From IMG/VR virus record IMGVR_UViG_3300045988_105766: 46,812 bases of DNA. One strand, 5' to 3'. The DNA comes from a virus. The notes below the pieces were generated by a model that was given only the letters and a program-made list of their open reading frames with translations, was not told where the DNA came from and did no database searches. Within the stretch, counting starts at the first letter, position 1. Each line of letters begins with the position of its first letter. Shown piece by piece: positions 1 to 46,812 of the stretch. Both the position numbers and the translations under genes were made by a program.

Positions 1-58
1 AGAGCGGACGGACCCGAATTAGAAGTATTGTTGAACGCCGACCCACGGATAGGCAACC
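1..58 (-). repeat. DGR template repeat (TR), part lying after the circular junction; nt 1-55 duplicate 46758-46812
   Basis: Exact 55-nt identity of the two window ends. Aligns to VR1 655-712 with differences only at plus-strand T positions. Homology ends after ACC at 56-58. Confidence 0.9.
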
Positions 59-91
59 ACCGTAACTTTGTGATTATTTCCCTATGTATTT

Positions 92-502
92 TTATTTCTG
101 TCTTTCCCTGCTGTTGACCCATTCCGAATAACCGCCTATCATTCGACCGATTTCGTCTACCTTTCGCATCCATACTTCCCAAGTGTGGAAATTCAAACAA
201 GGCTTTTGGTTTGGGTATAGGTTCGGGTCTTTTGCAAGTCTTAGCAGATTTCTTAATACATCAACTTCAATATCCAAATCCTGCAATGTGGTTTTCTTGT
301 GGTACTTCTTTTCAAGTCGCACCGCCATTTCCAACATTGTATACATTGTCTTTCTTATATCGCCTGCAAGTACATACCTCTCCGTTTTCGGAAAGTCCTT
401 TAATTGAGGGTTGCCGTACAATATCATTTCATAAATCTTTTCCTTGATATGAAAAATATCATTGCCGTTATGTTTCTTTTCTTCCTGTTGTATCTCTTCC
501 AC
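92..502 (-). CDS. avd: DGR accessory variability determinant (Avd), small helical-bundle protein
   Basis: 136 aa between VR1 and TR. Has Avd-like motifs (FPKTERYVLAGDIRK, C-terminal EIGRMIGGY). Sits in the canonical target-VR-avd-TR-RT position. Confidence 0.85.
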   Translation of the reverse strand: MEEIQQEEKKHNGNDIFHIKEKIYEMILYGNPQLKDFPKTERYVLAGDIRKTMYTMLEMAVRLEKKYHKKTTLQDLDIEVDVLRNLLRLAKDPNLYPNQKPCLNFHTWEVWMRKVDEIGRMIGGYSEWVNSRERQK

Positions 503-538
503 TTTTGCAACCGCCTAACTGTAATGTATTTGCTATAA

Positions 539-560
539 AGGGCGTGCTATCGCACGCCCT
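539..560 (-). promoter_or_regulatory. GC-rich hairpin downstream of VR1 (DGR target-recognition cruciform candidate)
   Basis: GGGCGTGC-TATC-GCACGCCC: 8-9 bp stem with a 4-nt loop (GATA on the coding strand), about 40 nt 3' of the VR1 end. A paralogous hairpin follows VR2; none follows TR. Confidence 0.7.
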
Positions 561-587
561 ATCAGTTTTTCAGTGTTCAGTTTACAG

Positions 588-1631
588 TTACTCAACAAAA
601 GCGGAGCGGAAACCAATGCTGACGTACGAGTGGGAACGAGGGTTACTCAAGTGGAGAGCGGACGGACCCGAATAAGAAGTACTGTCGAACGCCGACCCAC
701 GGAAAGGCAACCTTTCGCCGTGGCATCTCATCCAAATCTGGTCGTTGCCATATCCCGTTACACCGCTGTCCGGGTATAATCCAAGTGCTATAAGCAACTT
801 CGGAATAGTTACCCCGGAAGCTGCCCCAAGGCTCTTAAATGCAATATTTCTGTAAGTATCTCCACTTGTAGGGAACTCAACCTTTGTATTTACTCTGATT
901 CCTGCGGATGCACTTGCCTGGTCTAACTTTAATGTGCCTGCTGTTCCCGGCTCTACTAAAGTTCCGTCCGGCTTAATCGCTTTCCAAAGTGTGCTTTCCG
1001 CCGACATATCGCAATCAAGTTTCATAGAGTTACCATAAGGGATAATCTGAATTTCTCCGTCCATAAGGCGTAATCCACCGGTCCACTCCCAAAGGTTGCC
1101 GTTAATGTCCGCAATGCCCGACATATCGTGATTGTGATACCATGTAGGCTGTCCGCTTCCTGTAAGCGTTCTCTGTGATTCTCCCTGTGGCATTGTTCCC
1201 CTCTCGTAAGGGTGGTAATAATCCTTGCCGTAGTTTGTGTTTCCGTGTGGTACAGTACCCATTTTCTGTGATAACAGGTTAAGGTACGCAAATACACCTG
1301 TCTGATTTAAGTGCCAACCTGCACCTTTCTTTTTGCAAGCTGCTACAGACTGGTCAAAGTTGATATAGTTTCTAGGCAGGTATCCGCCTAAAGAATATGC
1401 ACGGTCATTTTCTACAATATTGAGGAACTTAGACACATAAATTACGCTCTTTTCCTCTCCGTCCATAATCCAAAACGGTAATGTTTCATCTGTTCCGCCT
1501 GTGATTACATCACTATACTTTGCCTTTGGCACTGCTACCATGATGCTAGGCATCCCGGTATCATCAAAAATTACCTTGTTGTTTGCACCAAACTGTGCTA
1601 CTGCACCCTGTAAATCGTCAAAGTTTGCCAT
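588..1631 (-). CDS. DGR variable protein 1 (Mtd-like, C-type lectin / FGE-sulfatase-modifying-factor fold), probable receptor-binding tail fibre protein
   Basis: 347 aa with GWHL, GNLWEWTGG and C-terminal FRGSAF...GFRSAF motifs. VR1 occupies the last 37 codons. It is the last gene of the tail-fibre module. Confidence 0.9.
   Translation of the reverse strand: MANFDDLQGAVAQFGANNKVIFDDTGMPSIMVAVPKAKYSDVITGGTDETLPFWIMDGEEKSVIYVSKFLNIVENDRAYSLGGYLPRNYINFDQSVAACKKKGAGWHLNQTGVFAYLNLLSQKMGTVPHGNTNYGKDYYHPYERGTMPQGESQRTLTGSGQPTWYHNHDMSGIADINGNLWEWTGGLRLMDGEIQIIPYGNSMKLDCDMSAESTLWKAIKPDGTLVEPGTAGTLKLDQASASAGIRVNTKVEFPTSGDTYRNIAFKSLGAASGVTIPKLLIALGLYPDSGVTGYGNDQIWMRCHGERLPFRGSAFDSTSYSGPSALHLSNPRSHSYVSIGFRSAFVE
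600..712 (-). repeat. DGR variable repeat 1 (VR1)
   Basis: 113-nt alignment to TR. The 10 mismatches (619, 622, 626, 632, 646, 653, 674, 682, 686, 704) all fall at plus-strand T of TR, i.e. A on the coding strand. Confidence 0.95.
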
Positions 1632-1652
1632 TGTATTTTATCCTCCTTAAAA

Positions 1653-2003
1653 TTAAATTAACGCCCATAATACAAGCGTACATTTCTTCATATCAAACGG
1701 TACAGGTTCACGCTTCGTAATCGTTTTTCCGTCCTCGTCCTTTTCTCCTGTATCCACAATCTCATATCCCCTTGCCGGGATAATGACCTGTGCCACATAC
1801 TCCCTTGCTTCGGTATTTACGCCAACGGTTAAGCCGTCCTGTGTGTCCTTGCAAATATCAAGCGTTACCTCTTCGTCACGCTCTCGGTTCTTGATGTTTA
1901 CCATTAAATCATCATCCCCGAAAATAATTTTTGTTGTGGATACGTCATAGGCGATTTTCTCGCCCTCGTTTTTCTCAACTACAATAATCTTTGCTGCTGC
2001 CAT
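1653..2003 (-). CDS. hypothetical protein (tail-fibre module)
   Basis: 116-aa ORF tightly packed between the fibre gene and the DGR target; SD-like sequence upstream. Confidence 0.55.
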   Translation of the reverse strand: MAAAKIIVVEKNEGEKIAYDVSTTKIIFGDDDLMVNIKNRERDEEVTLDICKDTQDGLTVGVNTEAREYVAQVIIPARGYEIVDTGEKDEDGKTITKREPVPFDMKKCTLVLWALI

Positions 2004-2176
2004 TATCTGTTACCTCCCATTCTTCTTAATTCTCTATAGGCTTCCTGTGAACGCACCGCAATGTGTTCTGCTGCTTCTCTCTGTGATGCTGTGGCATTAC
2101 CTCTTACTCCGTAAGCCTGTAATACTGCTGCCGTATTTGCCTTTCTTTCATCACTTTTGATAATTACATTTGCCAT
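2003..2176 (-). CDS. hypothetical small protein
   Basis: Start moved to MANVII (ATG 2176) with GGAGG 8 nt upstream. TAATG overlap with the upstream stop. Confidence 0.5.
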   Translation of the reverse strand: MANVIIKSDERKANTAAVLQAYGVRGNATASQREAAEHIAVRSQEAYRELRRMGGNR

Positions 2177-2670
2177 TATGCGTAACCTCCCTGTACTGTG
2201 CATTTTACCGTTACTTCCTTGGCGGCCCCGGTATACTCAATCTTGAATCCGTTTAACTGCTTATCCGTAATACGGATTTCTCCTACACCGCCTGCGTCCT
2301 TTGCTTCCGCTTCAACATTTACGGTATAGTCCAAATTGCCCCTTGGTGTGGTAAGTGCAAGGGTCTTTTTGGAATTGTTAAAAGGGTATGATTTTGTATT
2401 GGTAAGGGTTGCTTCTACAATCTCTCCCTGTAATCCCTTAATCCTGCTTTCTGCTGCACCAAGTTTAAGCATTGCAAGATTGGCGATTAACCCGGCTGAT
2501 AATACCCTCTCTTCCAAATCGTTAAAGTTCTGTGCGTTCTGTGGTGTACCCTCCTGCACTACTTCGCCCTCTACGGCTTCGTGTGTGATTGTACCGTCTG
2601 CGTTCTGCACTTCCCTGTAGCGGTTGGAATACTGCGTTACATGGTCTTTCCAAATCTTAAATAATCCCAT
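2176..2670 (-). CDS. putative tail fibre / fibre-associated protein
   Basis: 164-aa ORF downstream of the baseplate gpI-like gene. The call rests on position only. Confidence 0.5.
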   Translation of the reverse strand: MGLFKIWKDHVTQYSNRYREVQNADGTITHEAVEGEVVQEGTPQNAQNFNDLEERVLSAGLIANLAMLKLGAAESRIKGLQGEIVEATLTNTKSYPFNNSKKTLALTTPRGNLDYTVNVEAEAKDAGGVGEIRITDKQLNGFKIEYTGAAKEVTVKCTVQGGYA

Positions 2671-2675
2671 TTGCT

Positions 2676-2981
2676 CTATTCCTCCTTAAAATTAAAACTG
2701 AATCGGTACAACACGCCCTGTTGTGTACCTTTTAATTTGATTGCTTCGCTCTTTTCCGCCCACAACTTACTAGCCGTATCGTACAACTGAATTTTCGTAA
2801 TTGTTGTGGTCCCCGATACTTCCGGGGTAATGGAAATACTCAACGCTACCCTGCCGTCTTTTAAACGTTCTCTTGTTAAGATTTTCGCCTTGTGCATAGT
2901 ACCGCCATACTCGACCATAGCGTAAGCAATGTTGGTTTCTACAAACTGCTTGAAACTCTCTAAGGCTCTTTCTGTCAGCAT
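2676..2981 (-). CDS. hypothetical protein (tail module)
   Basis: 101-aa ORF in operon-like packing. Confidence 0.5.
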   Translation of the reverse strand: MLTERALESFKQFVETNIAYAMVEYGGTMHKAKILTRERLKDGRVALSISITPEVSGTTTITKIQLYDTASKLWAEKSEAIKLKGTQQGVLYRFSFNFKEE

Positions 2982-3008
2982 TTCTTTACTCTCCTTTACT
3001 TTTATTTG

Positions 3009-4232
3009 CTATAACCGATTCTTACCGCAACGCTTTACCTCGTATTGGTAGCTTTCGGTTTCTGCCGTGGTTGCCATTCCCTTATCAGATATTCCGGGTT
3101 TTGTGTTTGTATAAGGTTCTGTACCTGTTTTCTTCTGTCCTGTCATATCTGTTTCATAAGGGTATTGTTCTGTTTCGGTGTCTGCCACCGTCTGTATATC
3201 TCTGTCCTTTACAGTTACCGCCCTGTCGGGTGCTGTTCCTACAAATATGCTTTCAAACGGATAGGCTTGCACTTCTGTTTCTCCAACTGCTGCCACATCC
3301 GCCGTTTGATACTGTATATTTCTATCCGGCTTTGTTCCTGCAAGTTCTGAATCAAACTTATATGCCTGCCCTGTAGCCTGTGCGGTTATTCCCTCCTGTG
3401 CTACACCTCCCGCCGTGTTTCTCTGCGGTATCGTTCCGGCTTTTGCCTGTCCTGTCTGATTGCTCGTATATTGGTATCCCATTGTGTCCGATTCGGTCAC
3501 AATCTCGGTATCCTTTGTTGCAAATGTAATATTCCTGTCCGGCTTCGTTCCTGTCGGTGTAAATTCTGCCGTATATCCCGCTGCCTGTGTCATTACATCT
3601 ATGACCGTATTTTCAACCGCACCAACCGTATTTCTGTGTGGTTCTGTTCCTGCCTTTAATTGCCCTGTCATAGGCACGGAATATAGCCAAAATTCCGTTT
3701 TAGGCATTACTACCACAGTAATAGACCCTTGGTAATAAAGACCGTCTAAATGAGCCGTTAAACGCTTGTATATGTCAACCGTCTTTATAATCTCGTCATA
3801 GTCTGCTGCAACCCTTGATTCTGTCGTATCAAGTACAATACGGAATCTGTACGGCTTTCCTCCGTAGTCGAACCACTCTTCTATCTCACTCTTTGGGTGT
3901 ATTCCACCCAAAGCCATTTCAACGGCTGCCTTTGTGCCTAATTTCTGATGCACTCTTACGCTATCCCGGATAATCGCCCTTTTCGCTTCTATCGGGTAAT
4001 CGTAATCGTACCAATCTACATGGAGGTCATACGCCAATACATCAAGCCACGTTTCCGATAACTCGTTTATATTGGCATATATGATATTCTTTTTTGTCTG
4101 CTCTACTGTTTGGTGCAGTTCGTCCGCTATGAGCCGACCCAACGCAACCATTTTTTCATCCTTTTTCAAGGCGGGCGGAAATGTTGCGTAAAAATCGGCA
4201 TCTTTTAAACTATTCATCTTCGACCCCTCCAA
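3009..4232 (-). CDS. baseplate/tail protein, P2 gpI-like N-terminus with a repeat-rich C-terminal half
   Basis: 407 aa, follows the gpJ-like gene. The C-terminal half carries alternating degenerate repeats (TGQxKAGTxPxRNTxG x3 and GTKPDRNI-like x3). Confidence 0.65.
   Translation of the reverse strand: MEGSKMNSLKDADFYATFPPALKKDEKMVALGRLIADELHQTVEQTKKNIIYANINELSETWLDVLAYDLHVDWYDYDYPIEAKRAIIRDSVRVHQKLGTKAAVEMALGGIHPKSEIEEWFDYGGKPYRFRIVLDTTESRVAADYDEIIKTVDIYKRLTAHLDGLYYQGSITVVVMPKTEFWLYSVPMTGQLKAGTEPHRNTVGAVENTVIDVMTQAAGYTAEFTPTGTKPDRNITFATKDTEIVTESDTMGYQYTSNQTGQAKAGTIPQRNTAGGVAQEGITAQATGQAYKFDSELAGTKPDRNIQYQTADVAAVGETEVQAYPFESIFVGTAPDRAVTVKDRDIQTVADTETEQYPYETDMTGQKKTGTEPYTNTKPGISDKGMATTAETESYQYEVKRCGKNRL
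3483..3501. repeat. 19-bp near-palindrome copy A (TGTGTCCGATTCGGTCACA)
   Basis: Inside the gpI-like CDS; reads VTESDT on the minus strand. Confidence 0.8.
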
Positions 4233-5361
4233 AGGTTACGGTACACTTTTTCAATACCGCAACGCTTCCCTTTGGTATCTCCGTGAATACAGGTTTTTTA
4301 ATATCCGCCCTCTTTATGCCCGAATCCATAAGGATTGCATAAAAATAGGACGGGTTAATATCCCGCCCCATTTTAGAGGTCTGCCATAATTCGTAGCTTT
4401 CCACCGCCAAATCAACCGCCCTTTTGATTTCTTTGGTGCTTGCTTCCTTGTCTTTTGGTATGTAATATGTTAATTCAATATCAAAATCAACCGTTGTCGG
4501 TGCTGCGACCGTTACCTTATCCGTCATAGGTCTTATATCATCTGCACTTAAATATGCCTGCACCTCTTTTATAAGTTCCTCGCTCGGCAACTCTCCGCCA
4601 TATAGCATTATCCTTATATCTGCTACTCCGTCCTGCGGACTTTCTGCGGATACATCACTTATTTGTGAGGATACCGCCTTAGCGTGATATATATAACTCC
4701 CTCTCGGTCCGGCGGTAGTGTAGCTTTCTTCGGATTCTCTCATACGGTTGTAATATGCGGTATCGCTTTCTTCTCCGCTTCCCCCGGCTGTTTCTGTTGT
4801 GTTTGCCACTTCCTTAAAATATAAAAATTCCTCTGTAACAAGTCTGCTTACCTGTCCGGGTGTAAAGCCGTTTCCGTCCTCTCCTAATGTCGTGCATACC
4901 GCTTCTACCTCTGCGTATGTTTCTCCTGCTGGGAATGTCAAGTATCCCGTTGTCACAAAGTTTATGTATCCGTCTACCGTTACCTCGATTTCATCCGTTA
5001 TCACATACTCCTTATCAAGTGCCGTTGTAATACTGAATCCAAGCGTTGTCCTTGCTGCCGTAGGCTGTAGCCTGTATGTGTTATGGAATATTTCACTTAA
5101 TGAATCTAAATTTTGCCCTGTGGCATATCTTGGTAAGTTCTGTTTTGCCGATTCGTTGATATTTACCCTTTCCTGTATGATTACACTTGCAAGCCAAAGG
5201 ATAAACGCTCTTACAGGGTCGGCAGGGTATAAGGTTCTGCCTGTAATCTCTTCGTATCCGGCTATCAGTTTATTTACAAGTGCTTCCGTATCGGTATCCA
5301 CAAACTCAACCTCGGGTAACTCACTCGGTATATTCCTCGTCGTATTCGTCATATTCGCCAT
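4210..5361 (-). CDS. baseplate J-like protein
   Basis: 383 aa, with size and position typical of P2 gpJ / PBSX XkdT between the gpW-like and gpI-like genes. Confidence 0.75.
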   Translation of the reverse strand: MANMTNTTRNIPSELPEVEFVDTDTEALVNKLIAGYEEITGRTLYPADPVRAFILWLASVIIQERVNINESAKQNLPRYATGQNLDSLSEIFHNTYRLQPTAARTTLGFSITTALDKEYVITDEIEVTVDGYINFVTTGYLTFPAGETYAEVEAVCTTLGEDGNGFTPGQVSRLVTEEFLYFKEVANTTETAGGSGEESDTAYYNRMRESEESYTTAGPRGSYIYHAKAVSSQISDVSAESPQDGVADIRIMLYGGELPSEELIKEVQAYLSADDIRPMTDKVTVAAPTTVDFDIELTYYIPKDKEASTKEIKRAVDLAVESYELWQTSKMGRDINPSYFYAILMDSGIKRADIKKPVFTEIPKGSVAVLKKCTVTFGGVEDE

Positions 5362-5668
5362 TTACTTCTACCTCCACTTTAGGTTTTAATATGCCCCTTT
5401 CGTAGTCTGTCGTAAAATCTATACTTACAATCTCTGCTCTCGGCTCATATTCTCCGATTTTGTCATAAATATCTGCCGTTGCAAGTGCCGTTGCTGTTGT
5501 AATCGGTTTATCTATGTAAGCTGCATTTAATCCAAACTCACGGTTAAGCGGTATGTCATATTCTAACGAGGATAGCAAAAACCAAACATTTTGTATTACT
5601 TCCTCGTATAGTGTTTGAGGTGCAAGGTTTATAGGCTGTTCCTGTGCGGTATCTATCGTAAAACTCAT
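5321..5668 (-). CDS. baseplate wedge protein, gpW/gp25-like
   Basis: 115 aa with an acidic tail, immediately upstream of the gpJ-like gene. Confidence 0.65.
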   Translation of the reverse strand: MSFTIDTAQEQPINLAPQTLYEEVIQNVWFLLSSLEYDIPLNREFGLNAAYIDKPITTATALATADIYDKIGEYEPRAEIVSIDFTTDYERGILKPKVEVEVNGEYDEYDEEYTE

Positions 5669-5682
5669 TCCTGCCTGCCTTT

Positions 5683-6081
5683 CTACCTCTTTGCGTACTG
5701 TTCAAGCGATAAGGTGCTTTTGGCTATCAACAGGTTTCCTTGATTATCGAATTTCTCATAATCTTTTGTATGTCCTATGATAACCCATTGGCTGCCGTAT
5801 TTCTTACCGCCGATAACAAGCGTAAGGATTTTTCCTTTCTTTCTGTACTTGTCTATTTTGTTCTGCATTTTCTTGGGATTTACCCCAAGAAATGCGGATA
5901 GATAAATGGTAAGGCTCGCCGTGTCTGCATCATTGTATTGAAACTCTAATAACGGCTTTTTAAGATGCCTTGTGTGTTTTGCATAATTGGTTTTACTGTC
6001 TATCTTCAAATCGTCAAAGGTTCTTACCTTATTTGCCGATACCTTAAAGACAATATCCCCAAGTGTTCCAATCTCTGCCAT
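5683..6081 (-). CDS. tail protein, P2 gpU-like
   Basis: Start set at MAEIGTLGDIVF (ATG 6081, TAATG overlap with the upstream stop). Sequence pattern resembles the GpU family. Confidence 0.55.
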   Translation of the reverse strand: MAEIGTLGDIVFKVSANKVRTFDDLKIDSKTNYAKHTRHLKKPLLEFQYNDADTASLTIYLSAFLGVNPKKMQNKIDKYRKKGKILTLVIGGKKYGSQWVIIGHTKDYEKFDNQGNLLIAKSTLSLEQYAKR

Positions 6082-6362
6082 TAGATACCTCCTATAACAA
6101 AACCGTCCCCCTCTCCGTCCGGCTTGAATATGCACAATACCCATTGCCCTACGGTTGGAATCCAAGGTTTTACTTTAATCTTGCATCCTATTTCACATTC
6201 CACGGTTGGCGGTCGTTTTACAATCCTTAAATCTCCTGTAACTATGCCCTGGTCCGGAATCTGTACCCTTGCGGTCATTTCTCCGGCGTTTACCTTACTT
6301 ACCTGTCCGATTCTTACAATATCTTTTAGTTCCTGCATATCTGTACTGCTGAATCCTGCCAT
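6081..6362 (-). CDS. small baseplate spike/assembly protein (gpV-like)
   Basis: 93 aa between the gpD-like and gpU-like genes. Confidence 0.5.
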   Translation of the reverse strand: MAGFSSTDMQELKDIVRIGQVSKVNAGEMTARVQIPDQGIVTGDLRIVKRPPTVECEIGCKIKVKPWIPTVGQWVLCIFKPDGEGDGFVIGGI

Positions 6363-7694
6363 TTAATACCCCTCCAACACGCTACGCAACTTTATCTGTA
6401 CCTTGTATCCGCCTGTGATACTATGTTGTGCCTGTTCTACTATGTACTTTCCGTCAAATTCTCCGTATCCGTATACAGTTACGGTTATGCCTGCCACATA
6501 GTCCACATCCCCGACTAAGGTAAATTCCGCTGTTGTTTCGCCTTTATTTCTCTGTCGCAACTGGCACTTTGCTAACTCCAACGCTTCCGCTTGGCTTGTT
6601 ACCTTATGCTTAAATTCGTATGTCTGTCCGTCCGGGTCTGCTCCCGGTGCTGTGTATGTAGCTTCAATAGTTTTCTTTGTGTTCGGGTCTGTATATGATA
6701 CATGGCATTTTGAATAGGATGTATCTGCCGTTTTTGTAGAAAAACTATAGCTTAATATATTTCCTTTCCCTGCCTTTATCTTTTTAACGGATGATTTCTT
6801 TTCATAATCTGCTTCGTCAAAAAGAACAATGGTTTTTGATGTAACCTTTAAGGAAATACCTGCATTTTTGCATAGCTTTTTCAAAAAAACTATATCCGCC
6901 GTGTTTACCTGCTCTTTTCTCTTGTAGCTTGGGTTGTGGCTTGAAAGATACATTACTTTCATACTGTTACCCTTGCCTATCTTTTCTGCTATATTTTTAA
7001 GATTGGTATTCTCCCAAGTCTTAGATTTCTTTTCCTGCCGTAACTTTGTACTGTACGGTATTGATGTAGCCTTTATGGTTAATTTCTGCGGTGGTCCTTG
7101 ATAACTCACGCTGTCAATCTCAAATTTTCCGCAATCTAATACCTTATCTTTTCCGTCTGAATACGGATTTTTTTGTATTACAATAGCGTGTATCTCCGTA
7201 CCCTTAAATGCTTTCTTTTCCTTAATCACGGTCGTTTTTGTTGTGGTTGTTGCCTGTCCTCCCTCCACGTCTGAAGCATTGCACCAACCGTATACCCTTT
7301 GTCCGTCCTGTGATATAAGATGATATGGGTGTGCGTTGTGATTCGCTATTGTGCATTTACAGGTGCTTGCACCCCTGTTTACTGTCGGTTCTGCTGCCAT
7401 AGAGGATATATATACCGGTCCGCCCTTGAATTTCACAATAGCACCTACCTTTATCTCTCCACCGCCTGTAGTAACCGTTTCTGTTTTCGTTTTTACCGCT
7501 TTGCTCGTATTGAGCCAATCTTTAATCCATTTACCCTCCCTATCGTCCAAGGATAGGCTTATATCGTCCGTTTCGTCCTCTTCTTTGTCTGTAAAGGACA
7601 GGGATAACAGATACTTGGATAATTCCTTGGATATATCTGCACCCTTAAAGTACAGTTTTACCACGGTACGCCTTGCGTAGTTCTTATTACTCAC
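6363..7694 (-). CDS. tail/baseplate hub protein, gpD / XkdQ-like, with an inserted SH3-like module
   Basis: 443 aa with a late-control-D-like C-terminal half. Residues ~83-150 match the repeat module of the 42392-43519 protein. Confidence 0.7.
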   Translation of the reverse strand: MSNKNYARRTVVKLYFKGADISKELSKYLLSLSFTDKEEDETDDISLSLDDREGKWIKDWLNTSKAVKTKTETVTTGGGEIKVGAIVKFKGGPVYISSMAAEPTVNRGASTCKCTIANHNAHPYHLISQDGQRVYGWCNASDVEGGQATTTTKTTVIKEKKAFKGTEIHAIVIQKNPYSDGKDKVLDCGKFEIDSVSYQGPPQKLTIKATSIPYSTKLRQEKKSKTWENTNLKNIAEKIGKGNSMKVMYLSSHNPSYKRKEQVNTADIVFLKKLCKNAGISLKVTSKTIVLFDEADYEKKSSVKKIKAGKGNILSYSFSTKTADTSYSKCHVSYTDPNTKKTIEATYTAPGADPDGQTYEFKHKVTSQAEALELAKCQLRQRNKGETTAEFTLVGDVDYVAGITVTVYGYGEFDGKYIVEQAQHSITGGYKVQIKLRSVLEGY

Positions 7695-7911
7695 TTACCG
7701 TTACCCCCTGTTTCCACGGTGGCAGGGATTCCGATACCGTTAATTCAATTTCCGGCAAGGTCAATACAACCCCTGCTGGAAAAATATAGGTATCTTTATA
7801 CTCAATATTCGCCTTAATAAGAGTATCCATATACATTTCATTGCCATAGGCTTTATAAGCTACAATATCCCAAGTATCCCCGGATACCGTTGTATAAGTG
7901 TTATTAAGCAT
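7687..7911 (-). CDS. LysM-like tail protein X (XkdP-like)
   Basis: 74 aa with YTTVSGDTWDIVAYKAYG, directly after the tape measure gene. Confidence 0.7.
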   Translation of the reverse strand: MLNNTYTTVSGDTWDIVAYKAYGNEMYMDTLIKANIEYKDTYIFPAGVVLTLPEIELTVSESLPPWKQGVTVSE

Positions 7912-10900
7912 ATACTACCCTGTCCTCCTGTTCTTTTTGTTCTTTCAGAATTGCAACAATGATTGCTCGTAGCTTCTCTAAAAATGCTTCGTCATACTGT
8001 TCTAACTGTTGCTTAATGTTATTTGCTTCGCCGTTTCCGTTCACTACAACGCTTGGCGAATTTTGAACATTTATAACGATTGTGCCGGCCCCACTCATTC
8101 TTGCGGATACATTATCCGCCGTCTGTGCCTGTGAGATATTGTTAAATATCTGTCCTGTCTGTGCTGCCGTAAATACTTTTCTGTTGGCAGCGTTTGTAAT
8201 CAACTCCGGTCCATTCTCTCCGGCTATAAATGTACCCGGTGTCCTGTCTGTACCTTTTGCAAATCCCGGAATCAAAGGTATGTTAATTCCTTTTCCGCCA
8301 AGTCCGGGAACCCAATCCGGCACTTTCAATTTATTAAGTCCACCAATCACGGTATTAACCGCTGATACAACGGCTCGTAATGGTGCTTTGATAATTTCGC
8401 CAAGACCTCCAACCGCTCCCGAAAATATAGACTTAATTCCGTTCCAAGCCTGCGACCAATTACCTGTAAATACGCCTGTCACAAAATCTATAATTCCGCT
8501 TAACACGGTCATAAGATTTTGTATTATGCCCTGCACTGAACCAATCACAGATTGAACCACGGATAAGATTACAGGCATTACAGCTTGCACCACCTGTAAA
8601 ATTCCCTGTACGATTGGTGCTACTATGTTCCAAATTGTTGTTAAGGCAGTTTGAATTACCGGAAGCAATACCGATAAAACATTAGTAACTACAGGCAAAA
8701 TTGCTTGAATCGCTGCCGATATAGCAGGCAGTACGGTACTTGTTATAAAATTGAACAATTCCGATATAATCGGTAATACATAGGTCTGTAAAAACGAGAT
8801 AAGTTCCGATATAATCGGCATCAATCCGGCTATAAAATCGGCAATAATTGGAATGACCGCACCGACAAAATCAACAATACTTTGAATGATTGACATTATC
8901 GTAGGTGCTGCTGCCTGTATGAAACTCACAATACCCGGCACAACATCATTTATAATTACCTGTAATACCTGTTCCGCAACAGGAACTACATAGGTTGTCA
9001 CAAATGCTATTACATCTGATACCGCCGTTTTTACCTTTCCAAGGATATTTACAAGCGTATCAAATACCTGTACGCCTTTATCCCCGAAAATCTCTTGTAT
9101 CTTGTTTCTCGCTTCTCCGATATTGCTATCAGAGAAAATATTTTTAATGGTATCTCCAACATTCGTAATAACCGCTACAATCTTGTCAAAGATTGCCAAC
9201 GCTTCACTTCCGAATGTCTTTTCTATAAATGCTCTGATTTCCTGTAAGTGATTTTTTACCAACTGAATAACAGTAATAATTGTTGTGATTACTCCAACAA
9301 TCGGTAAAATCTTACCTACCACTCCACCAAGCGGACCAAATACGGAACTTGCCAAATTCCCCAACGGTCCAAGCATGGTTTTTATTGCATTTCCTACAGG
9401 TGCTATAAACTTCGTTATTTTCCCGAATCCTGCACCTATGAGATTCCCAACCTTTCCTAAAGGCGAATTTGCTATAACTGTTCCAACTCCCGACAGGATA
9501 CCGCCAAGTTTACCGCCCATTCGTGTAAACGGACTTAAAAACAGGTTAAGTAGTTTTGAACCCGCTCCCATTACAGTACCGCCGATTTTCCCACCGATAC
9601 CGCTAAATACACTACCAATCTTTGTAAACAAGGTGCTGTTGCTTAATACTCCGCCTAATGCACTGCTTACGCCCCCGGCTGCGTTCTTTACGCTTGTGAA
9701 ATATCCAAGAATACCGCTACCGATATTCTTAAAATTCAAAAATCCGCCTGTAAGGCTTTGTAGGTACTTATTCATTCCGATTCCCTTGATTATTTCAAAG
9801 GCTTTTTGAACATTGAGTATTCCGCCTTTTACTTCAAGGAAACCTAGCTTTGCTGCAAGTCCTCCGACTTTTAACCCCGCTAATGCAACCGCAACTTTGG
9901 CAATGGTTTTTGTTGCCTGCGGATTCTCTCTTACAAAATTTGTTACTGCGTTTACTATTTCTGTAAACCTCTTCACACCCTCTGTAAGGGTCGGCAATAA
10001 CAACTCTCCAAGTTCCACCTGTAAAGCATCAAATGCAGATTGTGCCAATGTGATACTTCCGTTAAGGTTATCCAACTTGGTTTCTGCCATTTGTTTAGCT
10101 GCACCGTCACAGTTATATACCGCATCTGTAAGTTTATTAAAATCGGCTTCTGATGCGTTTACGATAGCAAGCATACCCGCAAAACTTTCTTTTCCGAAAA
10201 TCGTTGTTGCTGCTGCCACCTGTTCCGCTTCGGACAATCCGCCCAAACTGCTTCGGAGGTTCTTTACTACATCCCCGAAACTCTTCATAGAGCCGTCTGC
10301 ATTTGTAAGGCTTATGCCGTATTTCTCCATTGCTGCCGCTTGTGCATCTGTCGGCTTCGCCATATTGGCTAATGCTGTCTTTAAACTTGTACCTGCGACC
10401 TCTGCCTTAATACTTGCATTTGCCATAAGTCCAATACCTAAAGACATATCCTCTACGCTATACCCTAATGCTCCGGCTACAGGTGCGACCTTTTGGAATG
10501 TTGACCCCATCATACTTACATTGGTGTTTGCATTGCTTGATGCCTGTGCCAATACGTCTGAAAAATGCCCGGCATCTGATGCACTCAACCCAAAAGCCGT
10601 TAAGGCATCCGTTACAATATCGGATACACCTGCCAAATCTTCCCCGGAAGCTGCTGCAAGGTTCATAATACCCTCGATACCGCCTAACATATCCTCGGTT
10701 TTCCAACCTGCCATAGCCATATATTCCATAGCCTGTCCGGCTTCTGTTGCGGTAAACTTTGTTGATGCTCCCATTTCTTTAGCTTTGTTTGAAAGTTTGG
10801 CGATTTCCTCAGTTGTTGCTCCCGATATTGCCTTTACTCCCGACATCTGCTCTTGAAATTCGGCTGCCTTTTTAACCGGTCCGACATATATCGCCGTTCC

Positions 10901-11452
10901 TACTGCTGCGATTGCTCCTATTGTTCCTGTCAACTGTGACTTTGTTTGTGCTATCGCTGCGTTATTCTTATCTATTTTTTCGTTAATGGCTGCAACTTTC
11001 TCCTGTGATTTCTGCAACCTGTCATATTGCTTTTGTAATTCCTCTGTGTTTTTAGCAAGGTTGTCTGTATTTATGCCCGCTTCTTGGAGTGCCTGCCCCA
11101 TTTCCTCCAATTTTTCCGTTTCGTCTGCTGCCTTATCCCTTGCCTTTGCCAATGCTTCCGTATTGGCTTCTAATTTCTTTTTAAGTTTCTCGGATTCTCC
11201 GCCTGTTGCATCATACTCCGCCTGTAACCTTTCGTGTTCTTTTTCAAGGTCTGTAACTCTCTGCTTGCTTCTCTCTACTGCCGTCTGCTGTTTCTGATAC
11301 GCCGATACATCCTTTAACTTATTTCTAACCTCTTTCAGATTATCGCCCAAAAGGGTCATAGTGCTGTTTGCTGTCTTAAAGGTCTTAGAGAAGTTCGGCC
11401 CCAAGGCTGCGGTTAATTGAAAGAAAAATTGAAATTGTCTTGCACTCGCCAC
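7904..11452 (-). CDS. tail tape measure protein
   Basis: About 1180 aa with coiled-coil and Gly/Ala/Ile-rich transmembrane-like repeats. GTG start at 11452 with AGGAGG 7 nt upstream (the ORF track starts at 11497). Confidence 0.9.
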   Translation of the reverse strand: MASARQFQFFFQLTAALGPNFSKTFKTANSTMTLLGDNLKEVRNKLKDVSAYQKQQTAVERSKQRVTDLEKEHERLQAEYDATGGESEKLKKKLEANTEALAKARDKAADETEKLEEMGQALQEAGINTDNLAKNTEELQKQYDRLQKSQEKVAAINEKIDKNNAAIAQTKSQLTGTIGAIAAVGTAIYVGPVKKAAEFQEQMSGVKAISGATTEEIAKLSNKAKEMGASTKFTATEAGQAMEYMAMAGWKTEDMLGGIEGIMNLAAASGEDLAGVSDIVTDALTAFGLSASDAGHFSDVLAQASSNANTNVSMMGSTFQKVAPVAGALGYSVEDMSLGIGLMANASIKAEVAGTSLKTALANMAKPTDAQAAAMEKYGISLTNADGSMKSFGDVVKNLRSSLGGLSEAEQVAAATTIFGKESFAGMLAIVNASEADFNKLTDAVYNCDGAAKQMAETKLDNLNGSITLAQSAFDALQVELGELLLPTLTEGVKRFTEIVNAVTNFVRENPQATKTIAKVAVALAGLKVGGLAAKLGFLEVKGGILNVQKAFEIIKGIGMNKYLQSLTGGFLNFKNIGSGILGYFTSVKNAAGGVSSALGGVLSNSTLFTKIGSVFSGIGGKIGGTVMGAGSKLLNLFLSPFTRMGGKLGGILSGVGTVIANSPLGKVGNLIGAGFGKITKFIAPVGNAIKTMLGPLGNLASSVFGPLGGVVGKILPIVGVITTIITVIQLVKNHLQEIRAFIEKTFGSEALAIFDKIVAVITNVGDTIKNIFSDSNIGEARNKIQEIFGDKGVQVFDTLVNILGKVKTAVSDVIAFVTTYVVPVAEQVLQVIINDVVPGIVSFIQAAAPTIMSIIQSIVDFVGAVIPIIADFIAGLMPIISELISFLQTYVLPIISELFNFITSTVLPAISAAIQAILPVVTNVLSVLLPVIQTALTTIWNIVAPIVQGILQVVQAVMPVILSVVQSVIGSVQGIIQNLMTVLSGIIDFVTGVFTGNWSQAWNGIKSIFSGAVGGLGEIIKAPLRAVVSAVNTVIGGLNKLKVPDWVPGLGGKGINIPLIPGFAKGTDRTPGTFIAGENGPELITNAANRKVFTAAQTGQIFNNISQAQTADNVSARMSGAGTIVINVQNSPSVVVNGNGEANNIKQQLEQYDEAFLEKLRAIIVAILKEQKEQEDRVVYA

Positions 11453-11567
11453 GCCTTTACCTCCTTTCGGGCATAATAAAAGCACCCGCCTGTGCAAGTG
11501 CTGAATCTATGTAAATTATGATTATTTTCTTTGTTAAAATCCGCCCTGTGTTTCAAGGGCGGATATG

Positions 11568-11762
11568 TTATTGGTTGTTCTGCTGTTGTGCTTTCTCTTT
11601 TTCTATCAATCCGTTAAGGCTTCGTATCCACCCTCTTAAATCACGGATTGTAAGGCTTACCCAATAATCAACCCCTGTGTGTGTCTGTCTTGAAAGTAAA
11701 AGTGCATTTTCTCTTACCCAAGTTCCGGGGTTTAATCTGTTAAGCCTGTTGTCACTAAAAAA
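11568..11762 (-). CDS. -1 frameshift extension of the tail assembly chaperone (gpE'/GT-like)
   Basis: Heptamer T TTT TTA at 11762-11756 in the zero frame. The -1 frame stays open for 62 codons to TAA at 11570-11568. No independent start. Confidence 0.6.
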   Translation of the reverse strand, partial: FFSDNRLNRLNPGTWVRENALLLSRQTHTGVDYWVSLTIRDLRGWIRSLNGLIEKEKAQQQNNQ

Positions 11763-12103
11763 TCTCTGCTCTTATTCTTGATTTTTCCAAAATCACGGAT
11801 AGGTAAATGCTCGATAAGGTCACTTCCTACGCCTGCTGCTCTCGCTGCCATTTTAGACAGGAAAGATGTTGAAATTTCCGGCGATAATACATACTCGCCA
11901 ACTGCTGCCATTTCATTTTCAACGGCAATCATATCCGAACCTAAAAGACCCTCAAAATCAAAAGTCAACTTATCGTATGTCTTTCCCTCAAATTCAAAAG
12001 GTTTCTTGAATACATGGGTATAATTTAATCCGTCTGTGTCCGATTCGGTCACATTTGTTTTCTTTTCTTCTGTTGCTACTGCTGTCTGCTTTACATCTTC
12101 CAT
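11732..12103 (-). CDS. tail assembly chaperone (gpE/gpG-like), zero-frame product
   Basis: 123 aa between the tube and tape measure genes. Slippery T TTT TTA lies near its 3' end. Confidence 0.75.
   Translation of the reverse strand: MEDVKQTAVATEEKKTNVTESDTDGLNYTHVFKKPFEFEGKTYDKLTFDFEGLLGSDMIAVENEMAAVGEYVLSPEISTSFLSKMAARAAGVGSDLIEHLPIRDFGKIKNKSRDFLVTTGLTD
12035..12053. repeat. 19-bp near-palindrome copy B (TGTGTCCGATTCGGTCACA)
   Basis: Inside the tail chaperone CDS (aa 18-23); reads VTESDT. Confidence 0.8.
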
Positions 12104-12158
12104 TGTGTTTAATCCTCCAATTTTCTACCAAATACAGGAAAAGCACGGTTTCCCGTGC

Positions 12159-12677
12159 TTATTTTCCAAGTGCCTTTCTTACATCCGCTAAGTAATCTTT
12201 TCCGTTTACATAGTAGATATAATTAAGTGGGTCAATCTCCAACTTTTTCTTACCGTCAATGTATGTAGCATAATAACTTACTGCATACTCTCCGCTTACC
12301 TCTGCTGCCGCTGCCGTGGCAACTTTTCCGGGGTTAAGTTTCTTCGGGGTTACTACAAGGATATGTTTTACAGATACAACCTCTGTAGTACCCTTTACGG
12401 TGTCTTTCTGCTGCTGTGCTGCTCTTAAATCAATATTGTGCTGTCTAGGCTCATGTAATTTAATCGCATTATTTGTTACCGTTCTGAAATTGAGGGTAAG
12501 GCTCATTGCTTCAATCGCACCTAAAATTACAGATTCGATTTTACCGCCAATGCCGGCCCCGCTGATTTCTTCGGTAATATTTGAAATTTCGGGCAATGTA
12601 ACTTCGGAGATTCCGATATATTCCGTTGCATCTTCGTACACCGCAAACCCGATTACTGTTTCGTCAATCTTTGGCAT
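12159..12677 (-). CDS. tail tube protein (P2 FII-like)
   Basis: 172 aa directly after the sheath gene; GAGIGG...MSLTLNFR pattern. Confidence 0.85.
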   Translation of the reverse strand: MPKIDETVIGFAVYEDATEYIGISEVTLPEISNITEEISGAGIGGKIESVILGAIEAMSLTLNFRTVTNNAIKLHEPRQHNIDLRAAQQQKDTVKGTTEVVSVKHILVVTPKKLNPGKVATAAAAEVSGEYAVSYYATYIDGKKKLEIDPLNYIYYVNGKDYLADVRKALGK

Positions 12678-12690
12678 CCTGTTTTACCTC

Positions 12691-14154
12691 CTACGCAAAA
12701 ATATTTTCGAGATAACTTACGTCATACTCTAATACAAAATCAAGTTCCTTTGCAGGACTTGGCGGTGTAAGGTAGATATGGAATTTTGCCTTGCCTGCCA
12801 ATAAGTCCGCTGTGGTGTTTTCTTCCTCCAAGAACTCAACACGACCGCCTAAAATCTTCTCTTCCGCCATTAAGCCGTTGAGCCAAATGTTAATACTCTG
12901 TGTAACGGATTCGATAAGGCGTTTATTTAACTTCTTATCAACCTTGCTCCACATTGAGAGGATAACGGAATTTGCTACCCAGCTAAACATACGGCTTACG
13001 CAATAGAAATAATCCGTAACATCTGTATTTGCCGGGTAGCAAGCTGTTTCATTGCCCCAAGATACAAAACTGCCTGTAAGGTTTAATGCCGTGATAATTC
13101 CGTTTGAATTAAGGTAATTCGCTTTTACGAGGTCTAAAAGTACCTCTGTGCCGTCTGCAAGTGCCATTCCGTCAATCTGAATAGTCTTATTACTTGCTGA
13201 TTCGCACGGCGAACCTCCGCCTAAGTCCTCTGTAGCATCCGTCTTTGACATAACGCCCGCCTGATGTACGGATGAATGGTAGATTTTACCGCCAAGCGTA
13301 TACTTGGGCCATGTAACAAGCTGTGACGGCTGTGTGATATTGTTCTTGCTCTTCCACGTTGGAACATCCGAATATACCTTTACCGTTTCTGTGTCTGCAT
13401 CAATGATTGCTTTTCCTGTAAATAATCCGTTAATGTTCTCCGCCTTTGCTGCCATAATTGCAGCTACCTCCGAATCTGTAGAAAAGTTTGGTGCAAGGAA
13501 GAGTGTAGGGATAACGCCGTACTTAGGATATACGGAATCTACCAACTCAAAACCACTTGATTTATTGGTATTTGTGTCATATCCTCCGATAATTTCCTTT
13601 TTTGTGACCTTGCTAGGGTCAACGGAATTAAACTTAATATTAAGTCTTGTGTTGTCCGCTTTGATTTTTCCACTTTCGATACGCTCTAATCTTAATACTC
13701 CGTCTGTATAAAAAAGGTCGTAATCTTCGCCCCTTGTGTATGTTTCTGTAAGCGAATCCTCGCCGTCATATCCTTTTACCTCTACCGTATCGCTTACCGC
13801 TTCATACGGTAACTCTGTGATTCCTCCGGCTAATGTCTTTTCTACCGTTTCCGCTCCTTTAAGGTGCTTTGCAGGGTCAAGGACATTAACCATAATAATA
13901 GGTCCATTAGAATACAGCTTGAATGATGAATAGATTTCCTCGCAAATATCGTATTTATCCCATTCGTCACTATATCCCATTGCTGCCACCGCTTCCGCAT
14001 AATTGGAAGCGTATACAGGCTCGTTTACTTTTCCGCCTACTGTATGTACCGGGGCAGTACCTACAATGAGGTGTATACTGCTGTCCGCAACAACAGGTGT
14101 TGAAACGCTTGTAGCCTGTTTACTTGCTTTCGCTCCGTGATAGTAATTACTCAT
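12691..14154 (-). CDS. contractile tail sheath protein
   Basis: 487 aa; size, position and N-terminal GTAPVH motif are typical of sheath proteins. Confidence 0.9.
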   Translation of the reverse strand: MSNYYHGAKASKQATSVSTPVVADSSIHLIVGTAPVHTVGGKVNEPVYASNYAEAVAAMGYSDEWDKYDICEEIYSSFKLYSNGPIIMVNVLDPAKHLKGAETVEKTLAGGITELPYEAVSDTVEVKGYDGEDSLTETYTRGEDYDLFYTDGVLRLERIESGKIKADNTRLNIKFNSVDPSKVTKKEIIGGYDTNTNKSSGFELVDSVYPKYGVIPTLFLAPNFSTDSEVAAIMAAKAENINGLFTGKAIIDADTETVKVYSDVPTWKSKNNITQPSQLVTWPKYTLGGKIYHSSVHQAGVMSKTDATEDLGGGSPCESASNKTIQIDGMALADGTEVLLDLVKANYLNSNGIITALNLTGSFVSWGNETACYPANTDVTDYFYCVSRMFSWVANSVILSMWSKVDKKLNKRLIESVTQSINIWLNGLMAEEKILGGRVEFLEEENTTADLLAGKAKFHIYLTPPSPAKELDFVLEYDVSYLENIFA

Positions 14155-14159
14155 TTACC

Positions 14160-14528
14160 TTAGTCCTCCTTTGGCTTTCTCATAAGACTTAAAACATCAT
14201 TGTAATATTTATTCAATAATGTTCCTGCCGTCTTTACTTTTGGTTTGCATACCGCAAGGCTCTCCGTTGCCACAATAAGCAATCTTACCTGTGGTAACTT
14301 CTCAATGGTCGGTTCTAAATACTTTTCAACTGTTTCCCTGTTTCCTGTAAAAATCGTATTTTCTACCAACCCGGTGTTTGTTGTCGGTCCGATATAAATA
14401 AATCTTTCCTCCGTGGCATTCGTATTTGCCGTTTCCTGCGGTTTTTCTGTTTCTGCCGTAGAATTTACCGCCTGTTCGGTTTCTTCTGCCTTTGTGGCTG
14501 TTCTGCTCGCTCTTGGCATACTTTCCAA
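14160..14528 (-). CDS. hypothetical protein
   Basis: 122-aa ORF between the neck and sheath genes. Confidence 0.5.
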   Translation of the reverse strand: MESMPRASRTATKAEETEQAVNSTAETEKPQETANTNATEERFIYIGPTTNTGLVENTIFTGNRETVEKYLEPTIEKLPQVRLLIVATESLAVCKPKVKTAGTLLNKYYNDVLSLMRKPKED

Positions 14529-14534
14529 CCTCCT

Positions 14535-15008
14535 TTACTCTAAATACTGTCTTACATCCCTGCGAATCTGTGGTAACTCCCAAATTGTCATAAGTTCTCC
14601 GACTTGGTACAATTCCATATTTTCATCATAGATAATTGTTTCTATCGGCTTCTGACAGGAATAATGTTTATCTATTACCACATCCTCTAACAGGCTTGTT
14701 TCTATCTTTGTGACAAGGTTAAGGCATTGCATATAATTCTCGTTTTTATCCTCCGAAAATGTAACGCAAATAATACGCACCCTGCATACATTCTCTTCAT
14801 CATCTACCTTTTTGGTAAGCAATTTAAGAAGTATGTAGGGTGCTGCTTTCTTTTCCTGTTCCTTGTTTGGCAAGTTCCCGATAAAAACTAACGGCGGTCG
14901 CTCTCCGGGGTCTGTTCCATTCTCCGGCACTCTTGTGATTAACCGCATATCTTTTACTTTATCTTCCGTATAGGCTTTAAGTGCATTTAATAGGTCAATC
15001 GCTGTCAT
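14535..15008 (-). CDS. putative neck/tail-completion protein
   Basis: 157 aa. Called from position only. Confidence 0.45.
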   Translation of the reverse strand: MTAIDLLNALKAYTEDKVKDMRLITRVPENGTDPGERPPLVFIGNLPNKEQEKKAAPYILLKLLTKKVDDEENVCRVRIICVTFSEDKNENYMQCLNLVTKIETSLLEDVVIDKHYSCQKPIETIIYDENMELYQVGELMTIWELPQIRRDVRQYLE

Positions 15009-15583
15009 TAACTACCTCCGTTCAAAATTCTATCAAGTTCATGTTCCATACGATTGTTGATTACTTCGTTTACCCTGTCCTCGACCGTCTTTAATACAAC
15101 GGCATTTTCCGCCATTCTTGGCACGGACGGACCGTAAAGCTGTTTAATCGGATAGCTTGAATCACTCTTACGCTCATATATTCCTATGTGACCGTTTGGC
15201 ATCTGTGCGGTAAATGATTTTGCAAGTTCTACTTGGCTTTCACTCCGCTTTACCGCTGCCTTTACAGGTGTTTTACCGTATGTTGCTTTCTGTGGTGTGA
15301 CATTGTATTTAATAAGTGGGATAACCGTACCTGCGTACTCAATGCTCCCTATCAGTCCGTCACTCCGCATTTCAACCTTTTTATATCCAATATGTGAATA
15401 CCTCGATATAACCGCCGGACTTACATAGTACACACTCTTAATCTGCTTATTAAAAGCCGTCCGCCCCGCTATCAATCCTCTTTGCATAGCAGGTTTTAAT
15501 ACTTTTTCGTCCGCTTTTCCCAAGCCGGATAAAATAGCGTGTAGCCTGTTGGTGGTTTCCTGTGATACTTCAATGTCTATCAT
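15008..15583 (-). CDS. putative head-tail joining / minor structural protein
   Basis: 191 aa. Called from position only. Confidence 0.45.
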   Translation of the reverse strand: MIDIEVSQETTNRLHAILSGLGKADEKVLKPAMQRGLIAGRTAFNKQIKSVYYVSPAVISRYSHIGYKKVEMRSDGLIGSIEYAGTVIPLIKYNVTPQKATYGKTPVKAAVKRSESQVELAKSFTAQMPNGHIGIYERKSDSSYPIKQLYGPSVPRMAENAVVLKTVEDRVNEVINNRMEHELDRILNGGS

Positions 15584-15925
15584 TTACTCATCCTCCCCCA
15601 CCAACTCAATAATAAGTTCGTTGTATTCCGTTGTAACCTCGGATATTTTATACAGTTCGCTGCCTATCCACATTCTCATACCCTGCCTTGGTTCTTTTTC
15701 CAAATCAGATAATCGGATGCGTACTACAAGCAACTTTTGGTATATACCCTGTGCATGGTCCCCGGATAGCATTTGTCGGCGTGCTTCTGCTGCATCCGAA
15801 TCAAATATAACAGGTACATTCCTGTCTATTCCGTCAATGCGTACTCTTTGCAATTCCGCAAATTCCTCCGTATTGTAAAAAGTACGGTCCAGGTCCTTAT
15901 CAAGCATTTCCTTAAAATTCTTCAT
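15584..15925 (-). CDS. putative head-tail adaptor
   Basis: 113 aa immediately after the major capsid gene. Confidence 0.45.
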   Translation of the reverse strand: MKNFKEMLDKDLDRTFYNTEEFAELQRVRIDGIDRNVPVIFDSDAAEARRQMLSGDHAQGIYQKLLVVRIRLSDLEKEPRQGMRMWIGSELYKISEVTTEYNELIIELVGEDE

Positions 15926-15940
15926 AGGCTACCACCGCCT

Positions 15941-16999
15941 TTAGCAGACGGTAGCAACATACCAAGAATCTACTTCGTGAGGTACACAAAGAGGTGCTGA
16001 ATTTAACTGTAAAAATCTTCTAGGAGGTCTACGCTCTACCCACTGTTCCGGGATTCTCGAACCCTCTACTACCTCGATTGTCTTACCGGCTTCGTCCGTT
16101 ACTCCGACAGCACCGTAATACATGGAGTAATTTGCTTCCGTTGAAAGAAGAACTACGATATTGGCAGGAAGTAAAGGCTTGTCCTCCGGCTCTTCTTTAT
16201 TAGTCCAGTTATCTAAGTACCACTCATTGTATGTATAAATATCCATAGCAATTTCGTGAATAGTACCGATATAGGTAGCACCATTCGGCAACTCCTTAGG
16301 AGTGATAACGGCAGCTTCAAAACGTCTTGTATCAAGTACCTTTAATACCTCTTCATCTATTAAGAACGCTTCTAAGGCATCCGCACCCATAAGGCATACA
16401 TTACAGTTTACAAAACCTTTCTTCTGTACCTGCTTTCTCCACTCTTTTAACTGTTTAATCTTACCGCCTGTCTTTTTGTTCCAAGCGTTAGCACCGCTTA
16501 ATGTCACTTTGTTGGTAAACTGAAAATCAATCTCTGCCTGTAACTCTTTTCCGTCCTTGTCAAGGATAGGAATTTTACCCGTAAATAAAGCCTGACAGCA
16601 CATCCATTCCTCACGGCGTGTAATCATTTCGTCAAGTTCTGTAAAATCCCTCTGCATTTTCTCTACTGCTCTCTGATTCGGGGATTTACCGCCGTAAAGG
16701 CTTTCGCCCGGTGTACGCTTTAAAATATCGTCTACGGTTGTAATTTTGTTTGGTGCTACAAGCGGTGGCTCGTAGGTGTTTGTTTCGTATCCCTCATTGT
16801 CGATAGTAACGCCACCAATCTTTTTATGTACGAATGGTGCAAGCTGTCGATTTCCTTTCTTAAAATCTACATCAATCTTCTGTGTGTCGAATGTTTCGAC
16901 ATTTCGGAAAAAAGTAGACTTAATGAACGTCTGCACTTTAGGCATACGCTCTACAAGTTTCCCCATTGTTCTAGGGTCGTAAATGCTGATATTTGCCAT
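15941..16999 (-). CDS. major capsid protein, lambda gpE-like
   Basis: 352 aa; its N-terminus (DPRTM...FF...FDT..IDVD) is typical of the capsid-E family. Follows a gpD-like gene. Confidence 0.85.
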   Translation of the reverse strand: MANISIYDPRTMGKLVERMPKVQTFIKSTFFRNVETFDTQKIDVDFKKGNRQLAPFVHKKIGGVTIDNEGYETNTYEPPLVAPNKITTVDDILKRTPGESLYGGKSPNQRAVEKMQRDFTELDEMITRREEWMCCQALFTGKIPILDKDGKELQAEIDFQFTNKVTLSGANAWNKKTGGKIKQLKEWRKQVQKKGFVNCNVCLMGADALEAFLIDEEVLKVLDTRRFEAAVITPKELPNGATYIGTIHEIAMDIYTYNEWYLDNWTNKEEPEDKPLLPANIVVLLSTEANYSMYYGAVGVTDEAGKTIEVVEGSRIPEQWVERRPPRRFLQLNSAPLCVPHEVDSWYVATVC

Positions 17000-17019
17000 T
17001 TTTATTTATCTCCTTTTCT

Positions 17020-17373
17020 CTATGCTGTTGCGTTGTCTGTATCTACGAGGAAAATACCAATTTTTCTAAATGGTGCTTTAAAGTCTGCTGCCGTTTTGCC
17101 TACAGGTACTTCAATCGCACTACCGAAAAATTCGCCTGTGAGGTAATATACTACCTCTTCTCCCTCTTCTGCGTTTTCTGCTGCAAGTCCGTATACATCC
17201 GCTACGGTATCTGCTGTTACCGCCTTGATTTTTCCGTCTGCCCCAAGTGTAATAGGCATAAGTTCGTGAATTGTTTCTCCGCTTGCTACTGTGCCCGAAT
17301 CGGTCACAACGGGAAAATCCCCGGCGTGTACCATTTTAGGGGAATAGCTTTCTAACTTCTCTTTTCCTGCCAT
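17020..17373 (-). CDS. head decoration protein, lambda gpD-like
   Basis: 117 aa between the protease and the capsid gene. Contains motif copy C. Confidence 0.65.
   Translation of the reverse strand: MAGKEKLESYSPKMVHAGDFPVVTDSGTVASGETIHELMPITLGADGKIKAVTADTVADVYGLAAENAEEGEEVVYYLTGEFFGSAIEVPVGKTAADFKAPFRKIGIFLVDTDNATA
17290..17308. repeat. 19-bp near-palindrome copy C (TGTGCCCGAATCGGTCACA)
   Basis: Inside the decoration protein CDS; reads VTDSGT. Confidence 0.8.
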
Positions 17374-17389
17374 TGTTCTTTACCTCCTG

Positions 17390-18547
17390 TTATTTTGTCT
17401 GCGGATACATCTGGTCGATAATATCGCCGAATGGGTCGTTATCTTCTCCCTGTCCGCCATTGTTAGAAGTTGGGGTTACGTCTTTTACTCCCGATTTATC
17501 TACATCATCCTCACGGTCGTTTAAAAACGCCTGCCCTGTCTTTTTCTGTGCTGCTACAATCTGCATTGCAAACGCTTCCGCACTTACAGGCTCTTCATAT
17601 TTTGCTTTTTTTGCCAAATCCTCAAATCCCGGCAATGTGATTTCATCAATCGCCTTATTTCTTGCCCTTTCTGCTTCTACTGCTGCCTGTGTGTCCGCTC
17701 CGGCGTTGTCTTTTGCTCCTGCCAAAATCTCGGTTTTATACGCATTGGCTACGTCCGGGTGGTTCTTTTTAAACTCTTCCAATGTCATGTTATTGCCCTC
17801 CTTGTTTTTTCCATTGGTTTTATAGTTATTATTATGGCTATTGGCGTAGCCTAATAATCCTTTTGGTATCGTGCTGAATCTCTCCAAGCCGATAGGTACG
17901 GAATTTACAATTACTTTTTCCGCATTTTCTACCTCTGTATCCACATCTGTAAACATTACAGCGGTACAAAAGCCTGCTTCTACTGCTTCCTCGCCTGTGA
18001 ACCATTCGCCCTCATTTGTCATAAGGCTTTTTATCTCTTCCTCCGACTTGTCCGTAACGGTCATATAGCAATTAACAATAGATTGTTTGATTGTTTCCAA
18101 TTCCTTAACGATATTTTCCAAATCTGTTGTATTGTAGTATCCAATCAATCCGGCTAATGGGTCGTGTATCATAAATACACCGCCTACAGATATTTCTATG
18201 GTATCGCCCGCCATAGCAATAATAGTTGCTGCACTTGCACACCAACCGTCAATTTTTACCGATATTTTCGCCTTATGCTCTTTTAATCGGGTATATATTG
18301 CTACTGCTGCAAATACATCCCCTCCGCCCGAATTGATACGCACGGTTATTTCATCTACCGTCCCCAAGTCTTTTAACTCTTGGTTAAATACGCTTGGTGT
18401 GATTTCATCCCCATACCACGAATACTCGGAGATTTCGCCGTACAATAGCATTTCTGCCGTGTTTCTCTCTTCGTCCGGCACAAAGTTCCAAAACCTTTGT
18501 ACTTCGTTCTTATTCCTCGGTTTCTTCCTCTGTCTGCCCTCCGTCAT
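17390..18547 (-). CDS. ClpP-type prohead protease with scaffold-like C-terminal half
   Basis: INSGGGDVFAAVAIY...GWCASAATIIAMAGD protease core. Start uncertain (ATG 18547 chosen; track gives 18622). Confidence 0.8.
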   Translation of the reverse strand: MTEGRQRKKPRNKNEVQRFWNFVPDEERNTAEMLLYGEISEYSWYGDEITPSVFNQELKDLGTVDEITVRINSGGGDVFAAVAIYTRLKEHKAKISVKIDGWCASAATIIAMAGDTIEISVGGVFMIHDPLAGLIGYYNTTDLENIVKELETIKQSIVNCYMTVTDKSEEEIKSLMTNEGEWFTGEEAVEAGFCTAVMFTDVDTEVENAEKVIVNSVPIGLERFSTIPKGLLGYANSHNNNYKTNGKNKEGNNMTLEEFKKNHPDVANAYKTEILAGAKDNAGADTQAAVEAERARNKAIDEITLPGFEDLAKKAKYEEPVSAEAFAMQIVAAQKKTGQAFLNDREDDVDKSGVKDVTPTSNNGGQGEDNDPFGDIIDQMYPQTK

Positions 18548-20135
18548 TGTCGGGGTTGTTTTCTGTGTCTGATTCCTCACGTCCGTTAATATTCTCAACG
18601 GTTTGTGTGTCTGTCTTTGCACCTCCTGTTACCTCCTTTAACAATTCCTCTTCACGCTTTCGCTGTTTGATATTTTTGTAAAAGTCCGTGCCTGTAAGTT
18701 CCCTTGCTTCTCTTTCCCTTGTGGAATAGCCACCTTGTACCCTTTTCTCGGCAGCTTCAACCTCTTTTGTCGGGTCAAGCTGTCCGGCACTCGGTCCCGT
18801 CCACTCCGCCGAACAATAGGCATCTTTTATAATCGGGTCTGTAAAAAATCCGGGTGCTTTTATTCTTCCTTTTGCTACCGCTTCGCTTAACCATTCTTCA
18901 TAGATTGGTTGGCAAAAATCAGCTACAAACCACGCCCGATACATCTTTACAACCTTGAAAAATTCAAGAATTGCGGCCCTTGATGCGGAATAGTTACTTG
19001 AAAAAGCCATAATCAGTATTTCGTATGGAATTTCCAAGGCTGCCCCTATCTGCTTTAGTACCGCAATTACAAACGGGTCAAAGTTTGGGTTTGGTCTGCC
19101 CGGGTTTACCATATTGGCTTTTTCTCCCTCTCCAAGGTCGATTACTGCCCCGGGTGCAAGCTCAATACTGTTTTCGTCCTCTTGGTCTACCTGCATCTCT
19201 TCCGGGATGCTTTCCCCAAACGGCACATCATCACTTGCACTTTCTTTTTCAATGAACACGGTAAACAATCCGTTAATGACTGCTGCCAATACTTCCGCTT
19301 CGGTGTATCGTCCTAACTGCTTTATTGTGTCAATTACGGGTGCTAAAAAGGGAACTCCTCGGACTTGTCCGATTCGCTCCCTGTTCATAATGTGTAATAT
19401 ATTTCTTCGTCCTGTTTTCTCTCCGTATGCAAGTACCCTTACCCACTCTCTCGGTTCTCTATCTGCAAACGATAGCGGATGAAACTTTGATACATAGTAG
19501 GCAACAACCTCTCCTGCTTTGTTCTTTTCCACACCCTCACAAAACAGAGGGTTTACCCTTTCGTTATCCGGGGTGCTTACCCTGTCTGCTTCAAGGGTTT
19601 GTATTCTAAGGTCGTAAACGCTCCCTACTCTCTTGGTTGTTGTCATTAGTGCGAATGAATCGCCACTAAGCAACGCATTTAAAAATGCTAACTGCTGCAA
19701 CTGATAAAAGTTGTCTATCCTTTCAAGGTCACAATTCGTAGAATCCGCCCAATGTGCAAATTCTCTTTCTATCGTTTCCTCTAACTCCCTTGCTTCCTCC
19801 GGCTCAATCTTTAATACTTCCTCATTGATTGATGCTTTTAGGTGTAACCCAATTCCTATAGTATTGGTTCTAAGCCTTTTTATTGCCCCTGTGGCAACAT
19901 TTGAGCCACCATAGAACAAATCCCTAGACCTCTGCCTTAAAGGGTCTATATTGTCCTCTACATCCTCCCTGTGGCTACCTCCGCCGTGCGTCCAACCTAT
20001 AAGACTTTTCTTTGTGGCACTTGCACCGTAGTTTCCGTAACCGCTGTTAATCATACTAAGGCGTTTTTTTGCCACTTCTCGCTTTAATGCCCTTTCCGGG
20101 GATATTGCTTTTATGGCTTTATCAATAAAATTCAA
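18510..20135 (-). CDS. portal protein (lambda family-like)
   Basis: 541 aa with an acidic C-terminus, between the terminase/gpW genes and the protease. Confidence 0.85.
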   Translation of the reverse strand: MNFIDKAIKAISPERALKREVAKKRLSMINSGYGNYGASATKKSLIGWTHGGGSHREDVEDNIDPLRQRSRDLFYGGSNVATGAIKRLRTNTIGIGLHLKASINEEVLKIEPEEARELEETIEREFAHWADSTNCDLERIDNFYQLQQLAFLNALLSGDSFALMTTTKRVGSVYDLRIQTLEADRVSTPDNERVNPLFCEGVEKNKAGEVVAYYVSKFHPLSFADREPREWVRVLAYGEKTGRRNILHIMNRERIGQVRGVPFLAPVIDTIKQLGRYTEAEVLAAVINGLFTVFIEKESASDDVPFGESIPEEMQVDQEDENSIELAPGAVIDLGEGEKANMVNPGRPNPNFDPFVIAVLKQIGAALEIPYEILIMAFSSNYSASRAAILEFFKVVKMYRAWFVADFCQPIYEEWLSEAVAKGRIKAPGFFTDPIIKDAYCSAEWTGPSAGQLDPTKEVEAAEKRVQGGYSTREREARELTGTDFYKNIKQRKREEELLKEVTGGAKTDTQTVENINGREESDTENNPDNDGGQTEEETEE

Positions 20136-20167
20136 GGCTCAACCTCCTTTCTCCGTATTTTGAGTAC

Positions 20168-20207
20168 AAAAAAAGCACCTTGGGTACTTCTATATCTCCT
20201 TGGTGCT
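20168..20207 (-). terminator. hairpin plus U7 immediately downstream of late-promoter-like element 2
   Basis: AGCACC..GG / CC..GGTGCT stem (6 bp + 2x2 internal loop + 2 bp) at 20174-20207, followed on the minus strand by 7 U (plus-strand A7 at 20168-20174). Confidence 0.5.
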
Positions 20208-20219
20208 TTGCTATTTTAT

Positions 20220-20254
20220 ATATTATCACAAAAAATCGGGCAATGGCGGGCAAT
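20220..20254 (-). promoter_or_regulatory. late-promoter-like element 2: tandem ATTGCCCG x2 plus -10 box
   Basis: Minus strand reads ATTGCCCGccATTGCCCG-11 nt-TAATAT (with TGtGATAAT). It shares 26 of 27 nt with the element at 24058-24092. Lies upstream of the portal gene. Confidence 0.55.
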
Positions 20255-20305
20255 CTTTTATTTTCCTGTTTTGCTTGTATTTCCGCCCTTTTCGGCTGTT
20301 TTTGC

Positions 20306-20542
20306 CTATAAATCTCTCGGTACAATCCTGTATACCCTGTTTCTGCCCTTTTTCTTTGCTAAATTCTCCAATTCCGCCACTTTATTACTCCAATATTCTA
20401 TCTGTTTGCGGATTTCTGCCAAATTTGCCCTTGTAAAGGACTTTCCGCCTATTGTGTATGATTGGTTTATTGCTACCTCGCTTTCCGCTTCCAACCACAT
20501 TTCTAAGTGTTTTTTTGCGACTTCAAGTGTTATTGCTGCCAT
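20306..20542 (-). CDS. head-tail joining protein, lambda gpW-like
   Basis: 78 aa directly after the large terminase, as in lambda. Confidence 0.65.
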   Translation of the reverse strand: MAAITLEVAKKHLEMWLEAESEVAINQSYTIGGKSFTRANLAEIRKQIEYWSNKVAELENLAKKKGRNRVYRIVPRDL

Positions 20543-22386
20543 TATGCTATACCTCCGCTTCTATTTCCTCTACGTCTTGTTTGTTTTCGTGTTACCTGCA
20601 CCTCTGTTTTTTTCTTCGGTGGCTCTTTTAGGGTTAATCCTGTAATTTCTATTGCTGCCTGTGCGTAGTTTCTGCAATCTAAAGGCTCATTTCGTTTTGT
20701 TTCTCCTGTAAGTTCCCATACAAAATACGGTCTGCCTTTTTTGTATTTTAATACCTGTTTCTCTGCCGTAAGACCTTTAAAATAATCCTCGTCATATCCT
20801 CGGATATATTCGTTTTCGTCTTTCGGGAAATGGCAGTATCCGGGGCCCTCTTCCTCAATCTGTAACCTCTGCAACAAAAGGGATTTACCTGTATCAACTC
20901 CAAGGGTAAATAAATATGCCTGCTCCCTGTTGTTTTTTGTCGGCTTTGATATGTATGGTCTTGCTGTACCCTCATTACCTCCCTTTATTGCAAATATCTT
21001 TCTTGCAGTTCTCGCCTTGCAGAATCTATATACCTTATTGGTAAAATGTCCGCCCGAATCCATACAGGCACATGATATTCTCATTGCCGTACCGTCTGCT
21101 TTTTTAAATGTCTGCTTTAAAAAATCGTCAAGGTTCTTCCATACTTCCGATTGTTTCAAATCTCCGTATATTCTCTTGTAGATTATGCCGTAGCTTTCGT
21201 GTTCCACGCCCCAACCTACTACCTCGACCTCAAAGCGGTCATCCTGTGTATCTATTCCTGCCGTGATTGCTATAACTTCGTCCGGCACTTCGCAACGGTA
21301 TCTTTCCCTACGCTTCAACAGGTCATCTTTACTTGCTTTCTCGCCCTGTTCCTCCCAAGTCTGCCCCAATTCGGTATTAACCCAAGATTTCATAAGTTCG
21401 ATATTGCCTTTTTTTAATGCCTGGTCCGCTTCGATAAAGCCTTTTACAATCTTATCCCAACCAAAAAAAGTAGATGCCAAGGAATTAAAGTGGAATCCTC
21501 GCACTTTACGGTTTGGATATTTTGCCACATACCGCCCCTCATTAAAATGCTCTTTCCACTCAACTTCTGTATGTACTACTCCGCATTTCGCACATACATA
21601 GGTTGTACTTTCTATTTCCCCGTCTGCATCCACTTTATAGATTAAATTACTCCATTCCAACGGTTGTAATTCTCCGCAACTCGGGCAAGGCACATTCCAT
21701 TCTTCCATAGTTGAATGTTCGTACTCCATTTCTATACGGCTTGCCCCTTTTATCGTTGGCGTGCTTGTGTCTACCTCTTTTCGATTCCAATATGTTGTAA
21801 GTCGTTTCCCTGCAAGTATCAGAGGGTCCCCCTCCGCTCCTGCTGTTGGTGGGTAAGCGTCTATCTCGTCCGCTAATAATATACGGATTGGTCGGCTTCG
21901 TAACTCTGTTGGAGAGTTTGCACCTGTCATTGTGATACGTCCGCCCGGAAACGCTTTTTTAAAGATTGTGTTTCCTGCGGTTCGGCTTTTCTCATTTATC
22001 TTATCCCTTAATGCCGGGGTATCTCGTACCATTGGCATAAGCCTATCTTTGCTCATTGTTTCCGCAAGGGATAAGGTCGGCTGCATACACAATATGGTGC
22101 ATGGGTCATAGTGCATATAATAGCCTATTGTATTAAGCAAAAAAGCATCCGTTTTTCCCATTTGTGCAGCACTCATAACTACAACTTTTTCAACAGATAT
22201 ATCCGTTATTGCATCCATAATTTCCCGCTGCCAAGGTGCTTTTTCTGTATTCCACTTACCGCCTTTGCTACCCGATTCAGAGGACAAACGGCGGTATCTG
22301 TCCGCCCATTGTGATAATGTCAAGTCGGGCGGTGGCTCTAAGACCTTAAATATTCTGTTGAAAAGGTCAATCGTTTCCCTCTTCAT
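20542..22386 (-). CDS. terminase large subunit, lambda GpA-like
   Basis: 614 aa with VVVMSAAQMGKT (Walker A-like) and ILLADEIDAYP motifs. Confidence 0.9.
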   Translation of the reverse strand: MKRETIDLFNRIFKVLEPPPDLTLSQWADRYRRLSSESGSKGGKWNTEKAPWQREIMDAITDISVEKVVVMSAAQMGKTDAFLLNTIGYYMHYDPCTILCMQPTLSLAETMSKDRLMPMVRDTPALRDKINEKSRTAGNTIFKKAFPGGRITMTGANSPTELRSRPIRILLADEIDAYPPTAGAEGDPLILAGKRLTTYWNRKEVDTSTPTIKGASRIEMEYEHSTMEEWNVPCPSCGELQPLEWSNLIYKVDADGEIESTTYVCAKCGVVHTEVEWKEHFNEGRYVAKYPNRKVRGFHFNSLASTFFGWDKIVKGFIEADQALKKGNIELMKSWVNTELGQTWEEQGEKASKDDLLKRRERYRCEVPDEVIAITAGIDTQDDRFEVEVVGWGVEHESYGIIYKRIYGDLKQSEVWKNLDDFLKQTFKKADGTAMRISCACMDSGGHFTNKVYRFCKARTARKIFAIKGGNEGTARPYISKPTKNNREQAYLFTLGVDTGKSLLLQRLQIEEEGPGYCHFPKDENEYIRGYDEDYFKGLTAEKQVLKYKKGRPYFVWELTGETKRNEPLDCRNYAQAAIEITGLTLKEPPKKKTEVQVTRKQTRRRGNRSGGIA

Positions 22387-22858
22387 CTTTTATTTCCTCC
22401 TTAAACATACCCTCAAAATCGGATAACTCGTTAAGTGCTTCTTTTATTTTGTCATTCAGATATAGAAAAATCTTTGCTTTGTCCGTCATTGCTGCCAACT
22501 TGTCCGCTTCCTCTGCCGGAATGGCACTTAATCGGCTCTTAAAATTGATTAACATAGCTGTCATTACTTTTTCTATGTCCTCCGACCTATGCAATTCGCC
22601 TTTCTTTACCGCAAGGTCTAACTCTTCATTAAGCCTTTTGGTTTTGGTTAGCTTTGCTCTTTCCTCGTTGAGGTCTACCGCTTCCTGTGATTCCGGGTTA
22701 CGGTCCCTCAAATATTTTATGTACGCCCTATTGGTTTCCGCCAAGGCGTACAGGTTTCCTTGCTTCGTCTGCAAAATTCCTTTCTGTGTCAACCTCTCCA
22801 CATTTTTAGGGGTCATATCTAAGAATTTTGCGACCGCATTTTTATCATAGAGTTTCAA
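22367..22858 (-). CDS. terminase small subunit, Nu1-like (N-terminal winged HTH)
   Basis: 163 aa that overlaps the TerL start, with an N-terminal MerR-like HTH. Confidence 0.7.
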   Translation of the reverse strand: MKLYDKNAVAKFLDMTPKNVERLTQKGILQTKQGNLYALAETNRAYIKYLRDRNPESQEAVDLNEERAKLTKTKRLNEELDLAVKKGELHRSEDIEKVMTAMLINFKSRLSAIPAEEADKLAAMTDKAKIFLYLNDKIKEALNELSDFEGMFKEEIKDEEGND

Positions 22859-22991
22859 AATCCTACCCCCTTAAAAAATTTTGCGGATTTTTGGAAGTCG
22901 TTTTTTCGACCTTGAATCTAGGAAGCGTTTGGGGTCACGGCACCCTCATGCCGTTCAGACGGCTTACAGTACCTACGCACCCTCGCCGTCC

Positions 22992-23110
22992 GTGGCGTGT
23001 GCCTGTGTCCGCCTGTGGTGCTGTGTGTGGTGTGTGCCTGCCTGTGCGTGCGTGTGTGAGCGTGTGGCGGTGCGTGGCGTGGCTACTGCTGCCGTGTGCC
23101 TGTGCCTATA
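22992..23110. repeat. A-depleted GT-rich tract with three GTGTGCCTG copies (putative cosB-like terminase-binding region)
   Basis: About 119 nt with about 4 A on the plus strand. GTGTGCCTG starts at 22997, 23032 and 23094. Flanked by an 11-nt direct repeat CCTCGCCGTCC (22981-22991 and 23111-23121). Confidence 0.45.
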
Positions 23111-23906
23111 CCTCGCCGTCCTCGCTGTCCTCTGTGTAGCTATCGTCTATCTCTCCTGTATCGGGGTCTACATCATACTCCCCGCTTATCTTCTGCTTCA
23201 TCAATGCGTACCGCTTCTCTTCCAATGTGATACGGCGTTGCTCTAACTCATAGGACTTTATAGTATCCAATAGCTTTATGATTCTGCCGTGTACTTTATT
23301 AAGCTGGTCCTCTAACTTCATTGCTCTTTCAAAGGCAGATGATTTAATAGTTGTTTCCATAGCCACACTTAGAGCCGGTCCCTGTGGTGTATCCTTGCCG
23401 TCCTCATTGTATGCACCGTATGGGTCTGCATCCTCTCCCTCTTTTCCGGGCGTACGCATTTCTACAACCTTGTCTGTGTATAGGTTGCCTGTGGTGTCTG
23501 TGTTTAATTCTTTTATCCTTTTTTCCAAATCTTTTTCTTTGGCTATAAGGCTTTGTAATTCTCTTAATGTATTTTCCCCTGTATCAAGGGTAACTGATTC
23601 TATCAAGGCTTTTTCATCCTCTGATAATTCATCAAAATACACCTTAGAATATGCCCCGTGTGTTTCTGCGTTTTTATTTCTCACAGGGGCCCCGTGACCC
23701 TTGGCGTTTTTATTGCCTTTTTGTCCGCCCCTCTTTTTTGGTTTATTTTCAAGTGCATCATTCCACTTATCTACGCACTTCCATTTTCGTACCTTTGCCG
23801 AATCAATCCCCAAGGCTTCCGCAATTTCTGTATTCTTCATTAAGCCGTCTGAATCTAAAAAAAGTTGCTTCGCCTTTTCCCTGTTTTCGTCTTTCTGTCT
23901 TGCCAA
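23106..23906 (-). CDS. YjcR-like HTH protein (terminase-small-subunit-like)
   Basis: TTG start at 23906 with AGGAGG 7 nt upstream. N-terminus MARQKDENREKAKQLF..IAEALGI..KVRKWK, plus a GNKNAKGHGAP repeat region. Confidence 0.6.
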   Translation of the reverse strand: MARQKDENREKAKQLFLDSDGLMKNTEIAEALGIDSAKVRKWKCVDKWNDALENKPKKRGGQKGNKNAKGHGAPVRNKNAETHGAYSKVYFDELSEDEKALIESVTLDTGENTLRELQSLIAKEKDLEKRIKELNTDTTGNLYTDKVVEMRTPGKEGEDADPYGAYNEDGKDTPQGPALSVAMETTIKSSAFERAMKLEDQLNKVHGRIIKLLDTIKSYELEQRRITLEEKRYALMKQKISGEYDVDPDTGEIDDSYTEDSEDGEV

Positions 23907-24003
23907 GTCAAAACCTCCTTTCGTTTGTTTTCCCGGTTTTCGGCTTTCCGTTCTTTCGGAATCTTCGCATTTTTGCAAATTCAAATTTTTATAACACGAA
24001 AAG

Positions 24004-24034
24004 GCAACAGGATTTAACAATAAAATCCTGCTGC
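24004..24034 (-). terminator. leader hairpin plus U-rich tract downstream of late-promoter-like element 1
   Basis: 12-bp stem (one G-U pair) with a 7-nt loop, followed on the minus strand by CUUUUCGUGUU. Lies between the -10 box (24058-24063) and the gene start at 23906. Confidence 0.5.
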
Positions 24035-24057
24035 CCTGCTTCGCTTTTCATCTTAGT

Positions 24058-24092
24058 ATTATACTACATAAAATCGGGCAATAGCGGGCAAT
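24058..24092 (-). promoter_or_regulatory. late-promoter-like element 1: tandem ATTGCCCG x2 plus TATAAT
   Basis: Minus strand reads ATTGCCCGctATTGCCCG-11 nt-TATAAT. Lies just downstream of the sigma-like regulator gene and upstream of the packaging genes. Confidence 0.55.
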
Positions 24093-24094
24093 CT

Positions 24095-24574
24095 TTAATG
24101 CAAAACCTCTTTTAAAATTTTGCTTCGTGATACATTTCTATTCCTTGCTAATTTTCCGCCTAAGACCTCTAAGGCAACGCACCTTATATTTTTACTCTGC
24201 CGGACAGAATAACTAATCTGTTCCGCTATGCGTTCCCATTTTTGACCCTGTAAGTAAAATCCGCATATAATAGCTTTGTGAATCGGAGTTAAGGAATAAA
24301 TCTCTTTTGATATTTCCGTTCTCAATTTCTTTAACTCCTGTATTCTGTCCTTTAATTCCTTAATTCTTTCTGCGGTATCTGTACCTGCTATTTCGATTGC
24401 AAGCAGAGCCGTAGAATCGCTTGTATTACTTCCGTGTGGCATACCGTCATAGTTAATTGCCCCTGTGGTATCATACACGCTTTCGTACCGCTCTAGCCAC
24501 TCGCCTGTAACCTTAATATCAAGGTCAATATCTTTGTAAAATTTTAAGATTGCTTCTACTTCCCAATTCTTCAT
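24095..24574 (-). CDS. putative late-gene transcriptional regulator (sigma-70 region-4-like HTH; ArpU/RinA/DUF1492-type position)
   Basis: 159 aa with a C-terminal HTH (WERIAEQISYSVRQSKNIRCVAL). It is the last gene before the packaging module. Confidence 0.6.
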   Translation of the reverse strand: MKNWEVEAILKFYKDIDLDIKVTGEWLERYESVYDTTGAINYDGMPHGSNTSDSTALLAIEIAGTDTAERIKELKDRIQELKKLRTEISKEIYSLTPIHKAIICGFYLQGQKWERIAEQISYSVRQSKNIRCVALEVLGGKLARNRNVSRSKILKEVLH

Positions 24575-24592
24575 TTTATGCTATCCTTTCTT

Positions 24593-24937
24593 TTATGGTG
24601 GTCTGTATTTTTCACACCATTTGATACTTGCTTTTCCTGTAGCTTCGATTTCTGCTATACAACTGCTGCCGTGCTTCGTCCTCTTGGCTTCGCAAGATTC
24701 GCAAATATCCGATTCTGCTATATCAAAAATATCTTTTAACCTCTCTGCAAGGTCTTTTATTTTCTCCATAAGCAAATCAAAGGATTGCATGAATTGATTT
24801 ATTAAATCGCACGTTTCTTTTTCTGTTTTTCCAATTTGTGCAGACGGGCAGGCAACCAATATAGATGATTGATTGCTTGCCTTTTCTTCTCCGCACCAAA
24901 TAACGCCCTCCTTGTATTCGATACGGTCCATACGCAC
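24593..24937 (-). CDS. hypothetical Cys-containing protein
   Basis: 114-aa ORF. Confidence 0.5.
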   Translation of the reverse strand: MRMDRIEYKEGVIWCGEEKASNQSSILVACPSAQIGKTEKETCDLINQFMQSFDLLMEKIKDLAERLKDIFDIAESDICESCEAKRTKHGSSCIAEIEATGKASIKWCEKYRPP

Positions 24938-24940
24938 CGC

Positions 24941-26392
24941 CTAACCCTGTAAGTATTTCTGATACTCTACCGTTTTACCCATTACCCATACAGATAAGGC
25001 GTTGGTTAATCTACTTTCCCATTCTGCCGGGCAGATATTTCCGTTTTCGGATTCTGTCATAATAACTTTTCTTACCTCTTTCTGTATCATGTTATATTGA
25101 CCTGTTCCGTATTTTTTACTTATCCATTCCGTAAAGGATAATCCCTTTTCCTGTGGTTCGGGTACATATTCCGGGTAATCGCTCATATCCTGTTGCCCCG
25201 GTAAGTTGTCGTTTTCCGCTTCGTCCTCCTGTGTTTTCTCCGGCTCATTCATAAAACTGCTTTCCTGTGTTTCCTCGGCATCCTCTTCCTCTGTCGGTCC
25301 CTGTGGTGCTTCCTCTTCGGAATCATCATAGGTCAATTCTTCTGTTTCAATCATCAATGCAACGATTTCCGCAAGGTCGGCATATTCGATAATGTATGTA
25401 CTCCAATCCTCCTTAATCTGTATTGCCATTCCCTCCGTTTGGAATCTGTAGATAAATTCTTTTCCGTTGAGGTCTAAGGTCTTGGCTGTAAATGTCTTTG
25501 AAAAATGCTTAATCAATTCTTTTTCAACTGCTGCCACATTACCTTTAACCTTGAATATCGCACGGTTTACCTCTCCCTTTAATGCTTCCTTGATTGCTTT
25601 CTGTACCTGTTCCGCCTGTTCGTCTGTTATCTCCGGCTTTGGCTCTTCTTTCACGTCATTTATATGTAATTCGCCTTTTTCCTCGTATTTTTCGTAAGCC
25701 TGTTTCTGCCCCTCTTCATTAAGTCGGCTAAGTTCGTGGGCGGTAGAAATATTGATATTGCCTTTTTCCAATTCATTCTTAAACTCCTGTGATAAATTGT
25801 TTTCAATGGTTTCCATTCTTCCAATCTGCGTAGTTGATGTATTAAGCATTTGTGCCACAATATCACGGATACGCCCCATTTTCTTCCTTTCCGCTTTCGG
25901 CTTATCCTTGTTTTCTTCCTGCAAGGCTCTCTTGTACTCGGTAAGGATTTCTTTTAATTCCTTTGCCTGCTGCACCTTTTCCCAATCCGTAAGCTGTCTT
26001 GCCGTTGCATTGGTAAATATAAGGCTTAACTTGTCCTTGATTGTGTCGGATTCCTTTTTGATAAGGCACGGCACTTTTCTATATTCTTCTTTGCCCTCCT
26101 GTACCAACTTCAAGGCTGCAAGTCTACGGCGGTGTCCTGCGATTACCTCGTATTTTCCGTGCGCTTCCGGCTTTACTACTAAATTCTGCTCGATATGTCC
26201 GACCAACTCAATAGACATTGCTAATTCGTCTATATTCTCTGTGGAATAGAAATTATCCTTACTTGGCATTAAATCCTCTACATCAAGCATTGTGACCTTA
26301 AATTCCTGTTCCTGTTCTGCCGGTCCCTGTTCCTGTACTGCTGCCCCTTTGCTTTTCGCATTGAGTAAGTCGTTAATGTTAAATCCTGCCAT
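24941..26392 (-). CDS. ParB-like N-terminal (ParB/Srx) domain protein
   Basis: 483 aa with the GHRRRLAALKL motif, a central HTH-like region and an acidic linker. Confidence 0.8.
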   Translation of the reverse strand: MAGFNINDLLNAKSKGAAVQEQGPAEQEQEFKVTMLDVEDLMPSKDNFYSTENIDELAMSIELVGHIEQNLVVKPEAHGKYEVIAGHRRRLAALKLVQEGKEEYRKVPCLIKKESDTIKDKLSLIFTNATARQLTDWEKVQQAKELKEILTEYKRALQEENKDKPKAERKKMGRIRDIVAQMLNTSTTQIGRMETIENNLSQEFKNELEKGNINISTAHELSRLNEEGQKQAYEKYEEKGELHINDVKEEPKPEITDEQAEQVQKAIKEALKGEVNRAIFKVKGNVAAVEKELIKHFSKTFTAKTLDLNGKEFIYRFQTEGMAIQIKEDWSTYIIEYADLAEIVALMIETEELTYDDSEEEAPQGPTEEEDAEETQESSFMNEPEKTQEDEAENDNLPGQQDMSDYPEYVPEPQEKGLSFTEWISKKYGTGQYNMIQKEVRKVIMTESENGNICPAEWESRLTNALSVWVMGKTVEYQKYLQG

Positions 26393-26567
26393 TGCTCTTT
26401 CCTCCTATTCTCAAAATGCCTATACCTTTCCATTTTTCTGTGTCCGAATCGGTCACAATTTTTCTGATATTATCAAGCGTTTTTTCATTCTCTATGTATC
26501 TGATATAATCTCGCTTCGGAATCAATACCATTTCTTCCTTTTCCTCTGTGATAATTCCGCAATCCAC
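26379..26567 (-). CDS. hypothetical small protein (contains motif copy D)
   Basis: 62-aa ORF overlapping the parB-like start. Confidence 0.4.
   Translation of the reverse strand: MDCGIITEEKEEMVLIPKRDYIRYIENEKTLDNIRKIVTDSDTEKWKGIGILRIGGKSNGRI
26439..26457. repeat. 19-bp near-palindrome copy D (TGTGTCCGAATCGGTCACA)
   Basis: 47 nt upstream of the parB-like start, within the 62-aa ORF; reads VTDSDT. Confidence 0.8.
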
Positions 26568-26773
26568 TATCTATACTCCTTTCCTGTATCTTTATCTCTC
26601 AATACGATACGTCCGACCATTTCATACCCTGCAATATCTATCATCTGCTTTAATACGCTTACAAGGTTTGTTACTTCCGGGTTGTATTCCCTTTTCTTTA
26701 CCTTTGGTTCTGTTTCGTGGATTGCTGCCCCGGCTGTGGGGTCGGCATATCCCTCTTTGTTTCTGTATGCCAT
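26567..26773 (-). CDS. hypothetical small protein
   Basis: 68 aa from MAYRNKEGYADPTAGAA. The 131-aa track ORF was trimmed because it overlaps parA. Confidence 0.5.
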   Translation of the reverse strand: MAYRNKEGYADPTAGAAIHETEPKVKKREYNPEVTNLVSVLKQMIDIAGYEMVGRIVLRDKDTGKEYR

Positions 26774-26774
26774 T

Positions 26775-27527
26775 CTATCCCTCCAAATACTCCTTAACGA
26801 ATGTCTTGTAATCCCTTGCTGCTCCCGACCTCGGAGAATACTGCATAAGGCTTTGTGTGGTAAATGTGACCTCGTCCGCCTTTTCCGTTCTCCTAATATG
26901 TGTTCTGAATACCGGGTATCTCTGATTCTGCAAGTATTCCTCTCCCTGTCTGCATACATCACGGTTATAGAACATTGTTACAAGGCATCCTCTAAACTTT
27001 AATTTCGGGTTAAGCTGTTTTGCATTGTTTATCTGTTCCTCTAATTCTTTCATGCCGTCAAATGCGTAGCCGTCAATCTTAATCGGTATAATAACCTCGT
27101 CTGCTGCCACTAAGGCATTTATGACAGATATATTTATATCCGGCGGACAATCAATAATACAGTAATCAAATATGTCCTTTACCTTTTCCAATTCCTTAGA
27201 CAGGATTGTTACTTGGTCTATATCCTCGTTCTTGATTACATCAAGGTTTGCTGTTAAAAGGCTCATATTGGCAGGTACAACAGCAATGTTCCCATTTGCC
27301 CCAAGCTGCATTACATCCGTTAATGTTTTCTCTCCTGTAAGCACATCCGCAAAACTCGGTGCTTCATCATTCCATACACCGCACGCCTTGGATAAATTCC
27401 CCTGCTTGTCGTTGTCGATAATCAATACTTTCTTGTCGTAATCTTCCGCTAAGATATAACCCATGTTTACACTTGTGGTTGTCTTAGCACATCCGCCTTT
27501 CATGTTAATAATTGCAATAGTTTTCAT
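26775..27527 (-). CDS. parA: ParA/Soj-family partition ATPase
   Basis: 250 aa with deviant Walker A (NMKGGCAKTTT). Confidence 0.9.
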   Translation of the reverse strand: MKTIAIINMKGGCAKTTTSVNMGYILAEDYDKKVLIIDNDKQGNLSKACGVWNDEAPSFADVLTGEKTLTDVMQLGANGNIAVVPANMSLLTANLDVIKNEDIDQVTILSKELEKVKDIFDYCIIDCPPDINISVINALVAADEVIIPIKIDGYAFDGMKELEEQINNAKQLNPKLKFRGCLVTMFYNRDVCRQGEEYLQNQRYPVFRTHIRRTEKADEVTFTTQSLMQYSPRSGAARDYKTFVKEYLEG

Positions 27528-27796
27528 TTGCTTTTACCTCCTGTTAATACTCTTTGTGCTTCCTTAAAGTCCATTTTCTTAAATGCTCTAAGTATCCGGG
27601 CGAATACCGCCCCTGCCCGTCTGCCAAGTTCCTTATTCATAAAAGCTAAATCCTCGGAAGTAAATACTACTTTTAATTCCGGGTCGTTTATGATATTTTT
27701 GGCTTGTATTACCTCGATACCGCATAGGGTTCTTACTCCGCTTTTGAAATAATCCCTATCCTCCTGTGTCATTGGTATTTTTCCTATATTTGCCAT
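27524..27796 (-). CDS. hypothetical protein
   Basis: 90-aa ORF overlapping the parA start by 4 nt. Confidence 0.5.
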   Translation of the reverse strand: MANIGKIPMTQEDRDYFKSGVRTLCGIEVIQAKNIINDPELKVVFTSEDLAFMNKELGRRAGAVFARILRAFKKMDFKEAQRVLTGGKSK

Positions 27797-27936
27797 ATCG
27801 TTTTATCCCTTTCTATTGGTTTTCCACATTCGGGGCAAAATTTTAACGGTCTTGGACTAAATGTTATTTCCCCTCTTTTTCTATTCATTCTGTCGTATGT
27901 CCGAATTGTTATTTTTACCTTTGCAACATTTGTCAT
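27784..27936 (-). CDS. possible small zinc-ribbon protein (50 aa, below the track cutoff)
   Basis: ATG at 27936, TAG at 27784. Contains FCPECG. Translated by hand. Confidence 0.3.
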   Translation of the reverse strand: MTNVAKVKITIRTYDRMNRKRGEITFSPRPLKFCPECGKPIERDKTIWQI

Positions 27937-28350
27937 TTTTTTGCTCTTCATTCGGAAGTCCTGTAAAAATTTCTCTGTTTTCTTTAATCTCTTTACATGT
28001 TTTACAAGTTTTCAATTCTTTTCCTCCTTTCCTGTGTGTTTGCACACTTTATACAATTTCTAAATGGCTTTAGGCACTCTATAAAGCGTGCAAGCCTGTT
28101 TTATGGTGGACTTCTTGGCATATATCCACCGCCTTTCCCGGCTATGTGATAGGCGTTGCAATTTTTCGCATTAAAAAATTACTAAAAACCTGTCGACTTA
28201 CTGCACGCTCTCTAGTTGGCGTACCCACTGCTATTTTTTCACTCTATCCCTGCTACGGCTATTGGCTTGCCCTCGTCAGAAAACAGGTTGCCGACCTGTC
28301 TTGACGGCTCGTGGCGGTTGCCCCTTGCCGTTTCGGCTCTTTGCCGTGTT

Positions 28351-28629
28351 TTATATCTCAAAATTATTTGTTGCTATTGCTAATTCTCTTAATGCTTCCT
28401 CTTTACCGCAAATTTTATAGTATTCAGATAGTAGTTGCATTGTCTTTATTGTTTGTCCTCTCTTTATAAGTTCCTCTGCCAACTTTTCAATTCCACACCA
28501 TTTATTGCCGTCTCCTTTTTCAAAACATAATTCCTGTAATTCGTGAAATATCTTTGTTTTTCTATCATCTAATGCAGAAATATTTTTATTCCATTCTGTG
28601 TATTTCTCTTTCAACTGTACTTTTGTCAT
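28351..28629 (-). CDS. hypothetical protein
   Basis: 92-aa ORF, the first gene after operator cluster 1. Confidence 0.55.
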   Translation of the reverse strand: MTKVQLKEKYTEWNKNISALDDRKTKIFHELQELCFEKGDGNKWCGIEKLAEELIKRGQTIKTMQLLSEYYKICGKEEALRELAIATNNFEI

Positions 28630-28669
28630 ATCTCTTACCTCCGTTTTGCTTTCCTTTGATGATTTTATT

Positions 28670-28768
28670 ATATACTTATATAAGTATATTTACAACCCGG
28701 GATAATCAACAAATATACTTATATAAGTACATCTATCTTTTGTGCAACTTGTATACTTATATAAGTAT
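28670..28768. promoter_or_regulatory. operator cluster 1: three copies of the ATACTTATATAAGTAT palindrome
   Basis: Copies at 28670-28689 (perfect 20-bp palindrome), 28715-28730 (15/16) and 28753-28768 (16/16). Intergenic, upstream of the start at 28629. Confidence 0.75.
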
Positions 28769-29064
28769 CATTCCTGTATTGTCTTTTTCTTCTCTTCCAA
28801 CTGCTTCCTTTTGTCTTTCAGATATTCCATATATTCTCCGTATGTCATTCCCGGCGGTGTGATTCTTCTTTGTGCTTCTCTCGCCTGTTTCGCCTTTTGG
28901 CTTAATACTGCTGCCTTGCTTACCGTCTTTTTCTCTTCTCTCTTTGGTTCTTCGGGTTTAATCCCTAATCTCCTTGCCTGTCGGTTTGGCTTTGCCTTGT
29001 TATATGTCAATGTCCTTTCCTGTTGGAATGGTATTACTTTCCTGTTTCTTCTCTTCTTTGCCAT
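28768..29064 (-). CDS. hypothetical basic protein
   Basis: Start set at MAKKRRNRK. Lys/Arg-rich. Confidence 0.45.
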   Translation of the reverse strand: MAKKRRNRKVIPFQQERTLTYNKAKPNRQARRLGIKPEEPKREEKKTVSKAAVLSQKAKQAREAQRRITPPGMTYGEYMEYLKDKRKQLEEKKKTIQE

Positions 29065-29284
29065 AACTGCCCCTTTCCAAATCGTCCGCAATTTCTGTTA
29101 TACTCTGCATACAGGCTTTTATATTCGTGTCCGTGTCTGCCGTTATGCTTAATATGTTGCTTATCTGTCGTAACCTTTTTATCTGTTTTGGGTCAACTGC
29201 TGCCTTTTTCAGACATTCCGGGCATATCTCTATGCCCTCCAATGCCTTTTCTCCACATAAGCTACATTTCTTCATGTGTACCAA
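29000..29284 (-). CDS. hypothetical CxxC...CxxC protein
   Basis: 94 aa with CSLCG...CPEC. Confidence 0.45.
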   Translation of the reverse strand: MVHMKKCSLCGEKALEGIEICPECLKKAAVDPKQIKRLRQISNILSITADTDTNIKACMQSITEIADDLERGSYGKEEKKQESNTIPTGKDIDI

Positions 29285-29342
29285 CTCCTATTTTCTAAAG
29301 AACTTCAATACTCTTTCGTTCCACCAATACTTAAATACCGCC

Positions 29343-30509
29343 TTATAAAAGGCTCTCGTCTTTTCTTTCATTGTTCTTTTCTTCCTCCTGTAGGATTCGT
29401 ATAATGCCTATATAGAGCCTTTCCGCACAATATACGCATATACTGTTACCTATTGCCCTGTATCGTGCCGTATCGGCTATAATATTGCCGTCTGCTCCGT
29501 ATTTCGTCCAATCGTCCGGGTATCCCTGTAATCGTTCTCCCTCAACAGGTGTAAGCCTGCGGATTATATATACAACTTTCTGTGTTGCTTTCTTCAACAG
29601 GTCTTTAATGCTTTTCTTTGGAGTGCTAGGGATATTCCCCTTTGTCTTGGTACTCTCTGTTATCAGAGTTTCCGACCCTCCGCCGTAAGCCCCCCCCGCT
29701 GCCCTTAAAGTGCCGTTAATCTGTGTTTCCCTGTATCCTCCGTGCTGATTCTCTTCAAAGGCTTTCTTATCGGTTACAATCAATGGGGTATCTCCCCTTA
29801 CGGTATTATTCTGTCCTGCGGTTAATGTTCCGCTTGTATCGCTCTCCCTGTATCCGTGGTGTTGGTATGCTTCGTAAAATACGCTGTGAATATCTGCCGT
29901 TGTGAGTGTCGGGCAAGGTCCCCCGACCTTTCCAACGCCTAATCCGTTGCTTGCCTTATTTCTTGTAACTTCATCCCTTAAAGGTATTACGCTTCGTTTC
30001 TCTTCGTACATGATGCAAGGTGTTTGACCTCCGCCACGCCCCATATTCTGTACTAAGGTTGGGGTAATATCTTTATATGTTCTTACCACGCTGTCGGCGT
30101 GTGCAAAATCAAGACCTAAAACCTCCCCCCCCTCGGCTACTTTCTGCTCTAAGGCTATTCGTAGATTGTCCGGCAGCTTCCGCCCTTTGTTCTTTGCTCT
30201 TCGGAGTATACCCAAGCACGCTTTCGCACTTAAATAATATTTCTCCGGCACGTTGTCCTCCAAAATCTCCGATAAGGTAGATTCGTTTTCTACGTTGGGG
30301 TACTCCCCAATATTGAGCATCAAGGATTCTCCAAGCGGTGTCAACCTCCCCCCCTCTAACCATTCCTGCGGTTGCCCATTTACCACTTGCAGGCATTGGA
30401 ATATTGGCGTTTGTGACTTTTTCAAGCACGGCTCTAAAATCCTCTCCGCCGTTACTTGAAAAAGCTCCGGGTACGTTCTCCCAAATAATGAAAGTTGGAT
30501 ATTGTCCAT
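29343..30509 (-). CDS. C5 DNA methyltransferase, C-terminal part (TRD plus motifs IX-X); its first 133 codons lie in an alternative frame of the N-terminal part
   Basis: RRLTPVEGERLQGYPDDWT and RYRAIGNSI motifs. ATG 30509 has GAGG about 10 nt upstream. Overlaps 30109-30855 by 401 nt. Confidence 0.7.
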   Translation of the reverse strand: MDNIQLSLFGRTYPELFQVTAERILEPCLKKSQTPIFQCLQVVNGQPQEWLEGGRLTPLGESLMLNIGEYPNVENESTLSEILEDNVPEKYYLSAKACLGILRRAKNKGRKLPDNLRIALEQKVAEGGEVLGLDFAHADSVVRTYKDITPTLVQNMGRGGGQTPCIMYEEKRSVIPLRDEVTRNKASNGLGVGKVGGPCPTLTTADIHSVFYEAYQHHGYRESDTSGTLTAGQNNTVRGDTPLIVTDKKAFEENQHGGYRETQINGTLRAAGGAYGGGSETLITESTKTKGNIPSTPKKSIKDLLKKATQKVVYIIRRLTPVEGERLQGYPDDWTKYGADGNIIADTARYRAIGNSICVYCAERLYIGIIRILQEEEKNNERKDESLL

Positions 30510-30855
30510 TTGTTGCTAACCTCATTTCTCTTATAATTCTTATTGCGTGTATGAATAACCCGGAACGATTACCTTTAAGTCCTTTTCTCTTTCCGGCTAT
30601 GCTCAAATCTTGGCAAGGACTTCCAAAGGTTATAATATCCACGGGTTGTATTTCATCCCCTTTAAGTTCCGTAACGCTTCCAACGTGCATTACATCCTTA
30701 AAACGGTATCTTGTTATGTCGATACAATTCGGTTCTACCTCTGCGGCCCATAACGGTTTAATGGTGCATCCTGTATCTATCCCGCTCGGTATGCCTGCTG
30801 CATAGCAGAAACCTCCGATACCGTCAAATAGGCTACCTAGTGTTAATTGTTTCAA
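30109..30855 (-). CDS. C5 DNA methyltransferase, N-terminal part (motifs I-VIII), ending just after a G8 tract
   Basis: LGSLFDGIGGF (I), FGSPCQDLS (IV), ENVPG (VI), QRRKRIYL (VIII). TTG start at 30855 with GGAGGG 6 nt upstream. Confidence 0.85.
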   Translation of the reverse strand: MKQLTLGSLFDGIGGFCYAAGIPSGIDTGCTIKPLWAAEVEPNCIDITRYRFKDVMHVGSVTELKGDEIQPVDIITFGSPCQDLSIAGKRKGLKGNRSGLFIHAIRIIREMRLATNGQYPTFIIWENVPGAFSSNGGEDFRAVLEKVTNANIPMPASGKWATAGMVRGGEVDTAWRILDAQYWGVPQRRKRIYLIGDFGGQRAGEILFKCESVLGYTPKSKEQRAEAAGQSTNSLRAESSRGGGGFRS

Positions 30856-31166
30856 CGCTTGCCCTCCTTTCTGTTTTTCTTCTCCTGTTTTCTCTTGGCG
30901 TATTCCTGTAAGTATCTTTCCTGTTCTTTGTCCTCTTCCATTCTTGCTAATCTTTTTTGATACCTTTTGTATATTTTGCAATCCTTTTCGCAATCGGGGC
31001 AAGTTCTATACGGACACCCGATACATTCATGTAATCCGCCGTTCTCGTCCATATCAATACCGAATACATAAGAGAAAAACATAATAGCGAACGGAAGAAT
31101 AAATAATACTGCTGCCACGGCAACAATGATTAAAATTACTGTTATTATTGTTTTCATTCCTGCCAA
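30852..31166 (-). CDS. small membrane protein with a Cys cluster
   Basis: 104 aa with an N-terminal TM segment and CIGCPYRTCPDCEKDC. Confidence 0.5.
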   Translation of the reverse strand: MAGMKTIITVILIIVAVAAVLFILPFAIMFFSYVFGIDMDENGGLHECIGCPYRTCPDCEKDCKIYKRYQKRLARMEEDKEQERYLQEYAKRKQEKKNRKEGKR

Positions 31167-31447
31167 TCCTCCAACTTTTTAACCCTTGTCTGTAGGTTGC
31201 TTATTGTTACTTTCATTTCCTCAATCTGATAAGGCAGTACGTCCGTATTCTCAAACATATAAAGGACTTCTACCGCCCGGCTTATCGGTACACCGTTTTT
31301 TATTCTCGGTTTGTTGGTCTTTGGGTCAATCTCTGTAAGTCTGCTGTTCTTTGGTTTCCTCTTGGTGTCCTTTGCCGGTCCTGGCATTGCTTTATTCATC
31401 ATCTTGTAATACGGAATCTCTGCCCCTACAATTCCGTTAAGTCGCAC
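31154..31447 (-). CDS. hypothetical protein
   Basis: 97-aa ORF. Confidence 0.45.
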   Translation of the reverse strand: MRLNGIVGAEIPYYKMMNKAMPGPAKDTKRKPKNSRLTEIDPKTNKPRIKNGVPISRAVEVLYMFENTDVLPYQIEEMKVTISNLQTRVKKLEDWQE

Positions 31448-31811
31448 TTGCTAAACCTCCTTGTGTTGTTTCGTTTTCCGCTTTCTTACTCGCTACTGCT
31501 GCCGTGTTTATCTCCTGCTCCAACTTCTCCCAAATCAGAGGAATCATTAACTTACAAACTATCATTGTGTGTATTCTGCTTGGTGCTTCCGTCAATCTCT
31601 CGCACATATATACGAACAATAAGCCTGCATTGGCATCCCCCTCCCAATCCGGGTTATCTTCTCTTGATTTCTTAAATAGTGCCGTTTCTTTGTACTGCTG
31701 CCCTAACTCCTGTAAGATTTCTATTGAACGGTCTGTAAATATTACCTCTCCGCCCTCTTTGACCTCTGTAACGGTCAACAGTTCCATAATTTTATCTTTT
31801 TCGCTCTGCAT
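31437..31811 (-). CDS. hypothetical protein
   Basis: 124-aa ORF. Confidence 0.45.
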   Translation of the reverse strand: MQSEKDKIMELLTVTEVKEGGEVIFTDRSIEILQELGQQYKETALFKKSREDNPDWEGDANAGLLFVYMCERLTEAPSRIHTMIVCKLMIPLIWEKLEQEINTAAVASKKAENETTQGGLASAT

Positions 31812-32421
31812 TTTCGTATGCTCCTTTCAATTCCTCGGTGTGCATTAAGAAGTGTACCGCTCCGTCAAACTTTACTTTGTATTCTTCTATATCCTCGGAT
31901 TTTAAATACTGTCTGCCGTACATTTCTTTCATATCTCGCCATACATTCCAAGGAATAAAGAAAAAATCATCCTGTATACAGATACACACCCCACATAACG
32001 CTCCTAATCTGCTGTGTTTTTCCAATACGTCCATTTGCGTATCTGTGAGCACGTTCCGGGTTATCCTGTCTTTACTCGTCCTCTTGGCTTCAAACATTAT
32101 CGAACGCCCACCGTATAAGGTCCCTTGAAAGTCAGGCTGTGCGTGTGTGCTGAATCTCCCTGTAAATTCTCCTGTCCTGTGGTTCTTACTCGTTACTCTG
32201 AACGGCTCTGGCGTTTTATCAATGCTTGCTATTCCGTGGCTTTCGTACATTCTGCACCCGGCTAATATCTCTCTTTCAAAGTGCTGCCCCTGTGCATTGT
32301 TAAGCCTGTTCTTGTACTGCTGTCGTATCTTATTTTCGTCTACTGCTGCACCTCTTGCATTTTTCCATGCCTGCAACTCTTTTTCTGTGTCCGATTCGGT
32401 CACAATCCCTTTGTTTATCAA
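31792..32421 (-). CDS. recU: RecU-like Holliday junction resolvase
   Basis: 209 aa with HFEREI...QPDFQG...GGRSIMFEAKRT, matching the RecU catalytic pattern. Confidence 0.7.
   Translation of the reverse strand: MINKGIVTESDTEKELQAWKNARGAAVDENKIRQQYKNRLNNAQGQHFEREILAGCRMYESHGIASIDKTPEPFRVTSKNHRTGEFTGRFSTHAQPDFQGTLYGGRSIMFEAKRTSKDRITRNVLTDTQMDVLEKHSRLGALCGVCICIQDDFFFIPWNVWRDMKEMYGRQYLKSEDIEEYKVKFDGAVHFLMHTEELKGAYENAERKR
32386..32404. repeat. 19-bp near-palindrome copy E (TGTGTCCGATTCGGTCACA)
   Basis: Inside the recU-like CDS (aa 7-12); reads VTESDT. Confidence 0.8.
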
Positions 32422-32669
32422 TGTTTTTCGCTCCTTTTTGTTAGTTCATTCCACGGTATCAACTGCATACGTTTTTTACCGTCTAATTCGTAAATAAATG
32501 ATACTGTTCCATTTTTTAAGCTATGTTCTGTGATAATGTCCGTTATCTGCATTTCTGCTGTGCCTAATCTTCTCGGATAGCCTGTAATAGCCATTCCCTC
32601 AATTATTGCAACTTCTACAATATCGCCCAACTCATAAGGGCAATGTGCCATGAATACCGCCTGCTGCAT
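32418..32669 (-). CDS. hypothetical protein
   Basis: 83-aa ORF. Confidence 0.45.
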   Translation of the reverse strand: MQQAVFMAHCPYELGDIVEVAIIEGMAITGYPRRLGTAEMQITDIITEHSLKNGTVSFIYELDGKKRMQLIPWNELTKRSEKH

Positions 32670-32670
32670 A

Positions 32671-33243
32671 TTAACAACCGCTCCTTTCTCTGATTTCGTG
32701 AATGTGTAGTGTGTAATATTCCTTTCCGGGTTCTGCTCCCCATTCTTCTTTACCTACCTTAACATCTAATGAACACAATGCGGTAAACTGTGGTCTACTG
32801 CTGCCGTATCCGTTTCTGAATCCTATTAACTGTTTATCAAGTCCTGTAGGAATATTTGAGTTTGGGTACATTTCAAATATTTTCTTAAACCTCGTTGTAT
32901 AATACGGTTTAATCTCTCTGTATTCCTCCTGTTTGTCCCCGGAAAGAATCATGTTGAACCATTTACCCTTAATTGGTAATATCATTATTTCAACCGCTTC
33001 TATTTCATCATCACAAAACAACCTTGTCATTCCGTTATGATAATGTTCTGCATACTGCTTATCGACTTTTAAATTTGCCCTTGCGTATCTGTCGTAGGTT
33101 GATTCTGCCGTAATCGTTCCTGTTATTCCTGTCATATCTTCGTTACAATCCCCTGCCATTCCATACCTGTAATGCAGTACCGACTTGGCATTTATAATTC
33201 TTATTCGTTGCCCCACTTTGTACTCTTTACCGCCTATCTGCAT
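32671..33243 (-). CDS. ASCH-like domain protein
   Basis: 190 aa; the C-terminal half has KWFNMILSGDKQEEYREIKPYY. Confidence 0.5.
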   Translation of the reverse strand: MQIGGKEYKVGQRIRIINAKSVLHYRYGMAGDCNEDMTGITGTITAESTYDRYARANLKVDKQYAEHYHNGMTRLFCDDEIEAVEIMILPIKGKWFNMILSGDKQEEYREIKPYYTTRFKKIFEMYPNSNIPTGLDKQLIGFRNGYGSSRPQFTALCSLDVKVGKEEWGAEPGKEYYTLHIHEIRERSGC

Positions 33244-33898
33244 TGCCTACCTCCATTTTCCTAACTTTATTTTTTAAAAGTTCCTGTAATTTCTTTTTCT
33301 TCACATTCTCCGGCTTTCTGTCCTCATACTCCTGTTGGCTCTTCTCCCACGCTTCTACAGGTACGCCCTCCATGTACTCCAATGGTTCAAATGTATCGGG
33401 GTTAAAGTTTTTCGGTATCTTTCCCTCTAACGCTTCTCTCTTTAAAGTTTCTTTCCACGAATGGTCTACTTTGTATCTGTCGCAAGTAAAATATGTGTAG
33501 TTGAAACTCGTTACTTCTCTTCCGTATCCTGCGTTTATATGTGGCATAACATTACGGCGGTTTTCCGGTCCTTTTGGGTGTGTGCAATATATTCCGTTCG
33601 GGTATTCCGATTCTGTATGAAAGCCATTGAAATACTCACACATTCCACAGATTCCATAAAATTCATTCGGTCTACACGGTCCGCAATGCTCTGTATATAC
33701 TTCTTGGTCTGTGAGGTCAAAACTCTTTGTATTATCGTTCCAATGCAAAGACCTACCGCTAAATATGCCGATTTTACACGGTGTATCATATTTATTTTTC
33801 CCTGTGCCGTATTCAAAGTTTTCTTCGCTATCTCTGAATCTGCAATATTTACAATCCGTTTCCCAAATCTTGGGCGGTATCATTTTGTTTTTATCCAT
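33227..33898 (-). CDS. hypothetical Cys-rich protein
   Basis: 223-aa ORF. Confidence 0.45.
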   Translation of the reverse strand: MDKNKMIPPKIWETDCKYCRFRDSEENFEYGTGKNKYDTPCKIGIFSGRSLHWNDNTKSFDLTDQEVYTEHCGPCRPNEFYGICGMCEYFNGFHTESEYPNGIYCTHPKGPENRRNVMPHINAGYGREVTSFNYTYFTCDRYKVDHSWKETLKREALEGKIPKNFNPDTFEPLEYMEGVPVEAWEKSQQEYEDRKPENVKKKKLQELLKNKVRKMEVGNADRR

Positions 33899-33901
33899 TC
33901 T

Positions 33902-34771
33902 TTAATCCCTCACTTTCCGTAATCGCAGGTAGCAATTCCACCCTGTATAATCGTTGTATTCAAAATCAATCTTGGTAGGCTCATACCCTTTGTATAACTT
34001 TCTCCATACCTCCTTATCTTCCGGGGTCTTTGCATATTCTCTAAGTTTTCTAAAACTCCATTTATGGTCGTTTTTCTTAACCTTTGGTTTTTTAAGATTC
34101 ATTGATGTAGACCATTTTTTGCAACCCTTTTTACGCTTGTTTATGTAATTTACGATGCCCTCTAATCCGTTTTCATTCGGCTGCAACCTGTCACAGTTCA
34201 CGAATCCGTAATAATCTACATTGGTTCTGTATTCCGGGTCATTTGCCTTTTTCCAATTTATCCTTGTTTTGCTCCACATCAACTCTAAATCGTCACGGTT
34301 TAACCCTCCGCTATTGATTATGATATGGTGGTGGATTCTGACAGCTTTTGTACTCTTATCGTCCGAATCAATCCCTTGTAATGTAAGCTGCCCCTCTTCC
34401 TCTTCCGGGGTGTACTCGGTAACAAGCATATACTTTAAATCTTCGCCTGTTTCCCTCTTCATTCTTCTTTTGATACGGTCTAAATAGTTATGCACATTCT
34501 TTTCCGCTTCCTCCAAGGACATAGGTAAATGCTCGTTGTTGTATGTAGCCGATATATGAAAATCATTAGTACCAAAATTTGTGTTGGCAATCTGTACGAA
34601 TCTTCTTTTACTTCTCTTGTCATTGAGGTTTTTTTGAGCCTGTGAGGATTTACCACTTTTCCCCTTGCCTACTTCCGGCATATTTGTAACTGCTACTATA
34701 TCAACCTCTAAGTATTCCTCTCCGCAATATATCCTCTTCTCACGGATAAAGTTCTTTCTCTTCTTTGCCAT
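33902..34771 (-). CDS. putative HUH-type replication initiator
   Basis: 289 aa with a RIHHHIIIN (HUH-like) motif and a downstream Y-containing GIVNYINKRKKG. First gene after operator cluster 2. Confidence 0.5.
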   Translation of the reverse strand: MAKKRKNFIREKRIYCGEEYLEVDIVAVTNMPEVGKGKSGKSSQAQKNLNDKRSKRRFVQIANTNFGTNDFHISATYNNEHLPMSLEEAEKNVHNYLDRIKRRMKRETGEDLKYMLVTEYTPEEEEGQLTLQGIDSDDKSTKAVRIHHHIIINSGGLNRDDLELMWSKTRINWKKANDPEYRTNVDYYGFVNCDRLQPNENGLEGIVNYINKRKKGCKKWSTSMNLKKPKVKKNDHKWSFRKLREYAKTPEDKEVWRKLYKGYEPTKIDFEYNDYTGWNCYLRLRKVRD

Positions 34772-34824
34772 ACCGTTTATTCTCCTTATACTACAAGTCC
34801 ATAAGGGTACACCTATTAAACCAT

Positions 34825-34856
34825 ATACTTATACAAGTATAGTCTTATATAAGTAT
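34825..34856. promoter_or_regulatory. operator cluster 2: two abutting degenerate palindrome copies
   Basis: Copies at 34825-34840 (15/16) and 34841-34856 (14/16), upstream of the start at 34771. Confidence 0.6.
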
Positions 34857-34952
34857 ATAATTTTATGAATGTCCTAGATGTTAATACCCCATACAAGGTC
34901 CTCAACACGCCCTTTTTATAGCCTTTTGGCGTGTGATTTCAAGGCTTTTTTA

Positions 34953-34981
34953 TTGACTTTGTGTAAGCCTTATAGTATAAT
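34953..34981 (+). promoter_or_regulatory. near-consensus sigma-70-type promoter on the plus strand
   Basis: TTGACT (34953-34958), a 17-nt spacer, then TATAAT (34976-34981), preceded by a T-rich tract. Confidence 0.55.
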
Positions 34982-34987
34982 TTGAAT

Positions 34988-35056
34988 AGGTGTAATTATC
35001 GCTATAAGGCGGTACAGGGAACTTGCATAAGCCACTATGCAAGTTCCTTTTCTTTT
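34988..35056 (+). ncRNA. candidate ~70-nt small RNA (promoter to intrinsic terminator), antisense to the 3' end of CDS 35035-35649
   Basis: No ORF or SD. A 12-bp perfect stem (35018-35029 / 35036-35047) with a 6-nt loop is followed by TTTTCTTTT on the plus strand only. Confidence 0.4.
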
Positions 35057-42395: not shown

Positions 42396-43519
42396 TTTAC
42401 ATCTGCTGCATTAACCCAACCGTACACGCCTTTACCGTCCTGTGAAATGCAATGATAAGGGTGTGTGCCTTTGGTATTTACTGCCGTTACCTTACAGGTG
42501 CTTGTAACATTCTTCTGTACGCTCGCATATTCCGCCGTAGAGGACTTGTAAACCCCTCCGCCTGTGAATGTTACTATATCGCCTTTTGAAACGCTTGCGG
42601 GGTCGCTGTGTGCCTTAGAGGATAACTCCTTGATAGATTCCGCATTGACCCAACCGTACACGCCTTTACCGTCTTGTGAAATGCAATGATATTTATGTGT
42701 GCCTTTCTCATTTACTGCCGTTACCTTACAGGTGCTTACCACATCCTTTTCCTTGGCTGCATATTCTGCCGTAGAAGAGATATAGACCCCTCCGCCTGTG
42801 AATGTCACTATATCGCCTTTTGAAACTCCTGTAGGCGTTTCCTGTGGCTTCTGCGGTGTGTTCTGCTTCTCTTCTGTCTTGGTGTGTGATACGTCCGTTA
42901 AGTTGCTTCCCTTTATCGCTTCGTATACTTTGCTTCTACGGCTTTCATATTGCCCCATTGTGGCATCTTTTAAGGCGTAGGCGTGTATTTCTTCAAGTCC
43001 TACCTTTTCCGCCCCTCCTGTGGCTTCTGCTGCCGTCTTGGCAATGCGTGAACTTGCACCGCTACCGCCTTGGTTCTCTAAGTCCGCAAAATAGGCAAGT
43101 GCTTTTAAGGATACTAAACCGATTTTTACGCCGTTCTTTACATATCCTGTAATATCTGCATCCGCTAAATCGTCCTGTACTTCCTTTCCGTCCTTGGTTG
43201 TGAGCAACTTAGATATTGCATTGGCTTCCTCTTCGGTTGCTTCTCTCTCCTGTCTGTTCCACGCATCCGCACTACTTCCGGCAATCTCTGTATACAGGGC
43301 ATCCCCTAATATCTCTTTTGCCTGTTCCTGGTCCTTTTCAACAATGGACTTTAAGAGGGGCAACGCTCTACCCCAATATGCGTTCCATTGGCACTTACCT
43401 ATGCTCATTCCGTGGTTGTTGTCGTTTCTGTTTACGCTTCCGTAATTACCCTCCTGTGAGTAGATAATACCGCTTGCGACCTTAACAACCTTTTTTACCT
43501 GTGCTGCTGTTACTGCCAT
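42392..43519 (-). CDS. lysis-cassette protein with two C-terminal SH3-like repeats (putative cell-wall hydrolase/binding protein)
   Basis: Start set at MAVTAAQ (ATG 43519, GGAGGT upstream). Two ~65-aa repeats (GDIVTFTGGGVY...YHCISQDGKGVYGWVNA). Confidence 0.55.
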   Translation of the reverse strand: MAVTAAQVKKVVKVASGIIYSQEGNYGSVNRNDNNHGMSIGKCQWNAYWGRALPLLKSIVEKDQEQAKEILGDALYTEIAGSSADAWNRQEREATEEEANAISKLLTTKDGKEVQDDLADADITGYVKNGVKIGLVSLKALAYFADLENQGGSGASSRIAKTAAEATGGAEKVGLEEIHAYALKDATMGQYESRRSKVYEAIKGSNLTDVSHTKTEEKQNTPQKPQETPTGVSKGDIVTFTGGGVYISSTAEYAAKEKDVVSTCKVTAVNEKGTHKYHCISQDGKGVYGWVNAESIKELSSKAHSDPASVSKGDIVTFTGGGVYKSSTAEYASVQKNVTSTCKVTAVNTKGTHPYHCISQDGKGVYGWVNAADVK

Positions 43520-43529
43520 AGTGTACCTC

Positions 43530-44561
43530 CTACGCTCTCTGTGTATATCCAAGGCTTATATACCCTGCACCGCTCTTTAATTTGCCCCAAGTGGTGTTAC
43601 CGTTCTTTTCCTCTCCAACGATTGTATATACTTCGCCCTGTTTTACCTGTGTTGTTACCGGGTAATTTGTTCCGGGACCTTTTCGGACATTCAGAACGGC
43701 GGTATTGATTTTTACCCTGTAGCTTGTATCCTGTGGAGTATTTGCGGTCATTCCCGCTATTCGCTCCGTATATCCAAGGCTTATGTAGCCTGCACCGCTC
43801 TTTAATTTGCCCCAAGTGGTGTTACCATTTCTTACCTCGCCTACGATTGTGTATACCTCGCCCTGTTTTACCTGTGTGGCTACTCCGTAATCTGTTCCCG
43901 GACCGATACGCACATTTAATACATCTGCGGTAATCTTCACTTTGTAGCTTGCCACATTGTCCGTTGTCGGCTGTGCGGTATGCTGCTGTCCTCCTGCGGA
44001 TACCGAACCGCCTAAGATACCCTTAACCTTATTTTTGAACTCCTGCCATTCTGTAGGATTGCTTACCATTTGAGCCGGGCAATTCTTTCCTGTTACGTCA
44101 TAATGGCGTAATACATAGGAATCAACGCCACCTGCACCAATTCCAAGCATTTTACAAAGAAATGCACAAAGGTATGCAGCGTTTTCTTTTGTCCTGTCTG
44201 AAATTCTGTAGTTTCCAGCAGTACAACACATTTCAATACCTATACTGTTCGCATTTCTGCAAGAGCCGTGTTTATAAGACTTTGCCCCGCAATGCCAAGC
44301 GGTATCCCTTAACTCTACGCTTTGGTAAATTTCCGCATCATCTACAAAAAAATGAGCGGAAGCATTACGCCCCGCACCGCCGAAATAATTTGCATTTGCC
44401 TTTGCCGTATCCTTTGAATTGCCTGTATAGTGCATTACCACATAGGCTACGCTTCGGCTTGTGTTGTTGTTCAGATTGTCGTTGTTGCATTTGATACTTG
44501 AATTTATCCCGATACCGTTAATTGTATCGCTGATAAATCCGGCTGTTATTGTTTTTCCCAT
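43530..44561 (-). CDS. endolysin: N-acetylmuramoyl-L-alanine amidase (amidase_2/PGRP-like) with two SH3b repeats
   Basis: VVMHYTGN...SAHFFVD...IGIEMC...RHYDVTGKNCP catalytic domain, plus duplicated YKVKI..LNVR.GPGT.Y...QVKQGEVYTIVGE modules. Confidence 0.85.
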   Translation of the reverse strand: MGKTITAGFISDTINGIGINSSIKCNNDNLNNNTSRSVAYVVMHYTGNSKDTAKANANYFGGAGRNASAHFFVDDAEIYQSVELRDTAWHCGAKSYKHGSCRNANSIGIEMCCTAGNYRISDRTKENAAYLCAFLCKMLGIGAGGVDSYVLRHYDVTGKNCPAQMVSNPTEWQEFKNKVKGILGGSVSAGGQQHTAQPTTDNVASYKVKITADVLNVRIGPGTDYGVATQVKQGEVYTIVGEVRNGNTTWGKLKSGAGYISLGYTERIAGMTANTPQDTSYRVKINTAVLNVRKGPGTNYPVTTQVKQGEVYTIVGEEKNGNTTWGKLKSGAGYISLGYTQRA

Positions 44562-44575
44562 AACGCCGTACCTCC

Positions 44576-44959
44576 TTAAATATTGATGTTGTTTAAATCA
44601 ACAGAAATATCCTTTGTTTCCTCCGGGTATCCCTTTTTGATTTTGATAATATTTTCTGCCTTGGCTTTCCAACAATACAAGGCAATTACTGTAGTAGTCG
44701 GGGTTGCTATGTATGTGGCAAGCACCCCGAATTGTGAATAGTCGATAAGTGTTACTTTGATACCGATATACAAACCCACAAAGTAAGTAAAAAGGACTGC
44801 GACCAATACAAGTTTTGTAAAGTTCGGCTTCGGAAGTTTCTTTTTACTTCCGTCCTGTAGCTTCTTGCATAACTTGTCTTTGTTCGCAATCCTAAATAGC
44901 AAATAAAAAACAAAGAATCCTATAGCAATGCCAAGGATTCCGCAAATAAGATATTTCAT
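44576..44959 (-). CDS. putative holin / membrane protein (3 hydrophobic segments)
   Basis: 127 aa immediately upstream of the endolysin. Confidence 0.5.
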   Translation of the reverse strand: MKYLICGILGIAIGFFVFYLLFRIANKDKLCKKLQDGSKKKLPKPNFTKLVLVAVLFTYFVGLYIGIKVTLIDYSQFGVLATYIATPTTTVIALYCWKAKAENIIKIKKGYPEETKDISVDLNNINI

Positions 44960-44974
44960 ATTCTGTTTTTCCTC

Positions 44975-45286
44975 CTATGTTTCCTGTCCGTGTGCCTTTT
45001 GATTGATATGTTTTTCAATCTTTCCTATGGCTTCCGTGACCGGTCCGTTACATCCCTGTTCTTTAAGTCCTTTCAGACACGCCAATACCGCATAAGTGAG
45101 TAAGCATAATTCATCTTCCATTGCCTTTATGTCCTCTTTCTCCTGCTTCTTTAAATCCTCAATATCGGTTGTCTGCTTTTCCTGTGCCTGAAACCATTTG
45201 ATAATCTTGTATGCAACCGCACCAATGGCAGTTAATGCCCCTAATACGCTTGCAATAGTTATAATTGCTGCTGAATCAATATACAT
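44975..45286 (-). CDS. small membrane protein with a coiled-coil tail
   Basis: Start set at MYIDSAAIITIASVLGAL (ATG 45286). The track start at 45331 would overlap the RT gene by 56 nt. Confidence 0.45.
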   Translation of the reverse strand: MYIDSAAIITIASVLGALTAIGAVAYKIIKWFQAQEKQTTDIEDLKKQEKEDIKAMEDELCLLTYAVLACLKGLKEQGCNGPVTEAIGKIEKHINQKAHGQET

Positions 45287-46490
45287 TGTGTGTAATTTCC
45301 TTTCCTTGCAGTTTGCAATATGGCGTAGCAAATCCGCAAAAATAACTTTCGGTATAGTTCGGGCAGTTATTGCAATTTCCTGTACATCTACTTACCTCTT
45401 CTTTTTTCTCTACCATACCGTTTTCCTTAAACAGGGTGTTAAGGCTCTGCCTAAGTCCGTAACTGTTAAAATGTGACAGGATACCACGATATGAAGCTAC
45501 CGAACGGTCTAACCTGTCTTTTCTTTCTTCTCCTGCTTTTACCTTTGCAATCTGATTTTTAAGATTACGTTTGATTTTTACCGCCGTTTTCTTCTTTAAT
45601 CTGCGGTGCGTAGACCATATTCTAAAGCCTACAAAATCAACGCCCATACTACACGGTCTGATAGTCGTTTTATTATTCAAATCTAACCTTAATTCGTCTG
45701 ATAAGAACGCCCTTAACAACTCTTTGACCTCTGCCAAATACTTTTTATCGTGGTGGAGTATGATAATATCGTCCATATATCGGATGTAGTAATGCAATCC
45801 CAACTCATGTTTTGCGTATTGGTCTACCTCATTAAGGTAAATGTTTGCAAACATCTGTGAGGTAAGGTTGCCTATCGGCATCCCCTTGTTGCTCAATCTG
45901 TCCGATACTGCCACTTCGTCCGGCTCTTTTCCGGGCGGTAATCCAAAATTCATAGATTCGCAATTTATAATCTTTTCTAACAGGTTAAGTAATCGTTGGT
46001 CTTTAATCCTGCGTGCTAAAATCTTTAATAAAATATCGTGGTCTACCCTGTAGAAATACTTTGATATATCCATTTTCAGATAATAGTACCGTTCCGGCTT
46101 CCTTTCAGTCTGCCTTAACCAATACTGTAACCTGTCGGCTGCCTTATGTGTTCCCTTGCCCTTGCGACAGGCGTAGGAATCAAAGATAAATGTCTTTTCG
46201 TACAACGGAAATAACTGCCTGTAAATCGCCCATTGTACTATCCTGTCCTTAAATGGCAAGGACATAATGAGCCTTTTCTTCGGCTCGTAAACATAAAAGG
46301 TGTGATACTTTCCTACCTCGTATGTTTCATAAATTAAGTGATTCTGAATATTTATTAACTGCTCTTCGTAGTTGCGGTTGAAAATCAATACATCATCCCT
46401 GTACCTCTTTCCTTTTCTCGCTTCCTCCCAAGCCTTATGTAAATTCTCAAAATCATAAATCTTTTCGTATATATTCTTTATGCTTTGCAT
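45276..46490 (-). CDS. DGR reverse transcriptase
   Basis: 404 aa with the GMPIGNLTSQMFANIYL motif (a DGR hallmark), YMDD and FVGF. Lies immediately 3' of TR. Confidence 0.95.
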   Translation of the reverse strand: MQSIKNIYEKIYDFENLHKAWEEARKGKRYRDDVLIFNRNYEEQLINIQNHLIYETYEVGKYHTFYVYEPKKRLIMSLPFKDRIVQWAIYRQLFPLYEKTFIFDSYACRKGKGTHKAADRLQYWLRQTERKPERYYYLKMDISKYFYRVDHDILLKILARRIKDQRLLNLLEKIINCESMNFGLPPGKEPDEVAVSDRLSNKGMPIGNLTSQMFANIYLNEVDQYAKHELGLHYYIRYMDDIIILHHDKKYLAEVKELLRAFLSDELRLDLNNKTTIRPCSMGVDFVGFRIWSTHRRLKKKTAVKIKRNLKNQIAKVKAGEERKDRLDRSVASYRGILSHFNSYGLRQSLNTLFKENGMVEKKEEVSRCTGNCNNCPNYTESYFCGFATPYCKLQGKEITHNVY

Positions 46491-46702
46491 TGCATACCTC
46501 TTGTAAATTTGTGCCGTACAAACCTAATCAGTTTTTAACCCTTTCGGACGTGACAAATATATTTCTTTTCGGCTTACGCTTACTAACTGTCTTTACAGCA
46601 ATTCAATCTTTTTCCTGTCTACAGGAACGGAAAATAACCCCTTTAACCCTGTTTGTACTGTCCTTGCGGTCGTAACCGTAAGGCTTCTTGACATAGGGGC
46701 AG
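46491..46702 (-). ncRNA. TR-RT spacer, probably part of the DGR template/primer RNA
   Basis: A 212-nt non-coding segment between TR and the RT start. No credible ORF. Confidence 0.45.
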
Positions 46703-46812
46703 AGCGGAGCGGAAACCAATGTTGTCGTTCGAGTTGGAACGAGGGTTATTCAAGTTGAGAGCGGACGGACCCGAATTAGAAGTATTGTTGAACGCCGACC
46801 CACGGATAGGCA
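46703..46812 (-). repeat. DGR template repeat (TR), continuing at 56-58 across the circular junction
   Basis: 113 nt in total. Contains 22 coding-strand adenines, 18 of them in nine AAC/AAT codons. It is the only copy retaining A at all VR-variable positions. Confidence 0.95.

Follow-up and report, generated by a model that had tools for sequence, protein, structure and literature searches.

The window, by which we mean the whole stretch of 46,812 nt of viral DNA that was analysed, is a circular assembly in which bases 1-55 duplicate bases 46758-46812. With this 55-nt terminal overlap taken into account, the true circle is 46,757 bp. Nearly all of the genes of the window are carried on the minus strand, and they include a DGR, the parts of which lie on both sides of the assembly junction as follows.

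1..58, minus strand: assembly overlap (1-55, the repeat of 46758-46812) and end of TR (56-58, its last 3 nt).
92..502, minus strand: avd (136 aa); PF22296, 86.8 bits (cut-off 40); NF033474 equivalog, 94.2 bits (cut-off 80); phrog_3206.
539..599, minus strand: VR-specific 3' flank of VR1, absent from TR; CTG motifs, four in number and at intervals of about 7-8 nt, followed by a hairpin.
539-560, minus strand: the hairpin 3' of VR1, with a GC-rich 9-bp stem and a 4-nt loop.
588..1631, minus strand: target 1 gene (347 aa), coding for a variable protein with a TaqVP-like C-type-lectin fold of the FGE subtype; phrog_2889; stands last, behind the P2-type baseplate genes.
600..712, minus strand: VR1, variable repeat, encoding about residues 308-343 of target 1; 10 of 22 adenine-templated sites differ from TR.
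45276..46490, minus strand: DGR reverse transcriptase (RT, 404 aa); RVT_1, 1e-26; phrog_1423; IGNLTSQ and YMDD motifs.
46554..46704, minus strand: spacer RNA, directly 3' of TR; Rfam RT-14 (RF02921), 51.0 bits (gathering score 48.1).
46703..46812, continuing at 56-58, minus strand: TR, template repeat (first 110 of 113 nt, then the last 3 nt), with 22 adenines.

Reading along the minus strand, P2-type baseplate genes (phrog_14404 and phrog_6, with Tail_P2_I on the adjoining gene) are followed by four small ORFs and target 1, and then by avd, TR, a 212-nt spacer at the end of which the RT gene starts, two small ORFs, and an amidase/SH3 endolysin. The coordinates of TR are split in two because the circle was linearised within TR, which is an artefact of the assembly. 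The junction is genuine: it runs unbroken through TR in the nearest genome compared (G001), and also in a Logan contig from run ERR1578645, which was assembled independently. From 45845 onwards and through the junction, the Logan contig reproduces the circularised window letter for letter; it covers VR1-avd-TR-RT and has an identical VR1 haplotype. A mis-joined circular junction is ruled out by the contiguity in these two sequences.

The best solved relative of the RT is 8ub7_A (E 3e-50), which we take to be the BPP-1 bRT, and it stands far ahead of the group II intron and retron RTs. The C-terminal residues from about 355 to 404 (window 45276-45430, minus strand) form a tail of about 50 residues past the region matching 8ub7_A and the PHROG; this tail is rich in Cys (CTGNCNNC...C...C), and the following ORF (44975-45331) overlaps it. 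The RT-14 match covers the first 150 nt of the spacer, beginning from the last base of TR, and RT-14 was found at the same place in 11 of 15 related loci (the equivalent position in L010-L025, L001, and L038). RT-14 belongs to the orphan 'RT' motifs described by Weinberg et al. 2017, a paper in which RT-10 was tied to the BPP-1 spacer and other RT motifs were speculated to serve other DGRs (PMC5737381). The RT-14 spacer is probably the priming and RT-Avd-binding part of the DGR RNA. If this is true, RT-14 is the DGR spacer RNA of this clade, in parallel to RT-10 in BPP-1. Judged from the sequence, the DGR is complete, with target, Avd, TR, RT-14-type spacer RNA, and bRT-like RT all intact on the minus strand.

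The alignment of VR1 with TR is ungapped, with 103 identities in 113 nt. The original prediction placed all ten mismatches (619, 622, 626, 632, 646, 653, 674, 682, 686, and 704) where TR has T on the plus strand, that is, A on the coding strand, and our ungapped realignment returned the same ten positions. It had also claimed that there are no further differences, and none of the 91 non-adenine sites was found to be changed. A recount gave 22 adenines per 113 nt of TR, so the statement that 12 of them are unchanged in VR1 stands as well. The proposed recoding (I>F, N>D, N>S, N>Y, N>H, N>S, N>H, N>Y, D>V, and N>S) was reproduced in the 588-1631(-) frame, where it affects ten separate codons. 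One detail required correction: the variable residues had been assigned to the last 37 residues, but they are residues 310-339 of 347 and thus fall within the last 38. A VR/TR mismatch at a non-adenine site, which the original prediction had named as contrary evidence, is absent from this window for VR1. Among the relatives, about 4% of the mismatches are at non-adenine sites, so a strict adenine-only criterion exceeds the biology of the family.

The genome contains the 110-nt repeat in three copies, the third of which lies in a second target gene.

36721..36740, minus strand: hairpin 3' of VR2, with an 8-bp stem and a 4-nt loop; the counterpart of 539-560.
36747..37727, minus strand: target 2 gene (326 aa), 42% identical to its paralogue target 1; phrog_2889; PF03781.
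36783..36892, minus strand: VR2, second variable repeat; 15 mismatches to TR, 15 of 15 at adenines.

Target 2 matches PF03781 with 31.1 bits (cut-off 23.3) and is located in the early region near the attachment site, about 10 kb from the rest of the element. None of the 88 non-adenine sites of VR2 differs from TR.

A pattern scan of IMG/VR provided 20 further repeat copies, and ten VR/cognate-TR pairs were used for mismatch counts. In the ten pairs, adenines accounted for 123 mismatches, or 56% per site, and all other positions for 5, or 0.57% per site, corresponding to an adenine specificity of about 100-fold. The spectrum consisted of A>G (62), A>T (37), and A>C (24), and every one of the 22 adenines was changed at least once. 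In L028 and L039, non-adenine changes of TR are also present in their VRs; this sharing shows that TR and VR evolve in concert at such sites, that TR is the stable copy, and that transfer runs from TR to VR. In L035 (IMGVR_UViG_3300029790_000147; 9170-9273 compared with 9824-9927), a G>A change of TR at offset 65 is not in VR1, and a TR change at offset 75 is shared. The TR of L035 may have mutated after the last homing. Three non-adenine mismatches, in the G001 VR1 (L001 2045-2157) and in the VRs of L028 and L034, are situated at TR offsets 103 and 105, adjoining the adenine of the I310 codon (offset 104), which is itself changed in all three cases. Errors may cluster close to the template's 5' end, as far as this small sample shows. 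A repeat copy in L031 (IMGVR_UViG_3300014803_000049; 2869-2972) has a VR2-type 3' flank and a TR-type 5' flank; it arose either when the assembler jumped from one repeat to another or by true recombination between TR and VR.

Three copies of a 110-nt repeat in one genome could in principle have come to differ by ordinary divergence or gene conversion among paralogues, with no retroelement involved. The hypergeometric probability of 10 of 10 mismatches falling on 22 of 113 sites is 1e-8 for VR1, and that of the 15 of 15 in VR2 is 1.5e-13; chance is excluded because of these values. The unchanged state of all 91 non-adenine sites of VR1, the placement of the TR adenines within codons (see below), the 100-fold adenine specificity over the ten pairs, and the complete RT and Avd genes beside TR also oppose divergence of paralogues, the probability of which we regard as virtually nil. 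The adenine-confined mismatches together with the adjoining RT and Avd effectively refute it.

The 22 adenines of TR occupy codon position 1 (12 adenines) or position 2 (10 adenines), a distribution with a chance probability of about 1e-4. They belong to 13 codons, namely nine AAY codons, ATC, ACT, GAC, and ATT. Since all of the adenines are at positions 1 and 2 of these 13 codons, each event recodes at most 13 residues and no stop codon is reachable. The computed repertoire is 4^22 = 1.8e13 DNA sequences and 15^9 x 4^4 = 9.8e12 protein sequences. VR1 ends 4 codons before the stop codon of target 1.

The natural variation of target 1 follows the same pattern. Its 90%-identity cluster has 6817 distinct members. 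Among 17 sampled variants, all 17 haplotypes were distinct, and the mean entropy was 2.16 bits at the 13 adenine-templated positions (310, 316, 317, 318, 320, 327, 329, 330, 334, 336, 337, 338, and 339) compared with 0.015 bits elsewhere. Every residue observed at these positions can be produced by A>N changes (I/F/L/V at ATC, T/A at ACT, and D/G/V at GAC), with a single exception, N at position 337. The near-confinement of the variation to the 13 adenine-templated codons bears out the claim that VR1 is a sampled variant. For target 2, the corresponding 90%-identity cluster comprises 3570 distinct members, and the variation behaves like that of target 1.

The prophage form of the phage is present in G001 (C1:2662405-2708922), and its junction corresponds to the following site of the window.

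38511-38518: attachment site, beside the recombinase gene (38553-39590, minus strand); junction in the G001 prophage.

Since the G001 prophage ends at this site, the window represents the excised circular form of a temperate phage. The carrier of the DGR is a temperate myophage with a P2-like baseplate, from gut Lachnospiraceae. Comparison of window 56-2000 (1945 bp) with the G001 prophage detected 12 differences, all of which are in VR1 (625-703), and the TR sequences are identical. VR1 and VR2 of G001 both differ from those of the window. The stretch of about 31 kb that starts at 38511, crosses the junction, and ends at 23000 contains only about 19 others (approximately 0.06%). The divergence of the VRs, with an identical TR at about 0.06% divergence, indicates diversification within the very short divergence time of the two genomes. 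As for the rest of the genome, the alignment of window 23000-38500 with G001 is mosaic. Identity to the G001 prophage is about 99.9% across the late, lysis, and DGR regions but only 90-97% in the early region, where gaps interrupt the alignment. The mosaic divergence, as read from the two sequences, suggests module exchange.

The original prediction had interpreted VR1 as one variant sampled by the DGR rather than as a product of decay. The intact DGR parts, and the constancy of TR as against the variability of VR1 in a nearly identical prophage, agree with this interpretation. The comparison between the genomes supports recent activity of the DGR, and on the same comparison the element would still be active in this genome. 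The single haplotype assembled in the window would also be expected of a relic DGR, in which mutagenic homing took place in the past, the element is now dead, and VR1 is a fixed allele; however, the RT, Avd, TR, spacer RNA, and both VR flanks are intact, and a prophage that is about 0.06% apart over 31 kb carries another VR1 and another VR2 with the same TR. We therefore consider a dead element highly unlikely.

A further possibility concerns the haplotype rather than the element: the assembled VR1 might be a chimeric consensus of co-existing variants, in which case the adenine pattern would be real but the ten-change haplotype would not. DGR loci are known to complicate assembly (PMC5883640), and the L031 contig, in which a VR2-type flank is joined to a TR-type flank, is suggestive of assembler jumps among repeats of this family. 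In addition, the haplotype was taken from metagenome assemblies and could be a majority path, and its two assemblies may share one sample. Against this, the same 347-aa protein and the same DNA were obtained from two pipelines (Logan and ENA k119), and the Logan contig is exact across VR1-avd-TR-RT. A chimeric origin of the haplotype thus appears extremely unlikely, and we take the ten changes as belonging to one real variant produced by the DGR.

Both VRs end in an adenine-free GC-rich block, GGTTTCCGCTCCGCT, which is common to TR. Beyond this block, the flanks of VR1 and VR2 (36721-36782 for VR2) resemble each other, not TR, and both have the CTG array and the hairpin. The array and a hairpin with a GRTA loop are kept in 15 related genome loci and in phage Saumur (L010-L025 and L042). 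Across the relatives, the stem of the hairpin shows compensatory changes, occurring as GGGCGTGC, GGGTGTGC, GGGTGCGC, and GGGCTTGC, each with its complement. By analogy with BPP-1, the 539-599 flank is a putative target-recognition element, comparable to the IMH flank and cruciform. To our knowledge, a CTG array has not been described for DGRs. We also considered the hairpin at 539-560 as an intrinsic terminator. Such a role is unlikely because the hairpin has no following T-run; avd lies downstream in the same direction, and VR2 has the same hairpin.

Target 1 matches TaqVP (5VF4) over residues 9-346 with an E value of 2.5e-55 and an identity of about 36% at the sequence level. An AlphaFold2 model was built from 137 homologues obtained by a profile search, and it had a pLDDT of 92.5 and a pTM of 0.91. 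A Foldseek search with the model gave 5VF4 as the first hit (TM-score 0.90, E 2e-41), followed by Mtd, TvpA, FGE-family enzymes (human FGE), and EgtB. The C-type-lectin/FGE-like fold that had been proposed for this protein is accordingly upheld by both the sequence match and the TM-score of the model to 5VF4. The 5VF4 entry was released in 2017, before the AlphaFold2 training cut-off, and the model of target 1 is therefore not fully independent of 5VF4. In the model, the variable residues are distributed over the loops 313-321 and 331-338 and the adjoining strand ends. On homology with TaqVP, the 13 variable residues would lie on one exposed face, in the ligand-binding site.

No Pfam family was matched by target 1 at E <= 0.01, PF03781 (FGE-sulfatase) included, and no NCBIfam match was found. 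Many homologues with 45-55% identity to target 1 carry PF03781. Because these homologues and target 2 match the Pfam model that misses target 1, target 1 is a divergent relative of PF03781. Its position after the baseplate genes has been described above, and target 1 is most likely a receptor-binding tail protein. If so, the DGR would most likely vary the specificity of host adsorption.

Taken together, VR1 is very probably the recipient repeat of an active DGR in a temperate P2-like-baseplate myophage of gut Lachnospiraceae. In the mechanism that we propose, TR and the adjoining RT-14-type spacer would be transcribed, by homology with Bordetella phage BPP-1. The RT-Avd complex would then prime on the spacer and copy TR into cDNA, inserting random bases opposite the template adenines. 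The cDNA would replace VR1 and, independently, VR2, and this replacement may be guided by the shared adenine-free GC-rich 3' end together with the VR-specific CTG array and hairpin. Each event would recode up to 13 residues at the C-terminal ligand-binding site of the TaqVP-type lectin fold, giving a repertoire of about 1e13 proteins. We infer the biochemistry of the element, the roles of its flanks, and its receptor-binding function.

The DGR resembles that of BPP-1 (mtd-VR-avd-TR-Sp-brt) in several respects. The gene order of target, avd, TR, spacer, and RT is the same, Avd is present, and the RT is a relative of 8ub7_A with the IG(N/S)LTSQ and YMDD motifs. Both systems have adenine-specific mutagenesis with AAY codons in TR, a C-terminal VR in a C-type-lectin fold, a repertoire of about 1e13, and a GC-rich hairpin with a 4-nt loop 3' of the VR. 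The position of the hairpin differs: Guo et al. 2011 are said to have placed the BPP-1 hairpin a few nt beyond the end of homology, whereas the hairpin here is about 40 nt past that end, with the CTG array in between. BPP-1 has one target in contrast to the two targets here, and the spacer RNA is of the RT-14 type here but of the RT-10 type in BPP-1 (PMC5737381). These features allow the tentative and rather doubtful idea that this widespread clade of gut-Clostridia DGRs has an undescribed target-recognition and priming module, made up of the orphan motif RT-14 as spacer RNA and, about 40 nt past the homology at every target, of the four-fold CTG array with its GRTA-loop hairpin, and in which one TR would program two paralogous lectins, the early-gene one maybe acting outside the virion.

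The closest structural comparison is with TaqVP, the variable protein of a prophage DGR of Thermus aquaticus, to which target 1 is homologous over its full length. The VR of TaqVP is likewise C-terminal and ends in an invariant beta-5 strand, and eight of its nine variable residues have a variable counterpart in the alignment with target 1: I344, N351, V354, Y361, N364, S368, R370, and G372 correspond to 310, 317, 320, 327, 330, 334, 336, and 338, respectively. The five additional variable residues of target 1 (316, 318, 329, 337, and 339) are the immediate neighbours of these eight. An invariant aromatic residue of TaqVP, W349, aligns with F315. [quoted passage not shown] The two proteins differ in that TaqVP has 9 variable residues and 3e9 variants, compared with 13 residues and about 1e13 variants here, and target 1 is about 35 residues shorter. 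The hosts also differ, being a mesophilic gut Lachnospiraceae and Thermus, respectively.

A megablast search with window 1-2000 gave no match among the deposited phages, and the relatives were found at the protein level only. The closest deposited phage is Clostridium phage Saumur (ON453901), the target of which is 57% identical and in which Avd and RT are annotated. Its synteny is the same as here (baseplate genes, small ORFs, target, Avd, TR, RT, two ORFs, and endolysin), adenines account for 15 of its 16 TR/VR mismatches, and Saumur retains both the hairpin and the CTG array. The target of Faecalibacterium phage FP_Lagaffe (MG711461) is 40% identical, and a report on this phage describes a DGR whose target is of the FGE type and whose VR varies among reads (PMC5883640). 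The C. clostridioforme prophage LM41phi3 has two phrog_2889 ORFs, Avd, and RT (PMC11318856). All three phages have phrog_2889 targets, and Saumur and FP_Lagaffe have two matching places per genome. In LM41phi3, Orf13 and Orf71 (Table 3) were annotated as 'FGE sulfatase enzyme / host metabolism', not as DGR targets (PMC11318856). By the sequence evidence here, these phrog_2889 proteins of LM41phi3 are DGR variable proteins.

The same layout with adenine-only mismatches was found in 14 related genome loci in addition to phage Saumur, and related loci are present in many Lachnospiraceae genomes. Homologues with 75-76% identity and the same DGR layout were also found on contigs of two Bacteroidota MAGs, a Bacteroides sp. 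MAG (L018) and a Paludibacter sp. MAG (P0111); since all of the other hosts are Lachnospiraceae, these phage contigs are likely to have been mis-binned.

The element is thus an ordinary further case of the well-known DGR system, and it leaves the knowledge of DGRs unchanged. It is a clean and well-documented case of a gut phage protein under targeted hypermutation, for which thousands of natural variants exist in public data. The results can be used for the annotation of phrog_2889 proteins that are still labelled 'hypothetical' or 'FGE/host metabolism'. Further uses are the reading of micro-diversity in gut viromes and the provision of a compact lectin scaffold that has 13 variable sites.

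Follow-up and report, generated by a model that had tools for sequence, protein, structure and literature searches.

A two-target diversity-generating retroelement with a covarying RT-14 spacer RNA in an uncultured Lachnospiraceae gut phage

The gut phage of Lachnospiraceae represented by virus record IMGVR_UViG_3300045988_105766 carries a diversity-generating retroelement (DGR) that diversifies the tips of two proteins of probable receptor-binding type. All protein parts and cis-acting parts are present and intact, and very probably this is the complete DGR of a temperate, contractile-tailed phage, functional now or until very recently. On the minus strand of the window (the whole stretch of 46,812 nt that was analysed) the order is target 1 with its variable repeat VR1, a GC-rich hairpin, avd, the template repeat (TR), a 212-nt spacer and a 404-aa reverse transcriptase (RT) (Table 1). 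A sequence-only reading had proposed this canonical order and likened it to the mtd-VR-avd-TR-brt layout of Bordetella phage BPP-1. Each part is found at its proposed coordinates, the order of genes and repeats is that of BPP-1, and the element is, as had been said, a well-known system and not new as a class.

Results

Bases 1-55 of the window recur exactly as 46758-46812. This 55-nt terminal direct repeat is the assembly overlap of a circular contig, whose true length is 46757. The TR is therefore one 113-nt repeat and not 58+110 nt; the sequence-only reading had located it correctly, at 58-1 plus 46812-46703, but had counted 55 nt twice. Read in the target frame the TR is LPIRGSAFNNTSNSGPSALNLNNPRSNSNDNIGFRSA, with the nine AAC/AAT codons attributed to it. 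All 22 of its adenines occupy codon positions 1 or 2, in these nine AAY codons plus ATC, ACT, GAC and ATT. The TR is non-coding, lies 212 nt upstream of the RT, and differs from VR1 at 10 of 113 nt and from VR2 at 15 of 110 nt. Every mismatch falls on a TR adenine (10/10 and 15/15, hence 25/25 on 22 adenines), for which the chance is (22/113)^10 x (22/110)^15 ~ 3e-18. Both targets proposed for the element show adenine-only differences in their VRs.

Table 1. Features of the DGR, with coordinates in the window.
Feature	Coordinates	Strand	Description
Target gene 1	588..1631	minus	347 aa; TaqVP-like C-type-lectin-fold variable protein
VR1	600..712	minus	113 nt; 3' end of target 1
VR1 array	563..590	minus	TAACTG TAAACTG AACACTG AAAAACTG; CTG spacing 7-7-8; between VR1 and hairpin
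VR1 hairpin/cruciform	539..560	minus	AGGGCGTGC-GATA-GCACGCCCT; GC-rich; 9-bp stem; 39 nt after VR1
avd	92..502	minus	136 aa; GTG start; accessory variability determinant
Upstream strand of long-range duplex	74..83	minus	AGGGAAATAA; upstream of TR; 5' strand of duplex with spacer
TR, 5' half at window start	1..58	minus	bases 1-55 repeat 46758-46812
TR, complete	58..56 + 46812..46703, equivalently 58..1 + 46757..46703	minus	113 nt
TR (template repeat)	46703..46812	minus	110/113 nt; 22 adenines
Spacer (Sp) RNA	46491..46702	minus	212 nt; between TR and RT; structured
Stem-loop	46662..46683	minus	CCUUACGGU-UACG-ACCGCAAGG; 9 bp, one A/C mismatch; UNCG tetraloop
Predicted primer strand	46638..46649	minus	GGGUUAAAGGGG; RNAalifold
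Spacer strand of long-range duplex	46628..46637	minus	UUAUUUUCCG; 3' strand of duplex with 83..74
Short stem-loop and following stretch	46601..46625	minus	CCUGU-AG-ACAGG, then AAAAAG, then AUUGAAU; invariant columns
Terminal domain	46512..46600	minus	closing helix UGCUGUA (46600..46594) / UACGGCA (46518..46512)
DGR RT	45276..46490	minus	404 aa; IGNLTSQ 45875..45855, YMDD 45779..45768
RT Cys-rich C-terminal tail	45315..45386	minus	CTGNCNNC...C...C; optional insertion
Target gene 2	36747..37727	minus	326 aa; paralogue of target 1, 40% identity
VR2	36783..36892	minus	110 nt
VR2 array	36771..36744	minus	AAACGG AAAACTG ATTACTG AATAACTG; inside coding sequence, then hairpin
VR2 hairpin	36740..36721	minus	AGGGGTGC-GGTA-GCACCCCT; 8-bp stem

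Both targets resemble, by sequence homology to TaqVP, C-type-lectin/FGE-like proteins that carry their VR at the C-terminus, encoded by the 3' end of the gene. Neither Pfam nor NCBIfam gave a match to target 1, and its identity was resolved by a PDB sequence search, in which it aligned over residues 9-346 with TaqVP, the DGR variable protein of Thermus aquaticus (5vf4_A, E 2.5e-55); it also matches phrog_2889 (8e-129). Target 1 is the last gene of the tail/baseplate module, downstream of baseplate, tape measure and sheath genes, and given this place it is most likely the receptor-binding protein. Target 2, which matches TaqVP at E 1.8e-40 and Pfam FGE-sulfatase at 2.4e-7, lies away from the cassette, 7.5 kb beyond the RT, with the lysogeny/IS region on one side and the early genes on the other. 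By our calculation one round could produce, for either target, ~1e13 different proteins (15^9 x 4^4) that vary on what would be the C-type-lectin ligand-binding face. Roux et al. 2021 recognise 'secondary' DGR targets, and a phrase search of the paper returned no statistics on multi-target DGRs.

The 136-aa protein with C-terminal EIGRMIGGY that had been read as avd, at 502..92, is indeed the accessory protein Avd (the DGR accessory protein is Avd or HRDC). It matches Pfam bAvd (1.7e-24), phrog_3206 'Avd protein of DGR' (3e-42) and NCBIfam DivGenRetAVD (94.2 bits, equivalog cut-off 80). The RT contains the two motifs ascribed to it, the first as PIGNLTSQ and the second as YMDD; in DGR RTs the signature [I/V/L]GxxxSQ replaces QGxxxSP (PMC7826257). 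Its best solved relative is Bordetella bRT (PDB 8ub7, E 3.1e-50), which is ahead of the best group II RT (7.1e-21) by ~100 bits, and its residues R73 and I206 align with R74 and I181 of bRT. Matches to Pfam RVT_1 (1.1e-26) and phrog_1423 (1.3e-147) were also obtained. The Cys-rich C-terminal tail of the RT is longer in RTs at 57% identity and absent, via a clean in-frame deletion, in relatives L006-L009 and L011-L013. We rejected it as a core part of the enzyme because Pfam gives no match to it and close relatives lack it.

Among GenBank phages, blastn found no close relative of the RT-TR region, only Clostridium phage Saumur at 67.6% over half the query; close relatives were drawn from IMG/VR and GTDB. 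Across related contigs 45-77% of sites differ at the 22 adenine-templated VR columns, compared with 1-7% per nt in the flanks, and even contigs that share 93-99% identity in the flanks have VR sequences unrelated at the adenine columns. In 15 related contigs VR1 and the TR of that contig differ at 9-20 sites, of which nearly all are adenines, and in 13 VR2 differs from TR at adenine columns almost exclusively; in both sets each contig is different. The differences between VR1 here and VR1 of related contigs lie mainly at the same adenine columns. Moreover, all TR adenines are kept in 18 related TRs, and where a TR is polymorphic at a non-adenine position, its own contig's VR carries the same change. 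Hypervariable adenine columns together with conserved TR adenines therefore suggest that the DGR is active or recently was, as judged from differences between contigs. The sequence-only reading had asked for VR variation limited to adenine-templated sites with a stable TR; related contigs, standing in for reads, give this result.

The spacer is also a conserved RNA. It had been described as 212 nt between TR and RT, and this length and place are right, but the structured RNA within it had been overlooked. Positions 46704..46554 match the complete model (1-144/144) of Rfam RT-14 (RF02921) with 51.0 bits, above the gathering score of 48.1, and RF02921 matches the same position in 6/12 relatives. 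The RNA adjoins the RT gene here, which is the defining context of the family. In 30 relatives the structure that we propose is 85.9% paired compared with 67% in shuffles, contains 200 double-change cells compared with 67.5 in shuffles and has a covariation score of 0.524, compared with <=0.148 for slid partners. Misalignment of variable hairpins and of the 3' domain in a plain MAFFT alignment let RNAalifold recover only part of this structure; direct complement searches revealed the closing helix and the duplex that the spacer forms with sequence upstream of TR.

Several helices around the TR are supported by covariation, and the resulting fold is predicted to be capable of priming in cis. 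The duplex of 83..74 with 46637..46628 is paired in 97% of cells in the 30 relatives, with compensatory changes in 6/10 pairs, and is the analogue of the avd:Sp 'cPRT Stop' duplex of BPP-1. The stem-loop at 46662..46683, with compensatory changes in 9/9 pairs among relatives, resembles the Avd-binding stem-loop of BPP-1 and fits the 9-bp stems with tetraloops that Handa et al. describe just downstream of TR. In the RNAalifold structure GGGUUAAAGGGG base-pairs with CUCC at the 3' end of TR (46709..46706) and with the CCC that comes right after TR, analogous to BPP-1's template:primer duplex between TR and Sp. The CCC:GGG pairs show compensatory changes among relatives and CUCC:GGGG is invariant, so that covariation is silent on the latter helix. 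Downstream, the order of a short stem-loop, adenosines and a single-stranded, nearly invariant AUUGAAU stretch parallels the stem-loop, A-minor adenosines and 'Thumb Ring' of BPP-1. Lastly, the terminal domain, positional analogue of the bRT-binding stem of BPP-1, has a closing helix that ends 21 nt ahead of the RT start codon. All 7/7 pairs form in most of the 30 relatives, with covarying versions TGCCGTG/CACGGCG, TGCTGCA/TGCAGCA and TGCCGAG/CTCGGCG.

Beyond the GC-rich 3' end of each VR stands a GC-rich inverted repeat whose loop has 4 nt. The hairpin noted earlier at 560-539 has a 9-bp stem and the loop GATA, and its stem shows compensatory changes in relatives (GGGTGTGC/GCACACCC and GGGTGCGC/GCGCACCC). 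Both loops, GATA and GGTA, fit the GRNA consensus that Guo et al. 2011 reported, although the distance to the VR, 39-42 nt here, exceeds the 4-34 bp range given there. We considered whether the VR1 hairpin is a plain intrinsic terminator and rejected this: a T-run is missing on the coding (minus) strand, a terminator scan makes a call only on the opposite strand, and an equivalent hairpin with conserved loop sequence follows VR2.

Between VR and hairpin lies an array of CTG repeats, the first unit of which overlaps the stop codon in the case of VR1. In the window this pattern occurs only at the two VR flanks, compared with 0.07 expected occurrences, and the array is conserved downstream of the VR across DGRs whose RT identity is ~42-100%. 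A search of open-access text on DGRs for the AACTG array found no relevant description. Pairing of the array with the spacer sequence ACAGTTAGT, or with a CAG-containing stretch before the GGGG tract, was rejected because those spacer sequences vary in relatives that keep the array.

A separate observation concerns the wider clade: every VR in this Bacillota DGR clade has four phased N4-5CTG repeats downstream, with a GRNA-loop hairpin after them, an arrangement that may be new.

Discussion

Two other explanations have to be weighed against a functional DGR. The element could be decayed, its genes and repeats relics and its VR differences fixed long ago. Inactivation does occur in the lineage, since the RT of relative L016 is frameshifted, and the RT tail is indel-polymorphic. 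However, RT, Avd and both target ORFs are intact here, 22/22 TR adenines persist and compensatory changes preserve the RNA helices; nor would old, fixed differences fit VRs that are unrelated at adenine columns between near-identical contigs, or non-adenine TR substitutions that are copied into the VRs. We thus regard decay as very improbable.

Still further from likely, to a degree that we hardly entertain it, is an RT from a different retroelement or from a defence system (group II intron, retron, DRT), with TR and VR an ordinary duplicated gene fragment. The RT does show generic similarity to such enzymes, including PADLOC RT models (<=163 bits), but the scores are far under the cut-offs: 141.9 bits versus 300 for group II RTs (NCBIfam TIGR04416), 67.4 versus 200 for Drt3a, 48.8 versus 390 for Drt2 and 45.5 versus 235 for retron St85. 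Rfam identified neither group II intron RNA nor retron RNA in the window. The lead of bRT among solved relatives and the IGxxxSQ motif in place of QGxxxSP stand against this origin as well, and duplication cannot put 25/25 differences on adenines of a non-coding copy. Placement of the RT relative to group II and retron RTs had been suggested as a check; sequence searches, used as a proxy, are favourable, the RT grouping with neither.

For the functional DGR we propose the following course, by analogy with BPP-1. RNA that begins shortly before TR and reaches the RT start would fold such that 83..74 pairs with 46637..46628 and the GC-rich TR 3' end pairs with the spacer GGGG tract. The three stem-loop domains may bind the Avd pentamer and RT, and the RT-Avd complex would prime cDNA in cis from the spacer nucleotide adjoining the GGGG tract, predicted at about 46637-46635. 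The RT would then copy TR, misincorporating opposite the 22 adenines, until synthesis stops at the upstream duplex, predictably just 3' of 74. The cDNA would replace VR1 or VR2, presumably directed by the GC-rich homology at the shared 3' end (TTCCGCTCCGCT) and further by a downstream element of four CTG repeats and the GRNA-loop hairpin. The priming nucleotide, stop site and protein-RNA contacts are carried over from BPP-1, where the spacer is of another Rfam family (RT-10).

The BPP-1 DGR (mtd-VR-avd-TR-Sp-brt) has in common with this element Avd, an RT with IGxLTSQ/YMDD, adenine-only TR/VR differences and a GC hairpin with a GRNA loop after the VR. On comparative grounds the covarying spacer helices map one-to-one onto the BPP-1 DGR RNA elements, in the series Avd-binding-type stem-loop, TR3':Sp duplex, upstream:Sp duplex, short stem-loop with adenosines, single-stranded stretch and terminal long stem. 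There are also clear differences. The target here is TaqVP-like and not Mtd, there are two of them with one beyond the RT, the RT has an optional Cys-rich tail and the host is a member of the Bacillota. The spacer is 212 nt and RT-14, compared with 140 nt and RT-10 in BPP-1. TR/VR similarity is lost right after CGCT, whereas BPP-1 has a near-identical 21-bp IMH tail, and the hairpin stands 39-42 nt from the VR with four phased CTG repeats between, whereas in BPP-1 it is within 24 bp after the VR. Weinberg et al. 2017 described RT-14 without an assigned function and linked only RT-10 to a DGR. Set against RF02921, RT-14 here is the TR-RT spacer of a DGR, and the conserved structure reaches past both ends of the model, to the upstream-of-TR duplex and to the closing helix near the RT start.

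Among cultured relatives the closest is Clostridium phage Saumur (ON453901), a different phage with a different host, which was induced as a prophage from Enterocloster clostridioformis YL32. It has 67.6% nucleotide identity over the RT gene and the same synteny of target, Avd, TR, RT, two small membrane proteins and endolysin. Its TR/VR pair has 14 mismatches, 14/14 at adenines, and the same CTG array and a GGTA-loop hairpin are present. The Saumur record annotates RT and Avd, whilst TR, VR and spacer RNA are called small hypothetical ORFs, and the paper describing Saumur contains no mention of a DGR. TaqVP (PDB 5VF4), to which targets 1 and 2 are homologous in sequence over their full or near full length, likewise has a C-terminal VR (residues 341-374 of 385). 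However, TaqVP is chromosomal and bacterial, whereas the targets here are phage-encoded and one is in the tail module.

DGRs are known in tens of thousands and are especially frequent in gut phages, and the least understood step is how cDNA finds and replaces its target. With more doubt than confidence, we suggest that the CTG array is a further part of the DGR target site, the third and so far undescribed, which the DGRs of Bacillota phages and prophages conserve. It might be a multivalent docking site, for example for pentameric Avd in an RT-Avd-RNA-cDNA particle, that marks cDNA-recipient genes. Were it such a mark, recruitment of the remote paralogue target 2 would be explained. As the array is target-flank-specific, deeply conserved and present in phage Saumur, it is a concrete candidate homing determinant, and its presence in a prophage of the OMM12 strain YL32 makes this candidate open to testing. 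More broadly, the element offers a fully annotated DGR from an uncultured Lachnospiraceae phage, with two diversified C-lectin proteins and population-level evidence of activity. Its covarying RNA helices support the generality of the BPP-1 cis-priming architecture, and the orphan Rfam family RT-14 gains a function, that of a DGR spacer.

Layout and class of the element

The element is a diversity-generating retroelement (DGR) of BPP-1 type by every testable criterion. The sequence-only reading had proposed a complete DGR in BPP-1-like order, and this is borne out by the reverse transcriptase (RT), the Avd protein, adenine-only mismatches between template repeat (TR) and variable regions (VR1, VR2), and targets resembling TaqVP. 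Bases 1-55 of the window are an exact copy of 46758-46812. This 55-nt terminal direct repeat marks the contig as circular, with a true length of 46757 nt. The contig break falls within the TR. The coordinates first given for target, VR1, hairpin, avd, spacer and RT all hold; the TR had been read as 58-1 plus 46812-46703, which counts the overlap twice.

Table. Features of the DGR and its surroundings in the window
Feature	Coordinates	Strand	Remarks
Target gene 1	1631..588	minus	347-aa ORF
VR1	712..600	minus	TR copy in target gene 1
CTG array after VR1	590..563	minus	TAACTG TAAACTG AACACTG AAAAACTG; overlaps stop codon, otherwise non-coding
GC hairpin after VR1	560..539	minus	9-bp stem, loop GATA
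avd	502..92	minus
Long-range duplex	83..74 with 46637..46628	minus	AGGGAAATAA upstream of TR with UUAUUUUCCG in spacer; 97% paired, compensatory changes in 6/10 pairs
TR	58..56 plus 46812..46703	minus	113 nt
Rfam RT-14 match	46704..46554		51 bits (gathering score 48.1)
TR-RT spacer	46491-46702	minus	212 nt
Spacer closing helix	46518..46512
RT	46490..45276	minus	404 aa; PIGNLTSQ and YMDD
Cys-rich RT C-terminal tail	45315-45386	minus	RT residues about 369-392, CX3CX2CX8CX6C
IS30-type transposase	38553-39590	minus	345 aa; phrog_4646, E 5e-141; about 0.8 kb upstream of target gene 2
Target gene 2	37727..36747	minus	326-aa ORF, VR2 at 3' end
VR2	36892..36783	minus	TR copy
CTG array after VR2	36771..36744	minus	AAACGG AAAACTG ATTACTG AATAACTG; within coding sequence

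The RT matches Pfam RVT_1 and carries the DGR-type [I/V/L]GxxxSQ signature, not QGxxxSP. Its nearest solved structure is the Bordetella phage enzyme bRT (8ub7, E 3.1e-50), at 175 bits against 78 bits for the best group II intron RT, and in the structure-search alignment R73 and I206 fall on bRT R74 and I181, residues reported as promoting adenine mutagenesis. The RT scored far under the cut-offs of the NCBIfam models for group II maturase, retron St85 and DRT families, and PADLOC returned generic RT similarity, nothing more. The Cys-rich RT tail, which has no Pfam match, may be a zinc-binding add-on. Several relatives 84-96% identical lack it, 31 codons having been cleanly deleted in frame, and RTs at about 57% identity carry a longer conserved version (ERKCYxCxxF...FCGYxACxC...GSLDVDQxERHPD).

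Avd scores above the NCBIfam equivalog cut-off; Pfam bAvd and the PHROG 'Avd protein of DGR' are further matches. Target 1 had no match in the Pfam search; it aligns nearly end to end (E 2.5e-55) with PDB 5VF4. This entry is the variable protein from the Thermus aquaticus DGR, TaqVP, which has a C-type-lectin fold and likewise a C-terminal VR. Target 2 is a paralogue with 40% identity to target 1, and matches both TaqVP and Pfam FGE-sulfatase.

Adenine-specific diversification

BLAST of the TR against the window returned exactly two further copies, VR1 (10 mismatches) and VR2 (15 mismatches). All 25 mismatches lie on the 22 adenines of the TR, with a chance probability of ~3e-18. Every one of these adenines occupies codon position 1 or 2, the codons concerned being nine AAY together with ATC, ACT, GAC and ATT; computed from these codons, adenine mutagenesis could yield ~15^9 x 4^4, or roughly 1e13, protein variants without new stop codons.

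Activity was assessed by comparing related contigs, the RT having 231 relatives in IMG/VR. Fifteen close relatives include VR1; in each of them VR1 has 9-20 mismatches to the TR of its own contig, nearly all of these fall on adenines, and the substitutions are contig-specific. The TR adenines are retained in 18/18 close relatives. Where a TR has one of the rare non-adenine polymorphisms (T38C, T101C, a GTC block), that contig's VR shows it as well, which is the trace that repeated copying from TR to VR should leave. When the window is compared with nine close relatives, 45-77% of sites differ in the 22 adenine-templated VR1 columns, against 1-7% per nucleotide in the rest of the 2-kb cassette and 0-2 sites in the TR. 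For VR2, 13 related contigs gave the same picture. At the resolution of contig comparison, the patterns that the sequence-only reading had named as counting against it, VR variation away from adenines and a variable TR, therefore do not overturn it.

One contig (IMGVR_UViG_3300045988_128916; L016/L087) carries VR1, VR2 and a TR identical to that of the window. Its RT frame is broken after 124 codons, which points to either a misassembly or inactivation of this copy. In another (L089), VR2 (10836-10946) is out of TR register after about position 74, suggesting a 1-nt indel, and so a frameshift, in the variable region.

The spacer RNA

Of 12 relatives tested, 6 have an RT-14 match where the window has it. 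The families RT-1 to RT-19 were defined by Weinberg et al. solely on nearness to RT genes; those authors connected RT-10 with the BPP-1 spacer and speculated that other DGRs are served by other RT motifs. In the present DGR, RT-14, a family without a described function, is the spacer RNA between TR and RT.

Tested on an alignment of 30 diverse relatives, the conserved structure exceeds the 144-nt RT-14 model, taking in the duplex upstream of the TR and the closing helix. The CUCC 3' end of the TR pairs invariantly with a spacer GGGG tract, and the adjoining CCC:GGG helix shows compensatory changes in 3/3 pairs. Immediately after the TR stands a 9-bp stem-loop whose tetraloop is UACG; there are also a short stem-loop, after which come AAAAAG and a single-stranded AUUGAAU that hardly varies, and a terminal domain that is closed by UGCUGUA/UACGGCA and stops 21 nt short of the RT start codon. 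Over the whole structure 85.9% of cells are paired (67% in shuffled controls) and 200 are double-change cells (67.5 in shuffled controls), and the covariation score is 0.524 compared with at most 0.148 when partners are slid.

The cryo-EM particle of bRT, Avd and RNA from BPP-1 contains, in order, an Avd-binding stem-loop, a template:primer duplex between TR and Sp, the avd:Sp 'cPRT Stop' duplex, a short stem-loop with A-minor adenosines, the Thumb Ring and a bRT-binding stem. The elements of the window RNA stand in the same order, from which we infer the same mechanism: cDNA synthesis would be primed in cis from the spacer and would terminate at the upstream duplex.

A CTG array at the target sites

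A GC hairpin follows both VRs, and its loops, GATA after VR1 and GGTA after VR2, conform to the consensus GRNA given by Guo et al. 2011; among relatives, changes in the stem are compensatory. The hairpins lie 39 nt (VR1) and 42 nt (VR2) from the VRs, beyond the reported 4-34 bp, and the gap is occupied by four phased N4-5CTG repeats with a CTG spacing of 7-7-8. ACTGN3ACTGN3ACTG, with one mismatch allowed, occurs in the window only at the two VR flanks (0.07 expected); the TR flank lacks the array. Nearly all relatives examined (including L020-L080 and L096-L157) have an array with this spacing that abuts the hairpin 3' of the VR; these Bacillota DGRs have RT identities from about 100% to roughly 42% and include those of Faecalibacterium, Thermincola, Desulfosporosinus and Caloramator. 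Between the CTGs the bases vary, with ATCTG, AGCTG or CACTG in some subclades. As the VR2 array sits in coding sequence, the constraint acts on the nucleic acid. In the open-access DGR literature searched the array was not found, the target elements given there being GC14/IMH and the stem-loop only. With modest confidence, and speculatively, we suggest that target recognition involves the array.

Genomic setting and comparison with BPP-1

Nearly all genes of the window lie on the minus strand, with PHROG matches to large terminase, major head protein, tail sheath, tape measure and baseplate proteins. The tail module has target 1 as its last gene, and after the RT come two small membrane proteins and an amidase endolysin. 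Target 2, 7.5 kb past the RT, adjoins the transposase gene and precedes the early genes. The nearest genomic relatives are Lachnospiraceae MAGs, including a Lachnobacterium MAG with a 98% identical RT. The nearest cultured phage, Clostridium phage Saumur (ON453901; L169), an induced prophage of Enterocloster clostridioformis YL32, has the same DGR cassette and synteny, and also the array. Its GenBank record annotates only RT and Avd of the DGR, and enters the TR and spacer RNA (7847-8191) as two small hypothetical protein genes.

Whereas BPP-1 has an Mtd-like target and an RT-10 spacer, the window has TaqVP-like targets, two in number and one remote, and an RT-14 spacer. Moreover, its TR and VR part immediately past the GC-rich 3' homology, and the CTG array and the optional Cys-rich RT tail are further differences. 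All of these fall inside known DGR variability, with the possible exception of the array. The element was correctly recognised from the sequence, and is ordinary for a DGR.
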